In this document: positions 1 to 64,000 of the stretch, piece after piece
Numbering within the stretch: position 1 is the stretch's first letter
Layout: every line of letters begins with the position of its first letter
IMG/VR virus record: IMGVR_UViG_3300031469_000005
Span: 1 to 64,000 of that record
DNA: 64,000 nt
Strand: one strand, 5' to 3'
Source: a virus
The notes under the pieces: model-generated
What the model was told of the DNA's origin: nothing
The model's input: only the letters and a program-made list of their open reading frames with translations
Databases searched by the model: none
Program-made: the position numbers and the translations under genes

Positions 1-134
1 ATGTGACATTTTTGTGTTTCGAACTCAAATCATGTGATAAGGTTAATTTGTACGAACATGCAAACATGTTCTTAACGCTGGATCGCATTTGAAAGTGTTC
101 AAATGCGAAGGTTCTTAACAAAGGAAAAATCATA

Positions 135-686
135 ATGGAAAATCAGTCCGCTAACAACGAAGAGACGGTCACGAACGAGAACGTGACCGAGGAAACATCC
201 ACCAAGGTTAAGAAAACGAAGTTAACCCCGGATGAGAAGGCAGAACGTAAGGCTGCACGTGAGGTCAAGCGGGCTGAGAAGGAAGCGAATCGTCCTCCCA
301 AGCATTCCGCGAAGGTTGCAACGGCTCGGAACAGGCTTCCGAAGCTCGACAATGACTTGGTGAAGACATTCGATAGCTTGGTTGGGGAACTTACCAACGT
401 TCAGTTGGAGACCCTCTCAAGTCACTTGGCACTCACTGCACGGGAGCGTCGTACGACCTCTGCGGTTGGGAAGACCGTCAAGCAGGGTCAGGTGGTCAGG
501 ATTGTCGATGGTGATGCGGGTTTCGTCGGTCAGATCGGAACCGTCACCAAGGCGAATCGAATTCGGTGCTACGTGGAGGTTCCCGGAGCCGAGAATCCAC
601 TGTACCTGTTCACTTCCGACGTTGAGTCGGTGGAGAACGATGTTGAGATCGAGGATGCAGACCTCTCCGTGGCCGCTTCGGCTTGA
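135..686 (+). CDS. Hypothetical protein, Lys/Arg-rich N-half and C-terminal KOW/SH3-like domain
   Basis: SD AAGGA upstream; C-terminal VKQGQVVRIVDGDAGFVGQIGTV resembles a KOW motif; promoter motif at 14-43. Confidence 0.6.
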   Translation: MENQSANNEETVTNENVTEETSTKVKKTKLTPDEKAERKAAREVKRAEKEANRPPKHSAKVATARNRLPKLDNDLVKTFDSLVGELTNVQLETLSSHLALTARERRTTSAVGKTVKQGQVVRIVDGDAGFVGQIGTVTKANRIRCYVEVPGAENPLYLFTSDVESVENDVEIEDADLSVAASA

Positions 687-731
687 AGCCTTCGCTTGCT
701 GGCGGTTTGATTTCTCACCTGGTAGAAATTA

Positions 732-772
732 GTTTGGGGATGGATCGCAGCAAATCAATCACATCCCCAAAC
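732..772 (+). terminator. 11-bp stem hairpin after ORF 135..686
   Basis: GTTTGGGGATG (732-742) / CATCCCCAAAC (762-772) perfect inverted repeat, 19-nt loop. Confidence 0.55.
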
Positions 773-844
773 CTTTCAACTCCTGCTTTTTAACGTTGCT
801 TTCCCCCTTCACTATAAGGGTTCTGCATCGCACATCAGCAGTGA

Positions 845-881
845 CATCACGATCTCGCTCCTCGCGGGAGCGTTCGTGATG
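845..881. terminator. Hairpin between convergent genes
   Basis: CATCACGA/TCGTGATG outer stem with CGCTCC/GGAGCG inner stem, next to the stop of 889..1131(-). Confidence 0.55.
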
Positions 882-888
882 AACTTCA

Positions 889-1131
889 TCAGGCAGCCTG
901 CACCGAAGAATCCGTGTCCTCCTCGTCACCACCGAGCTTCTCGATCTTCCTGATCATGTTCACGTTCTCGGTGATCAGCAACAGAGCCGTGCTGACGGCA
1001 TCGTATGCAGCATAGTGCTGCTTGTCACTGTTCTTCGGGGTTGTCGGGAGCTGAACACCCTCGAGTGCCTTTTGGGCTCCACGGGTCAGCTTCTTGATTC
1101 GGTCCAGGTGAAAGCGAGTCAAATTTTCCAT
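889..1131 (-). CDS. Hypothetical protein
   Basis: 80 aa ORF, AAGG upstream, followed by a hairpin. Confidence 0.6.
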   Translation of the reverse strand: MENLTRFHLDRIKKLTRGAQKALEGVQLPTTPKNSDKQHYAAYDAVSTALLLITENVNMIRKIEKLGGDEEDTDSSVQAA

Positions 1132-1366
1132 GGTGTGTTACATACCTTTCTTTTTGTCCTCTTTTGAAGAACATCGTTGTGACGGTTCGTTCATGAACAT
1201 GTTTGTAACACGGTGTGTCAATGTCCAACACAACAAAGATGCGAGTTAATGAACAATTTATGTCGCATGATTGTACGTCGTGTGACATTTATGTTACATG
1301 GTACATATTGTCACAATGCTGCAACCCTCGTGATCTCGATTATTCTCGAGATGAAAGGATTAAACC

Positions 1367-1669
1367 TTGACCTTTGAATCATTCGGTGACATGAACTTAG
1401 CGTGGCAACTCGTGATCATAATCGGGACGACCGGAATCATGTGCGGCGCAATCGGCGGTGTGTTCATGCTGCAGGATCGTTGGCACGAGCGCAAGTTCGC
1501 GACGAATGACACTGTCGTGTTCGCGCAAACGATCGATACACGTTTCAAGATCATAGCGAACCGTGTTAAGGATCTTGAAAAGGCGCTCAAAAATTCGAAC
1601 ATCGACCTGGCTGAGGATTTCTCCAAGACTCACGAGTTCGATACGAGAACCCGAGTCTTCAAACGATGA
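1367..1669 (+). CDS. Small membrane protein (N-terminal TM helix + coiled coil)
   Basis: Hydrophobic LVIIIGTTGIMCGAIGGVFML; AAAGGA upstream; ATGA overlap with next ORF. Confidence 0.55.
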   Translation: MTFESFGDMNLAWQLVIIIGTTGIMCGAIGGVFMLQDRWHERKFATNDTVVFAQTIDTRFKIIANRVKDLEKALKNSNIDLAEDFSKTHEFDTRTRVFKR

Positions 1670-1863
1670 AGGTTGACATCATCGATCTCGACCCGGGCGA
1701 CCTGCTCGTGGTTGGATCGTACGTATACATCGTAGTGTCGTTCTCGCATGGCGAGGTCAACGTCCTTTCACCCATGACGAACTCATTGGTTTCGATATCG
1801 ATACAGAGATCAAGATTATTTCTGTCAGGTATTACAACACACGTGAAATGCAATTGTGCATAA
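1666..1863 (+). CDS. Small PGD-motif (SH3/KOW-like) family protein
   Basis: DLDPGDLLVV motif shared with many small ORFs in the window. Confidence 0.55.
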   Translation: MKVDIIDLDPGDLLVVGSYVYIVVSFSHGEVNVLSPMTNSLVSISIQRSRLFLSGITTHVKCNCA

Positions 1864-2253
1864 CTTTAAAATGTAAATCTTCAGGAATCCTGTTACAATG
1901 ACTTTCATCAACGAACATGAAAGAGGAACAAGATGTGCAGGATTTCTTTTAAGATGGGAGACCGTGTCCGTCTCGCGGACGGAAGGTTGGGCTTCGTAGC
2001 TTGTCCCCTGTTGGGACTCGTGATCGATGTCGCTTTCATACGAAACGGTGACATGACGCTCGAAACGGTTCCGAAATGGAATGTTAACAACCTCGAAGCC
2101 AAGGGATCATGCAATACCTGTTCGACGTCGGCATTGAATGAACTTTCGGGAGTTGTCCAATTGGAAATCCATTCAGGTATGCCGAAGCATCGTTGACCGA
2201 CTCAGGATGGCAATCAACGATCGAGCAAATTGAAATCATGAACGTATAATGTT

Positions 2254-2282
2254 GTGTTTTCCTCAACGAATCCTGATATCAT
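2254..2282 (+). promoter_or_regulatory. Phage early-type promoter, leaderless (representative copy)
   Basis: GTGTTT-N17-TATCAT with extended TG; ATG at 2289 is 6 nt downstream. Confidence 0.75.
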
Positions 2283-2288
2283 TAGATC

Positions 2289-2606
2289 ATGAACAAGAAC
2301 AACGTCCCTCGTACCGAATCGCTTCCGAGCGTCAACAACGTCACCTTCAAGGTCGGGGATGGCGTTCACTGGGGTTTCAACGGTGACACACGTCCAGGTA
2401 CCGTCGTCGCTGTGAGCAGGTCGGGTCGGGAGGTCACTGTCGTTCTGGATAAATTCGTGATCGACGAGGATGATAAAGGCTTCAAGGAAGGTCCGCGTAA
2501 AGGAACGTTCATTCAAAGACCACGAAACAACCTCGAATGTCCGATGAACGCCGTGAATTCTTTCGACAATGTGGTAAACGTGGTGCGGCGAAATCAAAAC
2601 GTTTGA
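2289..2606 (+). CDS. Hypothetical SH3-like protein
   Basis: FKVGDGVHW..PGTVVAVS; starts right after a promoter motif. Confidence 0.6.
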   Translation: MNKNNVPRTESLPSVNNVTFKVGDGVHWGFNGDTRPGTVVAVSRSGREVTVVLDKFVIDEDDKGFKEGPRKGTFIQRPRNNLECPMNAVNSFDNVVNVVRRNQNV

Positions 2607-2881
2607 GGGTTAGCGGGCCCGCTGTCTAAGCCAGCCCCAAACCAGCTGGTAAAACCAGCCCCATTTAAGCCTAGGGGCCAGGCCAGCCCGTTGCAACCTT
2701 TTTAGGGCCTTCTCGAGCCACTCCCCGGGACTAAGGGCTCCTCAACAGCGCGCGTGTTTTCATTCAGAATTCGAGACATGTTCTTTCCCATCGAAAGTGA
2801 TATCGGTGGCCCTTCCGACGATCGATTCGTACCATTGATCGTGTTCTTTTTCCAGACAGTGATGAGGTTCTTTGAGGTCAA

Positions 2882-3154
2882 GTGAGCGCCTTCGGCGAGG
2901 GTATCGGCGAGGGTATTGACATCCCGTTTACGGAAATACTTCCGGGTGATCTGATCGTACCGCTCTCATGGAAAATTCTGTGCGTGTTATCAATCGTTCG
3001 CGTCGAGCATCCGTACGAGGATTCTTTTTATCGGCTACAATTCCTTGCGAAGCAGGATCGGCTGCGGTGGGTTCATGATTCAGTATCGTACAGGCAACAA
3101 TCGCATTTTGGGGCGAGATACCACTACCGAAACGGTCAATCGTTGAAATTCTAG
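2882..3154 (+). CDS. Small PGD-motif family protein
   Basis: FTEILPGDLIV; GAGGT upstream. Confidence 0.55.
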   Translation: MSAFGEGIGEGIDIPFTEILPGDLIVPLSWKILCVLSIVRVEHPYEDSFYRLQFLAKQDRLRWVHDSVSYRQQSHFGARYHYRNGQSLKF

Positions 3155-3225
3155 GAACGTGATGCAAATTTGGGTTTTCTGTTTAAATTGTTGTTCTTTC
3201 CTCACGAAAGTAATATCCTTAGATC

Positions 3226-3414
3226 ATGAAACACTCCACTCGCATCATCAAGTCCCTCAAGAAGAACCAGCCCACGAACCTCCTCATCAAGTGGGGTGAT
3301 AACACCACCTTGAATCTCAAAGGCGTCGTGAAGAAGGTGAATCATACCAAGCGAGAGATCATGGTCATTTCCAATGGCATCGAGTACACCTTCGGTTTCG
3401 AGAACGTCGTATGA
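3226..3414 (+). CDS. Small beta-rich protein, paralogue of 4799..4981
   Basis: Shared G(V/I)VKKV...EYTFGF; own promoter at 3191-3219. Confidence 0.65.
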   Translation: MKHSTRIIKSLKKNQPTNLLIKWGDNTTLNLKGVVKKVNHTKREIMVISNGIEYTFGFENVV

Positions 3415-3441
3415 ACGACAGGATCAAGAAGGCCTCGGACA

Positions 3442-3597
3442 ATGTCCGAGGCCTTCGAGAAAGCGAAGACAGAGTACTACGAAGAAGTTGAACTTGCGAG
3501 GAAAGAAAATCGTCCGGTTTCGGAGTTCATCGTCGGAAAATTCAATGGGCTGAGCCTGGCCCGTCACATCGTGTGGAACGTGATAAATGGAAACTAA
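3442..3597 (+). CDS. Small ORF (51 aa) not in the ORF track
   Basis: MSEAFEKAKTEYYEEVELARKENRPV...; ATG lies at the apex of a 14-bp hairpin. Confidence 0.45.
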   Translation: MSEAFEKAKTEYYEEVELARKENRPVSEFIVGKFNGLSLARHIVWNVINGN

Positions 3598-4174
3598 ACG
3601 ACGACGACGAACTCGCAAAGAACATGCCTGGCATGTTCCTAAATCAAAGGTTCATGTGATCGTACCCGTACGAATCAATTACATACCTCATGTTCGTTCG
3701 ATCACGAACGAGGTTTTCCGCTTTGAAAAATCACTTATCAATCGTAACAAGCGCGTCGAGAGACGATTTGCTGAGAATTTCAACCTGGGTTTGTTGTTAG
3801 AGACTGGGCGGCGCGGAACATTCTCATTAAGGTCGCGGATTTATGACTGATGTGCAGAAACGGCTACTCACAATCCGTTTGCGGTTGCGCCTGGAAGAGA
3901 CCCTGAAGATGGCTCGAGAATCTGAAATTAGATGGGCTTCAGAAGAGGCTGAAGAAAAACTTAGGCACGTTTGCACGGCTAGGTGCCCTGTAGACTGCCT
4001 ATGGTGATTCTTTCTAAGATGATACCGCGGGGGTTCAATAAATGGTGAGTACACCGTCATCCGAAACGGAAAATTGATTAAAGATCGGTCATTTTTATGC
4101 TTCTTTACGAGCTTTTCAATCGTTGGTGCAGAAAGTTTTAATGTTCTTTCACGAGGAACATGATAGGATCTAAC

Positions 4175-4417
4175 ATGAATTCTTTTCCGGTTGCTGAAAA
4201 TGCCCGTTTTCGTCATCGCATCATGCGCAGGGATACAACGGCCACTGAATCATGTGGTCGCGATACGATCAGAATGACACGTACACCCGATGGCCTACTG
4301 GCGATCGCTGATCGTCATGCGAACGAAGGTAACTTTGAGGCATCGGAATTTTTTTTGATGATGGCTGAGAACGCAGAACCGCTCGAAATCGAGATTGATT
4401 TCGAACCTCTCGGTTAA
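4175..4417 (+). CDS. Hypothetical protein (start refined)
   Basis: ATGTTC-N17-TAGGAT (4141-4169), ATG 5 nt later. Confidence 0.6.
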   Translation: MNSFPVAENARFRHRIMRRDTTATESCGRDTIRMTRTPDGLLAIADRHANEGNFEASEFFLMMAENAEPLEIEIDFEPLG

Positions 4418-4420
4418 TTT

Positions 4421-4449
4421 GTGTTCTTTCGTCAGGAACATGTTAAGAT
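4421..4449 (+). promoter_or_regulatory. Phage early-type promoter, leaderless
   Basis: GTGTTC-N17-TAAGAT with extended TG; ATG at 4456. Confidence 0.75.
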
Positions 4450-4455
4450 CAGATC

Positions 4456-4710
4456 ATGAACAAGTTCCCCTCCGTTGAATCCCTTCTCGGTCTCTCGCGT
4501 CAGTTCACGATTGGTTATACCGTTACAGTGAACGATGTATTGGGTTACGTTGCTTCATCGAACGAACCAGTCGTCATTGGATCGTCGCCTGCTCTCACAA
4601 TTGCGACATGCACCGATCTCGTTGAAATCGTTGGCACGACGATGCAAGGTAACGTCAAGATGAACCTCGTCAAGATGTTGCCAGACGGTCTTGCGCGATT
4701 GAATGCGTGA
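4456..4710 (+). CDS. Hypothetical protein
   Basis: 84 aa ORF directly after the promoter. Confidence 0.6.
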   Translation: MNKFPSVESLLGLSRQFTIGYTVTVNDVLGYVASSNEPVVIGSSPALTIATCTDLVEIVGTTMQGNVKMNLVKMLPDGLARLNA

Positions 4711-4798
4711 ACGATGTGAACGATCATCGGTGAATTAGCAACGACTCTCGATCAATCGAACCTTGTTCATTCAACCACCGATATGGTACTATTAACGT

Positions 4799-4981
4799 AT
4801 GAAGTTCAGAAAGAACGATCAAGTAAATTTAAACGTGAAGTTCGGTGCGAAGACGCTTGCCGTGAATGGTATTGTGAAGAAGGTCGATGGTAATCACGCT
4901 GAGTTGACCGTCGATTGTGGTAACGTTGAGTACACGTTCGGATTCTGTGACATCGTTGAATCTGTATTGAAAAGTGACTGA
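4799..4981 (+). CDS. Small beta-rich protein, paralogue of 3226..3414
   Basis: NGIVKKV...VEYTFGF; promoter at 4763-4792. Confidence 0.65.
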   Translation: MKFRKNDQVNLNVKFGAKTLAVNGIVKKVDGNHAELTVDCGNVEYTFGFCDIVESVLKSD

Positions 4982-5130
4982 ACGAGCAATTCTTGCCGGA
5001 AAATTGAGGTATTACGACATGAAGCCAGGGATATTCTTTTTGTCGAGATTACGAAGGATTTCAACGAACGTTGTTAGTCATTGGTTCAAGTTCCCCTTAG
5101 AGATTGTTTTTTCGAAAAATTGTACACTTT

Positions 5131-5586
5131 ATGATCGAATATCACCAATGTGATCTTTTTCTAGCACCCGAAGGTTCTATTCTCGTTCACGCATGTAACG
5201 CGAAAGGTGTATGGGGTTCAGGGATTGCAAAGGAATTCAAACGAAGATTTCCTCTTTCATTTGAACAATACGAAAAATATTGCAAGCAACCTATCGAAAT
5301 CACGAGGGGATCGTGCCTTCTTGTGGGAGAAGGCCAATTCGGCATAGGCTGCCTGATCACATCGAACGGTTATGGAAAACACGTTGACGATCCTGAGACA
5401 ATTTTGCTGGCGACACGATCAGCGTTCAACGAGTTGCTCGAACAGATCGGATCGGACACAGAAATTCACATGCCGAAGATCAATTCAGGTTTGTTCAATG
5501 TTCCTTGGGAGTTGACGGAGCAAGTATTGAACCAGACGTTGAACGATCATTGCAACATTCACAGGTGCGTTGTTTATGAACTTTGA
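5131..5586 (+). CDS. Macrodomain ADP-ribose hydrolase (Poa1/TARG1/DarG-like)
   Basis: LVHACNAKGVWGSGIAKEF and MPKINSGLFNVPW motifs. Confidence 0.85.
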   Translation: MIEYHQCDLFLAPEGSILVHACNAKGVWGSGIAKEFKRRFPLSFEQYEKYCKQPIEITRGSCLLVGEGQFGIGCLITSNGYGKHVDDPETILLATRSAFNELLEQIGSDTEIHMPKINSGLFNVPWELTEQVLNQTLNDHCNIHRCVVYEL

Positions 5587-5905
5587 TAAAAATGATGCAA
5601 AGCGACGGAAAATCATTCGTGAGTACAAAGAAGATCTGACTCAAGCAGGAGGTGAACATTACTTTCTTTGGAGAGAAAATGTGCGACCTGGTACGCTGAT
5701 CATGAATTGTAACGATCCAAAAGTTGATTTCCTTGTCATTTCATGTGAAATTATCTATCATGAGGACTGTGATGATTCGAAGGTAAAAATTCTCGTTCTT
5801 GACATGAAGAGAAAAATAACGTTTACCTGGTACAGGTACGATCGGTATTCCATTTACGATTGGATACTTTTACAACCTTTGAATGTTTCTTCGTTGAACC
5901 TATGA
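5570..5905 (+). CDS. PG-motif family hypothetical protein
   Basis: ENVRPGTLIM..FLVIS. Confidence 0.5.
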   Translation: MFMNFDKNDAKRRKIIREYKEDLTQAGGEHYFLWRENVRPGTLIMNCNDPKVDFLVISCEIIYHEDCDDSKVKILVLDMKRKITFTWYRYDRYSIYDWILLQPLNVSSLNL

Positions 5906-5918
5906 TATGATCAACACC

Positions 5919-6230
5919 ATGATTACGAAGCAATGTTTGCTTACTCGAGGATTCACGAAGTACAAGAATAACGAGGGAAGCTGGGCGGACGAATTCTACA
6001 AGTTGTGCGTTCGGAATTCAAGTAAGAATCTTTTCTTCATCGACATGAAGTACTACCGCAACGTGTCGCAGCCGTGGGCACCGAGCGCTAGAATGTACAG
6101 GAGTTCTGATTGTTCGTTCACGGTTTCCTTTGTCGTGGAAAATAGTTGGACGATCGATCGTTTGATCGCGGAGTTCACTCTGGCATACACATTGATGCAA
6201 TGCGTGCCAGACATTCACAACAATGACTGA
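5919..6230 (+). CDS. Hypothetical protein
   Basis: Promoter at 5883-5911, ATG 7 nt later. Confidence 0.55.
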   Translation: MITKQCLLTRGFTKYKNNEGSWADEFYKLCVRNSSKNLFFIDMKYYRNVSQPWAPSARMYRSSDCSFTVSFVVENSWTIDRLIAEFTLAYTLMQCVPDIHNND

Positions 6231-6264
6231 TGTTCTTTCTTAGAAGAACGTGATACAATTAATC

Positions 6265-6762
6265 ATGGGAACCAACAATATCAAAGCGTACCCTCTTGAA
6301 CGCGCCGAAGAGATTCTTAATGGTCCGATGTCGCTTGACAAAGCAATCCTGATCGCCGTCATCGGGCATGCGGGTCAGGAGGATAAGGGCGGTAACAGCT
6401 ACATTCGTCACCCGCTTCGCGTGATGGAGGAACTTGATTCTGAGGATGAAATGATCGCGGGCGTGAGTCATGACCTCGTCGAAGACACAGACATCACGCT
6501 GGAAGATTTGACCGAGGTGGGATTTTCCAACACTCACATCAAGACGATCGATGCTCTCACGAAGCGTGATGGCGAGACGTACGTTGAAAGCATCGAACGC
6601 GTCACGAAGAATCCGACCGCTCGTAAGGTCAAGACAAAGGACATCAAGGACAATTCAAAGCTTTGGCGCCTGAAGTCAAAGAAGCTCGGCCCGAAGGATC
6701 TTGAGAGGATGCAAAATTACATCGACGCTCTCGTCGTCCTGGGAGAGATCGACAAGAAGTGA
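6265..6762 (+). CDS. HD-domain RelA/SpoT-type small alarmone hydrolase (Mesh1-like)
   Basis: HAGQEDKGGNSYIRHPLRV and HDLVEDT motifs; own leaderless promoter at 6230-6259. Confidence 0.85.
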   Translation: MGTNNIKAYPLERAEEILNGPMSLDKAILIAVIGHAGQEDKGGNSYIRHPLRVMEELDSEDEMIAGVSHDLVEDTDITLEDLTEVGFSNTHIKTIDALTKRDGETYVESIERVTKNPTARKVKTKDIKDNSKLWRLKSKKLGPKDLERMQNYIDALVVLGEIDKK

Positions 6763-7436
6763 ACATTGTACCCGGTACGTTATTGATGGTACAGACCATC
6801 AATCCAGGGAGGATTCAAGCTCAAATGCTCGACATGCGTCATAAGTTGCATGACATCAAGAGTGGAACGACGGTACTTGTTTTAAGCGTGGAAAAATGTA
6901 AAGAAAGCGTAACATTTACGTACTTCGTTAACGGTCAATTGTTTTGGAATCGGATGAATGCCGAGCATGTTGAATTCCATCACAACTTTGATTTTAAGGT
7001 TCTTTGATGAACAAGACAAGGTTCGATCAACTCGCTCCCGGTGATCTGTTGCTTGCAACGGCGGGAATGTTATGTAAGCCGATTCAAAGTTTTGTCATTT
7101 CAAGAACGGAACTCGAGATCACAGTGTTGTGCGAGGACATGCACGTGGAATCGTGGGATCTTGACGAGATCAACGAGTCAGATATCACCAGCATCGTAGA
7201 TTCCGAATGGAAATTGATCGAGTATTCTCGTGAAGTACAACGAACTCGTTCCCGGTGATTGGTTGATCGAAGCGGACAATCAATTCAATAATGAACGTAC
7301 GTTAATGTGGTGCTTCGTGCTTTCACGCGTCAATGACGAGATCCGGGTAATTGATGAATGCGCAAGAATCATTCACTGGCACAGCCTTGACATGAAGGTT
7401 GACGATGGTTGGATCGTGATCAAAAATGATCGGTAG
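6759..7436 (+). CDS. Three tandem small PGD-motif proteins (6759..7007, 7004..7258, 7230..7436)
   Basis: IVPGTLLM, FDQLAPGDLLL, YNELVPGDWLI; overlapping start/stop codons. Confidence 0.55.
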
Positions 7437-8228
7437 CTTTGTAAAATTGTACAGGTACGGTTTTTCTCCCACGCCTGATTGGAACAAGTATCGTCTTGTT
7501 TATCCCACCGTCCCGGCTCGTAAACATCCCTCGGCAAGTTTGTTGGGGTTGATATTTGCTATTTACGAAACAAACGCTGGATTCACCGTGGGAATCATTT
7601 TCAATGGTATCGTTTGCTACGACACGCTCAAATCGTTGACAACGCTGAAACAAAACATCGTTGAATGATCTCGGCTGGAGATTGAACGAGCAATGAATGC
7701 ATGTGTAGAATTGATCAACTGATGAAAAAAGAAAAATTGCTTGAGTTCAATGACACCACAAAAAGAACTAAGTTCATTGAATTTCTCGAAGAATATACTT
7801 GTACCGATCTCATTGATGCGTTCAATTCAACCAAGAATCCTCAGGTAAACCTCGTTCCGTTTAAATCTTCGATCCTTAAGGAACAAACGACAATGTCACA
7901 GGAAGTTTACGATCTTTTCAAGAAAGAAATTGATTCTTGTTGGTTATTGACAATAAATGGTGAAAGCATGTTAATTTCTTCTGCAGGAGCATCAAAGTTA
8001 AAAACGTATGGTTTTTGATCTTGGTCACGGTGTAACGATTGAAGATCGTTCTAAAACAGGTTTCATTATTCGTGTCAATAAAAATTTTAAAGGTGAACAA
8101 ACGTATCTTGTACGATGGGTACATCCACGAGATGCTGCGGGATCACAAGAAACTATCGTTCATTTAGCATTGTTCACGTTGTACGAAGGCCATTTTAACG
8201 TTTGAATTTCCGGTTGGGGAAGAAAAAT

Positions 8229-8312
8229 ATGTCTAAGAAAGATATTGACGACCCGTCTGTGAGAATTCCACGCAAATTTGCTGGACTTCATTCTCACGAC
8301 GGGTCGTCCTAG
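8229..8312 (+). CDS. dnaE: 5' segment of dnaE carrying the first PHP motif, out of frame with the main ORF
   Basis: GGGGA SD; MSKKDIDDPSVRIPRKFAGLHSHDGSS then TAG; the AFDGLG continuation is in the +1 frame. Confidence 0.75.
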   Translation: MSKKDIDDPSVRIPRKFAGLHSHDGSS

Positions 8313-10548
8313 TGCTGCCTTTGATGGGCTTGGTTCACCCTCAGACCACATTGCATGGTGTAAGGAGAATGGTTTAGATGCTTGGGCCGCAACTAATCAT
8401 GGGCAAATGAATTCGTATGCGAACGCCGCATTGTACGTTGAAAAGCTCAACAAGGGTGGCGATAATTTCAAATTTATTCCTGGCTGCGAGCTCTACATCC
8501 ATCCCGATCTCGAACAATGGAAGAAGGATTACGAGCTCGACAAGACAACGAAAGCTGATGAAAAGGAGAAAAAGAAACAAGCGAAGAAGGAGCTTGAAAA
8601 GATCAAGACATTGATCGATGTTGAGCAAGATCCGAATGGAGAAGTCATTGAAATGACGAACTCTCTGACGATTGAGAACGAGGATGAGAGCAAAGGTTCA
8701 ACGAAGTTCTTTAAACCAGTTAATAGACGTCACCATCTCGTTGTCCTTCCAAAGAACTCAAACGGTCTTCTCGATCTTTTCAAGCTCGTATCGGTTGGAT
8801 ACTTGGATGGCTTTTACAGATTCCCTCGAATCGATTTCAAGGCTTTGAAGGAGGCTGGAAAGAAAGGAAATCTGATAGCAAGTTCAGCCTGCTTGGCGGG
8901 TCCGATGTCATGGGAGACACTGAGAGTATGTCAAGAAGTCGAATTTGACAAACTTAATGCGACGATTTTGAACGATGCAACGCTGCTTGATCGTGCTGTG
9001 AAAAACGTCGGTCTGATTCATGAACGTCTCATCGATTGTTTGGGGGAAGAGAATGCATTCTTGGAGATCCAGTTCAATCGATTGGGCGCACAGGATCTAG
9101 TGAATCGTGCTATCATCGAGTACGCAAGACGAAGCAATTTTACGAAGCAATTGATCGTAACATGTGACAGTCACTATCCTCGTCCCGAAAGTTGGCTTAT
9201 TCGCGAAGTGTACAAAAAATTGGGATGGATGAAGTATCAAGACTTCACGCCCGATATGCTTCCAAAGTCTCGCGAAGAGCTGAAATGTGAATTGTACCCG
9301 AAGAACGCGACCCAAGTTTGGGAGGAGTACCAAAATTCTAAAGTTCGTGAAGGTAACGAGTTCTACGATGATACCGAGATCTTTGATGCAATCGAGAGGA
9401 CGCATGATATCGCTCATAACGTGATCGGTGATGTGAAGCTCGATAAGACCCCCAGGTATCCCACGAAGATCGTCCCCGTGGATACGACGGCATTCAAGAT
9501 GTTGACAAAGTTGACGATTGAAGGCCTTCGACAAAAAAAGCTCGACAAGAACAAAGAATATGTAGATCGTCTCAAATTCGAACTCGGTGTTATCAAGCAA
9601 ATGGATAATGCGGCATACTTCGTCACGTTGTCGAAGATGCTGAGCCTTGCTCGAGATGTGGTACTTCTCGGTGTTGCGAGAGGTTCATGCGGTGGCAGTT
9701 TGGTTTGTTACCTTTGTTCTATCACGGATCTCGATCCCATCAAGTATAAGTGTCGTTTTGATCGCTTTATGAATCCTCACCGCGTGGGCCTTCCGGATGC
9801 TGATATCGATGTTTCAGATCGTGATAAAGTTCTAGATGTTTTTCGAAAGGAATTTGGATTCAACAACGTTTTGCCAATTTCGAACGTGAACGTTTTCAAG
9901 ATCAAATCACTTTTGAAAGATCTTTCCAAATTCAATGGTGTTCCATTCGATGAAGCGAATGAAGCGACGCGAACTGTTGAACAGGAGGTTAGAAAGGCGA
10001 CGCATGAAGCTGGAGCCGACAAGAATCTCTTTGTTTTGACGTACGATGATGCGATGAAACACAGTCCTTCTTTTTTGGCATTCATTGAAAAATATCCCGC
10101 GGTTGGTGAACACATGAAAAGCCTCTTCAAGGAACAAAAATCGCTTGGAAGGCACGCGGGTGGTGTGATCATTTTAGATGATGCGGCTTCACAGATTCCA
10201 ATCATAACGTCGAAAGGAGAACCTCAAATGCCTTTCGGGGAGGGGGTGGCACAGAAAACCTGCGAACCATTAGGTTACATTAAGTACGACATTCTAGGTT
10301 TGGAAACTATGAGATTGATCGAACGAACGATATCTCTTATCATCTCACAAAAACTTGGAAAATTGATCCAACTCGAGTTCGATGATGACAATAAAATTGA
10401 ACTTTACGAAAATGAAGAGGTAAAATTAACAACGGGTGAATTCATTCGAGCAAAAGATCTCAATGAGAATCACGATGTCATGATACCTTTCGTAAAAAAT
10501 GGAACGTCCTTACCTTCAACAGAGAACAAAGTACTGGTTTCACACTAA
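8278..10548 (+). CDS. dnaE: DNA polymerase III alpha-like, fragment 1 (PHP + catalytic palm/thumb)
   Basis: FIPGCELY, HHLVVL, TCDSHY, ARGSCGGSLV, RFMNPHRVGLPDADID, GRHAGGV, KYDILGL; ends before the fingers domain. Confidence 0.95.
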   Translation: MLDFILTTGRPSAAFDGLGSPSDHIAWCKENGLDAWAATNHGQMNSYANAALYVEKLNKGGDNFKFIPGCELYIHPDLEQWKKDYELDKTTKADEKEKKKQAKKELEKIKTLIDVEQDPNGEVIEMTNSLTIENEDESKGSTKFFKPVNRRHHLVVLPKNSNGLLDLFKLVSVGYLDGFYRFPRIDFKALKEAGKKGNLIASSACLAGPMSWETLRVCQEVEFDKLNATILNDATLLDRAVKNVGLIHERLIDCLGEENAFLEIQFNRLGAQDLVNRAIIEYARRSNFTKQLIVTCDSHYPRPESWLIREVYKKLGWMKYQDFTPDMLPKSREELKCELYPKNATQVWEEYQNSKVREGNEFYDDTEIFDAIERTHDIAHNVIGDVKLDKTPRYPTKIVPVDTTAFKMLTKLTIEGLRQKKLDKNKEYVDRLKFELGVIKQMDNAAYFVTLSKMLSLARDVVLLGVARGSCGGSLVCYLCSITDLDPIKYKCRFDRFMNPHRVGLPDADIDVSDRDKVLDVFRKEFGFNNVLPISNVNVFKIKSLLKDLSKFNGVPFDEANEATRTVEQEVRKATHEAGADKNLFVLTYDDAMKHSPSFLAFIEKYPAVGEHMKSLFKEQKSLGRHAGGVIILDDAASQIPIITSKGEPQMPFGEGVAQKTCEPLGYIKYDILGLETMRLIERTISLIISQKLGKLIQLEFDDDNKIELYENEEVKLTTGEFIRAKDLNENHDVMIPFVKNGTSLPSTENKVLVSH

Positions 10549-12322
10549 ATGTGGAAACTTTCGTCTCACTCAAGAAGGTATAGATTTCTTTAGTGAGTTG
10601 CCTAAACTCACTGGTCCACATCCCATACCATCTAGTTGTCCGATTTGTGGAGCAATTCCTCGACAAGGGAAGAATCCTCTTTTAGCTTTGTCGATACATT
10701 TTGCCCGCTTGCATTCTACGGATAAAAGTCAACTAACAATTGCTTCACATTTCAACGGGATCAAACCTGTTTGCAAAGTATGTTCGGCGGACGTGATTCA
10801 TCGTGGTGTGACACATGGATTTAAGATCTTGTGTGAACAATGCGATGATCTTCGTGTCGTTGCAAACACAGCCAAGAAACGAAAATTGAAACACGAAGTT
10901 GCGTGGAACAAAGGTCTCACTCAAGAAACTTCTGATTCCGTCAAGCGAGGAACGATCAATTGTTCAAAAACGTTGACAAAATTCGGAGCGTGGAGCAAAG
11001 ACCTTTCTCTTAAAAAGAATCCTGACAATGAAAGTCTTCAAAAACTTTCTAAGAATACATCAATCGGATTGAAAAAATTCTATGAAACGAACGAATCATG
11101 GTGCACGGGTCTCACGAAGGAAAATAGTGAGATCATTCGTAATCGTGGTCAAAAAATTCATGAAGCATTCGTACGAATCCCCTTAAAAGAACGATTCAGT
11201 GAAAATGGTCGTCGTAATCTGCAAAGTAGCATGCGCCGTGTTCAATTGCTTCAAGCGGAAAAACAAAAAATTCCAATTGAGACGATCATTGAACGAATCA
11301 ATTCAATCAATCATAATTGGACACCTTGTTTTTCGATTGACACAAAAACATTCAAACCAATCTGGTCAATTTGGGCCGGAGAACTTCGAGAATATCAATG
11401 TGTCCATTGCAAACAAGTCTACAAAAACGGCTCGAATGTTTTCATTGGCTGGGATGGTGAAGGAAAGAAATGTCCGTGTCAAAAAACCGGAAATTCAAGG
11501 GCTGAATTCGAAATCGAAGATTTTTTGAAATTACATGAATTGAACGTAAGTAGAAATAATCGATCGGTGATCTCTCCTTGGGAACTAGATTTCATCATTC
11601 CCGAAAAGAAGTTAGCCGTCGAATTCAATGGATTGTATTTTCACAGCGAGATAAAGAAAGCGAATACGATCTGGTATCATGAAAATAAACGCAATATGTG
11701 CGTCAAAAACGATTATTCGTTGTTTCACATTTATGAAGATGAATGGAATAATAAACGCGACATTGTCAAATCAATGATCCTTCAAAAACTTGGTCATGTT
11801 CAACGAAAACTTCACGCTCGTAAATGTGAAATTTTTGAATATCAAGAACCTGGTGAACTTCGATCATGGTTTGATACGAATCATATTGATGGTTACGTGA
11901 ATTCGGAATACGCTTTCGTGTTGAAGGAAAATGATGAAATTGTATTCGCTGTTCTACTTCGTAAACCATTTCATCAAAGAACTTACGGTGACAAAACGAT
12001 TGAAATTGCACGATTTGCATCAATACTGAATTCGAACGTTCGAGGCGCGTTCATGAAATTAATGAATCAAATCAAGCTTTGGTGTTTCAAGAATGGTTTT
12101 GGTAGAATTCTTTCGTATCATGATAACCGATTCGGTGGCTCGGGTGATTGTTATAAACGTGCAGGGATGACATTGCTTCGTACAAGTGGTATTTCATGGT
12201 GGTGGACAAATTATCGTGAACGTGTGAATCGTTTTGAATTCAAAAATAAACAATCTGCCGCGAATGAAGGTTACTATAAAATTGGGGGATGTTCGAACGA
12301 AGTGTACGTGCTTGATTTGTGA
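10499..12322 (+). CDS. Free-standing homing endonuclease (Vsr/PD-(D/E)xK-like; Zn fingers, WNKGLT repeats)
   Basis: SRAEFEI..ELDFIIPEKKLAVEFNGLYFHS; WNKGLTQE/WCTGLTKE; CxxC pairs; AT-rich. Confidence 0.8.
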   Translation: MERPYLQQRTKYWFHTKCGNFRLTQEGIDFFSELPKLTGPHPIPSSCPICGAIPRQGKNPLLALSIHFARLHSTDKSQLTIASHFNGIKPVCKVCSADVIHRGVTHGFKILCEQCDDLRVVANTAKKRKLKHEVAWNKGLTQETSDSVKRGTINCSKTLTKFGAWSKDLSLKKNPDNESLQKLSKNTSIGLKKFYETNESWCTGLTKENSEIIRNRGQKIHEAFVRIPLKERFSENGRRNLQSSMRRVQLLQAEKQKIPIETIIERINSINHNWTPCFSIDTKTFKPIWSIWAGELREYQCVHCKQVYKNGSNVFIGWDGEGKKCPCQKTGNSRAEFEIEDFLKLHELNVSRNNRSVISPWELDFIIPEKKLAVEFNGLYFHSEIKKANTIWYHENKRNMCVKNDYSLFHIYEDEWNNKRDIVKSMILQKLGHVQRKLHARKCEIFEYQEPGELRSWFDTNHIDGYVNSEYAFVLKENDEIVFAVLLRKPFHQRTYGDKTIEIARFASILNSNVRGAFMKLMNQIKLWCFKNGFGRILSYHDNRFGGSGDCYKRAGMTLLRTSGISWWWTNYRERVNRFEFKNKQSAANEGYYKIGGCSNEVYVLDL

Positions 12323-12392
12323 AATCAAAGAAACGATGCTAGAAAAGTATCGACGAGATGTACGTTATCGACAATTTTAATACGGTAATGGT

Positions 12393-12698
12393 ATGACACA
12401 TTATGTTTATACGTCAAAAAAACCACATGGATACATTGAGGGTGTAGGTGGTGTCGTAAATGGAAACGTGTTTTATCAAACGGTCGATGAGGTTTTAGAT
12501 AATCTTGATCGAGGTGAACGATATTACGTTTCAACACGTATCGGAGAACCGTTGGTTGAAATTCACCCAATGCAAAACGGGCCATTAACGGAAGTTCATC
12601 AAAAACAATTGGGAAGGATTCATCCCGAACGTTCAATTCGAAGTGACGCTGATATAACATCACATAACAATCTTGACAATCTTCCAGAATGTCCTTGA
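12393..12698 (+). CDS. DUF3892-like protein
   Basis: C-terminal IRSDAD...NNLDNLPEC pattern. Confidence 0.6.
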   Translation: MTHYVYTSKKPHGYIEGVGGVVNGNVFYQTVDEVLDNLDRGERYYVSTRIGEPLVEIHPMQNGPLTEVHQKQLGRIHPERSIRSDADITSHNNLDNLPECP

Positions 12699-13162
12699 TC
12701 ATGACAGACATCTCTGAATACGAGTCAACGTACGCTTCGTCATTTCCTCAACTTCCTACGATGCGAAAGCTTTGGCATTCGGATTACTGGGACGGCCCAA
12801 TTAACGGGTTGTGCATAGTGAACGATGAAAAGTGTTGGTACGAGATGATTGAAGAGAATTCTGATAGTGGTCATGACGTTCCCGATGAACCATTACCTTG
12901 GTACCGTCGATACCTCGTCTGGAAATTGACTGATGAACAACTTAATTACGTTGAAGTTCGTCATGAGAAGTTTCGCAGAATGGTAGGAACTCACAGTGAT
13001 TACGTTTATGACGAGAATGATGCCTGTTCAAGAGGAAAGTACCAGCCCAACGGTGAATTAACGAGCCAATACTACGAGGAGGCAAGGATCGAAGCTGATC
13101 TTGAAAAGCCATTGAACATCTCGCCTGCAGTTGAACGTATCATCGGATGGCATGAAACGTGA
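12689..13162 (+). CDS. Hypothetical protein
   Basis: 157 aa, LWHSDYWDGPINGLC. Confidence 0.6.
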   Translation: MSLIMTDISEYESTYASSFPQLPTMRKLWHSDYWDGPINGLCIVNDEKCWYEMIEENSDSGHDVPDEPLPWYRRYLVWKLTDEQLNYVEVRHEKFRRMVGTHSDYVYDENDACSRGKYQPNGELTSQYYEEARIEADLEKPLNISPAVERIIGWHET

Positions 13163-13174
13163 TAATTACGAATC

Positions 13175-13303
13175 ATGAAGATCACCCTAAAACAATTGAA
13201 AGATATCATAAAGGAAACAATGGAACGAAACAATTACAAGCCAAATGATCTTTACTGGTTCTCGTTTCCCGATACACCCGAAGAATTGTCGATTTGTCGA
13301 TAA
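13175..13303 (+). CDS. Small ORF with putative capsid-targeting N-terminus (not in the track)
   Basis: ATAATTA at 13162, then MKITLKQLKDIIKE... Confidence 0.55.
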   Translation: MKITLKQLKDIIKETMERNNYKPNDLYWFSFPDTPEELSICR

Positions 13304-13339
13304 GATGATTTTTTAGTGTCGTAAAATTTTCAGGAGATT

Positions 13340-13753
13340 ATGAATAGATTTTTGCTGCCTGTTTTATTGATTTCGTTTGCTTGTTCAAGCGAACATGAAC
13401 AATTATTTTGTTCACCTGACGACGGAACGTACGTCGTAAAATTCACCGAAGTTTCGGGTGACTGTAACATGAAATTGAATGGTGACATTGTCGATGAACG
13501 ATTCACGATTGATGGAAAAAATTTAATTAATCCGATGTCGTCTGAAAACTGTGTGAATGATCTTCACCTCGAAGGTTGTGTAATTGTGGGTGATGTCATT
13601 TGTGACATTATGGCTCGTAATGGAACGAACATTCACGTTGAATCGAACATTGATTTCGATACCCGGGGAGAAGGAACTCAAGAATCAAGCGTTGAATTCG
13701 ATTCAGAACCTTTTTGTTCATCGAAGTACTCTACAATCATTATTCAAGAGTGA
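13340..13753 (+). CDS. Cys-rich putative lipoprotein
   Basis: AGGAG SD; MNRFLLPVLLISFAC signal/lipobox-like. Confidence 0.6.
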   Translation: MNRFLLPVLLISFACSSEHEQLFCSPDDGTYVVKFTEVSGDCNMKLNGDIVDERFTIDGKNLINPMSSENCVNDLHLEGCVIVGDVICDIMARNGTNIHVESNIDFDTRGEGTQESSVEFDSEPFCSSKYSTIIIQE

Positions 13754-13788
13754 TGTGTTCTCAACATGATTTCATGTTATGATTGAAC

Positions 13789-14806
13789 ATGACAGATTTT
13801 CACGTGGATATCGTTCGTCTAGGAAAGATTGAAAATCATCCCAACGCTGATCTTCTCGAGATCACGAATGTGCACGGCGGTTATCCGTGTATCCTGAAAA
13901 AGGGTTCCTTTAAGGAAGGGGATCTCGCAGTTTACATCCCGATAGACACGACGCTACCCGACGTTCCAGAATTCTCGTTCCTTTCGAGCGGGGATCGTCG
14001 CAGGTTGAAAGCAAAGAAGCTTCGCGGAATTTTTTCCATGGGTCTTGTCATTCCCGTCCCAACCACGCTGGGGTCTCTCGAAGAGGGAACCGACGTCGCT
14101 GAGTTGCTCAATATCAAGAAGTTCGATCCAGTTATTGCCCACCCAAAGGTCACTGGTGGTGACTGTGAAGCCGATCCAGAAGGATGGACGTTTCAGAAGT
14201 ACACTGACATCGAACCGCTTCGGCGTAACGGAAACGTTCTCGTTGATGATGAGGAGGTGATCCTCACTGAGAAGGTTCATGGATCGAATTATCGAGTTGT
14301 TCATGATGGTACACGTCTTTGGGTTGGATCGCGTACGCAAATCAAGAAACGACCCGATGTGATCAACGAACAAACACCCGTCTGGTGGAGAATCGCTGAT
14401 CGTTACGATCTTGAGACAAAGCTCGCATCGTATCCGAAGTTGATCTTTTTTTGGCGAGGTATACGGTCCGGGAGTTCAAGACTTGAAGTACTCGTGCAAT
14501 GATCAATCACTGCGTATCTTTGATGTCTTAGACGTTTCAACGGGTAGATACCTCGATTATGATTCCGCAAAAGCGATCGCTGATGATCTGAAGCTCGAAT
14601 GGGTTCCAATCTTGTACCGAGGATCTTGGAAACGTGATGAATTGCTTTCTCTTTGTGAAGGAAAGACGACGATTGGTAAAGGCGATCATTGCCGTGAGGG
14701 GTTCGTTGTTCGCCCAACAACCGAACGTTGGGATCGTCGAGTAGGTCGTGTGGTTCTCAAGATGGTGGGTTCAGATTACCTTTTGAGAAAGTCTGACAAG
14801 TCATGA
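13789..14806 (+). CDS. RNA ligase, DRB0094-like family, frameshifted at T7 (14446-14452)
   Basis: N-terminal HPNADLLE..KLRGIFSMGL; TEKVHGSN; removing one T restores IFFGEVYGPGVQDLKY..REGFVVRP..LK. Confidence 0.85.
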
Positions 14807-15163
14807 ACGGTCGATTCAAGGATCTCTTTGAAAAAAAGCATTCAATCAATCGTCGATTGGGTTCGTTCGATACGAAAAGAAAGAACTTGATGAACACATC
14901 GATACAACTTTGTTGTTCAAGTCTTGCACGAAGAAACGTCGATACGAAGCATTCGGTGAGGCTTTCGTGAAAGCCCTTCAGTACGAACAGGTCGTGTACG
15001 ACTGTGATATTTGTAACGCATTTCATCTTGCAAGTTGTGATAAACAACGTTTCGAGCGTTTTGTTAAGAACGTTAATAAATACACGTCATTGATTCCTCT
15101 GGTGGATCGTTGATGTGTAATTCTCACTGACACGTGTTAGTATTCTAGAGAGGTTTTGAACTA

Positions 15164-15361
15164 ATGAAAGATAGTGATTTATCATCGTACGTTGATGCAT
15201 TGACGACCGTTCAAGGAGCGACCGTATTGACGGTTGATGACGGTTGGGTAATGATCTTTACGAAGGAACGTTTGATCGAACTTCTCGAAAAAGCGAATGA
15301 TTCTGATAAGGTGATGATCTTTATCAAGAGCAGCGAAAAATCAGAAGTTCTCAAGAACTAA
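15164..15361 (+). CDS. Hypothetical protein
   Basis: GAGAGG SD; promoter at 15115-15143. Confidence 0.6.
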   Translation: MKDSDLSSYVDALTTVQGATVLTVDDGWVMIFTKERLIELLEKANDSDKVMIFIKSSEKSEVLKN

Positions 15362-15380
15362 AAGAAAGAAAAACAACAAA

Positions 15381-16538
15381 ATGTCAAAAATGGCAAAGAA
15401 GAAGGTAACGAACGTGGAATCGCCTCGAGATCGCAAGAATCGTCTTGCACGTGAACGGCGGGCAGCAAAGAAGGGTACCGTTGCAAATGCAAAGCCCGTT
15501 TCTTCGCCTTCCAGCATCGTCAAAAAGAAGGTGACTCGTGTGGGATTCGTTCTCGATCGTAGCGGATCGATGCAAGCAATTCTTCCCGCTGCAATTCGTT
15601 CCTTGAATGAGAACGTCGACGTCATCAAGAAGAGTGCCACCGAAACGGGGCAAAGTGCTACCATTTCATTGATGGTGTTCGATTCTGAGACTGAGGTCAA
15701 ATTCTTGAATCGTAGCACTGACAATTATGTGAACGTTGCTGAGAATTCGATTCGTTCGCAAGGTATGACGGCGTTGCTTGATGCCACGGGAGAAATGATC
15801 AACTTGCTCAGAGCGGAACCTGTATCCGACGATGAGGACGTTGCATACCTTCTATTCGTGATCACCGACGGTCAGGAGAACCAATCTCGTAAGTACACTG
15901 CAACATCGCTGAAGACTCTCATGAAGGAAGTTCAAGGAACTGATCGTTGGACGTTGACGTTCCTTGTTCCAGTTGGTGACGCGAAGGCATTGATCAACAA
16001 TTTCGGTATCCCCGAAGGAAACGTTGCTGAATGGGAGGCATCCAGGCACGGCGTTGAAACGTACACCGCTCAGAACAATGCGGGTCTTCGTAACTACATG
16101 TCTAGTCGTGCTGTTGGTACGAACAGCGTGAAGACGTTCTACACGGATCTTTCGAAGGTGACGTTGAAGGATGTTTCTCAGCTGAAGGATGTATCCAACC
16201 TCACAACGTTGTTGACGGTTCCTCAGGATGCGAACATTCGTGAATTCATCGAATCGCAAGGTAAAACCTTCATCAAGGGCGCGGCATTCTACCAGCTCGT
16301 TCCCGGAAAGAGGGAGGCCGACAAGGTCCAGAACTACAAGGAGGTTCTTATCTTTGATAAGCGATCGAACAAGGTCTTCGGTGGCGATGACGCCAGGCAA
16401 GTTCTAGGGCTGCCATTGAACGAGATGAAGATTCGTCCAGGTAACCATGGCAACTTTGATATCTTCGTTCAAAGTACTAGCGTCAACCGTAAGGTGAAGG
16501 CGGGAACGAAGGTCATTTTCATGCCTTCCGCAGTCTAA
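15381..16538 (+). CDS. von Willebrand factor A domain protein
   Basis: MIDAS motif VLDRSGSM, GMTALLDA, ITDGQEN. Confidence 0.9.
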   Translation: MSKMAKKKVTNVESPRDRKNRLARERRAAKKGTVANAKPVSSPSSIVKKKVTRVGFVLDRSGSMQAILPAAIRSLNENVDVIKKSATETGQSATISLMVFDSETEVKFLNRSTDNYVNVAENSIRSQGMTALLDATGEMINLLRAEPVSDDEDVAYLLFVITDGQENQSRKYTATSLKTLMKEVQGTDRWTLTFLVPVGDAKALINNFGIPEGNVAEWEASRHGVETYTAQNNAGLRNYMSSRAVGTNSVKTFYTDLSKVTLKDVSQLKDVSNLTTLLTVPQDANIREFIESQGKTFIKGAAFYQLVPGKREADKVQNYKEVLIFDKRSNKVFGGDDARQVLGLPLNEMKIRPGNHGNFDIFVQSTSVNRKVKAGTKVIFMPSAV

Positions 16539-16559
16539 TCTTCTTCGGGTTCTTATCTT

Positions 16560-16620
16560 AACATTCTGGTTTTTGAAGGCGGTCCGCGTTTCAGTACGGC
16601 GATTCAAAAACCAGAATGTT
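16560..16620. repeat. Perfect 18-bp inverted repeat (terminator or processing stem)
   Basis: AACATTCTGGTTTTTGAA / TTCAAAAACCAGAATGTT, 25-nt loop. Confidence 0.8.
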
Positions 16621-16655
16621 GTGTTTTCTTCAGCGAATCATGTTAGATTGAGATC

Positions 16656-17853
16656 ATGAACAATCGTACCTTTCAAACACTGTTACAAGCGATTCGTGAC
16701 AACGTGGACTCGTACATTCGAACCGGTGACACGAAATTCCTTGATGAAAACAAGGGGGTTTGGATTCAGTTGCATCAGGCAGGACGAGGTCTTGAAGCAT
16801 CCAAGATCTTTCAAAAAGAGGCTCTTAAAGAGATGGATGAGGCAATCTCCGACATCACGAAGGATGTCGTTGCATTCAAAAGTGCTTTGATGAATCGATA
16901 ACGAATCAAACCGCATAATCAAGATCTGGAGGCGAATCATCATGTTAAAGTACAATGTTGAAACTTTTGTCATCGAGGGAAGCGTTGGAAAGTACATTGT
17001 ACGCGCTGTCAACCTCTCCAAACAACGAGCTGCGACCGTTCGTGATTCATTCGCAGCGAATGGAGACATCACTCGAATCGTTCCCGCAGGCGCTTTACCA
17101 GAGGTGGTTCACGGTTACGCGATCATGAACGACAACCTCAAGTTCCTGAAAATGTTCACCGACGCGACGGTCGATCAAAATGTGATGGAGGGGATGTGCG
17201 CCGCTCTCGAGGACGCATTAGTTGAATTCCGAGATGCTTCTTCAAGAAAGATCTGATGTCGGCTAAAAAGTGCAAGTTCCAGGTCGGTGACCTGTTGGTA
17301 CGACGTGAATTCGACCCTTCTTCTCGCGGACATCGCTCGAACGCAAGTACTCGCGACTACAATTTCAGGACGTTGAAGGTTGGTCATTCGTATCTTCTAC
17401 GCGGAAAAGAAATACTTTTGGTCGTCGCTTCGTTTAAACGATCATTCTCAGTCAAAAATGACATGTTGTTAATGACGAACGAAGGCAAGTTCATTGTTTA
17501 CGTTCATTGCGATCAGGCTCATGATCAATTCGTGCTTTCGAACAAATTGTTAAAGAGAAGTTAAGGCTGACGTGTTACTTTCTCGTGGTTAAGTTAATAT
17601 TAACTTATCGGTCGATTGATCGAGAGAAAGAACATAAATGCCGATCGTTATTTTCATCTTGAGCTTTGCGGGATTCGTTGGTATCGTTGAAACCGCGAAG
17701 GACGGATCAGCGAAGGAAGCTCGAGAGCTCGCAGAGAATCAATTTTGCAAGGTTCGTGAACCCGCACCCAAGTGCCCGAAACGATTCCATGAGCGAGCCG
17801 CTCGTCAACGCGAATTCTTGAAGAAGAACAACGCGTGGAATCTCATGCACTAA
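16656..17853 (+). CDS. Run of small hypothetical ORFs (16656..16901, 16942..17256, 17256..17564, 17638..17853)
   Basis: Promoters at 16621 and 17572; GGAGG SD before 16942. Confidence 0.5.
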
Positions 17854-17855
17854 AA

Positions 17856-18260
17856 TCACTTAGAATGAAGGATTGTCATAATGATACCCAGTACGACCGC
17901 GGCAAAACCCACTGCCGACACGATCACTGACCAGCCCTTGGATATTCCAACTCTTTGATCGTCACGTGAATTCAATCGAACGGTTAAAACTTCAATCTTC
18001 TCCGTCAATGAACGTAGCACTTGATCGAATTCGCTTCGCGGAAGCAACATTCTTGAATTATCATTCAGAGCCTCTCTGAATTCATTCACATTTTCAAATC
18101 TTTTTTCAGTTGAAATTTCAGCTTTTGTCACAGCTCTTTGTGCTGCGTCCAAGGCAGCGGATGTGCTTTTCTCGATCGTTATGAATCGAAGATCAACGTA
18201 CTCACGGAGCGTGATTGGTGTTTCCTTGTAAATCACCGTATCCGAATCATTCTTTGCCAC
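17856..18260 (-). CDS. Coiled-coil protein with C-terminal TM (holin/XhlA-like topology)
   Basis: C-terminal WSVIVSAVGFAAVVLGIIMTIL; ATATTTA motif 4 nt upstream of GTG. Confidence 0.55.
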   Translation of the reverse strand: MAKNDSDTVIYKETPITLREYVDLRFITIEKSTSAALDAAQRAVTKAEISTEKRFENVNEFREALNDNSRMLLPRSEFDQVLRSLTEKIEVLTVRLNSRDDQRVGISKGWSVIVSAVGFAAVVLGIIMTILHSK

Positions 18261-20200
18261 CTCATAAATATGATGTAAATCGCTTGATTGTAAATGACAT
18301 TGAGATGAATTTTCGACTAATTAATGGATTTTCCTCCATTGAAATTGAAAGACTCTCTCAAGACAAAGATAGATTTAGTGTTCATTTTCACAAAATGATG
18401 GTAGGATGATTTATGGAACGGAGATCGTTTGAAAACTCGTAAACAATTACGCGAAGAGTACAGAAACGCTTGTCAGGAACGACAAGAGCTTTTCAAGAAG
18501 CTTTCGAAGAACGAAGGGAAGATCGGACTCGCTTTATGGAGCGATCCTCGAATGGTCGAAATTCACGCTGAGTGCGAACGCCTCGGCGGGGAATGGCGTG
18601 AATCAGAATGAATGCGAACATGATCACTGAGGCTCAAGCTCGTGTTCTATCGAATTCTGAGTTGTTGGCTGAGTTCGAGCAGGTCGCTGAAGATCAACGT
18701 GAATTCGATTGCACGAACGCACTGTCAGTTCTTCGCACGGAGCTAAAGCGACGTTTGAAGGTGAAGGTAAAATAAATGGCAAAAACTGATTGTTGTTCGA
18801 CGGTATCAATCGATAAGACGACGCTTCTCGAAATGTGCGAGAATTCCGTGAGATTCATCGAAATGCGGCGCGCTGAGCAAACGAAAGATCTTCAGCGGCG
18901 TCGTACTGTGTATAGTTTGTTGCCTTGGTACAAGAAGTGGTTCACGAACTTTGAAACTCATCCCGGCGAAATTCGTTGGATCTCTGGCGGTGATGTCTTC
19001 ATACTGTACGAATTCGCTGACCACATTTTTGATCAGATCAACGATCTGATTCAAGCATTGAAGGTTGAGACAACGAACGATGTTCGTGTTTCTGTCAAGC
19101 TTTTGAGCGAAATCAAGAGACACGGCGGCGTCTCGAACGAGAAATGATCTCCTTATCTGACAAGCGAAAGATCATCAGCAAACGATGCGTGATGAAATCA
19201 ATCCACATGCAACCAGCGGGATTGAGGCGTCTCGCAAAGTTCCTGAAACTTCGCACGCATTCCATGAAGACGCATCAAATTGCTGAGCTAGTATGGTGGC
19301 GATTATCAAAGTTTGAAAATGATAACAACATACGGTGAACTTCTTCCGGGCGATCTTTTAACTTATCGAGAATTGCCTCCTTGGTGCATCATTGCAATTC
19401 ACCACGTTCAATACGATTGTGAGAACTATTTTAGTGTCATATTGATCGTGTTTGAAACTGGTAGAAAATCCCAACCTAACAGCAGAATCATGAGGTATTA
19501 TGGAATGTCGGATGAAAAACACACGTACAATGTGCAAAGAATTCGTTCAAATCGTTAACAACAGGTACACGATTCTAGAAAGCCAGCATTGGACGTTGAC
19601 GATCGATGGTCGACCTTCGTACTGGTCACTGGGTCTTATACAGTTGAACCGCGCCAGCAAAAAGGTTCGATTGTTCTACTTGTCGTTGGGTCCAATCGAA
19701 CTTCGTCATTGCAACATTTCAAAGGGAAACCAGTAATGAAATGGGGAATGTACTCGAAGCAAGGATCCTATCTAAACGATTCGGGTGAGCTCGATGCGTT
19801 GCTTTTGCGCAACATCGACATTAATTGGAGGTTCGTGAAGAATGTTGATGATTTCGTCTTCATTGGTTACCAGTGGGTCGCGGATCGTTACGTGATGTAC
19901 ACGATCAAGAAAATTGTCGATTGAATTCCATCGACTCACTTTGCAGGTCGAATTCGAATTCTTCTCTGAGTGATTCACAGCCAGGTGATCTGTTCGTGTA
20001 CGTTGATGAGGTTCTTGATCAACGTTTCATCGTTTTCGTGATCTCAGGGTTGTTGGACGACGTTATCGTCATGCAAAATCTTCGTAATCGTGTGGTATTT
20101 GTGAAATTTTCCATTAACGGCAGTTTGTCAGGCATGATTTTCTTGTTGAAGGCCAAAACAGAGCGTCTGAACGTTTGAGGATCACGGGATAATTACATAC

Positions 20201-21136
20201 ATGAATTCTGAGCAGCAATTGCGTACCTTTATTAAGGAGGTTCTCAATAGAACGTTCAATCAAAGTATTTTTGATGATTTGTGCTCTCAGACAACGATGA
20301 CGTACGACAACACGAAAAACGTCATTAAGGACATCATTTTGAACGATCCGTCAAGTGATAAGCGGTATTCAAAGTGGATGATGAATGAATTCGAGCGTTC
20401 AGAAATGTCATCAAGCACGATGAGTAAGTACGTTCAAATTTTTGATGAAAATCGTGATCTGTTTGATGACAACATATATCAATTTTCATCATTAAGGGAG
20501 TTGATCGCCGCTTTGAAAGCTGCGAATCTCAACACGGAAATAGATCAAAACATTTTCAAATTTCCTTCACCCGAAGGTTTTGCTCAGTCTGTCGCGGATA
20601 ACATTCCTTCAGGTTCTTCAAATTCGATCAGGCCAATGGCACCTGAATTGATAATGATTAAATCGATGGAAAAGAAGGAACGTCAATTATCGAAATTGAC
20701 AAGCAAAAAACAGAAGGCCGCAGTGAAAATGTTCACGGGTTCGACGAACGATGATGAACAAAATTTGAAAGAATTCATTGACATTGCTATGTCGTCAAAT
20801 TGTACTTGTGATGGCACGTTTTTCAGAGGTATTCGTTTACCGGAAAATCAATTTTTGAAGTTATCAAAAAGTGGAACTTACAACCTTAATGAATTTGCAT
20901 CAGTGACAGCGGTCTCACAGGTCGCGGCAAGATTCGGTTATTCGTTCAAGCAAAAATCTTCCTACGAACTAGGAATCATTTTCATCATTCAAGCAAAGAA
21001 CGTGATTCCTATCTCGAAATTGAGCGATTACGCTTGGCAAGCGGAAGGATTGCTAGTGAATTCGACATTGAACATAGACAAAATCTACTACGATAAACGA
21101 ATCGACAGATGGTTGATAACGTGTGAAGAAGTTTAA
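20201..21136 (+). CDS. ADP-ribosyltransferase (R-S-E clade, Alt/VIP2-like)
   Basis: FFRGI, FASVT..VAARF and WQAEGLL motifs; N-terminal LRTFIKE; ATAATTA upstream. Confidence 0.7.
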   Translation: MNSEQQLRTFIKEVLNRTFNQSIFDDLCSQTTMTYDNTKNVIKDIILNDPSSDKRYSKWMMNEFERSEMSSSTMSKYVQIFDENRDLFDDNIYQFSSLRELIAALKAANLNTEIDQNIFKFPSPEGFAQSVADNIPSGSSNSIRPMAPELIMIKSMEKKERQLSKLTSKKQKAAVKMFTGSTNDDEQNLKEFIDIAMSSNCTCDGTFFRGIRLPENQFLKLSKSGTYNLNEFASVTAVSQVAARFGYSFKQKSSYELGIIFIIQAKNVIPISKLSDYAWQAEGLLVNSTLNIDKIYYDKRIDRWLITCEEV

Positions 21137-21396
21137 ATTTGAATGTTCAAACCGGGTGACGTTTGTCTTGTCATACAAGATTGGAGTTGTTTTCCTTTGC
21201 CGGGAGAGCAATTGGTTGACAGGATCGTAAGGAAGAACGATTTGTGTCTTGTCATTCAACACGATTCCAAGATCGTAGCACGAAATGAATTCAGCGATAT
21301 CAACGTTCTCGTTCTCATAAAGGGTCGTTTGGGTCGAATGAATGCTCGGGCAATCGCTCGTTACACGTTGGTCAGACAAGTTAGTAAGATTTGAAC

Positions 21397-22314
21397 GTGG
21401 CTAAACTGAAATCAAGGTCGGTCGTATCATCATCACCTTCCTTTCAGGAAGTGAAGAAATGGTATCATGACAATCTGCACCCCGATGCAAACAATTACGA
21501 TGATCCGAACGTGTATAAATACGTATACCACGAATCTCGCTTCGCAGGTATCTTTCAATGCACCTCGAGCGGTGCTCAAAAGTTCTTCGTAAGGGGGAAA
21601 CCTGAATCAATTACGGACATCGCCGCGCTAACTTCAATATATCGCCCGGGGCCGCTTTCTGCGAAAGTTGATCGCATATATCTTGACGCAAAGAACGGAA
21701 AGAAGTTCGAGTGGGGTCACCCCATCTTTGAAGAGGTTCTGGGTGATACGTACAACGCTTTGGTGTTTCAGGAATCCGTGATGGATCTTGCGGAAAAGGT
21801 CGGTGGTTTTCCTAAGGATCAGTGCGACAACGTTCGAAGGGCGATCATGAAACGTGATCATTCGAAGGGAGCCGCCGCGATCAAGGAAATGAAGGACATG
21901 GAGGAAGCCTTCGTAAAGGGTGCGATGGCGAAAGGTATCAAGGAAGAAACCGCAAAGAGAAGTTACGAGACGATTTGTTTCATGAGCGGTTACGGCTTCA
22001 ACAGATGTGTATCATTTCAACAACTTATAAACATTTACGGTGTCACCGGTCAAAAAGATGGAACCAAGAAACTCAAAGATGTCAAACCGGGAGATCTCGT
22101 TCTATCTCGTGACGAAAAAATAAAGAAGAACGTTCTCGTCAAGGTTAAAAAAGTCCATTTTAATGGAACGAAACCACTTGTTCGGGTTACATTGAAATCT
22201 GGAGAAGTAATCGAGTGTACGAGGGATCACAAGTTCAGGGTGAAGGAAACGGGACAGATGCTCCCACTTCACGAGATAATCGACCGACAACTTTCGATCG
22301 TGGTATCTTCTTAG
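21397..22314 (+). CDS. dnaE: DnaE fragment 2 (fingers) fused to split N-intein (22006..22311)
   Basis: AGIFQ, SIYRPGP, LVFQESVM, GYGFNR|CVSF..ECTRDHKF; start is GTG 21397 or TTG 21391. Confidence 0.93.
   Translation: MAKLKSRSVVSSSPSFQEVKKWYHDNLHPDANNYDDPNVYKYVYHESRFAGIFQCTSSGAQKFFVRGKPESITDIAALTSIYRPGPLSAKVDRIYLDAKNGKKFEWGHPIFEEVLGDTYNALVFQESVMDLAEKVGGFPKDQCDNVRRAIMKRDHSKGAAAIKEMKDMEEAFVKGAMAKGIKEETAKRSYETICFMSGYGFNRCVSFQQLINIYGVTGQKDGTKKLKDVKPGDLVLSRDEKIKKNVLVKVKKVHFNGTKPLVRVTLKSGEVIECTRDHKFRVKETGQMLPLHEIIDRQLSIVVSS
22006..22311 (+). mobile_element. Split intein, N-part (102 aa)
   Basis: Cys1 after FNR, block B CTRDH, then stop. Confidence 0.9.
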
Positions 22315-22322
22315 AGTGAACT

Positions 22323-23396
22323 ATGACATTTCTCAAAACAAGATTTACAAAAAAGATTGGTAAAAATAATCAATCTTACAAAAAAGTGATCAGCGAATAT
22401 TCGTGCGACTTTTGTAAATCATCGTTTGAACGTGGTGGTAAAGAAAATTCAAAGTATAGATACTGTGACAAATCTTGTCAAGATCAATCACGATGTAGAG
22501 GAACTTCTACGGGTGATGCGACAAGACTGAAAATTTCAAAAGCAGCAAACGAAAGATTTAATGATCCCATAAGGGGGTCATTACTTCGTGAAAAGCATTC
22601 GATTTCTATCAAGTTGGCACATCAAAATGATCCCACGATCGGTAAAAGATCCAAACAAACTTGTATTTTACGACACGGAAAATCGGCGTTGCAATTGGCA
22701 CGTAAATCATTTGTAGAAAAATATAATGTTTCCTCGCCTGGGTGTTTAAACCACGTTAAAGAAATTGCACGTGCCAATATGAAATCACTTCATTCTTCCG
22801 GGAGGCTAAAACAAGCTTTCATTGATTCAATGGGAGTTGATAATCCGTGGAAATCTCGTGTCGTTCAAGAAAAATGCAAAAAAACTTCTTTTGAACGTTT
22901 TGGAGTTCCAAATAGTTTCATGCTTGATGAAACAAAAAAGAATTCTCATTCGAAGGAATCAATGCAAAAACGACATCAAACAATGAAGAAAAATGGAACA
23001 TACCATACTTCGAATGCAGAGGAATTCATGTATGCAATTTTGTTGAATAATTATCAACACGTTGTTCGCCAACATAAATTTCCAATCGGAGGATTAAGCG
23101 ATTTTTACATTTCTTCGATTCAAACATATGTTCAGGTTGACGGTGATTATTGGCATGGATTTAATCGAACCATTGAAGAAGTTGAATTATTTGTTACTCC
23201 CCGTGATCGACAAATTTTTGTCACTATGAACAACGATTTGAAGCAAAATGAATTCTTCGCTTCAAGACAAACTGATTTTTGTTTATTTCGAATTTCAGAG
23301 TCAATCATAGTAAAAATGAAAGATCAACTAGAACAGATTACAATTGCTGGCATCGAAAATGCGAAACTTCTGGGATTGAATAAAATTTATGTCTAA
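22323..23396 (+). CDS. Free-standing homing endonuclease (Vsr/DUF559-like) between the intein halves
   Basis: SNAEE..SDFYI..YVQVDGDYWHG; TSFERFGV-type repeats; AT-rich. Confidence 0.8.
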   Translation: MTFLKTRFTKKIGKNNQSYKKVISEYSCDFCKSSFERGGKENSKYRYCDKSCQDQSRCRGTSTGDATRLKISKAANERFNDPIRGSLLREKHSISIKLAHQNDPTIGKRSKQTCILRHGKSALQLARKSFVEKYNVSSPGCLNHVKEIARANMKSLHSSGRLKQAFIDSMGVDNPWKSRVVQEKCKKTSFERFGVPNSFMLDETKKNSHSKESMQKRHQTMKKNGTYHTSNAEEFMYAILLNNYQHVVRQHKFPIGGLSDFYISSIQTYVQVDGDYWHGFNRTIEEVELFVTPRDRQIFVTMNNDLKQNEFFASRQTDFCLFRISESIIVKMKDQLEQITIAGIENAKLLGLNKIYV

Positions 23397-23499
23397 TATT
23401 CTCTCAGTTGAAGAAATTGGAAATCATGAAACTTGTGATCTTGAAGTTGATCATTGTGATCACCAGTTTTATCTCGCTAATGGTATTCTAACATCGAAC
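23389..23499 (+). mobile_element. Split intein, C-part
   Basis: Blocks F/G, terminal Asn followed by Ser+1 at 23500. Confidence 0.9.
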
Positions 23500-24429
23500 A
23501 GCCATGCCACGGCTTACGCTATTGATTCATATATGTGTTCCTGGCTCATGTACCATCACGAGACTCAATGGCTCACGGCTTACCTCGAATCAATGTCGGG
23601 TAACGACGATTCTCGTGCTAAGGCATTCGCTGAGGTTCGTGCAATGGGTTACGACATCGTTCCTATCGATATCATGCATGCAACCTCAGGTTGGACGGTT
23701 CTCCCCGGAAAAAAATTAATGCCAGCGCTGACGACCGCGAAAGGCGTTGGTGGTACTGCCGCAGAGGAATTGCAATCGCTTCGTCCGTTCGATTCATTCG
23801 AAGAATTGTTATGGGATGAGAATGGCACATGGCGTCTCGGCAAGTTCAATAAGCGCGCTCTCGAGGCGTTGATAAACGTCGAAGCCTTCAATAGCTTGGA
23901 TTGTGTAGGACCGGGAAAGTTGTTTGACAACTATAAACAAATGGGAATGATCGTGATCGATAGGATCAACGACATCAAGAAGACGACGAGGAAGGATCCT
24001 CATCTTGGAAGGAAACGTTTCTACGAACTTCTCCAAGAAACCCGAGGCGTGGAACCTTACACGAAGCTCGAACGCATCTTGCGAAGCATCAAACATTTCG
24101 GTACTGCGGACGTGAACATGATCATCTCCGAGGAGATGAAAAAAGGCTTGGCAAACATGGGTATCAAGTCGATCGACGAGTACGAAGAAAAGGGAACGTA
24201 CTGGTTTTGCATCGCTGAAACAACGCCCAAGCAATCGAAGACGGGGAAGAAGTACCTGATGTTGAAGGTACAGGGGCCGTCTGGAAAGACGTACAAGATG
24301 TTCATGTGGGGCTGGAACGGTACGAAGAAGTTCGATAAGTACGCTCTCATTGGAGCTGAGATCAGCAATGATCCAGAATTTGGTTTTTCGACATCAATGT
24401 TCAAAATGCGTGAACTTGACGACGGTTGA
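23389..24429 (+). CDS. dnaE: Split C-intein (37 aa) fused to DnaE fragment 3 (HhH/OB region)
   Basis: MSNILSVEEIG..CDLEV..HQFYLANGILTSN|SHATAYA; KGVG; FNKRALEALI. Confidence 0.93.
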   Translation: MSNILSVEEIGNHETCDLEVDHCDHQFYLANGILTSNSHATAYAIDSYMCSWLMYHHETQWLTAYLESMSGNDDSRAKAFAEVRAMGYDIVPIDIMHATSGWTVLPGKKLMPALTTAKGVGGTAAEELQSLRPFDSFEELLWDENGTWRLGKFNKRALEALINVEAFNSLDCVGPGKLFDNYKQMGMIVIDRINDIKKTTRKDPHLGRKRFYELLQETRGVEPYTKLERILRSIKHFGTADVNMIISEEMKKGLANMGIKSIDEYEEKGTYWFCIAETTPKQSKTGKKYLMLKVQGPSGKTYKMFMWGWNGTKKFDKYALIGAEISNDPEFGFSTSMFKMRELDDG

Positions 24430-24485
24430 AATTTAAAATGTAATGTCGTGCATTACGTGTTACGATGAACGTGTAAGGATAAAAT

Positions 24486-24866
24486 ATGACAAATTCAGAT
24501 CGAGTTTTTAAGAACGTTGTTAGGTCGATGATCGAACTTTACGAAAGTGGAAGAATCGGTTGGTGTCGAAAGTCAATTGCGAAGGATTCAAATGGGCGTG
24601 ATTGTGATATCAACGATCCAAACCTTGCGAGATGTTGCGTTCTTGGTTCGATGGATATCGTTATCAAGAATCGCCACCTCAGCAGAAAGGAAGAAGTCAA
24701 TCTTCAAAGTTTCGTCAGCTACCGTCTAACAACGGAGGCACGGAAATTGCCTTTGATGGGTGATCAAAATCGTATGAACCTATCAATTCCAGGTTTTAAT
24801 GACGGAGTTTGCAAACGAAAGTCTGATCTGGTTCGTTTTCTCAAGAAGGTTGTCAAGGAATCTTGA
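24486..24866 (+). CDS. Hypothetical phage protein
   Basis: GWCR..CCVLGS..FND pattern; promoter at 24438-24466. Confidence 0.55.
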   Translation: MTNSDRVFKNVVRSMIELYESGRIGWCRKSIAKDSNGRDCDINDPNLARCCVLGSMDIVIKNRHLSRKEEVNLQSFVSYRLTTEARKLPLMGDQNRMNLSIPGFNDGVCKRKSDLVRFLKKVVKES

Positions 24867-25430
24867 ATGTTGATGTCGTTCAAGAAAACGAAGAAGCCTT
24901 TTAAGCAACGGATCATAATCCTTGAAGGCGTCGACATGAGCGGCAAAACTGAAATTTCTCATGAACTTTCGAAACGTCTTGACATTCCCCGATTCAAGGC
25001 TTCAAACGAACACGATGTGTTCTTGAATCGTTCTGAGAACCACTTCATCAAGCACCTCCAGTATGCTGATCCCCGAGTCGTCGATCTTCTTTCACAGACA
25101 AAACAATCACTGATCATGGATCGTGCCTATCCTTCAGAATGGGTCTACAGTAAGGTCTTAGGACGTGAAACGGACGATCGAATGCTAGAAAAAATCGATC
25201 AATCATTTGCAAATCTCGGTGCGTGGATCATAATCTGTCACAGATCTTCATACGCATCGATCGTCGATGATCTCGATTCTTCAATCGATGCATCGGTTCT
25301 TGATCGTCTTGACAATGAGTACAGGCGTTTCTTGAAGTTCACGAAATGCAAGACGATGCTTTTGAATGTTGATGACGAGAACCTACAACGTGAAATCAAT
25401 GACATCATGTTCGTGATTGGAGATGAATAA
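24867..25430 (+). CDS. dNMP/thymidylate kinase-like
   Basis: IILEGVDMSGKT P-loop; IMDRAYPSEWVY. Confidence 0.85.
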   Translation: MLMSFKKTKKPFKQRIIILEGVDMSGKTEISHELSKRLDIPRFKASNEHDVFLNRSENHFIKHLQYADPRVVDLLSQTKQSLIMDRAYPSEWVYSKVLGRETDDRMLEKIDQSFANLGAWIIICHRSSYASIVDDLDSSIDASVLDRLDNEYRRFLKFTKCKTMLLNVDDENLQREINDIMFVIGDE

Positions 25431-25432
25431 GA

Positions 25433-26191
25433 ATGGGACTTGATTCCAGTAAACTTGCAAACAGCGTTCCCGAATGGATTAAACCAGAACTCGAAAAATC
25501 GAGAGGTGCGTTCACGAGTCATGAAACGTTCACGTATTCGCAATTAAAAGACGACTCATCATACAGGTGGAATACACCAAAAAATGTCACGATACAGTTT
25601 GTATCACGTAATCGCCACTACAACACGGATTCAAGATTCAGGATCGCGATCTACAGTGATATTGAAATCACGAATCAACGATTCTACATTGCATACGATG
25701 ATACGACGGGACATTACATTCAGGATCATCACACGTACCACATTCTAAGCAAGCATGATACGTTGAACGCCGCTCAAGTTTCAATGAGCAACCTTGCAAA
25801 AAAGCACTTTCAACCGATTCTTAGGGAAATTGCTCTTAAGAAATCTGAATCCATAATTGACACGCCCGGTCAACTTTGCAAGACACAAATCGGATTCAAC
25901 AATCGATGTCTACCGGTCCGTATCGGCGATCACGTGATTTACGATGACAAGATTTACAAGGGATGGATATTCGTTGTAGAACAGTAAGATTTACAACGGG
26001 TAGCAAAGTTACGAATTCATGCTGTGTACTGCGGTCTCGAACAAAAGAAACCTCGTATTAAGAGGATGTGCGTCAACTCGTATAGTTTGCAACATGTCGA
26101 CATTTTAGCTTTGGGCCAATCGTTTCAACGATTGAAAACTATCATTGACAACGTTGTCAAGGCAAAGCAGATGAATCATGAAAAAGAATGA
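25433..26191 (+). pseudogene. Hypothetical gene interrupted by an in-frame TAA at 25985-25987
   Basis: Same frame stays open after the stop (DLQRVAKLRIHAVY...) until TGA at 26191. Confidence 0.45.
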
Positions 26192-26751
26192 ACATATTTG
26201 CAAGTGGCATCTCATTCACCCTCGAGGCCTGAAATGTCATCCCGATTATGATTTCTGTATTGGGGGTGAATGTGGGGGTTCCGCACCGGATGAAACAAGA
26301 CAACGAGTCATTGAACAAGAATCGATTAATTCAGCCTTAACAACATTGCTTGCAATAAACGTAATTGTTCTTTTGGGAGGATTGGGTTATGAAATTCTGG
26401 CATTGTTTTGTTCAGTTATTTACATGACAATTTCAATGGTTGCCTTTCCTCTCATTCGAGCAATACGTTCTTCAAGAAAACGTTCCAACGGTAAAATTGG
26501 CACGTGGTAGTGACATTTTTTGTCGTGTATGATAAATTCAATCATGAACAAAAACGTCGTTCGCAAGAAGAACCTCATCGCATTCGTTCGCTCTCAAGGT
26601 GTCACCGACGGGAAGACGTTCAACGAGATCATGCGGGCTTACAAGAACGAAGTTTCCCAGTGGGGTGCGTACGGACGAAATTTTTCGTTTAACGAGCTCG
26701 GTTCGCACTTTTACATTTGGACACGACTCGGTAAGATCACAGAATCTATTC

Positions 26752-27090
26752 ATGCTTAAGTACTTACGAATTGCTTCACACGTCAGCGTCAAGGGAAATC
26801 AGTACCGTAGAGCGTACTTGGGCGCTATCGGTGTACGTTCCGACGGAACGGTCGTTCAATCGTACAACGGAAGTTCCTTTGAAAGGGCACCTGATGCTCA
26901 TGCTGAGGCGCGATTGTCGAGAAAGCTCGACCACGGTTCGACGGTGTACGTTGCCCGGACACGTCGCGATAATGGCAAGATTGCGATGGCGAAACCTTGT
27001 AAAATGTGTCAGGCCGTGATGAGGAATCGGGGAATCACGAAGGTGTTCTACACGATAAACGAAAGTTCCTGGGGAACGATTGAGCTTTGA
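26752..27090 (+). CDS. Zn-dependent cytidine/dCMP deaminase-like protein
   Basis: HAE and KPCKMC motifs. Confidence 0.8.
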   Translation: MLKYLRIASHVSVKGNQYRRAYLGAIGVRSDGTVVQSYNGSSFERAPDAHAEARLSRKLDHGSTVYVARTRRDNGKIAMAKPCKMCQAVMRNRGITKVFYTINESSWGTIEL

Positions 27091-27524
27091 AAAATTCATC
27101 CCGGGAAAGATCTACAGAATATCGTACGGATATTTGAAAGAGGTCGTTAGCGATTGCACGTGCATTGGTTCAGTTGATAACGAATCTGGATCATGGGTAA
27201 CGTTGCTCTACAACAATGGAACGATAACGAAAATGTTCATCTCAAAGTTCAAAGATGATCTGTGGGATCTGTATTCAAAATCGAGTGATCAACTTGGAAT
27301 GCGAGTCACGATTCTTTTAATTGAATGAAAACACGATTCAATGAACTTGTCCCCGGTGATATTGTCATCATCAATGATGACTTAATTTTGAGCAAAATTG
27401 ATCGTAAAATTTATCTCGTCATACAGTACAGTCATACGATGTTTTACGTATTGAACAATCAAGGCAAAATTGAACGATTTTCTTGTAAGGGTACGTTGTC
27501 ATTTTACAATTTAAGGTGTGTTAT

Positions 27525-28847
27525 ATGAGAATGCTAATTCAGACTCAATTGTCTTCAATTACACGTGAAGGTAGATTCGATCTTGCAACGGACTCTGGAT
27601 ACCAAATGGTCATGGGTCGTTGTCGAGCAATGCTAAAACTTGATCCCGATCTTCGCATCGATGTGATGTGTCCTCATGCGAAGGATTGTGTTCTTTCTCC
27701 GTACGATCTTAGTTCTGATCTCATCAAGAAGTTCGGAGGCAAGTTGAACTTCTTGCACCATACAATCCTGCCGAACGCTCTTGCGACTAGGTTCGATTTC
27801 AACTTTGATGATTTGAATCTGTTACTTTCAACGAACAAGATGAAATATGACATCGTCTATTTAAACGATCCGTTGCATCTCAGAAATTTCAAGGCCTTGT
27901 TCAATGCGATGGGGCACCGTCCCAAGTTTGTCGTTCATTCCCATTTCATTGACAACAAGTCTCGACCAAAGTTCAAGTTGTGGGCGGGAACTGAGAATGA
28001 AGAGATTTCACCTCTCTGGCATGGCCAGGTGGAAGCAGCAATCGGGGCCGATCTGAACTTTTGGCAATGTGAATCTGCGATGGATATTTTCTTCAATGAA
28101 ATGTCACACGATTACAGCAAGACGCTTCTCGAAGAGGTGATCGAGAAAAGTCATGCTTCTGATGATGGATATTCCTCTGAAGAGATCAACGTCTATCCCG
28201 ATGATTCAAAGATCAGAATTGATCAAGAGCGGTTTTACGACGCCATCGCTCAAACAAAACAACACCCCGAGGGGAAGGTTGTTTTGTTTGTTCCAAATCG
28301 TTTTGGTGATAACGAAAATTACTACACGAACGTCTGGCGATTCATGTTCAACGTTCTTCCGGAACTCAGGAAGCTTCGAGATGATTTTATCGTGATATGT
28401 GGGTGTTCATCCAAACGATTATCGAATGAACAACTCGAATCAACGTTGGGTCAGCACGGCTATTTTAGCGTGGTACCCGACAGTTTGAACCGTGATGAGT
28501 ACAAATGGATCGCAAAGAACTCAGACATCGTGGGTGCATTTTACTCTGATGATAGTTTTGGTGGGACAGCCAGTCGCGAATGCATCGATTTGGGAATGAT
28601 GCCGCTTTGGCTCGATAACTACGAGTACTCAACGATTTCACGCGAAGCAAATTATCCTCGTGAATTCATTGCAAATCCCGATTTTTCTGATCTTGCGCAG
28701 GCTGCAAGTCGATTGATTGATCATGTTAAACTTGGAAAACAAGGTGATGATTGGAACCGACTTCAAAAGGTAGTTCGTAAACGATCATCATACGAAGAAA
28801 CGATGGAAAAAGCATACGCTTTAATGAAAGGATTGTTCAATGAATGA
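27525..28847 (+). CDS. GT-B fold glycosyltransferase, candidate DNA glycosyltransferase
   Basis: YDIVYLNDP, LFVPNR, DSFGGTASRECIDLGMMP (GT4-like C-terminal motif); near the TS homologue. Confidence 0.7.
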   Translation: MRMLIQTQLSSITREGRFDLATDSGYQMVMGRCRAMLKLDPDLRIDVMCPHAKDCVLSPYDLSSDLIKKFGGKLNFLHHTILPNALATRFDFNFDDLNLLLSTNKMKYDIVYLNDPLHLRNFKALFNAMGHRPKFVVHSHFIDNKSRPKFKLWAGTENEEISPLWHGQVEAAIGADLNFWQCESAMDIFFNEMSHDYSKTLLEEVIEKSHASDDGYSSEEINVYPDDSKIRIDQERFYDAIAQTKQHPEGKVVLFVPNRFGDNENYYTNVWRFMFNVLPELRKLRDDFIVICGCSSKRLSNEQLESTLGQHGYFSVVPDSLNRDEYKWIAKNSDIVGAFYSDDSFGGTASRECIDLGMMPLWLDNYEYSTISREANYPREFIANPDFSDLAQAASRLIDHVKLGKQGDDWNRLQKVVRKRSSYEETMEKAYALMKGLFNE

Positions 28848-29071
28848 TATTGTGCACTTGATTGAGTACGCTTCACAACCTGATATTCAATTCGTTTGTG
28901 ACAAGGAATGGTCGACACCTTCGTGGCCTTCCGATGCCTGGAGAAAAGGCATTGTCTTGCCTGAAGGGATTTATCTCGCAGACAACAAGCGACGATACAC
29001 GTTTGAAAAAAGCAAGACAACTTGTGAATGTTGCCTGAAACTGGCAACGAAGAGTTTGTAGTATTTGTTAG

Positions 29072-29881
29072 ATGTCTCAAGAAAATTCTCCCGATTTTCA
29101 TCGTTCAATTTTTGTTGGTATCCTTAAACCGCTAAAATACGCTCAGTTGGTAAGTCCTCGCGGACAACTGATCAAGGAACTTGAGAACTACTCTTACACG
29201 CTTCCTTACGAGGTTCGATTTCAAAGCTTTGCTTGTCGAAAGTTCAAGTTGAATTACGTGAAGCAGGAAGTTTTGTGGTATTTGCGGGGCGATAAGTTCG
29301 ATTTATCGATCTGTGATAAGGCAAAGATGTGGAAAGATCTTGTCAATCACGATGGATCAATCAACAGCAATTACGGACAATACATCTTCAATTCTACTTC
29401 GAATCAATTCAACAACGTTGTTAATACATTGAAACTTGATAAAGATAGTCGACGAGCGTCGATGACAATCTTGAATTCTGAACACTTGTTCTCGAATACC
29501 AAAGATGTTCCTTGTACATACGCATTGAATTTTCGAATTCGAAAGAACGTTCTCAACATGAGCGTCCTGATGAGATCCCAGGATGCATTCTTTGGGATGG
29601 CGAACGACGCGCCTGCTTTCAGCATCATGTTCGAAATGATGTTTCATGCGTTGAAAGAATTCTACCCGGATCTCGAACAAGGTTCGTATCATCATCATTG
29701 CAATTCGTTTCACGTGTACGAGAGACACTTCGAAATGCTTGACAATATTTTGGCAGGTGATGAATATTCGCTAATTAAGTGTCCAGAAATTTCGGGTTTC
29801 GACGAAGTGAAGTTCCTTCGTGAGTTGAATTTTTCAACAATTCCTGATCGGTTCGAATTTTCTAAATGGCTCACATCGTAA
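29072..29881 (+). CDS. Thymidylate synthase superfamily, dCMP hydroxymethylase-like
   Basis: DSRRA, DVPCT, MRSQDAFFGMAND (Asp at the E. coli ThyA Asn177 position), SFHVYE. Confidence 0.85.
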   Translation: MSQENSPDFHRSIFVGILKPLKYAQLVSPRGQLIKELENYSYTLPYEVRFQSFACRKFKLNYVKQEVLWYLRGDKFDLSICDKAKMWKDLVNHDGSINSNYGQYIFNSTSNQFNNVVNTLKLDKDSRRASMTILNSEHLFSNTKDVPCTYALNFRIRKNVLNMSVLMRSQDAFFGMANDAPAFSIMFEMMFHALKEFYPDLEQGSYHHHCNSFHVYERHFEMLDNILAGDEYSLIKCPEISGFDEVKFLRELNFSTIPDRFEFSKWLTS

Positions 29882-30216
29882 ACGAAGAGATCACCGCTCT
29901 CGATTACACAAAGTATCGGCAGGTAGGCAACGCGCGCTCATCTGCCATCAAATCTTGACCAGTCTTCTGGCCCGGCGTTGGCCCGGCTGGTACTGGTGGA
30001 AATGCCCGTGCGCGGTGGTGAATCCACAAGATTTGAAACGAAATGACCTATTCATTGCGTATACGGGGTCAAATTTAGAACAATGGTTCATAATTGACGT
30101 CATATGTGGTGGTGAACGTTTCACCGCTTGGACGAGCGTAATGTATCTTTGTCGTTCAAAAGTTAGAACGTTGAGTTGTTCGAGGTTTCGTTTACTACAA
30201 GGCATGTTGGTACGCA

Positions 30217-31065
30217 ATGAGTAAAATGGGTTACAGGCCGTACACGTTTTTTTCGGGAGAATTTCGCGTCTCGATGCCAGCCGTTTTTTCGATGGACAAC
30301 TGGCAACATTCAAGCACGGCAGAACGCTTGATAGTTCGTGAAGGACTTGTCTACAGAGAGCGCCGTCCAAATGATCCTGTCGATGGGATCATTCATTTTG
30401 CTGACCTCGTTGACAAGGACATTGAACGTAACAATTATCAGGTTGTAATCGATAGTGGTTTACATTGCTGGCCCAATCCAAAGGTTCTTCTTCGAATGAT
30501 CGATCGATACGATGTTCTTGATGAATGCGTGCGAAGTGGATTCATAGATCACGAAATTCACATCAACACGCAACTTGACACCGACGCATTGTATGACATG
30601 TTTGATTTTACGAAGAGCGGGAAGCTCGTTGTCAAGATGGGAAACGTCCATCGAGGCGAAGGAAAATTTCTCATTGAGAACGTTGAACAATTTCCCGCAG
30701 TCACGTCCAGGTTTTCAATTGAATCGTACTTTGAGGGAATTTCGGTACGTTCATTGATCATTGGTGGTGATACGTTCGGAATTCGAGTTGAGAACGATCG
30801 TTCTTGGATAAAGAATTCAGCTGGTGCCGACATTGATGATTACGAGCTCTCAAAAGAGTTGATTGAACATTCACGAAATGTTGCGTATAATTTCGAATTG
30901 GACGTTGCAGGAGTTGATTACATCGTCGAAAAAGATGGAAATTTCAAGTTGCTTGAAATCAATTTCTGTCCCGGTGTTTCGGGATCCGATCGCATCGAAG
31001 AGTGCGCGAAGGAATTCTTTAAAAAGAAGATGCGTGAAATCGAGGAGCGATCACGTAAGAAATGA
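30217..31065 (+). CDS. ATP-grasp (RimK-like) ligase
   Basis: VVKMGNVHRGEGK, VAGVDYI, LLEINFCPG. Confidence 0.8.
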   Translation: MSKMGYRPYTFFSGEFRVSMPAVFSMDNWQHSSTAERLIVREGLVYRERRPNDPVDGIIHFADLVDKDIERNNYQVVIDSGLHCWPNPKVLLRMIDRYDVLDECVRSGFIDHEIHINTQLDTDALYDMFDFTKSGKLVVKMGNVHRGEGKFLIENVEQFPAVTSRFSIESYFEGISVRSLIIGGDTFGIRVENDRSWIKNSAGADIDDYELSKELIEHSRNVAYNFELDVAGVDYIVEKDGNFKLLEINFCPGVSGSDRIEECAKEFFKKKMREIEERSRKK

Positions 31066-31932
31066 ATCGATGTAGGAAATAATTGGAGAAATGCCAAAAA
31101 GTTCGAATTGAACGTCTGTTATTCTAAACAATTTAACGTTGTGTTCCTTAAACCACTCATTTTGTTCTTGGTCGTTCATCCATTTTTGGTAAATTCCGAT
31201 ATCACGTGGTTTTTTTGATGCCTTGATTTTTTCGATCGGTCGATCAAGTCCATGCCAGTAAACACCGTCAAATTGAACGTAAATATCGAATTGTTCGATG
31301 TGAATGTCAATTAGCCATTTATGTACTCGTTTTTGTCGATTTATCGTTCCGTATTTTTCTTCGAGAATTTTCGATAGTTTGATCTCGCCAACCGATGACC
31401 ATTTGTTGGGAAATTTAGTCATTTTTAGAAATAGATTTTCTCGACATTTTTCTTGTGGAAATGGTCTGTATGGAACACCGTAGTTCTTTAACCAGGTTTC
31501 TTCACGCTTTTCTCGTAATTTTTTTGACTGGAACGTGTACTTCACACCGTGATTTTTTATCATCGTTGCTGTGTACTTTTCAAGCTGTTCTGGAACACCC
31601 CACATTGAGGCACTGCCGTATTTTTCAATTCTTGTGTTGATACCTTTTTGGGTTACGGATTTGTTTTGTGCCGCCCAAGATGTTCCATATCGTTCTAAGC
31701 ACGTTTTTTCGCCCTCTAGTTGAACCTTGCTTCCCTTTTTTGAACTTGCGAATTTACAATGATTTGAACAAAAATGCATACCAGATTTAGAATTAATTTT
31801 GCGTTTTGCGCCGTGTTCATATTCAACGCCGCAATCAACGTTATCACACTTTAAAACGTACAGAATTTTAGGTTTTTTGAACTGATTTCCTTTGTAAGTA
31901 AAATGAATTTTTTCTATCGTTCTCAAAAACAT
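31051..31932 (-). CDS. Free-standing homing endonuclease, paralogue of 22323..23396
   Basis: TCLERYG repeats; YVQFDGVYWHGLDR..PRD. Confidence 0.8.
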   Translation of the reverse strand: MFLRTIEKIHFTYKGNQFKKPKILYVLKCDNVDCGVEYEHGAKRKINSKSGMHFCSNHCKFASSKKGSKVQLEGEKTCLERYGTSWAAQNKSVTQKGINTRIEKYGSASMWGVPEQLEKYTATMIKNHGVKYTFQSKKLREKREETWLKNYGVPYRPFPQEKCRENLFLKMTKFPNKWSSVGEIKLSKILEEKYGTINRQKRVHKWLIDIHIEQFDIYVQFDGVYWHGLDRPIEKIKASKKPRDIGIYQKWMNDQEQNEWFKEHNVKLFRITDVQFELFGISPIISYIDSFLT

Positions 31933-31955
31933 GATAATAGATATTCGACATAAGT

Positions 31956-32513
31956 ATGAAAGTACCTGAATTTATTGTATATTGCGGTCCGATGTTCAGC
32001 GGTAAGACGTCTAATCTTCTCTCGTACATTGATAAGTGCAAGTACCAGAAACGTAGTGTGATCGCGTTCAAGCCATCGCTTGACAATCGTTACAGTCAAT
32101 CATCGATCGTTTCTCATAACGGTTGGCAAACTGATGCAATCGTGATTTCAAGCATTGATGAGTTGTACGAGCACATCGTAAGGCTGGATGAAAAACCGAA
32201 CGTTGTTGCGTTCGACGAGGTTTTCATGCTTGAAGGTACAGCCGATGCATTGATATGGATGTTCAAAGAGGGAATAACCATCGTCGCTTCGAGTCTCGAC
32301 ATTGGTTACAATGGGAAGACGTTCAAGGAGGTCGAAAGGATACTACCTTGGGCGACAAAGATAGAAAAATGTCCCGCGGTTTGCACGGTTTGCGGTAATG
32401 ACGCTTTCTATACCCACAAAAAGGTTTTCAACGAAAACGAGATAGAAATTGGTGGAGTTGATCTTTATGAATCGAGATGTTTTGAACACCATCCATTTGT
32501 GAGAAATGCTTAA
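31956..32513 (+). CDS. tdk: Thymidine kinase
   Basis: GPMFSGKT, FKPSLDNRY, FDEVF, CTVC..IGG..YESRC. Confidence 0.95.
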   Translation: MKVPEFIVYCGPMFSGKTSNLLSYIDKCKYQKRSVIAFKPSLDNRYSQSSIVSHNGWQTDAIVISSIDELYEHIVRLDEKPNVVAFDEVFMLEGTADALIWMFKEGITIVASSLDIGYNGKTFKEVERILPWATKIEKCPAVCTVCGNDAFYTHKKVFNENEIEIGGVDLYESRCFEHHPFVRNA

Positions 32514-33148
32514 GATTTTTGACAGCGCGAAATTCTTTACACGGTTGAACGGTCATAACATGACACCCCGTGAAAGGACGAGGAATCTTAAGGGAAAATT
32601 GTTATTGGTATTGGGAAGAACAAAGCATCGTCAAACATTGCACTGGCCGATCGTTTATGTTCTTTGTGAGGGAAACATGTACACAAAAACGTATTCAACG
32701 ATTGAAATGTTGAATAATGACTGGAAATTCGATGATCGGTAGATTGATCGGGATTGGTACCGAGGGTGAATGTTGTGAAAAGTGGAAGGCACTCAGCCAC
32801 ATGTTCAACGAGGGATCCGATTGTTCGACAAGAATGAGGTCGATTCAAATTAACAATCAATTCTTGATGGTCCTTTCAATGACGAAACAAAATGCTCATG
32901 TAGATCTGTGGAAAATCATTTACATGAAACAGAATGGTAAAACACTGTTTCAGTTCTATGAGCCCCGCTGGATGAAACAATTTAAAGATTTCGTAGATCA
33001 ACACACGATTGCTCGAGCATTGAACGAACCATCGTTAGTGTTGTACGTTAACACATGAAGAATTTTTTGACGGGTGCTGTCACTTTTTTGATTTGTACGC
33101 TGGCAGCGTTTTCTCTCTATTATTGTTCGGTCGTCGGAATCAAATGAA

Positions 33149-33757
33149 ATGATTGATGCACGAATACCCTGGCCACGTCTTTGGATGAACATCGCTCACC
33201 AGATCGCGAATGCAAGATCGCTCGACCCACGACTAAAGGTGGGGTGTATTATCGTTCCCGAAGATAACACACGAATTCTGGCTATGGGTTACAATGGTAA
33301 GGCAAAAGGAGAAAGTAATGAACCAGACAGTTTAGAACCTGGACAATCGGGAATGGTTCACGCTGAGCAGAATTCATTGATAAAACTTGATTTTAATGAT
33401 CATAAAAGAAAAATCATGTATGTTACAACGGAACCTTGTTTAATATGTTCACGCATGATTATTAATGCTGGTATTACCACAGTAGTTTATGATAAATCAT
33501 ATCGTGATCATTCTGGTTTATTTTTGTTAAAAAAATCTGGAATTAATGTGTTTCAGATTAATGAAATGAATTCGATTCAACCAAAATTTAATGCGTTTTC
33601 TTCTGATATCGGAAATAAATGTTGTGAATATGTAGATCATGATCGCAAAGAGAAAAAATTGCAAACGAATTTCTTTAGAAGAAATCGAATACACAAATTT
33701 TTTACAACCACAATCAAGCAAATTATTACGACAATTTCATTTCAATCAAAAACTTGA
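33149..33757 (+). CDS. dCMP deaminase (ComEB-like)
   Basis: KVGCII, MGYNG, VHAEQN, EPCLIC. Confidence 0.9.
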   Translation: MIDARIPWPRLWMNIAHQIANARSLDPRLKVGCIIVPEDNTRILAMGYNGKAKGESNEPDSLEPGQSGMVHAEQNSLIKLDFNDHKRKIMYVTTEPCLICSRMIINAGITTVVYDKSYRDHSGLFLLKKSGINVFQINEMNSIQPKFNAFSSDIGNKCCEYVDHDRKEKKLQTNFFRRNRIHKFFTTTIKQIITTISFQSKT

Positions 33758-34733
33758 TCATATACCTTCGTGCATTATTACAGGTTTACCTGCACATTTT
33801 TGTTCTCATAAAAATAAATACGAAGTTGTTTGTAGTGAACTTTTTACTGAATTTGTTAAACATGACCCCCATATAAACGTTGATCCGTTAAAATGGTTAA
33901 ATTTGTTCATATCGGGTGCGACCGTCTATGAACTTCGTATTTTAAAAAAACAACGTTTTTTTCATCGATTTCGTAATTTTTTTCAGAATTGTCATACGAA
34001 ATCTGAATTCATTGCTAGATTAGTTGAAAAAGAGTATTTATTACATGCGGCGGAAGCTCTTGTGGGGGATTTCGATTCAAAAATTTGGACAACGATTTTA
34101 TCGTTTGTAGAACGATTTAATACGTCAACAAGACACGTTAAAAATAATTCGATTCAATGGTTTGTTTTACGAGGTTATTCCGAAATTGAAGCTAAGCAAA
34201 AATTAGCTGTTTTCTGTAATGTTTGGTCAAGAATTGTAAAACCAAAAATTGAAAATGATAAACAAGAAATGGAACGCTGGATTGAAAGTAGAATGCATGG
34301 AATGCGTGCACAAAATCATTCTTCAAAAATTGAAAATCTTTTAGTGGAAGAACTTTCAAAGAAATTTTTAGTCAAAAAACAACTAATGATTAAATTTACA
34401 GAAAAACCTTCAAAATTTGATGAAATCAAAAATAAAGGTCGATTTGTTGTCGATATGCTGGTAAATGATACTCATTTAATTGAGTACTATGGCAGTTATT
34501 GGCATTTTGATATTTTTAGACGAAAATCGAATGCTACGCTTGAAGAATATTCTGCTCAAATTAAAAGGTTAAAATTTTTACATGAAATTTCACAATACAA
34601 CATTATCGTATTGTGGGAACATGATTTTCAAAATATTGAAACTACGTTAAAAACTATCGAAAATTTCATTTCGAATGGGAAAGAATTTAATTCCATTCAA
34701 CAAATTGATCATAAAATTTATAACGAACTCTAG
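33639..34733 (+). CDS. Free-standing endonuclease (Vsr-like)
   Basis: SSKIE..VDML..IEYYGSYWH..VLWEHD; very AT-rich. Confidence 0.7.
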   Translation: MIAKRKNCKRISLEEIEYTNFLQPQSSKLLRQFHFNQKLDHIPSCIITGLPAHFCSHKNKYEVVCSELFTEFVKHDPHINVDPLKWLNLFISGATVYELRILKKQRFFHRFRNFFQNCHTKSEFIARLVEKEYLLHAAEALVGDFDSKIWTTILSFVERFNTSTRHVKNNSIQWFVLRGYSEIEAKQKLAVFCNVWSRIVKPKIENDKQEMERWIESRMHGMRAQNHSSKIENLLVEELSKKFLVKKQLMIKFTEKPSKFDEIKNKGRFVVDMLVNDTHLIEYYGSYWHFDIFRRKSNATLEEYSAQIKRLKFLHEISQYNIIVLWEHDFQNIETTLKTIENFISNGKEFNSIQQIDHKIYNEL

Positions 34734-34741
34734 TTACTATT

Positions 34742-35020
34742 ATGAAAGTTCTCACCGAATCAGACGTTCTTCGTATCATGCGAGAAGAATGGGAAGCGAA
34801 GGTAGCATCCTTGACTGAAGACCTGAAACTTGCTGCTCGTGTCAAAGGAGAATCTCAGCCCGTTCTCGCTCCCGAAACAAAAATAGTTCATATCAAAAGT
34901 GGAATTCGATATACGGTAAATGCGGTGAATTTTGGTGAACGATATGTTGAACTAAGAACTCCCGAGGGTGAATTATTTACCATCCGGGGCGATGATTTAG
35001 AAGAATATAATGTGGCGTGA
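34742..35020 (+). CDS. Putative late/virion-associated small protein
   Basis: TAGTTA upstream; LRIMREE N-terminus. Confidence 0.6.
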   Translation: MKVLTESDVLRIMREEWEAKVASLTEDLKLAARVKGESQPVLAPETKIVHIKSGIRYTVNAVNFGERYVELRTPEGELFTIRGDDLEEYNVA

Positions 35021-35052
35021 ATCAATGACACGCGAAACATACTTAGGACATA

Positions 35053-35760
35053 ATGGAAAAGTTTAAGGATCTTCTAAATGACATCGATCTTAAAAAGATC
35101 GTTCGTGAATCGATCAATGGAACAAAGCAACCTCTGAAGGAAGCATACGTTTCCAAGCAAAAGACGTTCAATCAGGTCTCTGAGTTCGTCTCGCAAAAGA
35201 CGAAGGATGCTCACACGAAGCTCTACGCTGGTTACGTTGATTCCAGCAACAAGACATCTGCTGAACTCGACACTGTGAATCGTTCACCTGATGAGGTCAA
35301 TTCATCACACAGCAAGTACCGCTCGCTGAAGCTCGATGAGACGTACAACCTGAACGCGAAGTGGTTGCATGAGCTTTACTTCGCCAACTGCTACGACCCG
35401 CATTCAGAAATTTTCATGGATACACTTTCGTACATGAAGATCCAGCGTGACTTTGGCGACTTCGATTCCTGGCAAAAGGACATGATCGCTTGCGGTCTTG
35501 CGGCCGGTAACGGTTGGGCGGTTCTCGCTTACAACATGCACTTGCAGCGTTACGTTAACACGATCGTTAGCAATCACTCAGGCGACGTCATGATGGGATT
35601 GTTCCCCGTTCTCGTCATTGACATGAATGAACATGCTTATTCACGTGATTACCTCGATGACAAAAAAAGTTATCTCGTCGCGATGATGCGTGAGATCAAT
35701 TGGAACGTTGTTGAGGAACGTTTCACCAAGGCAGAAAAGATTGCTCAGGTACTGAAGTGA
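35053..35760 (+). CDS. Fe/Mn superoxide dismutase-like protein with N-terminal extension
   Basis: AHTKLYAGYV, LHELYF, RDFGDFD, GWAVL, PVLVIDMNEHAY..DY, INW. Confidence 0.85.
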   Translation: MEKFKDLLNDIDLKKIVRESINGTKQPLKEAYVSKQKTFNQVSEFVSQKTKDAHTKLYAGYVDSSNKTSAELDTVNRSPDEVNSSHSKYRSLKLDETYNLNAKWLHELYFANCYDPHSEIFMDTLSYMKIQRDFGDFDSWQKDMIACGLAAGNGWAVLAYNMHLQRYVNTIVSNHSGDVMMGLFPVLVIDMNEHAYSRDYLDDKKSYLVAMMREINWNVVEERFTKAEKIAQVLK

Positions 35761-36341
35761 AGATCAAGCTTTCAGAGTTACGACGTGTCATCGCGAACGA
35801 CTTTCGTTCGGGGGGTAATGTTTCCCCTTCCTCGGTGATGCGAAAGCTTCGTGAAACAACGTCGAATCCGGATCACGTTGAGAACGGCACGTCGCTTGAT
35901 GCTCAGGTCGATCGTTACTTCACTGAGTACGAGAACGGCGCAAAAGCGGCGAAGACCGAAGGAAACGATTTCTTTCGTACGTTTCGCAAGCTCATGGAGG
36001 CCGAAGGAGACGAGGAAGAAATGGGAGACGATGAGCCAACCGAAGAAGCTCCCGCTGAACCAACTCAGCCTACGAAGATGACGGTCGAAGACATCGATGT
36101 CGGTGCATTCGTGAACGATGTCGCCCGTTTGATCGAGAACTACGATAATCTTTTAGAGGTTCGCAGCACGATAATCAAACGTTCCATCAATTTCATTTCG
36201 AAGAGCTACGATTCAGATGTCGTCAAGGCCTTGAAAGACGCGTTCAAGAATGAACATTCGATGGTCGCAGACAAGACTGAAAGCGAACACGAAACGGATG
36301 ATTTTGTTGCTCCTCGGGCAGCCGAGGCGGGGCCTCTCTAA
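35757..36341 (+). CDS. Acidic putative head-associated protein
   Basis: MKIKLSELRRVI N-terminus; LMEAE; acidic linker. Confidence 0.6.
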   Translation: MKIKLSELRRVIANDFRSGGNVSPSSVMRKLRETTSNPDHVENGTSLDAQVDRYFTEYENGAKAAKTEGNDFFRTFRKLMEAEGDEEEMGDDEPTEEAPAEPTQPTKMTVEDIDVGAFVNDVARLIENYDNLLEVRSTIIKRSINFISKSYDSDVVKALKDAFKNEHSMVADKTESEHETDDFVAPRAAEAGPL

Positions 36342-36683
36342 ATGAAAATTCGTTCTGATTTCATGGAGGATCGCAAAAGCATCCATGTTGGATTGCGAAA
36401 GGAAGTGTACCTCGAATTCAGGAAGAAGATGTTCGACATGAACATCACTATTCAGGCAGCGCTCGAAGAGTTCTGCAAGCTCGTTGTCGCTGACTACGCT
36501 CCTGCGACTCGGATGCTGGAAAAGATTTCACTCGCTATAGTGAAAGGCGAGATCGAGAAGTACTACTCGAAATCAAAGAAAAACGATAAGATCGATGCAC
36601 TCGATCATGATGCGTTGTACAATCTCATTAACCAGAAGTTAAAGGAAACCGATGATGAAATCTCTGATGCAGAAATTGACTGA
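36342..36683 (+). CDS. Possible ribbon-helix-helix DNA-binding protein
   Basis: RKSIHVGLRKEVYLEFRKK..ITIQAALEEF pattern. Confidence 0.45.
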   Translation: MKIRSDFMEDRKSIHVGLRKEVYLEFRKKMFDMNITIQAALEEFCKLVVADYAPATRMLEKISLAIVKGEIEKYYSKSKKNDKIDALDHDALYNLINQKLKETDDEISDAEID

Positions 36684-36932
36684 AGGTTACATTTCTCAAT
36701 CCCCCGCCTTTGTTTCCTTGAAACAACAAGTTGATGAGAACGAGAAAGTCATTGAGAGGCAAAACAGTGTCATTGCAAGCTTGCTTGAATCTCTTGAAGG
36801 GCTGAATTTAATCGTTCAAAAGCACGATGAGATCATTTTTGATCTTTTGGAAGCTTTCGCGCCGAGCAATTCTTTTGACCTGAATGGGTTGGGAATGCCC
36901 GAGACCAAAGTAGATAAGTCGAAGTTGAACTA

Positions 36933-37334
36933 ATGAACATTTTTCTAAAAAAAGCAGTTGCATTCTTCAAGAAGCATTGGGCAATAATTCTCGTCGTTGT
37001 TGGGGGAATAGTCGCTTTCATTGCGACGAAAGGTAAGAAAATTCCGAACTTCGCTGATGATTTCATGAAGGTTCGAAAGATTCATGAAGACGAGCTTGCA
37101 AAGATCGAAACCGTTCGTAAGGAAGAAATCGTTCAAAAGCAAGCGGTCAAGGATGCACGTGATGCTTCGTTGAAGACGATTGAGGTTGAGACGTCAGACG
37201 CGAAGAAAGCGTTCGAAGCAAAGAAAATCGAAGAAACGAACGCGCTTTTGGATGCAACAAAGAACGACGCTGAAAAACTCGCGGATGAACTTAGCAAGAC
37301 GACAAAATTCAAAGTAATTCCTCCAAAGGATTGA
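36933..37334 (+). CDS. N-terminal TM + coiled coil (i-spanin-like topology)
   Basis: WAIILVVVGGIVAFIA followed by a charged helix. Confidence 0.5.
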   Translation: MNIFLKKAVAFFKKHWAIILVVVGGIVAFIATKGKKIPNFADDFMKVRKIHEDELAKIETVRKEEIVQKQAVKDARDASLKTIEVETSDAKKAFEAKKIEETNALLDATKNDAEKLADELSKTTKFKVIPPKD

Positions 37335-37978
37335 TCGTGGCAAAATCGATAATCGATGAAAAGGTTTTAACCGAAGAAGGCTCAGACATCAAAATCACAG
37401 CGTGTACCGTTGATGATACGACTAGAAAGTCCTTGAATGTCGGAGACGTAAAAATTCCTCCGATTTACAATGAAATTGAAAATTACTTGTCCGGCGGTCT
37501 CAAGTCGAAGACTACGACAACGTATAAAAGTACAACGTTCGATTTTGGTATTTCAAGTGCCGCACATCCTCTTTACTTGTTTGATTTTCGTCAAGAAGGT
37601 AAAACGGTTTGCAGGTCACGATTCGATGTTGCAAAACGAATGTTCATTGATACCATCCCCGACGTAATTCCTAGAAATGAATTAAATGAATACGCGTTCA
37701 AGGCTTGCAACGAGTACATGAACCTTTCAAGCTCACTGAAAACTCTGAAAAATTTGCTTCCTAAGAAAAACTTGACACCAGTTCAAAAGGTTTTGAATTT
37801 TTTTGACAGTACCTTCGGAAGATGCTTATTGTTCGCTTGGTTCGTGTTATGCGGCATATACACAGGATGCGTTCTTGGAGCGATGCCCGAATGCGTTCCA
37901 GGTCGCAGACCGATTCCACAATTAGTTTGTGATAAGGGTGGCCATTGGGTCGTTACGGAAAAAAGTTGGAACGAATGA
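37331..37978 (+). CDS. Hypothetical protein with C-terminal TM
   Basis: 215 aa; LLFAWFVLCGIYTGCVLG. Confidence 0.5.
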   Translation: MIVAKSIIDEKVLTEEGSDIKITACTVDDTTRKSLNVGDVKIPPIYNEIENYLSGGLKSKTTTTYKSTTFDFGISSAAHPLYLFDFRQEGKTVCRSRFDVAKRMFIDTIPDVIPRNELNEYAFKACNEYMNLSSSLKTLKNLLPKKNLTPVQKVLNFFDSTFGRCLLFAWFVLCGIYTGCVLGAMPECVPGRRPIPQLVCDKGGHWVVTEKSWNE

Positions 37979-38475
37979 TGAAACGATTCTTAAGTTGCGT
38001 TATGTTGGGATCCCTGCTGGCGACGAACATCGTTCATGCTCAGGACGTTGTTCTTCCGCCCGTACCAGTGATGGAATTGAATGAACCGAACGTTGGTGAA
38101 GCTATCTCGCCTCTAAAACTCGGACAAAAGGCTCCGTTCACCGGCATCCTGTTCTCACCCGCCGCGGCGGCGAAAATCAACACCGAACTCAAGAACGTCC
38201 CCGAACAGATCAACATTGAGATCGACCGTGTCAACAAGATCTGTAACGCGGAATGTCAATTCAAGTTGAACAATGTCACGATTGAACGACGTACGGATCA
38301 ACAAATTGCTTCGGCTCGTCTTTCATCCGCAGTGTCTGAAAATGAGTTGCTCGTCAACCGCATCAAGAAGCTCGAGAATTCGCAATCAAATGTTTTGTGG
38401 TGGACAATTGGTGGGTTCGCTGGTGGGGCTCTCGTGACCGTTCTCGTGGTCGTGAGCACGTCTTTAGGCTACTAA
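37975..38475 (+). CDS. Signal peptide + coiled coil + C-terminal TM (spanin-like partner)
   Basis: MKRFLSCVMLGSLLATNIVHA; WWTIGGFAGGALVTVLVVV. Confidence 0.5.
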   Translation: MMKRFLSCVMLGSLLATNIVHAQDVVLPPVPVMELNEPNVGEAISPLKLGQKAPFTGILFSPAAAAKINTELKNVPEQINIEIDRVNKICNAECQFKLNNVTIERRTDQQIASARLSSAVSENELLVNRIKKLENSQSNVLWWTIGGFAGGALVTVLVVVSTSLGY

Positions 38476-38505
38476 ATAAGTCTCGAGCTGAAGATACTTA
38501 AGTTC

Positions 38506-38838
38506 ATGAGCGATCCTGAAAAACAAGTAGTTGAAGTTCAGCAACCCCCAAACGTAACGATCACGAAGACTGAAACTGACGACGGTACCACGAAGACCGA
38601 GGTCGAGATCACGCCACAACTTAAGGACAAATGGTGGTTGGTTGGGGACAATAAAGGTAATGGATCGGTGAGCACCACCCTCCTCGTCGTTGCTTTCGTT
38701 GTCACGACAATTTCGTACGTCCTGAACATGTTCAATATTCCTTGGCTTCGACCGTTCGATGTTGCTGCGGTCGGTGTGTATACCGTTCCGATCATCAGTC
38801 TTTATTTTGGAAGAACTTGGACAAAATCTAAAGAATAG
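38506..38838 (+). CDS. Two-TM membrane protein (holin-like)
   Basis: Two hydrophobic helices, basic C-terminus; ATACTTA 5 nt upstream. Confidence 0.5.
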   Translation: MSDPEKQVVEVQQPPNVTITKTETDDGTTKTEVEITPQLKDKWWLVGDNKGNGSVSTTLLVVAFVVTTISYVLNMFNIPWLRPFDVAAVGVYTVPIISLYFGRTWTKSKE

Positions 38839-38965
38839 TAGATTTTCGTTTTTCAGTTGCAAGTTTTTTTCATCAAGCGTGAGATCAATGTACACATAAT
38901 ACATGTTCAAACGTAAAAAATTAACCTTCAAGGTAAACCGAGTGCAAAGTAGATAGTTACTCTTT

Positions 38966-39283
38966 GTGAACAAGTCGATCAAAGAGAGCGAGCTTCGTGT
39001 CATGATCAAAGAACTTTTCGGTGGAAGTGAAAATCCATCGCAAACTCTCTTGAACATGCCTCCTCCGAACGTTCCTAACTACGGAAATCCTGAAGATGAT
39101 GTTGTTAACGTTAATGCGATTGTCGATCATGACACTGCGGATGATTGTGACATTGTACGGGCCGAGCGTCGAAAGGACGAAGAAGAGTACGACGACGCGT
39201 TGTTCATAGACGTTGGAACACATACTTTTCAGGAACGCGTTGAATTGACGATTCGTGAAGAGATTCGAAGGTTGATCAAGTAA
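38966..39283 (+). CDS. Putative head-associated protein
   Basis: ATAGTTA upstream; ESELRVMIKE N-terminus. Confidence 0.55.
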   Translation: MNKSIKESELRVMIKELFGGSENPSQTLLNMPPPNVPNYGNPEDDVVNVNAIVDHDTADDCDIVRAERRKDEEEYDDALFIDVGTHTFQERVELTIREEIRRLIK

Positions 39284-40033
39284 ATGCAAACTATCGTCTC
39301 AGCAATTCAATTCGCTCCCAAGCTTTTGGACGTTCGTTCCAACATCGTTCAAGCTCAAATGCTCGTGCATGAAGCTGCGATCAAGGGAGCCCGAGTCATC
39401 GTTCTACCCGAGTTGTGCCTGAGCGGGTTCGTCATTCGTGAAGCTCGAGAAGCGTTCGATTGTTGTCAACAAAAGGACGGTTACCAGACCGAAGCATTCG
39501 CTCCGTTCGCTCAGATGTACAATTGCCACATCGTTCTTGGTTACATCGAACTTTACGAGGGGAAACTTTACAATAGCGCGGTGACGATTGGACCCAGCGG
39601 TATCACTGCGAACGCTCAAAAACGAAACCTCCACGGCAACGATGCGTTGTGGGCGACCCCCAGTGAACGTATGTCGGAGATCACCGTTACCGATCACGGT
39701 CGTCTTGGAGCACTGATTTGCAAGGACATTGCGAACAACTTTCGTGAATCATACAAGTTCTTCAGACCAGAACATAAATTCTACCATAAAGGCTCGGTTG
39801 ACACGATCTGTCTTCCTACGAATTGGGGAAACGGATTTTCGTATCCCGATTCGAGTTGGGTTGATTTGTCGGAAAGCATGAACTGCAACGTTATCGTTGC
39901 AAATCGTGTAGGTCGTGAGCGTGACATGAAATTCAAGGGTGGTTCTGCAGTCATTGATCGCAATCAGAAGATCTATACGAATGGAAGTAATTTTGTCACT
40001 TCGGCCGTTGTAGGTGGTATGATTTGTCTATGA
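39284..40033 (+). CDS. Carbon-nitrogen hydrolase (nitrilase superfamily)
   Basis: E-K-C triad: VLPEL, YNSA..QKRNL, LICKD; ANRVG; GGSAVID. Confidence 0.9.
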   Translation: MQTIVSAIQFAPKLLDVRSNIVQAQMLVHEAAIKGARVIVLPELCLSGFVIREAREAFDCCQQKDGYQTEAFAPFAQMYNCHIVLGYIELYEGKLYNSAVTIGPSGITANAQKRNLHGNDALWATPSERMSEITVTDHGRLGALICKDIANNFRESYKFFRPEHKFYHKGSVDTICLPTNWGNGFSYPDSSWVDLSESMNCNVIVANRVGRERDMKFKGGSAVIDRNQKIYTNGSNFVTSAVVGGMICL

Positions 40034-40401
40034 AACTTTCAGACCTTCATGAGGGATACATACGTCAAGCGGAGCGGCCTCTATTCGGGGGTCATCGCAT
40101 GCCCATCACTGCGATCACAAGCGATTCAAAACCGATCATTGCGATCGAAAAATGGCGCATTCGTGATGAAGGTCTTGAAAAGAAGTACGCATTCATGAAC
40201 GATGTTCTCAGGAACAAGTTTCTGAACTTTGTTTTCGAATTCGAAGCGGAGGCGGGACACCACGCTCAAATGACGATAGATCATCTTCAAGTGTTCCTGA
40301 GACTACAAACGAAGGACGTCGGAAAGATCACCGAGCTTGATAAAGAATTTGCACGCTTTTGCGATGCAACCTTCAAAGACGTAATGTACAATGAGTTGTA
40401 A
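40030..40401 (+). CDS. Pterin-4a-carbinolamine dehydratase-like
   Basis: GHHAQM..LQTKDVGKITELD motif. Confidence 0.8.
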   Translation: MKLSDLHEGYIRQAERPLFGGHRMPITAITSDSKPIIAIEKWRIRDEGLEKKYAFMNDVLRNKFLNFVFEFEAEAGHHAQMTIDHLQVFLRLQTKDVGKITELDKEFARFCDATFKDVMYNEL

Positions 40402-40551
40402 TGCCAACAAAGTCGCCCGGAAGCAAACGAGCTCGTAAGTCAAGGATCAATCGTTGGAAACCGTGTGGCAGCGATTGCATCATTTGCCAACCTAAATTGA
40501 TGTTACCAAAGTTTCGTCTCAAGCGTGATGCCTTGAAAGGTACCGACCGCA

Positions 40552-41052
40552 ATGAATGAAAAACTCAACATCCTTGGAATGGATTACAACGACATGAAGG
40601 TTGCGAATCCCATTCCTTACAAGGATTTGCCAGGCAACGTGATGATGTCTGATTCGTTGAAGGGGCTTCTCCCCGATAACCTCATGAACGATGATCTAGT
40701 AAAACTTCAAGAAAATACATGGCACGCGGTTGTCGAAGTTGTTTTCAGAAATGACGAACGTTTGAATATCGTAGGGATGTTGACGGACTTGAGTGAGAAT
40801 GATTTCAAACGTTCGATTTCTTTAAAAACGGATGCGATGGATGCAATGATGCTTCAGGTTCGTTTCATGAATCAAGGAAACATCATTGCATTCGACAAGA
40901 TCGTTTCATTGCAATTAAGCAATGGAAATGTCGATGAACCCGTATCGTTCGACGTGAAGACCTGGTCACTAAAAGGTTGCAGGGTTCACGACATCGACTA
41001 CAAATCGAACCTTGCATGTCTTTCGTTGTCGTTTACACGAGATGGAGAATAG
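40552..41052 (+). CDS. Hypothetical protein
   Basis: 166 aa ORF in the operon. Confidence 0.55.
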   Translation: MNEKLNILGMDYNDMKVANPIPYKDLPGNVMMSDSLKGLLPDNLMNDDLVKLQENTWHAVVEVVFRNDERLNIVGMLTDLSENDFKRSISLKTDAMDAMMLQVRFMNQGNIIAFDKIVSLQLSNGNVDEPVSFDVKTWSLKGCRVHDIDYKSNLACLSLSFTRDGE

Positions 41053-41059
41053 TTAGAAC

Positions 41060-41206
41060 ATGAACTTTGACAAATTCATGGACGAGATTCTCGTAAAAGA
41101 AGTCCAAAAGAAGAAAAATCCTCAAAAGACTGAGACGGGACAAAGAACTCGTGTCAAGCTTTATCAAGAGAAACCTTCGAATCGAACCAAGTGGGTGAAG
41201 AAATGA
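41060..41206 (+). CDS. Small basic ORF (48 aa, not in the track)
   Basis: ATAGTTA at 41049; MNFDKFMDEILVKE; ATGA overlap with 41203. Confidence 0.55.
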   Translation: MNFDKFMDEILVKEVQKKKNPQKTETGQRTRVKLYQEKPSNRTKWVKK

Positions 41207-41820
41207 AGACCATTGGATCAATGATCGATCAAATCATTCTCGAAGCATCGAACAAGAACGATGTTGCTTTGAACGAGAAAGAAAAACAAGTTCACCTCTC
41301 CGCAAAAAATTCAGATTCAGGCGGGGGAGACTCATCGTCAGCACAGTCAAGCGCTTCAACGAAACCACGTGATGATGACAAGGAGCAGGTCAACCAAGAA
41401 AAAGAAAAGGACGATGTCGCAGCGATGCAAACCGCACCCGATGTTGATCAGATCATCGAGAAGCTCAATTCAATTCGTTCCGGTAAATCACTACACGATA
41501 GCGCTGTGAAGGAACGATTCGAAGGTTACATCAACGATCTCAAAGATCCTGAGAAAGTTGCTTTGTTCGCGTTCTTAAAGGGAATTGCGCAAATCATAAC
41601 GGGCGACCTAGAACCGACTCAAGCTGTTGAGCCCGAGGATGATCCGGCAAAGGTTCACATGCACAAAAAGGATCGTGATCAACATAACGGAAAGAAATTG
41701 CAAAAGGTTCACCCAAAGACGAATGTCATCAAGAAGCAAACTCCATCGAATGGTAAGGGTTCATCGTCGGGGGCGGAAGATTCTACACCTCCGGCACCCG
41801 TAATTCCAAAAAATCGTTAA
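41203..41820 (+). CDS. Putative head-associated protein, low complexity
   Basis: IDQIILEA N-terminus; IIEKLNSIRSGKSL core. Confidence 0.6.
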   Translation: MKTIGSMIDQIILEASNKNDVALNEKEKQVHLSAKNSDSGGGDSSSAQSSASTKPRDDDKEQVNQEKEKDDVAAMQTAPDVDQIIEKLNSIRSGKSLHDSAVKERFEGYINDLKDPEKVALFAFLKGIAQIITGDLEPTQAVEPEDDPAKVHMHKKDRDQHNGKKLQKVHPKTNVIKKQTPSNGKGSSSGAEDSTPPAPVIPKNR

Positions 41821-42174
41821 TCAATATTTTTAAATCATTTTCATTTTGAATTTGTTTGCATATGCTTTCAGAAATTCTGAGTAATTGTATTTTCAATGGA
41901 TTTAATCATTTCATGATACGTATTCATGAACGGGGGGTATTGTACTAGTAGTTATGAGCGAGATCAGATCATTGTCGGGTGAATTCGTTGATAAACGATC
42001 CATAGAGCTACCGAACGGTCAAATGCTTGAGATCGAAATGACTCAAGCATTCATCACTCGTCTTGTTGAACAATTCAAGCTTGCGTTCGCCAGTGAGTTA
42101 ACCGATGACATGATTCGCTTGTACGTCTGGGGTTCATTGAAAAATGCGACAGACAAAGCTGAAAAGGAGATCAA

Positions 42175-42636
42175 GTGACCGAAAGAGGATTCTTTGCAAT
42201 CGGCATCGAACGATGCAAGACGGGACAAAACTTGGGATCACTGTGGAGGTCTGCGTACTTGAACAACGCGAGCTTCATTTTCACTGTCGGTAGACGATAC
42301 TCATTGAAGAAAGATGTCGGAATTGCTGATACAGTGAAAGCCTGGCGATCGATTCCGTTGATGCATTTCGATACCGTCGACCATTTGATCGAAGGTCTTC
42401 CGTATTCAACGCCCCTGATCGGAATTGAACTCGACGATAGGGCAAAGATGTTATCTGAGTTCACGCATCCCGAACGAGGATGCTACGTTTTGGGTTCGGA
42501 GGATCACGGTCTTTCGAAGGAAATGATCTCAAGATGTCATTCGCTTGTTAAGCTACCTGGTACGATGTCGATGAACGTTGCATGTGCGGGGGCCATCGTG
42601 ATGTACGATAGGTTCACGAAAAGAGAACAAAAATGA
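42175..42636 (+). CDS. SpoU/TrmH family RNA 2'-O-methyltransferase
   Basis: NLGSLWRSA, VLGSEDHGLS, SMNVACAGAIVMYD. Confidence 0.9.
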   Translation: MTERGFFAIGIERCKTGQNLGSLWRSAYLNNASFIFTVGRRYSLKKDVGIADTVKAWRSIPLMHFDTVDHLIEGLPYSTPLIGIELDDRAKMLSEFTHPERGCYVLGSEDHGLSKEMISRCHSLVKLPGTMSMNVACAGAIVMYDRFTKREQK

Positions 42637-42856
42637 GTGCAGAAATTTCAGATACAGAAAGATTTGACATGCTCGTTAGCAGTATTCGTTTGCTGGAAGA
42701 GAAACTAAAATCTGCGAACGATCGCAATGCACGTCTCGTGACAATGAACGATGAACTTCGTGATCGAGCCACGATGGCCGAAAAAACGATTGAAGACATG
42801 AAAAAATTGATTGAAATCTATTCAAAGAATTTATTCGAACATGAAAGAACAAGCAT

Positions 42857-44080
42857 ATGACGGGGGCGGCTGGGCATATCAGTCATTTGTATGAAAATCT
42901 TGATCTGACATTTTCGGACATTAAAAACGTCTTAACGCTTGCTTCGAAAGGAGAGCTTGAATCCGTCACTGAAAAGATCGACGGGATCAACCTCATGTTC
43001 TCTTTCGATGCCCAGAAGGGCCTTCGAGTCGCTCGTTCGACCACCGAAATGAAGATCGGTGGATTGGGTTCAATCGATCTTTCAGAGAAATTCGCCGATC
43101 GAGGCAACGTTAAAGCAGCATTCAGCACGGGCTTTGAGATGCTCGAAAAAGCAATCAGCGTCATTCCTGAGCACGATATCCTCAAGATCTTTGGAACGAA
43201 ATTGAACCGTTGGTTCTCCGTCGAGATAGTGTACTCACCCTTGGTTAACGTCATCAATTACGATGGAAACCATCTCGTTTTTCATGAATCGCCCGTCATT
43301 GAGATGAATCATGGATTGATTGCGAAATCTGCGAACGTCAACCTCGGAAAATCACTTGGAATGTACATGCACTCGATGCAAACCGCGTTGACGATGAAGA
43401 ACTGGAAAGTTTCAGCCCCCGTCTTCATCAAAATGCAAGCAATGAGCGATGGGTCGGTATTGACGAAACACTTGAGCGCGATAGAATCCGCAATGACGAT
43501 TGCGAACGTGAACGATTCAAATACGATTCGTGACTACCTGTACGGCATGGCAACATTCGAACTTGAATCGTTCGGTTGGCAACGCAAGATCGTTGATGCT
43601 ATTGCAAATCGCATTGCAAAGAAGCCAGATGCTCAGAACCTCATTCAATTGAAAAAGTTGGTGGGTTCGGCGGATCGTGATCGTTTGGATGCGTTCGTAA
43701 AGAACGAGAACACGATGAAGAAACGTTGGCTTCAACCGATCGAAAGCGCGATAACAAGCCTATCGATTGACATTCTCGGGTCACTTCGATCATCTTTTAT
43801 GGGTAACCATGCATCGGAAGTGAAGAGGCTTAGAGACCGTCTCACGAAAGCAATCGGTGCCATTCAACAAAGCAACGATGCGAATGCGGTGAACGTATTG
43901 ACGACGCAAATGCAACGTTTAGGAGATGTTGATAACGTGTCAAGCTCAATGGAAGGAATCGTCTTTACGTACAAAGGTCAGACGTACAAGTTCTGCGGAG
44001 CTTTCGCGCTGTTGAATCAGATCTTGGCTTTATTCAAGTTCGGGTCAATGTCGAGCTTCGATCTTGACGCTGGACTGTGA
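42857..44080 (+). CDS. Ligase-like covalent nucleotidyltransferase of unknown function
   Basis: TEKIDG (motif I), SVEIVY (III), EGIVF..TYK (IV/V); N-terminal GHISHLY. Confidence 0.6.
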   Translation: MTGAAGHISHLYENLDLTFSDIKNVLTLASKGELESVTEKIDGINLMFSFDAQKGLRVARSTTEMKIGGLGSIDLSEKFADRGNVKAAFSTGFEMLEKAISVIPEHDILKIFGTKLNRWFSVEIVYSPLVNVINYDGNHLVFHESPVIEMNHGLIAKSANVNLGKSLGMYMHSMQTALTMKNWKVSAPVFIKMQAMSDGSVLTKHLSAIESAMTIANVNDSNTIRDYLYGMATFELESFGWQRKIVDAIANRIAKKPDAQNLIQLKKLVGSADRDRLDAFVKNENTMKKRWLQPIESAITSLSIDILGSLRSSFMGNHASEVKRLRDRLTKAIGAIQQSNDANAVNVLTTQMQRLGDVDNVSSSMEGIVFTYKGQTYKFCGAFALLNQILALFKFGSMSSFDLDAGL

Positions 44081-44557
44081 ACGATTCGAGCGTGTTCGGG
44101 CAAACGTATCATCTTTCATCAAAGAAAACACAAGATTGTTCATGGTATATAATTGACTTGATGTACGGAAAACAGGTTTACTTTTGCAACAATTGCGGTT
44201 CAAAGAAGTACACGGAACTTCCGAACGTCATGGGGCGGGCGTGGCGTTGTTGTTCCAGCAAGTGTCTCAATGACATCCTTTTGAAGGAATCACGGTCAAT
44301 ATGTGGGGATTCGAGCGAGGATCCAGATGTTGCATTTCGTCGAATGGTTACCGACGCAGAAGAAGCGCTGAGAAAATGTCGAGAGGGTGAAATTCAACCA
44401 CCGATCGTCGTTCAAGATGGGGCAAGAGGTTATACCACACCACGAGGTGACACGAAATGAACATATTCGACGTTGCAGGAACGATGATGTTCATCTATGG
44501 GATCATTTTGATTGTCATGTATTTTGTGAAAAGGAATTCTTCGAAGAGGAAATCAAA

Positions 44558-45382
44558 GTGAACGAAGGTGGGAGGGTATTTCCCACCTCGATGCCGGTGT
44601 CATTGGGTCAGTACGCAAAGTTCATTCGCACCGAGCTCTACGAATTCCTACGAAAATACGACTTGGATAACTTCCACGGTATCGGTTCAACTGGCAAAGC
44701 TCCGACAATGCAGGACGTTGATCTCGCTTGCGAAAGCGAGTTGACTCGTAATGAGGTATACGACAAGCTCGTCCAGGACTTGGGAACAGAGAAGGTCAAG
44801 AAAGTTGGATCAATCGGGTTATCATTGCTGTACAACGACGAAATTCAGGTCGACGTGTTCATTGGTGACATTCGATACCTGCGATGGTCGAGAGCGTCAT
44901 GCTCATACAGGAACGGTTACGGGTTGCTCAAGGGCGCGTTTCGAAACATGCTTCTGAACTCGACATTGAGGGTTCAATCATCGAAGGAATTCAAGAGCGA
45001 AGATCCGTTGCTTAGAACGCGACGAACGCTCGATTTCGACACGGGTTTCTACCTCGTGAAGCAAACGAAGCACGGAAAAACGGTTGAGCTAAAGGATTGG
45101 AAAACGACGGATCGAGAATTCATCACTAACGTTCCGGATGACATTGTCTATGCAATCCTGGGCAACGACGGATGGCAATGGAAATCACGGTACGTACGCT
45201 CCGTCGAGGAGCTTGTTCCACTTTTGAAGCGATCAATCAAGACTCGAGACTACGCTCAAGAGATCTTTGAAGAATTCATGAAGGACGTTAACTCGCTCGA
45301 CAGGTCCGTCAAGATGTTCGGAAAGCAACCCGACCTCGTGCTCGATCTGCTTCAGAACGTGATCGATAACAAGGACGTTTAG
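44558..45382 (+). CDS. Pol-beta superfamily nucleotidyltransferase
   Basis: IGSTGK..QDVDL and QVDVF; GAGGA SD before GTG. Confidence 0.7.
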   Translation: MNEGGRVFPTSMPVSLGQYAKFIRTELYEFLRKYDLDNFHGIGSTGKAPTMQDVDLACESELTRNEVYDKLVQDLGTEKVKKVGSIGLSLLYNDEIQVDVFIGDIRYLRWSRASCSYRNGYGLLKGAFRNMLLNSTLRVQSSKEFKSEDPLLRTRRTLDFDTGFYLVKQTKHGKTVELKDWKTTDREFITNVPDDIVYAILGNDGWQWKSRYVRSVEELVPLLKRSIKTRDYAQEIFEEFMKDVNSLDRSVKMFGKQPDLVLDLLQNVIDNKDV

Positions 45383-45400
45383 TTGTTCAAATAAAGATAT

Positions 45401-45766
45401 TTATTTGAGATTCAAAGCGTTGCGGACGTTGCATACGTCGGCGAGAATGACGGCTACTTTCTTCGCAAGCTCGAGCTCAACCTCAGAAGGAACGTGAGGT
45501 TTCACTTTGGCTTGGCTTTGTGCAAGCAATGTCTTAGCGAGCGAAAGCGTCATCGTCACATTTCGAATCACTACGTCGTCGAGCGAAAAACGTTGAGCCG
45601 AACCTAGAACGTGAGAAACACGGGCCAATTTAGTTGAGCGACTCGCAGAGTACGCATAGACGTCAGGTTGGCAAACTACCTGTTTCTTGACGAGATCTAA
45701 GTTGATGACCACGAATTGTTCGCCCGTGGCCTTCACCGTTGCGACTCGTTGTGTGTTCGTTTCCAT
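45401..45766 (-). CDS. Hypothetical protein
   Basis: Leaderless promoter at 45773-45801 (-). Confidence 0.6.
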   Translation of the reverse strand: METNTQRVATVKATGEQFVVINLDLVKKQVVCQPDVYAYSASRSTKLARVSHVLGSAQRFSLDDVVIRNVTMTLSLAKTLLAQSQAKVKPHVPSEVELELAKKVAVILADVCNVRNALNLK

Positions 45767-45827
45767 ATGCTGATCTTATCACGATTCATGAAAGAAAACA
45801 CAAAAATGACATGTCTTATAATTGATC

Positions 45828-46751
45828 ATGCGTTCAATCCACGATGCCTTGATTCAAGAGACGCAAACAAAGAAGCTCGTGAAGCTCTTCAACCTGAAGA
45901 AACGGAACTCGAAAGAGGTTCGTAAAGCGTCGCGTCTTGAATTGTTCCAGTGGATCGCGTTGCATGAACGAAACGTTCGTAATGGGGCATTCTACGATGA
46001 TGTCAGCCTGCAGCTTCGTCATGGACGAAACAGCGACGAAGGAGTTGGGCATTCTGAATTGGCAATCAGGCATATGTTGGGCCTTGAGTTGAACACGAAC
46101 GGTACCACGAGCTCTCTCGACATCAAGGAGGAGAATTACCAAGGCGAGATAAAAGAAGTTCAGGGGACCGACGGAGCATTCATTGAAATAAAACTCAACA
46201 AGAACGCAAGGGAAGCTTGGAACGATTGTAGAAGGCGTATTCAAGAACATCCCGCTTTTTCTTCGTTGAATTCCGAATTGCTTCGATCGATTGAACGCGG
46301 TGAACTCGCATGTGGAACGATATCAAGGCTACCACTTGAGTTAAAGAAGATCATTGACGTTGATCTCGACCCGGTATTGACAATGAGGCACGAACGCAGG
46401 ATGTACTGTGGAGCAAAAGAATGCTACGTCGTGATTGAAAATGACGATTATCGACATGCGTGGATCAAGCCTCATGTCACGATGGGAGGATGCATCAAGT
46501 ACTCGTTGTCACGCCGCTACCTCGTTCTCAGAATCCTGAGGTTGCTCGCTCGTCCCGATTTTGAGTCGATTGAGATTCAATCAAGAAACAAACGAAGCGA
46601 AAGATCGTTCGTCGTGAAGGTAAACGAACGATCTTTCGAACACGATGATTGTCACATGAGAATTGACGAGAAGGAATACTCATTGAGAAACGTCATCAGT
46701 TCCTACGAACGATTGTTCAAGAATTTGATGTTGCCGCTATCCGCGCCTTGA
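45828..46751 (+). CDS. Hypothetical protein, possible PD-(D/E)xK nuclease
   Basis: E..SLDI..GEIK pattern; weak. Confidence 0.4.
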   Translation: MRSIHDALIQETQTKKLVKLFNLKKRNSKEVRKASRLELFQWIALHERNVRNGAFYDDVSLQLRHGRNSDEGVGHSELAIRHMLGLELNTNGTTSSLDIKEENYQGEIKEVQGTDGAFIEIKLNKNAREAWNDCRRRIQEHPAFSSLNSELLRSIERGELACGTISRLPLELKKIIDVDLDPVLTMRHERRMYCGAKECYVVIENDDYRHAWIKPHVTMGGCIKYSLSRRYLVLRILRLLARPDFESIEIQSRNKRSERSFVVKVNERSFEHDDCHMRIDEKEYSLRNVISSYERLFKNLMLPLSAP

Positions 46752-47187
46752 TCGATCGACAAAGGTATTTGAAACGAGCACCGCCTTCATTTTTACCAAA
46801 AATCTTTCCGAAAAACGAATTGTCTGATCATTGATCCCAGCATCGTTCGTAGCCTTCGTTGCAATGCTGCGTCAAGAATGTTCCCGTAGATGCTTTTCAA
46901 GAGGATGCAAAGCAATTCAATTTTCGTTGAAAAATTCTTGACGCACTCATCCTTCATTGAGTCGCTGCAATTTTCGAAGTTCGTCCCATTTGCCCAACGC
47001 ATCGATGTTTGCATGTCTTTCATGCAAGATTCGACCGCGGGGAACGATTCAAAGATCCATGAAATGTCGATGTACAGTACGTTTCCAGCAATGAAATCAA
47101 TGACATCGTTCACGTCAGATTCAACGGATTCCGCTTTCAGAACCTCTCGCATCTCGTTGATGCTTTCTTGTTGATCTATCGTCAACA

Positions 47188-48279
47188 TCATGCCTCAACC
47201 TTACCATGCAATCTACCTTGAAATAGTACATTCGTTCTCTCGATGACGTTCTTTCTCCAGCGAACCAAGGTTGCATTCGATTCCACGAGATTGAATCCCA
47301 GATGCGACGCAATCATGACCAAGGTTACCAATACAACCCATTCAAAGAACTCTGCAAGACCGTTCTGGGGCCTTCCAAGAAAGTGTAGCATCACACCCAT
47401 GACGATGTAGTGAAACAAGTACGTTGAATACGATGTCTCACCGAACCTAACGAGAAGTTTCGTTATCGAACCCGTTCGAGGAATCACTGGCTCGAACAAG
47501 AGACCCGCGGTGACAATCCCGAAGGCTGACAGCAACCTCATGCCATCGAGGTCGAGATACAGGAAGCTTAGCGAGGGAGCGAGAATCATTGATGCGATTA
47601 ACGTGGAATTCTTTTCAACGAGACATGAAATGCGAGGAATGTATTTCTTGAATGTTTCAACGTTCAAGTACGACCAACCCAGCACGATTCCCAAGACGAA
47701 CTCGTAGAGCTTTCGGGTTCCCAACACCGCCCCGTAGAACCAATCCCTTTGCCAGACGATAGGTACAAGCATGAGAACGATACAACATGTTACGAAGCGA
47801 AACCTTCGTCCGAATGAAAAACACAATGCGAGCAAAACGTAGAAGAAGATTTCGATGTTCAACGTCCAACCAACGATCAGTGGAGGAAACGGTCCCAATC
47901 CCGCGGGATTTTCAGTTGGAACGAACAACAGGCTCGAAATCAATGTCTTGATGTTCCAGTCTGTGTACGAAAACTCGGCTGGAAAGATGAACTTCATCGA
48001 GATGATGATGAATGTTGCCAACCAGTACGCAGGAACGATCCTGAACATTCGGTTCAACAGGAATGTCTTTGCATCGTGCTCCTTCGACGTTGCAGCATAA
48101 AAAATGATGAAACCGCTGATGATGAAGAAAATGTCGACGCCGAAGTTTCCTTGCTGGGCAAAAAACCCCGCGAACGTTGATGACAACTCTCTGCCGAAAT
48201 GATGAAGAACGACGAGCCAGGCAGCGAGAGCCCTCAGGATCTGAATTGATTGAATGCTTGAACGAGTGTTGGAATTCAT
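47188..48279 (-). CDS. Acyltransferase family 3 (OafA-like) membrane protein
   Basis: IQILRALAAWLVVLHH, GVDIFFIISGFII, RMFRIVPAYW, WTLNIEIFFY, GETSYSTYLFH. Confidence 0.93.
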   Translation of the reverse strand: MNSNTRSSIQSIQILRALAAWLVVLHHFGRELSSTFAGFFAQQGNFGVDIFFIISGFIIFYAATSKEHDAKTFLLNRMFRIVPAYWLATFIIISMKFIFPAEFSYTDWNIKTLISSLLFVPTENPAGLGPFPPLIVGWTLNIEIFFYVLLALCFSFGRRFRFVTCCIVLMLVPIVWQRDWFYGAVLGTRKLYEFVLGIVLGWSYLNVETFKKYIPRISCLVEKNSTLIASMILAPSLSFLYLDLDGMRLLSAFGIVTAGLLFEPVIPRTGSITKLLVRFGETSYSTYLFHYIVMGVMLHFLGRPQNGLAEFFEWVVLVTLVMIASHLGFNLVESNATLVRWRKNVIERTNVLFQGRLHGKVEA

Positions 48280-48466
48280 TGTTGAAATTTATCCCGTTGT
48301 GATTTTGCCCAGACGAAACCGGATTGTATAATCTTATCACAACTTTCGTGTGATGAACCAAATCGTGGATGCCAGGATGAAAGAACTTTGCAATGATCGA
48401 CCTCGAACGTGAAAGCGACCCAGATCGTGATCCACACGATCAGTATTGCGAACGTGGTGTACTTTT

Positions 48467-50887
48467 TCATTTGTTCTTTCGTCTTGGAACGTGCATCCAG
48501 TACTTCACGCTGAAGTGCGTGAAGAAATTGTCTATGATTCCGTTCGTGCAAAGCAATGTTGTTAGGAACTTATCATGATCGATGAAAAGCACGATACAAG
48601 CCTTCATTGAACCTTGATCTTGAGACTTTGATACCACTAAGTCGCCAGGCATGATGCATTCAAAGTGATCACATTCCTGTATCGAACAACTTGGCGTGTT
48701 CTCGTCAATGAATATCATTTCTTACCATGTACGCAAGAAAGTTTTCGCAATCAAGGGCACTTTGGTTATTGGGTCTTTTGGTGACCCTGAAGTGCTCAAC
48801 CATCATTGCTGCGAATCGTGCATCCGACATCGTCTTTTGCTTTGATGTTTCCATGCGACCTCCTTGGTCAAAAATTATTCTTCGTTGCAGGCGAGCTTGT
48901 TAGCTCTGCGTGCTGCTTTACGAGATCGGCGGACGTATTCTTTTCGAACGCGTTCCACGCCGTTGTGCCCCGCCTTGACGGTCCCGAACGAGCAACACCC
49001 GTAGTAGCAGGACCGATTCTGGATTCGAGAATTTCCGTAGGCTTTCATGATCTAAACCTATCACTTTCGACAAGGAAGAACACTTATTCCGAGAAGTTTT
49101 TGCATCAAGCGCATCAACGAAACGCATGTCATGTTGATCGACCGTTTTGTCATTGGGATCGCGAGACGCGTTGTACGTTGCCCTTGCATCTTTGATGCTC
49201 ATGCCCGTGACATCGATACCGCAGTTCTTCCCGAGAGCAACAATGTTTGCGTTAACCTTCATGATCAGATCATATCATGTTCGGAAACGAAAACACTATG
49301 ATGTGTAGTAGATCTGCTCGGGATCGAATCCGGCTTTTCTGCATGCCGTTTCGGCTTCCGGGGCACTCGAGAAATATCCGTGCCATCCGTGCTTTAGGTT
49401 ACCATCTTTTCCGGCGGCACGGAACCATGTGAATCCTCCGGATCGGTCGTACACCAGCGTGGACTTAGCCTCCACCTGAGCGTCGGTTGCGACCGGTTTA
49501 TAAATCGCTTTATTCATAGAGAGAATCATATCATGTTCGGAGACGAAAAACACTATTTGTTTGGTTCAAATCGAACGGATTCTTCGTTGAAGTACAAGCA
49601 ACCGAGAGCATGACGATTCTTCCGTCGATCCTGTGTGTAAAGGATGACGGAACCACGATCAATCGCGACCTGATCAAGAACGCCGCGACCCGTTTGTGTC
49701 AAATTGATGCTTGAACACATGCTTCCAAGCTTTGTCAAGAATTCGCGATTCGGATCGATCGGAGAGATCTTTATCGTGATTCGATCCGCGGCGATCGTTA
49801 TCTTGCTGTGACTTCCTCCGTCACGAGTTGGAACGATCTCAATTTTTTTGCCTGACATTGTGTTCTCCTAAAGTTTGAACAGCGAATCATCGTTTCGTGA
49901 ATCGAGGATCGCATTCTCGATCTTGTACCGTCTCACGTTGAATTCGTGAATCCTAAGATCGTTGAGCAACGCTAACATTCTTGTCTTGAGATCATCGAAC
50001 GAATTCCCCCTACCCGTGCAAAACGCATCGTTGTTGCTGATCTCGAATTCCTTGCTTTTTCGTTTCTCCATGAGAAGCTTTGCAACGTGAAACGATCTTT
50101 CCTTGCAAAGTTGCTTGAAAAGATCGAGTCGTTCATCGAACACGGGATCGATGGTAACGTGAGATTCGTAGTAGAGGGAAAATGTATCGAGGTTCATTCG
50201 GTTCTTTTTGATCGCTGTAACTTCGCTTCGATGCATTCGAGCGCCGTCTGAAATTCTGCTCGATCGTCACGTTCCGCGGCATCGATCGCGTCCTCGAGAA
50301 GATCTGTGACGTCGTTCACCGCCGCGGCCTTATCGGCGTTCGATGAATTGTTGTCGTAGTTCGCCAGGAATTGTCGAGGAGTCACACCATTGATCGACAT
50401 CGAGTGGGAGAGAGTCCTGAGAACGTTCACGCTCGTCGATGCTTGTCCGAATTGATCAACGAACGGGGGCTTCTCGACCTCGGCTTTTCGCACGTACTTG
50501 ATCTTGAGCTTGCTGTTCGATTCGGGTTTTTGAGGCATATTTCATTGTATCATCGTTTCAAACAAATGACACGATCCAATCGGCTCGATGCAATTCTTGG
50601 TTGACGTGGTACGTGTGATGCCTCAATTTTTGATTTGAGTTGATCGTCGTGATCTGAACGAAGACGTCATCACTCGGCTTTACGCTGACTCCAACCGATT
50701 CAAGGATACCCGTACACGATACAACTGATATGACGAGCTCCACCGGATATCGAGCCCAAAAATTTGTCGTTCCCGCCGTTCTGGTGATGAACATTTTCTT
50801 GTTGAGAAGCATTGTTCCCGGCTTGATGTCGAGCCAGTGAATGCGTGTGTCAAGACTTTGCGACATGAGCTTCGTATGCACGGACAA
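48467..50887 (-). CDS. Run of small hypothetical ORFs (48467..48718, 48918..49262, 49296..49517, 49553..49858, 49868..50197, 50194..50538, 50558..50887)
   Basis: Contiguous - strand ORFs; leaderless promoters before 49262, 49517 and 50538. Confidence 0.5.
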
Positions 50888-52229
50888 CTTGCGGATCTAC
50901 ATCACATTCTTCCCGCCACCTTTTAAAAACGGGAAATCTTACTTTGAGATCGGGTGTCAAAAATTGACCCTTAATTTCCATGATCTTCCCATAATATGTC
51001 TCGGGGCCAACGAGCTGAAATTCAGCACGTTGAGCATCCTTCCAACCACCACCGCATCTCGTGGTCACACCGTCCTTCGAGAGGCCGATGAAGCCCCCGA
51101 ATTGACCTTCGCGCTTCGTGTTGGTATGTCCTTGGTACCAACCGACGACCACCAACTCGTGAGTGGTCACGGGCTTGAACTTTCGAATTGCCTTCGAACG
51201 TTCGAACACGTACGGAGAATAGAGATCCTTGAGCATGACACCCTCGAATCCCGCTTCGAGACTTTCGAAGAAGAACTCAAGCAGCTCGGGCTCGTTCGAG
51301 ATGATCTTACCTTCAACGGCCACGATGTTGGGGTGATTCAAGGCGGCGACGATTGTTTTCACGTTCGAGATGCGTTCACCGAACCACGTTCCACAGAGTT
51401 GACTCGACCATTCGGTGATCGTCATCGTGTCGAACACGTTGATCTTGATCTGGCTGTCATCCTTCAGATTCTTGCTCGAAAGCAGAACGCTTGCAGACAT
51501 CTCCCAGTTATCGCACATTGCTTCGCAATCGAGGACGAAGTTATCGAACTTCGACGCTTCAAGAACCTTCTTGATCGTGGGGAGGGTATCGAATTGCTTC
51601 CCGTTGCGGGAGAACATTTCAACGACACCATCTTTCTTGATGACGACGCACCGGAAGCCGTCGATCTTACGGTCAGCGTAGACGGGGTACGAGATTCGCT
51701 CGTTGATCTTCACATCGTAGCCGCGTGGGCTGTCGTGATTCTCCACGACCTTCGCCTCGAGAGGTTCCGCGAGAGATACCGCGAACTTCTTCACCAGACC
51801 CGGCCAGAACTTCTCGACAAGGTTGTCCGAAACGCCGCAGCGCATGTTCCTGAGCAGGATTCGGTGACACCATTTTTGTTCGAGTTCGAGCATTTCAGCG
51901 AAACTGTTCACGACTGCATCCTTCGCAGCATTCCCCGAAAGTTCTCGAACGTTGAGACGATCCAGCAAGTCAATGAACTTTGAAATTTCGCGATCCGATT
52001 CCTGCGAAAGATACGCATCGACATCATCAATACCGTCGCAGTAACGTGATGCAGAACCCGGAGCGGAGGGCATCTTGAACTTCACCACACCGAAGTTCGC
52101 AAACGGGTCGCCCACGATCTGGAAGATCCGCTTCAGAAGCTCGTTGTTCGCGTGTTGCTCGAGAATTGCTTCCTTCGCAAGACGCGAGTTGTCAGCTTCG
52201 AGGGCTTCGAGAATGTCTACTACGTTCAT
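50850..52229 (-). CDS. ATP-dependent DNA ligase
   Basis: RKIDGFRC, FSRNGK, LDCE, FEGVMLK, KFKP, VRFPVF. Confidence 0.95.
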   Translation of the reverse strand: MNVVDILEALEADNSRLAKEAILEQHANNELLKRIFQIVGDPFANFGVVKFKMPSAPGSASRYCDGIDDVDAYLSQESDREISKFIDLLDRLNVRELSGNAAKDAVVNSFAEMLELEQKWCHRILLRNMRCGVSDNLVEKFWPGLVKKFAVSLAEPLEAKVVENHDSPRGYDVKINERISYPVYADRKIDGFRCVVIKKDGVVEMFSRNGKQFDTLPTIKKVLEASKFDNFVLDCEAMCDNWEMSASVLLSSKNLKDDSQIKINVFDTMTITEWSSQLCGTWFGERISNVKTIVAALNHPNIVAVEGKIISNEPELLEFFFESLEAGFEGVMLKDLYSPYVFERSKAIRKFKPVTTHELVVVGWYQGHTNTKREGQFGGFIGLSKDGVTTRCGGGWKDAQRAEFQLVGPETYYGKIMEIKGQFLTPDLKVRFPVFKRWREECDVDPQVVRAYEAHVAKS

Positions 52230-52235
52230 GTGTTG

Positions 52236-52264
52236 ATCCTATCATCTTTCGTTGAAGAGAACAC
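52236..52264 (-). promoter_or_regulatory. Leaderless promoter of the DNA ligase
   Basis: GTGTTC-N17-TAGGAT with extended TG; ATG 6 nt later. Confidence 0.75.
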
Positions 52265-53102
52265 CTAAAATCTCAACGAGTTCGCACGTAATCGATCGCG
52301 TACCAGTCGATCGTCGATGATCGTGATCGCTGCGGGATTAAGAGTTTTAATGTGGTACATTGCGATCGGATTTTCTGAACCCCCACCCCAAAGAACGCAG
52401 ATCGTTTGACCGTCATTTGCAATGACGAGACCCGACACGACGTGTATGTTCTTCTTAGTTGGACCGTTGTAAGGTACAGATCGTGGACCGCGATTGTCGA
52501 ACAATAGCGAAGTTCCCCGGCAAAAGGTTCTTAGTGGTTAGTGGTTTGACGTTGTCAATCATCGTTCATTTTCGATTCTGAACATGCGATTTTAACGATC
52601 TGTTTTTCGTCAAGTTTCTTTTGGTTGATCACGAAGTCGCAATTGATGTGTCCGACGGCCATGAAAACGATGATCTCCCAATTCGCTGGAACCGTCTTAA
52701 CAACCCAAGATTCCAAAGCGAAATGAAAGGCACTTCTCGGGTGACCGATCGTTGACCAGGTCTTGCCTTTCTTTGACCACCTTGGTGAACCAATACCATC
52801 ATTCAGAAAAAGGCCCGTGGACCGATCTCGAACCTTGAACGAACACGCAAATTTAGGTGGTTGTTCTTGCCGTGACATTGAATTCATTACGATTCTTGTA
52901 AATTTGTTTCTCGATGAGACCGTTCGAGATCGTGGTAGCGAGAACTGCTTGTCGATTGGCTGAACACCTGACGATGCTAATGATCATTCTAATCTTTGGA
53001 ACCACGGTATCATCACCGTAATTGACGGGTGCACGATAGACATGATCTACGATCATATCACCCGGTCGAAGCTCATGAAATGATATCAGATTCATACATG
53101 AC

Positions 53103-53126
53103 TTCGGGGCGATTGCTCGCCCCGAA
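53103..53126 (-). terminator. 10-bp stem with GCAA tetraloop downstream of the AAA gene
   Basis: TTCGGGGCGA-GCAA-TCGCCCCGAA on the - strand. Confidence 0.65.
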
Positions 53127-53160
53127 CCACCAACCTAAACGACTCTCAACAACTTATGAA

Positions 53161-54336
53161 CTAAGATTGGTTAGTAAAAATACTCGGGATGTTCGGTACA
53201 ACCCCGATCCCAGCCTCCCCGGCGGGGACGCCGAAGACATCCAGGACCAATTCTGCGCACCACTTGTGGACCGCAACCGAAAGGGAGAGGTTATCGATTC
53301 CCTTCGCGGTCATCTCGGTCCAGAACTTGATCCGAAGCTCATGAGGAAGATCCTTCATGAACGCCTGGATGTTCTTTCCCTGCTTCTCGGTGAGATCGGT
53401 CATTCCCGTGGTGTTGCTGTGGGCAACAACCTTGTCGATGAGCTCGTTCCAGAGATCCTGGGTGGTACCGTTTCCCGTGTTGTTCAACTTCTTCTGAACC
53501 TTCTTCAAGGTATAGGAATTCAACACATCCTCGGCCGAGATCTGGCGGTCGATCGTCTTGACGTAGCTGCGGAACTTCAGCGCGGCCTCCATGCCGAGGT
53601 AACCGATGCAGGTGTTCAGGAATCTGCTATCATCGGGATCCTCGATCAGGCCGTTCTTCTTGAAGGCCAGGTCGACGAACTCCCAGGATCGACGTGAGGG
53701 TGCGACATCCGAGGGATTTGCCTTGTCCTTGGGGGTGTCGAGCCACACCTCATTCGTGCGGATGAAGTCCACGATGTTGGCGTGGATTCGTTGCTTCCCC
53801 GTCTTCTCGTCCGTTGCCTGTGCCCAATCCATCCAGTCGGAAACGGAGGGGGTCAGATCGACCACGAAGAAGCGATCCAGAAGGGCGGGATCCATTTCGT
53901 TCACCGTGTACTGCGCCGAGGTGTTCACCGCCGCGACCACCATCGTCTCGGGGTGCAACTTTCGACCGGCAAGTTCTCGATCCAGAACGATCTGGAAAGC
54001 AGCCTGCATGATCTCGGTGTTCGCCCGGTTCATCTCGTCGAGGAACAACAGGCAAGGGGATTCGCATGCCTTGTTGAACCATTCCATGGGATTCCACCGG
54101 GTGACGTTTCCGTCCGTCGAGGGAAGACCCAGCATGTCACCGTCGGTCATCTGCGATAGACGTTGATCGATTACTTCACGTTCGATACCATCGATCTTCT
54201 GACGAAGCTTTGCAAGCAATCGTACGACCTGGCTCTTTCCCATACCGTGGTCCGCCCGAAGCAACAGGCTGGTCTCCACTGGCAGCGAGGTCGCAACCTC
54301 GAGAAACGACTTGATGTTCATTGCTGCGTTAGACAT
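53161..54336 (-). CDS. MoxR-like AAA+ ATPase
   Basis: ADHGMGKS, LFLDEMNRA, VAAVN, DPALLDRF, SRRSW. Confidence 0.9.
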   Translation of the reverse strand: MSNAAMNIKSFLEVATSLPVETSLLLRADHGMGKSQVVRLLAKLRQKIDGIEREVIDQRLSQMTDGDMLGLPSTDGNVTRWNPMEWFNKACESPCLLFLDEMNRANTEIMQAAFQIVLDRELAGRKLHPETMVVAAVNTSAQYTVNEMDPALLDRFFVVDLTPSVSDWMDWAQATDEKTGKQRIHANIVDFIRTNEVWLDTPKDKANPSDVAPSRRSWEFVDLAFKKNGLIEDPDDSRFLNTCIGYLGMEAALKFRSYVKTIDRQISAEDVLNSYTLKKVQKKLNNTGNGTTQDLWNELIDKVVAHSNTTGMTDLTEKQGKNIQAFMKDLPHELRIKFWTEMTAKGIDNLSLSVAVHKWCAELVLDVFGVPAGEAGIGVVPNIPSIFTNQS

Positions 54337-54417
54337 TTACGATATTTTTCCTTTGTGAGAGTTGCAGATTTCTGCGGGTTGGTTTGTTAAGTTTATCATG
54401 TTCCTCGAAAAGGAACA

Positions 54418-55247
54418 CTAGATTTTTGGAGTTGGATCACCAAACGCTTCGAGAACGAATGGTGCAAGTGCGTCATGGATTCGTTTGATTCTTGTGAAGT
54501 CTGAACAATCACGAGTCACGAACGTCCAAACATCAAGTCGATCATCGTAGTTCAATGACGCAAATTTTTTGCGAATATTACTAAGATCCTCCGTCGAAAG
54601 TTCTTCGTTCAAAGCGCAATGAAAGAACTGAAACGTTTCATTGTTCGCGTATTTCGCAATATGTTCATCGTTCGTGAGCATGTTGTCATTGTGCTCACGA
54701 GTGAGCTTACAGTCAAGAGTCCCGCATGAATGAGCCATTTGTTTTATCATTTGTTTGATCCTATCATTTCATTGAAGAAAGAACACGATTGTTATCCACA
54801 ACAATCTTCGCAACGATATTCTTGCAATTTTGTTTTGCGTGTAACCGTACAATTGTTGTCATTATATTTGCAACCATGAGTTACACAACAATGTCGAGTG
54901 TGAACATCGCTTTTCAATTCAGAAAGAACTTCGATTTCATCATCATGGTGAACCATTTTACGTGCATTTTCATCACGCTCAGCGTAATTCTCGAAACGCC
55001 AATTCGTCATTCCGTCCTCGGATTCAAGTTCTGGACCGTTAACACAAATTGCCTTGATCTCGCCGAAATCAGCGAGATGGGATTCATCGAGCAACACAAT
55101 GTAACCGAACACGACGTGCACAAACGAAACACCGACGACGGTTCCGTAATGTCGTTTTCCGAGGTACGAGTCTGGAATCTTCACGCGAGTGTTCATTGGA
55201 ACAGGCTTGTGCATTGTGGGCGTGGGAGTTTTGTACGTAGTTGTCAT
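54418..55247 (-). CDS. Two hypothetical ORFs (54418..54750, 54792..55247), each with its own promoter
   Basis: GTGTTC-N17-TAG(G/A)AT at 54758-54786 and 55258-55286. Confidence 0.55.
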
Positions 55248-55576
55248 GATTTGTTTTATTCTATCACTTCAAAGAAGAAAGAACACGAAAATGTTCATCG
55301 GCTCGACTGATACCCATTCTGTACAATTTCATGTCGCTTAAAATGACTAGTTCGTAGTAAAAATTCAAACGAAAATCAGAATCCAGCGTCTTGCTTGAAA
55401 GCACAATGAAAGATTGAATTCTTCTTGAAGAACGTATCATCGCTACCCAAACGGCCAGGCCGTTTGTGATCTTTGTACTTTTGTCCCCAGTGGCCCATAC
55501 CGCCCACCAACACGATATCACCTATCGTGGGAAAACGAGGGCCATTCTCAGACGGTACGAGTTCCATCTTCGAATC

Positions 55577-56353
55577 TTATACGAATTGACCCTTTTTGAA
55601 GAGACCGGTTTCCTCGAGACCGAGGACGAACGTCTTACCGCTGCACCCGAACCGATTCTTCCTGTTCGAGAAGATCCTCTCACCCCAGGTCTCGGAACGC
55701 TTGTCGAGATCGATGTAGAGGTGAAGGTGCATGTCAAGCATGTGCTTCACAGAATTCTTCCCCGCGAACTCCCCGCCCTTAGTAACCTGACCGACGAACA
55801 AGGCAATGACGTTCGTACGTTGCTTCACGAACTCGGTGATCTGCTTCGCAACCCTGACGTGGGTGTTCCCATTCATTCCACCGTCAGCGTACTTCCCATC
55901 GTTCATGCATTGCAAGGAATCGATGAGCATGAACACCTTCTTGTTCGGATTCTTATCCGAAAGTGCCGCAGTGTACTCGATGAGCTTGGGTGTCAAGGGT
56001 TCCTGTCCCACCATGAAACCGCTCTTCAACTTGAGGCGTTCACGAGTTAAACCGACCTGGTACAGCGATTCCTCAACCGTGTTGAAGAGGGCAATGTGAC
56101 CCGTGCTAGTGATTGAATCAGCCAGTTGCAACATGAAGGTGGTTTTACCACCGCCCGGAGAACCCGTGATCATCCCGCAGGTGGTCGGAGTGAAACCAAA
56201 TCCGCCGACGCATTCATCGACCCACGGGATTCCGCACGACACCTTTTCCTTGATATGCGTAGGAACGTTGATGTCGAGAACGTTGGAACCTAGCTCGAAC
56301 TCCTGAATCGGCTCAAAATCGACGAAATTATCATTCTTGGATGACCTTGCCAT
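55577..56353 (-). CDS. RadA/Sms-like RecA-fold ATPase lacking the Zn finger and Lon domain
   Basis: GSPGGGKTT, IDSLQ, GQVTKGGEFAG..HMLD, KNRFG. Confidence 0.85.
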   Translation of the reverse strand: MARSSKNDNFVDFEPIQEFELGSNVLDINVPTHIKEKVSCGIPWVDECVGGFGFTPTTCGMITGSPGGGKTTFMLQLADSITSTGHIALFNTVEESLYQVGLTRERLKLKSGFMVGQEPLTPKLIEYTAALSDKNPNKKVFMLIDSLQCMNDGKYADGGMNGNTHVRVAKQITEFVKQRTNVIALFVGQVTKGGEFAGKNSVKHMLDMHLHLYIDLDKRSETWGERIFSNRKNRFGCSGKTFVLGLEETGLFKKGQFV

Positions 56354-56804
56354 TGAATTCCTCGGGTGAAAGAGAATCTTATCACAGTTTCCCAGAATGA
56401 ACAACAAAAAGGAAAATAGCAAAGGATTTCGTGGATGATGGTGTTTTGTTGTTCATTTGTGTTTCGTATGATATGATTGATCATGAATGACAAAACGTTG
56501 GTTGCAGCGCAAGAAATTGTGAACGTTCTGTACAGCGATTCCCGCATTATTCTCGACGTGAACGAGGTCGCTGAGATACTTCAGGGTGACGTCAACATTA
56601 ACGAGGTTGAACTCCCGACGAGCGATGAGATCAGCATATTGGTGTGCGGTGACGAAGATGGTGTCATTTCAGATGATCTGAAGATGCGGTACCCCGACAC
56701 CTACAATTTTCTTGCAGAACAATTTTGATTGTTTTCTGTTCGCTGTTTGTGATACGATGAATTCTCACTCAGCAATGCGATCACCGCATTGTGTTAGGAC
56801 GTAA

Positions 56805-58127
56805 ATGTTCACCTCAGTTCAATCGACATACAACATCCAAAAGCACACGATTCATCTCATGAGCGATGTTCCGTTCTATGCGGAAATCTCGAGGCACGTT
56901 GCAAAGATGCCGACCGATCAGATTCCGACGATGGCTGTCGCCTACGATCCTCGAACTGAGGATCTTTGCATGGGTTACAATCCCAAATTCTGTGAAAAGT
57001 TGACCGACTGGCAAGTGAGGAACGTGCTCATCCATGAGTTCCTCCATCTTATCTTCGGACATCTCTCCGCTCGTCGTAAGACTCCACCGAAGTTGTGGAA
57101 CGTTGCAACCGATTGCGCAATCAACTCGCTGATCATTGATGATGCTCAAAAGTTCAAGAGCGGTTACGCAAACGTTGATCGCAATCGCCCGCTTCCTCCG
57201 GGTTGTTTGATTCCCGGTGAGTGGCCCACGATGCCCGATGGTCGTGAATTGAACGAGGAAGAAAAGAAGGGTGCAACCCTGGGTCACATCCTTTCGAAGC
57301 TGCCTCCGATGAAATCGTCCGAGTTCTACTACTTCAAGATCCTCGAAGAGGCCGAGAAGATGGGCAAGGGGGCCGAGACGGGCGAGGGTGGTGAGGGATT
57401 CGACTTTGATTCCTTCGATGATCACGGTTTCTGGGATTCGGTACCCGATGACAAGAAAGATCTCGTTGAATCGAAGATCAAGGACATGCTGGGAAAGGCG
57501 GTCAAGAACGCCGATACTTCCGACGGTTGGGGAAACATCTCGGCCGAGCTTCGGGACGACATTCGTCGATCGGTCACCAGGATCGTTGACTGGAAAGCGG
57601 TCCTTCGGCAATTCACGGGTTCCTTGATTCGAGGCAAGAAGCGAACCTCCATCAAGAGGATCAACCGAAGGTTCCCGTACATTCATGCGGGTCAAACGAA
57701 GGGTTACACCGCACGGTTGTTGGTTTGCATTGATCAATCGGGATCGGTTGATGATGGGATGCTTCAGATGTTCTTCTCCGAACTGAGAAGCCTCAACAAG
57801 AATGTCGAGATCGATTACCTTCCCTTCGATTGCGAGGCTTACGACAAGGACATCGTCACCTGGAATCGAGGTCGGTGTCCCGATGCGAAAAGGACTCGGG
57901 CCGGTGGTACAGACTTTTCGGCTCCTACCAGAGTAGCAAATGATCCGAAGAATCGTGGACGTTGGGATGGGGTTCTGATCTTTACTGATGGTGAATGTTC
58001 GCAACCGATTCCAAGCCGACTGAAACGGGGATGGATTATTGGGCAGGGGCAAAAGTTGCTCTTCAACACAACGGAAACTGTAATCTCTCTCAACGATGGA
58101 AAAATCAATACCGGAGCTTGGCGCTGA
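56805..58127 (+). CDS. Metallopeptidase + vWA (DUF2201-like) partner of MoxR
   Basis: LIHEFLH, WNVATDCAIN, IDQSGS, GGTDF, FTDG. Confidence 0.9.
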   Translation: MFTSVQSTYNIQKHTIHLMSDVPFYAEISRHVAKMPTDQIPTMAVAYDPRTEDLCMGYNPKFCEKLTDWQVRNVLIHEFLHLIFGHLSARRKTPPKLWNVATDCAINSLIIDDAQKFKSGYANVDRNRPLPPGCLIPGEWPTMPDGRELNEEEKKGATLGHILSKLPPMKSSEFYYFKILEEAEKMGKGAETGEGGEGFDFDSFDDHGFWDSVPDDKKDLVESKIKDMLGKAVKNADTSDGWGNISAELRDDIRRSVTRIVDWKAVLRQFTGSLIRGKKRTSIKRINRRFPYIHAGQTKGYTARLLVCIDQSGSVDDGMLQMFFSELRSLNKNVEIDYLPFDCEAYDKDIVTWNRGRCPDAKRTRAGGTDFSAPTRVANDPKNRGRWDGVLIFTDGECSQPIPSRLKRGWIIGQGQKLLFNTTETVISLNDGKINTGAWR

Positions 58128-58231
58128 AGATTGCCTTCTAGGGGGAAATGCTAACTTATTGATCATTCGTGACGGCAAACAAATTTATCCCTAACGAGTG
58201 TTTCTTTTCTGAATTGGTGATATGATCAATC

Positions 58232-60185
58232 ATGCACAAGATTCACATGTTCCTGCAATACGTCTCGGCAACAACCGGTTACGCGGGAATCATCAAGTTC
58301 ATCTACCCGGGCAACGTCCGCGTCTGTGCAACGCTTTCTGCGAACATCAACGAATGCTTGATCGCAATTCCTCGTGATAACGGTCTCAACATGGTGGGGG
58401 ACAGCGTCATCGATCATCTCGATTCGCTCGATCGGGAAACGACGTTCAGCCTACCAGCGAGCATCATGAACGAAGCAAAGGTACGAGCATGTGTCTCGAT
58501 GAAATACCGTTGCGTCAACGTGGGATAATGACCAAGATCTTGGGAGAAGTTCCTCGGAAGAGTCTTGCTGGCTCAACGAGGTTCATTGAGAACTTCCAAC
58601 CGGGATTTCTTATTTCCGATAGAATGGACAAGAAGGTTCTGTTGGTCATCGCGGTCGATAACATGTGCAAGAAAACCTTTCACGTTGATGGGTACAGCAC
58701 GACGTTAACATTTCACGATTTGACTCAACTGGATTTTGCGAATGGTACGAGTGAATTTCACGCACAATTGTACGTTGTTGGCATCTTGTGAGTGTTCGTT
58801 AATGTTCAACGTGTTAGGATAGATCATGACTGATTCTCACGCTTCGATGGCTCAGGCCTGGCTCGATATTGAAGAAGAGGTTCTTCAAGGCGGGGTTCCC
58901 GAGCTCGAGAACGAGTACTTTCGAATGGTTCGTAACCAGCGTCTCATCAACAGCCAACAGGAACTTGACGAGATCAACGAGGACCCCGAAATCAACGCTC
59001 TTTACGAGCTCGATGCACTCGAGAGGAGCTCGTTTCGATGACAATCTTCGCTTACTTCGCTGCTCTCGCAATCATCATCTTCATTGATGATTCGTACCAC
59101 AACTGGGAAGCGAATCAATAAATCAACGACGCAAGATAGATCCGCGAACTGGCACCTCAGCAGGCGTTCTGGGGTTTCGTTGTATCAACCGCTATTAACA
59201 TTCATTAACACATCATGCCAGGGAAGATAATTTTTGGGACGTACTTTACGAAGGACATGATCGAATCGTCGGTCAACATCAGCCACATGCTTGGAAAGTA
59301 CCGTGCGTGGTTGTTCACCGAATTGATGTTCGTGAAATGTCCTTACTTGGATCTTGCCTACGTGGGTAAATGCGTGTGCAACATCGAAAGCGTTGACGAC
59401 ATCAGCAGCGCGTACTCTCAGGATCGATTATCGTTGGATGATCGCTTGAATTCGTTAGTGATGGTCAAGCGAATTCCCTGTGAGTTGCGAGAAGTCCTGC
59501 CACTTGCTGATCTCTACGTCGTCGGGTGTTCGCTGGTGTCGGATCGTCCTCGACCGAAGAATCTCGTTGAAAATGCGAATTATCGCAAAATTGGTTATTT
59601 ACACGACTCTGATGTCGTAGATGTGTACACAGACACATTAAAGTTGTAGGATCAAGTTCACATGGCATGGAATGTCGTGATCACGCAAGTTGATCCAAAT
59701 GGTGACGGTCACGGATTCGTTGCAACTGATTCAGCCTCTGGCGAGGTGATTCGCGGAACGGTCGGGAGGTATCCGCCTCACTTGAGGGTGATGCCGAAAG
59801 CATTCTTCAATGCTATCGCGATCGCTGTTTCAAACGTCAAACGTGATGAATCGTTCGACGATCAGACACAACCGATCGAGCCTTCTAGAATGATCGAAAT
59901 TGTTCAAGAATCTTCTCATCGTGCTGAAACGGTGATAAACGCCCCCTTAGCAAAATGGAACGGATGGAAAACCTTCCAGAAACCACGATACAAGTAATGT
60001 TTAAACGAATCAAGAATGGAATTGAAAAGGTTACGAACGTTGTCGATGCACGAGCAATCGTGAAATCAATGTCGTCGCCTAAGGTCGTCGCTGTTGCAAA
60101 GGTGTTCATCGCCACCGTCGCGCTTTTTCAGGCGCTGGACGCTTTGACTGATTCTAGCAGGAAGATTGGATTCAAGACGAAATGA
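58232..60185 (+). CDS. Run of small hypothetical ORFs (58232..58528, 58489..58791, 58826..59041, 59215..59649, 59662..59997, ~59997..60185)
   Basis: Leaderless promoters at 58198 and 58792; tight packing. Confidence 0.5.
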
Positions 60186-61753
60186 AGTACAATTTGTCTC
60201 CTTCGGAACTCTTTGAAGAAGCCATCATCAACGGCGAAGGTTACGTTGGTGAGAACGGGCAACTATGCGTTGCTACCGGAGAACACACGGGGCGAGCAGC
60301 GAACGACAAGTACATCGTCAAGAATGATGCATTGACTGATGTTTCCTACGGAAAGGCTGGAACGCCGCTGGAACCGTCAACGTTCACGCAACTAGGGGAC
60401 CTAACGGTAGGTTACCTTAAGGCGAAGGCAACGACGGGATGCTACATTGTTGATTTTTATGCAGCGGGAAAAAAGTGTCGTCTCATTGCGGAAAAAGCAT
60501 GGCATGCATTGTTCGTCACTCGAATGTTCGAACAATCTGAACATTCGCAAGTGACTGCGGAAACGTTGCTTGACCCCTCGATCGAGCTTGACCACTCGAT
60601 CGATCTGACGATCATCGATGTGCCAGATCTTCAAGTGAAACTGCCCGAATTGCGCAGTTCAACCTTCATTGCATGCGATTTCATCAATGGGTTCGTCTTG
60701 ATCGGTGGAACTAACTACGCCGGAGAAATCAAAAAGAGCGTGTTCTCATTCCTGGCATACAAGTTTCCAGAAGAAAACATCCTTCCGATGCATTCGAGCG
60801 TGACAGCTTCGAGCAACGGGAACGATTCATGCAATTGCGAAGGTCATTGTAATTGTGCTGGCAAGAACGTGACAGTATTCTTCGGTCTATCCGGTACGGG
60901 TAAAACGACCCTGAGTGCAAACAAGGGAAGTCGATTGCTCGGTGACGATGAACATGGTTGGTCTGGTGACGGCGTCTTCAACTTTGAAACGGGTTGCTAC
61001 GCAAAGGTGATCGATCTTTCCGAAAAGAATGAGCCCGCTATCTGGAACGCGTGTAACCAACACTTGACCGTCCTTGAAAACGTCAGGATGACTGACAACA
61101 GAAGGATCGATTTCATGGATCGAACGTTGACAGAGAACACACGTGCTGCATATCAACTGAATCGTATTCAAGGTGCCTTACCAAACAATCTCGTGGTAAC
61201 TCACCCACGAAACATCATCATGTTGACATGCGATGCATTCGGTGTTCTTCCCGCCGTGGCAAAGCTCAATAAATTCTCCGCGGCATATCACTTCGTGATG
61301 GGTTACACGGCGAAGGTTGCCGGAACTGAAAAGGGAACGACGGAACCGACAGCGACGTTCAGTTGCTGTTTTGGTGCACCTTTCATGCTGAAGAACGTCA
61401 TGGTGTACGCCGATCTCCTCATGAAGAGAATTGATGAGCACCAACCAGACATCTTTTTAGTGAATACGGGCTGGTTTGGCGGCGGATATGGCGTTGGAAA
61501 TCGAATTTCAATTCAAGAAACGCGAAAAATTATTGACAATATCGTTTCGGGACAATATAAAAATGCGCCTTGTAAACTTAACAAGACGTTTAATTTGAAC
61601 GTCATCGAAGGTTCATTCAATGAAGATCCTCGTTCATCGTGGAATGATAAAAAGTCATACGATGATATGGCCAAAGAATTAGTTGAAAAATTTCGAGAAA
61701 ATGCGAAGACATATCAAATGTCGGATGAAATTTTAAATGCCGGAATTTTCTAA
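60182..61753 (+). CDS. pckA: Phosphoenolpyruvate carboxykinase (ATP)
   Basis: TGEHTGR, YAGEIKKSVF, FFGLSGTGKTTLS, GDDEHGW, GCYAK, TENTRAAY, LVNTGW. Confidence 0.95.
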   Translation: MKYNLSPSELFEEAIINGEGYVGENGQLCVATGEHTGRAANDKYIVKNDALTDVSYGKAGTPLEPSTFTQLGDLTVGYLKAKATTGCYIVDFYAAGKKCRLIAEKAWHALFVTRMFEQSEHSQVTAETLLDPSIELDHSIDLTIIDVPDLQVKLPELRSSTFIACDFINGFVLIGGTNYAGEIKKSVFSFLAYKFPEENILPMHSSVTASSNGNDSCNCEGHCNCAGKNVTVFFGLSGTGKTTLSANKGSRLLGDDEHGWSGDGVFNFETGCYAKVIDLSEKNEPAIWNACNQHLTVLENVRMTDNRRIDFMDRTLTENTRAAYQLNRIQGALPNNLVVTHPRNIIMLTCDAFGVLPAVAKLNKFSAAYHFVMGYTAKVAGTEKGTTEPTATFSCCFGAPFMLKNVMVYADLLMKRIDEHQPDIFLVNTGWFGGGYGVGNRISIQETRKIIDNIVSGQYKNAPCKLNKTFNLNVIEGSFNEDPRSSWNDKKSYDDMAKELVEKFRENAKTYQMSDEILNAGIF

Positions 61754-61851
61754 AACTCTTAACAATTCTTCGTCGCCCGGTCGTGCACGATTATGTTCTA
61801 ATCGCCATTTCGCTCGTTGTTTTAGTTGAGCGTTGCTGTTGTTTTTATTTT

Positions 61852-62007
61852 GATAAGGATGCATACGATGCGACCGCAACAAAGCTCGTTGGAATGTTCA
61901 ACGAAAATGCGAAGCAATTCCTGCTCGATTTGACTGTCTATCAAGCGGGAATGCCGACGTTGGTAACCGCAAGCGAACAACACACAATCTTCAAGAAGAA
62001 TTCATGA
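61852..62007 (+). pseudogene. Orphan duplicate of the pckA 3' end
   Basis: DKDAYDATATKLVGMFNENAK aligns without gaps to DKKSYDDMAKELVEKFRENAK. Confidence 0.75.
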
Positions 62008-63082
62008 ACACATTACCATACAAAGTCATCAACATTGCAACGAAGTTCGTGCAACACGAAGGTCGAATCGGATTCGACGCCGCGGCCCTGTTGACCCCCA
62101 AAAGCATACTGAGCATTCCTTGTGGGCGGTTCATTGTTGTGAACACTGAACTTGATCTCAATGGAAGCGAAGCAAGCTTGATCGTCTTTGTCAATGTCAA
62201 CAAGTCCGTACTGCTTGAGGCATCGACCGCCTACGTAAGCTCCAGTCATAATACGATCTTAGCATAAACATCTCGTTCACGTAGCTTAATGAGTTCCTCA
62301 TACACAAACGTGAGTCGGATAAAGTTCCTCTCAAAAGGAGGCGTTGCAGGTGAGATTCCTGTCGTGAACGAGAAGTTTGATATTCCCATTCAAGAGATCC
62401 GTATCGGCGATTTGATCATTGATCACAACAACCATATTTTCTTATTGATCGCAAGTCAACTTGAATTCGACGGATCGATGCTGATGACGTTTGCATACAA
62501 TTCTTCCAGATGGAATCGTGATTCACAACTTGAATCGAAACGATTCTTGGTATTTACTTTACCGTTTTTTCAACTTTTTACGGAGCTAAATTCTGGTCAA
62601 GGGACGAACAACATGTTTGATTTTGTGTGTGTAGGATTCTTTTTGGGCATCGCAGTGACGTACTTCTCAATTCGCTACGCTCCCCGATTGAGGTCGGGCG
62701 GTCATTCGTGTGGAACATGTAGGGTTGACAAGACGCTTTCAAAGGTTTCCTATTCAATCTGTGCAACGTTCAGAGATGGTAACAAGCAAATTTACCACAA
62801 CGTTGGAGCACATGAATTTCTTGTTCAACGGAACGGCGGAAGATCGGATTTCGTATCAAAAAACGTCTCAGGCGTCTATGATACGAATGGAAAGCTCGTA
62901 GTTAAAGTTCCGTTCAATTTCATCAAAGAATGGTGGTTCTTGAGCCAAAAAGATCACTTTTCGAAGCTTGAAACGGAAGATGTGAATCGAATTCTTGATT
63001 TCATCGTCACTGATGCGATCTGTTGGATCAATGCTCCGCCCGACTTGAAGTTGTTGATTGCAAAACTCAAAGAAGACAAAAA

Positions 63083-63265
63083 ATGAAACGAAACATCTTA
63101 GCTTTACTTTTTATCACATCATGCGTTTCTTCATCGCTTCCTTCCCCCGATCGATTTCGAAAGGATGATCTGTACTGTTGGATCAAAACCTCTCAAGGCG
63201 AATGGGTTGCACGTGGAATCCCAGAATCGTGTCCAGAAGGTACGTCAACGCTTGACGTTGAATGA
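63083..63265 (+). CDS. Small putative lipoprotein
   Basis: MKRNILALLFITSC. Confidence 0.5.
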   Translation: MKRNILALLFITSCVSSSLPSPDRFRKDDLYCWIKTSQGEWVARGIPESCPEGTSTLDVE

Positions 63266-63525
63266 AAATTGATTTGAACGTTGCTTCAATGATGATTATG
63301 GTATCTCATGATCGGTGACCACGCTCGGTGGCGAGGCCGAATTGTTCGCATAACTGACGAGTATTGGGGCGTTGTGATGTTCACGCTAAAAGGCAAGCAT
63401 TACGAAGCGATGATTTCAGAGCTCTAACCGATTCACTTACGAATCTTAAGGTAAAATGACGACAGAATCTTTCAGAAATAAAGTTAACAATTTACATTTA
63501 GAAAAGTCGAAAAAAAATTAGTCTA

Positions 63526-64000
63526 TTGAACACGGGTGACAGGATCGTTTCGACGTACCTCAACGAACTTCGTAAGTACCCACAGCTTGAACATGAAGAA
63601 GTTGTTGAGCTCTTTAAGAAGATCGAAAACAAGGCAATCGACTGTAACGCAGCAAGAAAGAGGTTGATCGAATGCAACCTCCGTCTCGTCGTCTCGATTG
63701 CAAAGAAGTACAAGAACTACAATCTCCCAATCGAAGATCTGATTCAAGAGGGCAACCTGGGTCTGATCAAGGGCATCGAGCGTTTCGACTGGTCGAAGGG
63801 ATTCAAGTTCAGCACGTACGCATCTTGGTGGATTCAACAAGCCATCGGGCAACACGTGTTAAAGCGTCGTAGGACGATCAGGTTGCCTGGACATGCTGCC
63901 ACAGCCCAAAGCAAGATCATGAATGTTTCAGAGGTATATCGGTTGAAGTTCAACATGAGTCCCTCAATTGAGGAGATCGTTGCGGCGACAGGAATTTCTG
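63526..64000 (+). CDS. Sigma-70 family RNA polymerase sigma factor (RpoD/RpoS-like), truncated by the window end
   Basis: Not in the track; translates to [57 protein letters not shown]; start uncertain (TTG 63526, or ATG 63456 with an A8 slip). Confidence 0.92.

Follow-up and report, generated by a model that had tools for sequence, protein, structure and literature searches.

[quoted passage not shown]

The window, a stretch of 64,000 nucleotides forming positions 1 to 64,000 of IMG/VR record IMGVR_UViG_3300031469_000005, comes from an uncultured soil jumbo phage. It encodes the replicative polymerase DnaE in three separate genes (8278-10548, 21391/21397-22314 and 23389-24429), an arrangement originally predicted from the nucleotide sequence alone and now borne out by Pfam domains and by alignment with contiguous homologues. 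The first ORF (756 aa) contains a PHP domain (PF02811) and the Pol III alpha NTPase domain (PF07733, E 1.4e-46); the second, 21391-22314, for which the most likely start is the GTG at 21397 (the 305-aa form P0121), contains a finger domain (PF17657, E 1e-32) together with a weak match to an N-intein; and the third, 23389-24429, contains an HHH_6 domain (PF14579). The DnaE domain order of PHP, palm (NTPase), thumb, fingers, HhH and OB is kept across the three ORFs, and both alignment and tblastn place the three pieces collinear with contiguous homologues of 1,200 aa. Fragment 1 retains every column that is invariant across an alignment of 30 homologues, including those of the palm catalytic acidic triad, D507 and D509 (in PDADID) and D671 (in KYDILGL), which we take to be the counterparts of E. 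coli D401, D403 and D555. All three polymerase ORFs, and the two endonuclease ORFs that accompany them, are open under translation table 11. The original prediction had allowed for an intact polymerase elsewhere; no other DnaE, PolA or PolB was found in the 112,886-bp record, which CheckV estimates to be about 33% complete, and among the cultured phages of INPHARED none exceeded about 31% identity. The features of the locus are:

8278..10344, plus strand: extein part of dnaE fragment 1 (aa 1-689), with PHP, palm and thumb and the three catalytic Asp residues (Pfam, homologue alignment)
10345..10548, plus strand: C-terminal tail of fragment 1, 67 aa and a stop; strongly acidic, apparently the dead second half of an N-intein (hhalign, PDB profile, fold search)
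10499..12322, plus strand: free-standing homing-endonuclease gene, 607 aa, abutting the tail (phrog_3339, E 8.9e-56)
12393..21394, strand not assigned: cargo region of about 23 small ORFs, mostly unknown (ORF list, Pfam/PHROGs)
21397..21432, plus strand: head of fragment 2, about 12 aa, MAKLKSRSVVSS; basic, apparently what remains of a C-intein's first strand (motif, PSSM)
21433..22005, plus strand: extein part of dnaE fragment 2, the fingers up to GYGFNR (PF17657, E 1e-32; alignment)
22006..22314, plus strand: N-intein of the true split intein, with CVSF start and block B TRDH, and a stop (weak PF14890 match, motifs)
22323..23396, plus strand: second free-standing homing-endonuclease gene, 357 aa, with a Vsr-like core (weak Pfam Vsr match; phrog_3339, E 2.5e-11)
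23389..23499, plus strand: C-intein, 37 aa, ending GILTSN with Ser as the +1 residue (sequence; comparison with related locus L004)
23500..24429, plus strand: extein part of dnaE fragment 3, SHATAYA..., with HhH and OB (PF14579; tblastn to contiguous homologues)

The break between fragments 2 and 3, site C, falls inside the nucleotide-binding finger motif (GYGFNR|SHA) and, as predicted, is occupied by a split intein, with an endonuclease gene between its halves. The ends can be read from the translation (FNR|CVSF...TRDH... and ...GILTSN|SHA): the intein has a residue-1 nucleophile (CVSF), block B (ECTRDHKF), a C-terminal Asn and a +1 Ser. Its penultimate residue is Ser, not His, and the Pfam Intein_splicing match, at 17.9 bits, lies under the cut-off. 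L004 has a homologous intein at this site, with identities of 45% for the N-intein and 67% for the C-intein. Protein trans-splicing presumably makes one covalent chain of fragments 2 and 3. The name fractured genes has been given to split inteins whose halves flank a free-standing Vsr-like endonuclease gene (Dassa, London, Stoddard and Pietrokovski 2009, PMC2677866), three fractured DnaE loci being listed there, and site C, which has exactly that arrangement, is a classical fractured gene.

At the break between fragments 1 and 2, site A, likeness to DnaE ends after ...RTISLII (aa 689, nt 10344) and extein sequence restarts at (S)PSFQEVKKWY, at about nt 21433; these boundaries, fixed by alignment with contiguous homologues, lie close to those predicted (about 10345 and 21435). 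The same alignment places the break at the palm/fingers boundary, in a variable surface linker. The gap is 10.8 kb wide and holds about 24 ORFs, in keeping with the 11 kb and more than 20 genes first estimated, and one of these ORFs (17856-18260) is on the minus strand. Beyond the endonuclease gene there are about 23 further ORFs over 9 kb, among them a frameshifted RNA ligase and a VWA protein (Pfam/PHROGs); in 160 related loci no homologues of the cargo ORFs were found near dnaE. Promoters within the gap had been proposed, and the phage's own promoter-like motif does occur there twice (13755-13783 and 16621-16649). Scans for sigma-70 promoters and terminators gave counts at chance level (36 against 30.5 and 20 against 16.5, respectively), and so say nothing on co-transcription. 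The predicted lack of a group I or group II intron core was upheld by a cmscan search of 7500-25500 at E<=1, in which no Rfam intron or ribozyme model matched and the only return was one sub-threshold snoRNA-like match.

Fragment 1 overlaps the following ORF (10499-12322) by 50 nt, and recoding had been suggested as a possibility. Recoding or frameshift fusion was ruled out, since this ORF is a nearly full-length, free-standing homing-endonuclease gene whose start accounts for the overlap, and relatives are alike in this respect: the endonuclease start there likewise abuts or overlaps the fragment 1 stop. The 607-aa product shares 30% identity with its positional counterpart in locus L079. The two endonucleases of the window have no significant pairwise similarity, and both match phrog_3339; in relatives the gap is occupied by endonuclease genes of three kinds. 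Related loci were retrieved with an alignment as query, a single-protein query having returned none. The split at site A recurs, with intact ORFs, in 46 of the 120 closest homologues, so that the arrangement, originally put forward as the strongest candidate novel system in the window, is not unique to this phage. The split state is scattered on the tree, where at least 23 changes are forced, and one split and one contiguous allele are 94.8% identical; the cassette is therefore mobile. Gaps in relatives measure 0.3-3.7 kb and include intermediate states, with unrelated genes in the gap at L111, L025 and L084. The closest relative retains both halves, at 72-73% identity, and its two proteins (P0002 and P0133) are encoded on the same 120,541-bp contig.

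Site A had been described as intein-less. This was correct in that no splicing residues are present, but the ends of the fragments are not bare: the 67-aa tail and the head of about 12 aa both appear to be intein-derived. The tail aligns with positions 51-104 of the family N-inteins (hhalign probability 94%, E 1.4e-7), the block B TxxH being replaced and the aligned residues being non-catalytic. A PDB profile search matched it to residues 60-106 of the NrdJ-1 intein and also to Sonic hedgehog; the top two rows of that search, from the designed repeat protein Tako8, were set aside as summed weak repeats. When the AF2 model of the tail (pLDDT 74) was used as query, about 47 top Foldseek matches were all inteins or Hedgehog proteins (probability 0.96-1.0, TMq up to 0.67), and the top 27 matches in VIA were all inteins, Hint or BIL domains, aligned in mid-chain (Z up to 7.6). 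Foldseek E values of 0.05 or more and VIA Z scores below 8 are singly modest for a 67-aa model, and the weight lies in the uniformity of the match list. Against solved inteins the tail alone matches only a central portion, a third to a half of the chain (NrdJ-1 56-122, gp41-1 41-98); its last 18 aa lack conservation and are modelled at low confidence. Its language-model neighbours belong mostly to the Hint clan, which was taken as a lead only.

The head is common to at least 56 proteins of the fragment 2 type; its motif is that of true C-intein starts in the same family, and its PSSM score of 9.9 is above the 99th percentile of controls. A phmmer search of PDB sequences with the 25-aa head region found no match, a result left uncounted because the query is too short. 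The head runs straight into the extein P[TS]F.DVK.WY without HN; true C-inteins of the family retain ...HNF...VVHN|C. No residue-1 Cys or Ser (or class 2/3 substitute), TxxH, block F/G or terminal Asn is conserved across the 46 tails and at least 56 heads, and the window's own tail and head have none of them. Net charge is -8 over tail residues 9-50 and +3 for the head, and in the family 44 of 46 tails are acidic, with heads ranging from 0 to +3. Tails in relatives are under purifying selection (dN/dS 0.22; pN 0.27-0.32 at saturated pS). A natural protein, P0027, carries tail-like and head-like sequence in cis within one 50-aa insert, which AF2 predicts to be an all-beta module (pLDDT 88-93) with the head as strand 746-752. 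P0008 is a second protein with such a cis insert. Profile comparison and structure prediction together indicate that the break at site A sits in what is left of a split intein, conserved but catalytically dead.

It is probable that this remnant acts as a clasp through which the PHP-palm-thumb and fingers pieces assemble non-covalently. On the mechanism we propose, homing-endonuclease cassettes would have fractured the phage dnaE twice. The cassette at site C carries a complete split intein, with a free-standing endonuclease between its halves, and fragments 2 and 3 would be trans-spliced. The cassette at site A would carry only the middle of the intein fold, the second half of the N-intein serving as tail and the first strand of the C-intein as head. 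Because all splicing residues are absent at site A, no peptide bond can form there. Docking of the acidic tail with the basic head most likely resembles the electrostatic 'capture' step of split-intein halves, and would complete a small beta module that holds PHP-palm-thumb against the fingers; on this reading tail and head would bind each other, and that binding would be needed. With dnaE turned into two independent cistrons, the intervening space would have become neutral ground, where in this lineage about 9 kb of small, lineage-specific genes may then have built up. Among the joining hypotheses first offered, a non-covalent union of PHP-palm-thumb with trans-spliced fingers/OB is the best supported, and an unrecognised RNA- or protein-level joining has gained no support.

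Other readings of the locus are possible in principle. We give almost no credence to the view that a faulty assembly, with strains or contigs fused into a chimera, has produced the 10.8-kb separation. The window does contain one homopolymer error (A7 at 14831-14837, against A8 in all four runs), and strain variants interrupt contigs at 19103 and 19473, but a 174,695-bp contig of run X1 spans the whole stretch, and contigs from three further sequencing runs (X2, X3 and X4) bridge 9397-14035, 9583-11044, 18578-22942 and 20978-22124, and with them both junctions of site A, with 0 mismatches. There is only a slender chance that the fragments are decaying pieces of a pseudogene, the working polymerase lying in the unsequenced two thirds of the genome or being that of the host. 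The CheckV completeness of just 33% and the frameshift in the neighbouring RNA ligase gene would fit such decay; against it, all invariant columns are kept, catalytic Asp included, the same split is held with intact ORFs in 46 diverged homologues, the closest relative keeps both halves, and no other polymerase family was found in the 113 kb of the record.

Covalent joining at site A, whether through a minimal split intein of unusual type or through some other ligation of protein or RNA, is very improbable, even though tail and head are apparently intein-derived and atypical and cysteine-less split inteins exist (PMC11766414). With about 57-80 aa between them, tail and head make up some half of a HINT domain, and solved mini-inteins run to roughly 125 aa or more; tail and head lack a conserved nucleophile at the start of the tail, TxxH, block F/G and the terminal Asn; and no intron model matched. 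Nor was a joined form of fragments 1 and 2 present in the contigs of the four runs, which as RNA-library contigs are blind to rare joined molecules; the 14 runs that hold the sequence are all RNA libraries kept as contigs, from which transcription and ends cannot be read. It is unlikely, though less so, that the native palm/fingers interface alone assembles the fragments, tail and head being inert scars of a decayed split intein or having another role, in folding, stability or regulation of the endonuclease. Site A is after all a variable surface linker at a domain boundary, and in Aeromonas phage Aeh1 the tails of the split NrdA are unneeded for the fragments to form a heterodimer (PMC3045599), so that here too the native interface might suffice and the tail act otherwise. 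An inert scar, however, should shrink or vary freely, whereas the tail/head pattern is conserved over many diverged lineages under purifying selection, the charges are complementary, and for the cis form a single beta module is predicted with confidence.

The clasp proposed for site A has several precedents. Tails on intein-less fractured genes are already known (PMC3045599, PMC2677866), an SbcD-like example having a 25-aa tail and a 9-aa head (PMC2677866). Site A shares with the fractured genes of Dassa and colleagues the layout of N-part, endonuclease gene and C-part, with the halves on the same strand. It differs in that the intein parts are cut to the middle of the fold, without any splicing residue, and in that the halves are separated by 10.8 kb, a gap with about 23 unrelated ORFs in addition to the retained endonuclease gene; later genomic uncoupling of the halves is foreseen in the published model (PMC2677866). 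In Aeh1, mobE splits NrdA into NrdA-a and NrdA-b, whose reassembly involves tails that come from the element (Crona et al. 2010, PMC3045599), which are essential although unneeded for pairing of the two fragments, and which those authors speculated might be remnants of a degenerate intein. The likeness is considerable: a mobile endonuclease splits an essential enzyme, oppositely charged tails flank the break, and no RNA or protein splicing is needed. Here, however, both sequence profile and fold allow the tail to be traced to an intein, the polarity is reversed, with tail acidic and head basic, and the cassette, which is mobile, occurs widely across one polymerase family, its clasp function being putative.

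The cyanobacterial DnaE split inteins of Npu and Ssp likewise place a replicative DnaE in distant genes, and the phage tail aligns structurally to residues 49-99 of Npu IntN. As summarised in PMC11766414 (after Shah et al. 2013), these inteins assemble by 'capture and collapse', an anionic region of the N-intein and a cationic C-intein docking first through electrostatics; the complementary charges of tail and head appear to match that step. The cyanobacterial inteins differ in being complete and splicing, and in their insertion site, whereas site A would keep the docking part only. No published description of a dead half-intein clasp was found in the literature. It is conceivable, but rather less than an even prospect, that the site A cassette represents a distinct, self-contained class of mobile element: an endonuclease that brings along an 'antidote' of its own, a half-HINT heterodimerisation module devoid of catalysis, and so invades and splits an essential gene without protein splicing, the break then becoming a permissive landing pad for new phage genes.

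If that reading of the cassette were true, intein docking and chemistry would be evolutionarily separable, and nature would offer small (about 45 + 12 aa), orthogonal, non-splicing clasps in many sequence variants. Here a single essential gene is spread over 16 kb, with about 25 other genes inside it, and annotation pipelines will miscall such a polymerase as truncated or missing. A spliced break within an active-site motif and an unspliced break within a linker of the same enzyme amount to a natural experiment on the places at which each solution is tolerated. If the clasp is real, it would be the missing link for the idea of Crona et al. that tails on endonuclease-fractured genes derive from inteins; it would mean that a split intein's docking part is able to survive and disperse alone, as a non-covalent clasp, which bears on intein evolution and could supply small heterodimerisation tags of natural origin that yield no splice product; and it would show gene fracture making new intergenic space in phage genomes.

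The replicative polymerase is encoded in three genes, as the original prediction had it, with a homing-endonuclease gene directly after the first:

8278-10548, ORF of 756 aa (fragment 1): PHP and Pol III alpha NTPase domains (Pfam)
10499-12322, homing-endonuclease gene (phrog_3339, E 8.9e-56)
21391-22314 (fragment 2): finger domain and a weak N-intein (Pfam)
23389-24429 (fragment 3): HHH_6 domain (Pfam)

One copy of each DnaE domain family is present in the 112,886-bp IMG/VR record, of which the window is the first 64 kb, and neither PolA nor PolB was found in it. The record is 33% complete by CheckV, and is therefore a fragment of a jumbo phage. The break between fragments 1 and 2 (site A) spans 10.8 kb and about 24 ORFs, including a single minus-strand ORF, in good agreement with the roughly 11 kb, more than 20 genes and single opposite-strand gene predicted. 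The sequence is present in 14 soil metatranscriptome runs. A single 174,695-bp contig from one of these, X1, spans the whole stretch, and both site A junctions are bridged with no mismatches by contigs of runs X2, X3 and X4 (9397-14035, 9583-11044, 18578-22942 and 20978-22124), while no joined form of fragments 1 and 2 was seen among the contigs of the four runs. Since these contigs span both the gap and its junctions, the split is real, and the mis-assembly that the original prediction had named as a possible refutation can be set aside.

The X2-X4 contigs diverge from the window at 19103-19473, and also at 7722 and 8560, with shared loose ends; the 30 nt after 19103 are identical in three runs. 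Co-occurring strain variants appear to carry other DNA over a stretch of the gap and immediately 5' to dnaE. At 14831-14837 the window has A7 where all four runs have A8, a 1-nt homopolymer deletion in the window; with A8, ORFs 14803-14970 and 14910-15113 become one ORF of about 103 aa.

Comparison with 120 homologues (50-72% identity) showed that the DnaE similarity of fragment 1 ends after ...RTISLII (aa 689). Contiguous relatives continue past this point with ...KEGN.KP[ST]F.DVK.WY..., which the window picks up at (S)PSFQEVKKWY in fragment 2. Fragment 1 carries beyond its end point a C-terminal tail of 67 aa (10345-10545), and fragment 2, which gene callers start at GTG 21397 (P0121, 305 aa), 2 nt past the stop of the upstream ORF, has a head of about 12 aa before the extein. 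The break had been described as lacking both intron and intein: the first part holds, cmscan of the region revealing no intron or ribozyme, but the ends are not bare. Nor is the split unique, for the same end point is found in 46 of the 120 nearest homologues, all 46 tails having the pattern hydrophobic-E-hydrophobic-E-x-DG...L.....V.L.dG....A..L...DD-hydrophobic. At least 56 proteins of the fragment 2 type begin M[AKS]K[IVL]xS[IV]xxV..P[TS], with F.DVK.WY immediately after it.

That the tail derives from part of an intein is supported by four concordant lines of evidence. True N-inteins elsewhere in the same polymerase family end ...CIELEFDNGKKLICTTDHPILTQRGWIQAGDLTSEDEVVSF, and one example of a site A tail reads WYEFELEDGTKKCLFGDEEIKTSNRGVVKAKEIRPADDIESF; hhalign of the 46 tails against nine such N-inteins gave a probability of 94% (E 1.4e-7), tail columns 5-51 aligning to N-intein positions 51-104. 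A profile of ten tails, run against every PDB sequence, found residues 60-106 of the NrdJ-1 split intein (E 0.011) and also Sonic hedgehog; the two rows ranked above NrdJ-1 were a designed repeat protein, and spurious. The AF2 model of the window tail (pLDDT 74; 81-89 across residues 11-40) gave in Foldseek against the PDB some 47 top hits, without exception inteins or the Hint domains of Hedgehog (prob 0.96-1.0, TMq at most 0.67), and in VIA-align 27 top hits, every one an intein, Hint or BIL domain (maximum Z 7.6); individual scores are modest for so small a model, and the weight rests on the uniformity of the lists. The matches lie mid-chain, at 56-122 of 150 in NrdJ-1, 41-98 of 127 in gp41-1 and 49-99 of 101 in Npu DnaE IntN. 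Language-model neighbours of the tail, mostly Hint-clan clusters, provide a lead only.

By sequence, the head corresponds to the strand with which C-inteins open. In this family true C-inteins start MKLVSSRxVG..VYDIEV..HNF..VVHN|C, of which the heads retain MK[LIV]xS..xV alone. With a PSSM derived from the first strands of 30 C-inteins, the window head scores 9.9, against a 99th percentile of 6.96 for 1,066 control N-termini, a value exceeded by 24 of 56 heads.

A conserved starting Cys/Ser and TxxH are absent from the 46 tails, and block F, block G and the terminal Asn from at least 56 heads, which argues against the new joining chemistry proposed for this break. In the hhalign register block B (TxxH) lands on non-catalytic residues. 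Tail and head together amount to 57-80 aa, roughly half the length of the smallest inteins of solved structure. Lacking splicing residues and of such length, the site A element is not a split intein and is best called intein-derived. Several observations point to a functional remnant. The tails are under purifying selection: dN/dS is 0.22 for those of loci L083 and L084, and two more pairs have pN of 0.27-0.32 with pS saturated at 0.90-0.97. Of the 46 tails, 44 are acidic once their first eight residues are left aside (the window tail has a charge of -8 over residues 9-50), and the heads are neutral to basic (+3 in the window). This is the polarity of the electrostatic 'capture' step of split inteins, between anionic IntN and cationic IntC (PMC11766414, citing Shah et al. 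2013). The natural proteins P0008 and P0027 have tail-like and head-like sequence in one in-frame insert at site A. In P0027 AF2 predicts this insert (residues 706-752) to be an all-beta module (pLDDT 88-93), with the head-like segment as strand 746-752, flanked by the final helix of the palm and the opening helix of the fingers. We infer that tail and head would pair as strands.

The break between fragments 2 and 3 (site C) does bear the split intein ascribed to it, reading GYGFNR|CVSF...TRDH... and ...GILTSN|SHATAYA, with a gene for a 357-aa Vsr-like endonuclease between the halves. Locus L004 has the same arrangement, which is also the layout of the published 'fractured genes', among which three DnaE loci are already listed (PMC2677866). 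The site C intein interrupts the FNK/SH finger motif, a place at which the chain plausibly has to be rejoined covalently. Site A, in contrast, is a variable linker at what we take, from the E. coli structure, to be the palm/fingers domain boundary. The polymerase most likely consists of two chains held together non-covalently, one of them a product of trans-splicing; this much of the original interpretation survives, without its intein-less origin or novel joining.

The recoding suspected at the end of fragment 1 is accounted for by the endonuclease gene, which begins within the final 50 nt of fragment 1. In relatives the fragment 1 stop likewise adjoins an endonuclease gene start: the nuclease is of the window's family in L079, Vsr-like in L005, L083 and L084, and by eye GIY-YIG-like in L006 and L085, with none in L013. 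The gap measures about 0.3 kb in L013, 0.9 kb in L085, 1.2-1.3 kb in L005 and L006, 2.6-2.7 kb in L084 and L025, 3.7 kb in L111, and more than 3.2 kb, up to the contig end, in L079. The window is therefore the extreme of a continuum. In several relatives the gap also houses genes other than nucleases, among them, as judged by eye, those for an HD-domain protein and ThyX in L111 and an ORF resembling carbonic anhydrase in L084. Homologues of the window gap ORFs from 12.3 to 21.4 kb were not found less than 10 kb from dnaE at any of 160 related loci; the dNMP/thymidylate-kinase-like gene just after fragment 3 (24867-25430) is syntenic in 73. The inter-cistronic space gathers lineage-specific genes once dnaE is fractured. 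The gap also holds two copies (13755 and 16621) of a phage-specific promoter-like motif, GTGTT-N14/15-TGnTAnnnT, which occurs 15 times in the window where 0.24 would be expected, further examples being at 45773, 49525 and 58792, the majority just upstream of starts; no strict copy precedes fragment 1 or fragment 2.

Among other gap contents, small ORFs starting at 17256, 19313, 19873 and 21143 open with a (Q/L/K)(V/P)GD-hydrophobic motif (QVGDLLV, LLPGDLLT, SQPGDLFV, FKPGDVCLV), the last ORF being translationally coupled to fragment 2. Mid-gap, 15381-16538 encodes a 385-aa VWA-domain protein with a basic N-terminal region (phrog_26613, E 1.6e-67). An RNA ligase gene at 13783-14806 (PHA02142 OB fold and RNA_ligase; phrog_968/548) is split into ORFs of 239 and 107 aa by a +1 shift at a T7 run (14446-14452), where six T would give uninterrupted ...KLIFFGEVYGPGVQDLKYS... 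Contigs of all four runs confirm the T7, so the shift is not a window error: either the frameshift is real, or the gene is a pseudogene, or transcription or translation slips at this run.

In a FastTree phylogeny of 116 polymerase cores, 27 changes are required to explain the split state, at least 23 forced by well-supported branches. Two contiguous forms make up the sister group of the window and its 72% relative P0002 (support 98). The split P0067 shares 94.8% identity over 730 aa with P0096, which is contiguous at site A, and the two differ mainly around the insertion point. This scatter, with so similar a pair, argues against a single ancient split and fits repeated homing and/or precise loss; the site A element is mobile. 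In L084 and L085 dnaE is fractured at up to three or four places per gene, with true split inteins besides site A at GIFQ|C and ...TY(N/T)|CL(S/T)GD; a separate endonuclease gene accompanies each of them.

Fractured genes that lack an intein but bear extra tails have been described before: an SbcD-like locus has a 25-aa tail and a 9-aa head (PMC2677866), and in Aeh1 NrdA, split by mobE, the tails are essential for activity, their origin from a degenerate intein being the authors' speculation (PMC3045599). No paper describing tails of phage DnaE as intein remnants came up in full-text searches. The site A break is intein-derived in origin rather than 'intein-less', and this polymerase family is a hotspot for fracturing elements; specific to the window are the very large, cargo-filled gap and the presence of a presumably live and a dead split intein within one enzyme.

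Follow-up and report, generated by a model that had tools for sequence, protein, structure and literature searches.

The window, a stretch of 64,000 nucleotides, is part of the 113-kb contig (33% complete) of an uncultured soil jumbo phage and carries a group of + strand genes that the first-pass annotation had read as a cytosine hypermodification cluster, each of them found where it had been placed. A kinase of 187 amino acids (24867 to 25430) is followed by a glycosyltransferase (GT; 27525 to 28847, 440 amino acids in the database form, or 27516 to 28847, 443 amino acids), a thymidylate synthase (TS) homologue of 269 amino acids (29072 to 29881), a thymidine kinase (TK; 31956 to 32513), and a dCMP deaminase (33149 to 33757). 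The 224 nucleotides from the end of the GT to the start of the TS homologue are occupied by a single 73-amino-acid open reading frame (ORF; 28840 to 29061), whose one weak match lies at locus L021, there upstream of the GT. A sugar epimerase adjoins the GT in relatives and is absent at the window locus; although relatives have the epimerase at the position of this small ORF, its interpretation as an epimerase remnant was rejected.

The order kinase, GT, TS homologue, TK, and dCMP deaminase is kept across 28 related IMG/VR loci. The kinase precedes the GT in 27 of the 28, TK lies 3' of the TS homologue in 23, and dCMP deaminase is found in 24. A TS homologue adjoins the GT in 26 loci, that is, in all that reach far enough past the GT, and every one of these 26 has Asp at the position of E. 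coli ThyA Asn177. Since both the gene order and this Asp are preserved, the arrangement exceeds what chance would produce, and, as first proposed, the genes for the kinase, the GT, and the TS homologue are conserved together as a unit. Other ORFs of the interval, among them the small deaminase and the ATP-grasp gene, are not conserved among related loci and do not belong to the system.

The TS homologue, which reads ...MRSQDAFFGMANDAP..., matches Pfam PF00303 (1.8e-24) and has the catalytic Cys (VPCT). HMMER alignments against solved structures place the Asp of its GMAND motif at Asp179 of T4 dCMP hydroxymethylase (FGFRND) and at the equivalent Asp of MilA, which upholds the earlier view of a dCMP-type enzyme. 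Among solved structures it is closest to MilA CMP hydroxymethylase (1e-16) and T4 gp42 (1.4e-15), with true thymidylate synthases ranking behind them except for one at 8.5e-15. In E. coli numbering, the window enzyme and each of the 26 syntenic relatives have Asp143, Cys146, Asp169, and Asp177, so that Asp occupies the L143 and N177 positions and Asp169 is retained; where RB69 gp48 reads MRSQN, the window enzyme reads MRSQD. According to Lee et al. (NAR 2026; PMC13326640), N177D confers use of dCMP, L143D/E hydroxymethylation, and D169N 5-hydroxylation, a signature derived mostly from Straboviridae enzymes. Because Asp143 is present and Asp169 is kept, the sequence predicts a 5-hydroxymethyl-dCMP synthase, neither a 5-hydroxy-dCMP synthase nor a thymidylate synthase. 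The first-pass annotation had left methyl, hydroxymethyl, and hydroxy groups side by side; these two residues pick out hydroxymethyl and point away from the other two, D169N being absent.

The GT-adjoining TS homologues fall in three well-supported clades, all with Asp143, Asp169, and Asp177: a gp42-like clade with T4 (support 100/100), a clade of long forms close to phage G gp319, and the clade of the window enzyme (97/94), which contains no biochemically characterised member. True gp42 orthologues serve as the hydroxymethylase in 14 related loci. The GT slot stays constant while the adjoining TS switches among three clades, suggesting that the GT depends on the product and not on one particular enzyme. 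The window enzyme shares the Asp signature with gp42 but falls outside its clade, and hence its assignment as a hydroxymethyl enzyme depends on three residues together with the gene partners. The closest isolate, Ralstonia phage RsoM2USA, likewise a jumbo myovirus (XacN1-like group), has an orthologous TS (gene 10, 63% identity). It has no homologue of the window GT, but a gene of the T4 beta-GT family (PF09198 at 7e-24) lies some 4.6 kb downstream of its TS gene. The sister clade, represented by Xanthomonas phage Xp15 and Acinetobacter phage MD-2021a, has 38 to 41% identity to the window TS, the same signature, and a deaminase gene nearby, but its TS genes adjoin NodU-type carbamoyltransferases, which take the place of a GT in tailoring; this enzyme family carbamoylates 5-hydroxymethylcytosine (5hmC) (Yang et al., eLife 2021; PMC8670742). 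The company of beta-GT and NodU, both hydroxymethyl-consuming enzymes, thus counts for the hydroxymethyl reading of the window clade.

The same evidence bears on another C5 substituent, such as 5-methyl-dCMP of the XP12 type, 5-hydroxy-dCMP of the RB69 type, or an undescribed group, which the GT, if it acts on DNA, would then use. The Straboviridae origin of the signature and the lack of a characterised enzyme in the window clade leave room for it, and N177D alone, in the passage of PMC8670742 that cites this result, makes ThyA a dCMP methylase. Nevertheless, Asp at the L143 position speaks against methylation, a methyl group would offer the GT no acceptor, the retained Asp169 speaks against 5-hydroxycytosine, and the beta-GT and NodU partners require hydroxymethyl, so we regard a different substituent as quite unlikely.

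Nucleotide supply genes surround this core. TK (PF00265 at 6e-38) is conserved beside the nucleotide module, as is the dCMP deaminase (PF00383 at 3.7e-19; phrog_174 at 8e-41), a counterpart of T4 cd with intact HAE and PCxxC motifs. Five near-complete relatives encode one ThyA-family gene each, plus ThyX and a gp56-like ORF. Given ThyX, their sole ThyA homologue is dispensable for dTMP synthesis. The proposal that thymidine kinase would supply dTMP therefore holds in part: TK is present, but ThyX also covers dTMP in the near-complete relatives. Neither a dCTPase nor ThyX was found on the 113-kb contig, which is 33% complete, and full cytosine replacement cannot on this basis be argued for the window phage itself. 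That the TS homologue is an ordinary thymidylate synthase in a phage with canonical DNA is scarcely credible: thymidylate synthase is the sole name given by Pfam and NCBIfam, but the NCBIfam score is far under the equivalog cut-off (68 versus 327 bits), Asp replaces both Asn177 and Leu143, and relatives make dTMP via ThyX.

Could 5-hydroxymethyl-dCMP be only an intermediate, deaminated to 5-hydroxymethyl-dUMP so that the glycosylated base replaces thymine? Two deaminase-fold genes with intact zinc motifs lie in the interval, and a deaminase directly adjoins the TS homologue in Xp15 and MD-2021a and lies near it in RsoM2USA. T4, however, pairs dCMP deaminase with its hydroxymethylase and yet makes hydroxymethylcytosine, the small deaminase is not conserved among relatives, and TK, together with ThyX in relatives, points to ordinary dTMP production, all of which makes thymine replacement very improbable.

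The gene annotated as a dNMP kinase proved to be a thymidylate-kinase-like P-loop kinase, with a DR motif in addition to the P-loop IILEGVDMSGKT. Its PHROG match is phrog_761 ("thymidylate kinase"; 1e-10), it stays under the cut-offs of Pfam TMPK and NCBIfam TIGR00041, and it aligns by BLASTP with RB69 gp45 (30% identity, E 2e-10), the kinase of the arabinosyl-5-hydroxycytosine cluster; T4 gp1, considered as a relative, is unrelated. It probably phosphorylates the modified dCMP.

The GT has no match in Pfam, PHROG, NCBIfam, or PDB sequences. Its AlphaFold2 model (pLDDT 91.3, pTM 0.89) confidently folds as a two-Rossmann GT-B of the GT4-like, retaining type, with Foldseek E values of 1e-11 to 3e-13 against GT4, GT5, and GT20 enzymes and VIA Z scores of 29.7 for BshA (the best), 28.6 for sucrose-phosphate synthase (SPS), 28.3 for MshA, and 27.9 for PimA, confirming the GT-B fold noted earlier. 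Homologues number 363 in metagenomes, and the family comprises 169 clusters at 50% identity among 1.84 billion. None occurs among 50,697 isolate phage records, so the family has no cultured carrier, and a search of 185,579 species genomes gave a single match, on a 1-kb contig of a metagenome-assembled genome (MAG). The window GT preserves all 67 invariant family columns. In a phage group unrelated to this one, a GT relative with 26% identity is likewise found 2 kb away from a TS homologue with Asp177. We propose this unnamed, virus-only family as a 5hmC DNA glycosyltransferase. Its dissimilarity to the T4 enzymes was correctly recognised: hhalign gives a probability below 1% against both alpha-GT and beta-GT, and PF09198 is found nowhere on the contig. 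Its novelty is narrower than supposed, since RB69, DLP3, and RL38JI already provide a precedent for a TS homologue with a GT4-like GT next to it, and novelty of the sugar or of the linkage is no more than possible.

In those three phages, clusters for glycosyl-5-hydroxycytosine contain a thymidylate-kinase-like kinase, a GT4-like GT-B, and a TS homologue (PMC13326640). The window shares this three-gene core, the N177D TS, the GT neighbours BshA, MshA, SPS, and PimA, and, with RB69, the homologous kinase. The gene order is reversed, and the TS homologues of the three phages are D169N, use flavin, and make 5-hydroxy-dCMP, whereas Asp169 is intact in the window enzyme. Arabinose-activation genes form part of the clusters in those phages; the window copy of the cluster has none, nor any other sugar-nucleotide gene, and its GT shows no profile-level sequence link to RB69 gp46/47. 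T4 makes glucosyl-5-hydroxymethylcytosine with gp42, gp1 kinase, gp56 dCTPase, cd, tk, alpha-GT (GT72), and beta-GT (GT63). Like T4, the window encodes a ThyA-fold enzyme (Asp169 retained, Asp in place of both N177 and L143), a GT adjoining it as b-gt adjoins gene 42, and dCMP deaminase and TK, with a gp56-like ORF in relatives. Unlike T4, its hydroxymethylase belongs to another clade (29% identity to gp42), its kinase is thymidylate-kinase-like instead of gp1-like, its GT is not detectably related in sequence to alpha-GT or beta-GT, and in relatives ThyX replaces td.

The GT4 fold serves lipid, protein, small-molecule, and glycan acceptors, and a DNA acceptor is therefore not identifiable from the fold. 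A modified cytosine such as 5hmC might be made while the GT targets a virion protein, a host envelope component, or a small molecule, its place in the replication module being regulatory. Among the best viral structural matches are glycosyltransferases of actinophages, for example that of Arthrobacter phage Kitkat (E 5e-19); relatives of such enzymes are presumably linked to virion glycosylation, and the contig holds other glycan genes. This reading is nonetheless unlikely, because the GT stays between the kinase and an Asp177/Asp143 TS in 26 of 26 loci across three TS types, the same triad occurs in clusters whose GTs are shown or proposed to act on DNA, and the cluster lies among early replication and nucleotide genes, away from structural genes.

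Most likely, 5hmC replaces cytosine and a sugar is then attached, and by analogy the triad shared with the DNA-glycosylation clusters of RB69, DLP3, and RL38JI supports this; we give T4-style pre-replicative replacement followed by DNA glycosylation a probability of roughly 0.6. In the pathway that we infer, the ThyA-fold enzyme would accept dCMP through the Asp at the N177 position and transfer the methylene of methylene-tetrahydrofolate to C5, where attack by water, promoted by the Asp at the L143 position, would yield 5-hydroxymethyl-dCMP. The thymidylate-kinase-like kinase and host kinases would raise it to the triphosphate, a phage-encoded DnaE-type polymerase would insert it, and the GT would transfer a sugar from a UDP- or other NDP-sugar onto duplex DNA at the 5-CH2OH group, probably retaining the anomeric configuration to give an alpha linkage, as judged from its fold relatives. 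Pools may be balanced by dCMP deaminase and TK in the window and by ThyX and a gp56-like dCTPase in complete relatives. Such DNA would be expected to be refractory to host restriction and Cas nucleases, a known anti-restriction strategy in which the enzyme family performing the sugar step would be an uncharacterised one. Elsewhere on the contig, a UDP-xylose synthase lies 44 kb from the cluster, and a Fringe-like GT-A and an acyltransferase_3 gene are also found at a distance from it.

The contig of which the window forms the first 64 kb is 112,886 bp long (IMG/VR; completeness estimate, 33%) and comes from an uncultured jumbo phage; the isolate closest to it is Ralstonia phage RsoM2USA, a member of the XacN1-like group. 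All major genes between 21 and 37 kb lie on the plus strand: the pieces of DnaE (Pol III alpha), split by a homing-endonuclease-like gene (21391-24429), a P-loop kinase (24867-25430), several small ORFs (25433-27528), a 443-aa ORF without a family match, which is the glycosyltransferase candidate (27516-28847; GT hereafter), a 73-aa ORF (28840-29061), a ThyA-fold gene (29072-29881; TS homologue hereafter), an ATP-grasp gene (30217-31065), thymidine kinase (TK; 31956-32513), dCMP deaminase (33149-33757), and superoxide dismutase (SOD; 35053-35760). A DUF7487 endonuclease-like gene (31051-31932) is on the minus strand. A scan for consensus promoters and terminators gave results near shuffled expectation and was not informative.

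This arrangement is conserved. A scan of IMG/VR revealed 28 loci with a GT orthologue (40-50% identity), in which the order DnaE, kinase, GT, TS homologue, TK, dCMP deaminase, and SOD is kept. The kinase is found in 27 of the 28, the exception being a locus that starts at GT, and the TS homologue in 26, both exceptions ending <2 kb past GT.

The TS homologue contains MRSQDAFFGMAND and has a ThyA fold (PF00303 at 1.8e-24) with the catalytic Cys146 present, the Cys of VPCT being aligned with T4 Cys148. Its closest solved structures are MilA CMP 5-hydroxymethylase (1e-16) and T4 dCMP hydroxymethylase (1.4e-15), and most true thymidylate synthases do no better than 1e-9 in the same search. The first-pass annotation had reported Asp at the position of E. 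coli ThyA Asn177, and alignment bears this out: the Asp of GMAND matches T4 Asp179 and the corresponding Asp of MilA. In the same numbering, Asp143 lies three residues before the Cys (TKDVPC; compare MSDFMC in T4), and Asp169 is kept (RSQD versus RSQN in RB69 gp48, by pairwise alignment). According to a published signature (PMC13326640, 2026), N177D makes dCMP the substrate, an acidic L143D/E accompanies hydroxymethylation by admitting water, so that a hydroxymethyl rather than a methyl group is formed, and D169N is the hallmark of flavin-dependent 5-hydroxy-dCMP synthases, as found in RB69, DLP3, Thanatos, and RL38JI. The combination of Asp143, Asp169, and Asp177 thus selects among the three chemistries that had been left side by side in the first-pass annotation, speaking for hydroxymethyl and against methyl and hydroxy. 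A canonical ThyA does not fit an enzyme with Asp at both 177 and 143, whose best NCBIfam match, at 68 bits, falls short of the cut-off of 327. Nor does a 5-hydroxy-dCMP synthase of the RB69 gp48 or DLP3 gp80 type, as D169N is absent and Asp169, together with Asp143 and Asp177, is found in 26 of 26 TS homologues beside GT. Since Asp169 is retained, 5-hydroxymethylcytosine (5hmC) and not 5-hydroxycytosine (5hoC) is predicted, and on these residues the TS homologue is a predicted 5hm-dCMP synthase, working like T4 gp42.

The predicted likeness in action does not extend to orthology. In a phylogeny built by maximum likelihood, the TS homologues of the GT loci fall into three well-supported clades: the gp42 clade, with T4 gp42 itself (100/100); a long form of 330 to 360 aa near phage G gp319; and a clade uniting the window enzyme with RsoM2USA gene 10 and one related locus, L004 (97/94), whose sister group comprises the enzymes of Xp15 and Acinetobacter MD-2021a (96/90). 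The window TS homologue lies outside the gp42 clade and is therefore no gp42 orthologue, only predicted to act alike. The tree suggests that the TS neighbour of GT was swapped at least twice, with the same predicted product each time and with GT kept, which is the pattern expected if GT consumes the TS product. The main rival explanation, in which GT serves an acceptor other than DNA, has to be weighed against this retention of GT through TS exchange, and we consider it unlikely. Five near-complete relatives (78 to 100% complete) possess one ThyA-family gene each, the GT neighbour, and each has ThyX and a gp56-like ORF 8 to 39 kb upstream of GT, suggesting that dTMP synthesis in this lineage is independent of the ThyA homologue. 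Neither ThyX nor a gp56-like gene (dCTPase) was found on the 113-kb contig, which holds about one-third of the genome; their expected site may lie past its left end.

Other partners of the window TS clade point to the same chemistry. RsoM2USA is without a homologue of GT, and its gene 2 (L001:14412-15542), annotated as hypothetical, matches the T4 beta-glucosyltransferase family (PF09198) at 7e-24 and is located ~4.6 kb downstream of the Asp177 TS orthologue. These two genes predict glucosyl-5hmC DNA in this cultured Ralstonia jumbo phage, a modification absent from its description paper. In Xp15 and MD-2021a, a NodU-type carbamoyltransferase is encoded two to three genes upstream of the TS homologue, and this family has been shown to carbamoylate 5hmC (PMC8670742). 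Both beta-GT and carbamoyltransferase partners require a CH2OH acceptor, a hint that the window TS clade makes the hydroxymethyl group. A separate gene deserves mention here. In Pseudoxanthomonas phage PW916 (L049:226-1044), an enzyme on a long tree branch is annotated as "deoxyuridylate hydroxymethyltransferase" and carries Asp where E. coli ThyA has Asn177 (GVPYD). Judging from this residue, the enzyme is probably dCMP-type, and its deoxyuridylate annotation may be wrong.

GT itself escaped all sequence searches, with no match in Pfam or NCBIfam (both at E <= 0.01), PHROG, or the PDB by phmmer, and the family profile found no glycosyltransferase in the PDB. Its 363 metagenomic homologues are all unnamed, many of them on contigs of 100 to 350 kb. 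An AlphaFold2 model, computed with an alignment of 48 of these 363 homologues, is confident (pLDDT, 91.3; pTM, 0.89) and has the two Rossmann domains of a GT-B enzyme. Foldseek placed it among retaining GT-B enzymes, and VIA-align gave Z scores of 29.7 for BshA, 28.6 for sucrose-phosphate synthase (SPS), 28.3 for MshA, 27.9 for PimA, and 27.8 for PglA over 340 to 370 aligned residues. Judged by the model, the fold is closest to GT4 enzymes (CAZy GT4). The invariant residues D343...G346, T348, R351, E352...G357, and P360 map, by the family alignment and the model, to the loop and helix that carry EX7E in GT4 enzymes and are a candidate counterpart of that motif. In the ESM Atlas it neighbours hypothetical proteins of viruses as well as GT1/GT4 clusters; a tRNA-queuosine mannosyltransferase cluster also appears there by structure, as a lead only.

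The remark in the first-pass annotation that GT does not resemble the T4 alpha- and beta-GTs stands, as no relation could be detected. PF09198, the T4 beta-GT family, is absent from the contig; hhalign of the GT family profile gave probabilities of 0.9% to T4 a-gt and 0.5% to b-gt, a weak test with single-sequence targets; and tblastn for homologues of a-gt, b-gt, and gp56 found none on the contig, which covers roughly one-third of the genome. The family is represented by 169 clusters at 50% identity among 1.84 billion. A tblastn search with GT and one distant relative yielded no match among 50,697 isolate phage records, and a single 1-kb MAG contig matched the family among 185,579 species genomes. 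GT thus belongs to a small, sharply bounded family confined to uncultured jumbo phages and essentially missing from cellular genomes.

The distant relative (26% identity; profile E, 1e-27) is carried by an unrelated, smaller phage group, on locus L053, and scores 25.0 bits against Glycos_transf_1, under the cut-off of 26.4. At a distance of 2 kb lies a TS homologue with Asp143, Asp177, and Ser at position 169 (MMRSQSVVMVMPYD). The signature of PMC13326640 covers neither Ser169 nor this Asp143/Ser169/Asp177 combination. The gene order in this region (L053:5260-9236; also in L054 and L055) is TS homologue, a U32-like gene resembling RB69 gp50, a 195-aa ORF, the GT relative, a UDG-superfamily gene, and an unsplit DnaE. 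This case shows that the association of this kind of GT with an Asp177 TS homologue reaches beyond the jumbo-phage lineage; the context of distant relatives comes from this one case (L053 to L055), and three single-protein scans for further distant relatives found nothing.

As an observation, the cytosine hypermodification cluster described in the first-pass annotation is confirmed, and its interpretation, a modified cytosine that is then glycosylated, is partly supported and can be sharpened. We favor, with a probability of roughly 0.6, a predicted 5hmC pathway in which a new GT4-like family attaches a sugar to the hydroxymethyl group on DNA.

T4 is the classical model for such a pathway, and its b-gt also adjoins gene 42. 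The clusters of RB69, DLP3, and RL38JI (July 2026) are a closer architectural match than T4, as each encodes a thymidylate-kinase-like kinase, a GT4-like GT-B enzyme, and a TS homologue next to one another. Their GT-B enzymes share the structural neighbours BshA, MshA, SPS, and PimA with the window GT, and the kinase of the window, likewise thymidylate-kinase-like, is a homologue of RB69 gp45 (30% identity; E, 2e-10) and not T4 gp1-like. There are also differences from this type. The window TS homologue has Asp169, whereas theirs have D169N, and the window cluster lacks sugar-activation genes, no gene for sugar-nucleotide biosynthesis being found between 24867 and 33757. Moreover, no profile-level similarity of GT to RB69 gp46 and gp47 was detected, hhalign giving <1% for each of these and for RsoM2USA gene 11, again a weak test with single-sequence targets.

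The sugar that would be transferred may depend on variation next to GT. A GalE/TviC-like SDR follows GT directly in 27 of the 28 relatives (L003 to L030), being missing in L026 and in the window copy, where its site (28848-29071) holds the 73-aa ORF alone between GT and the TS homologue. The presence or absence of this epimerase is a natural variant, and the sugar used could differ accordingly between phages. Outside the window, 44 kb from the cluster, the contig encodes a UDP-glucuronate decarboxylase (UDP-xylose synthase [UXS]; L031:9935-10906, whole-contig positions 72935-73909), which matches human UXS1 in the PDB at E 9e-81 with the next match at 1e-32 and is a genuine UXS. Orthologues with 50 to 56% identity are present in four of the five near-complete relatives. 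UXS may provide GT with a pentose donor, the only tie between the two being their co-occurrence in the lineage. An extended proposal, which we hold to be rather doubtful, is that the GT family constitutes a new class of DNA glycosyltransferase that acts on 5hmC and adds a pentose via the phage UXS: xylose in the window phage and its 4-epimer (e.g., L-arabinose) in the 27 SDR-bearing relatives. Known pentosylated cytosines have an ether link to 5-hydroxycytosine, and we know of no prior report of pentosyl-5hmC as a product.

Phage DNA with hypermodified cytosines is protected against restriction enzymes and Cas nucleases, and the enzymes that make these bases now serve to map 5hmC and to label DNA. 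If GT glycosylates 5hmC, it would represent an independently recruited family of DNA glycosyltransferases beside T4 alpha-GT and beta-GT (GT72 and GT63), the GT-A/TAGT type, and the RB69-type arabinosyltransferases. The kinase-GT-TS module would then extend from 5-hydroxycytosine to 5-hydroxymethylcytosine chemistry, and the presence or absence of the epimerase, together with the linked UXS, would provide a testable path to new sugar-base combinations.

Several other genes of the interval are not conserved with the system. The ATP-grasp gene (30217-31065), a small deaminase ORF (26599-27090), and ORFs of 184, 110, 82, 67, 89, 78, and 113 aa have no counterpart in the 28 related loci and were rejected as parts of it. 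The ATP-grasp gene, which immediately follows the TS homologue, is RimK-like. Its only relatives in isolates are genes of cyanophages named "S6 glutaminyl transferase", with ~30% identity across half of the protein. The small deaminase-fold ORF, situated between kinase and GT, probably starts at 26752 (~112 aa), retains intact HAE and PCxxC zinc motifs, and is a second deaminase beside the canonical dCMP deaminase. Further glycan-related genes of the contig are a Fringe-like GT-A glycosyltransferase (L032:6591-7364, whole-contig positions 88591-89367; PF02434 at 8e-11) and a membrane acyltransferase_3 gene on the minus strand of the window (47188-48279; PF01757 at 3e-28). Outside the 21- to 37-kb region or beyond the window, the phage carries unusual metabolic and repair genes, including PEPCK_ATP (2e-157), fructose-1,6-bisphosphatase, and IMPDH/GMP reductase; the set also comprises Cpn60, Ku, two ATP-dependent DNA ligases, a Macro domain, NADAR, and pterin-4a-carbinolamine dehydratase.
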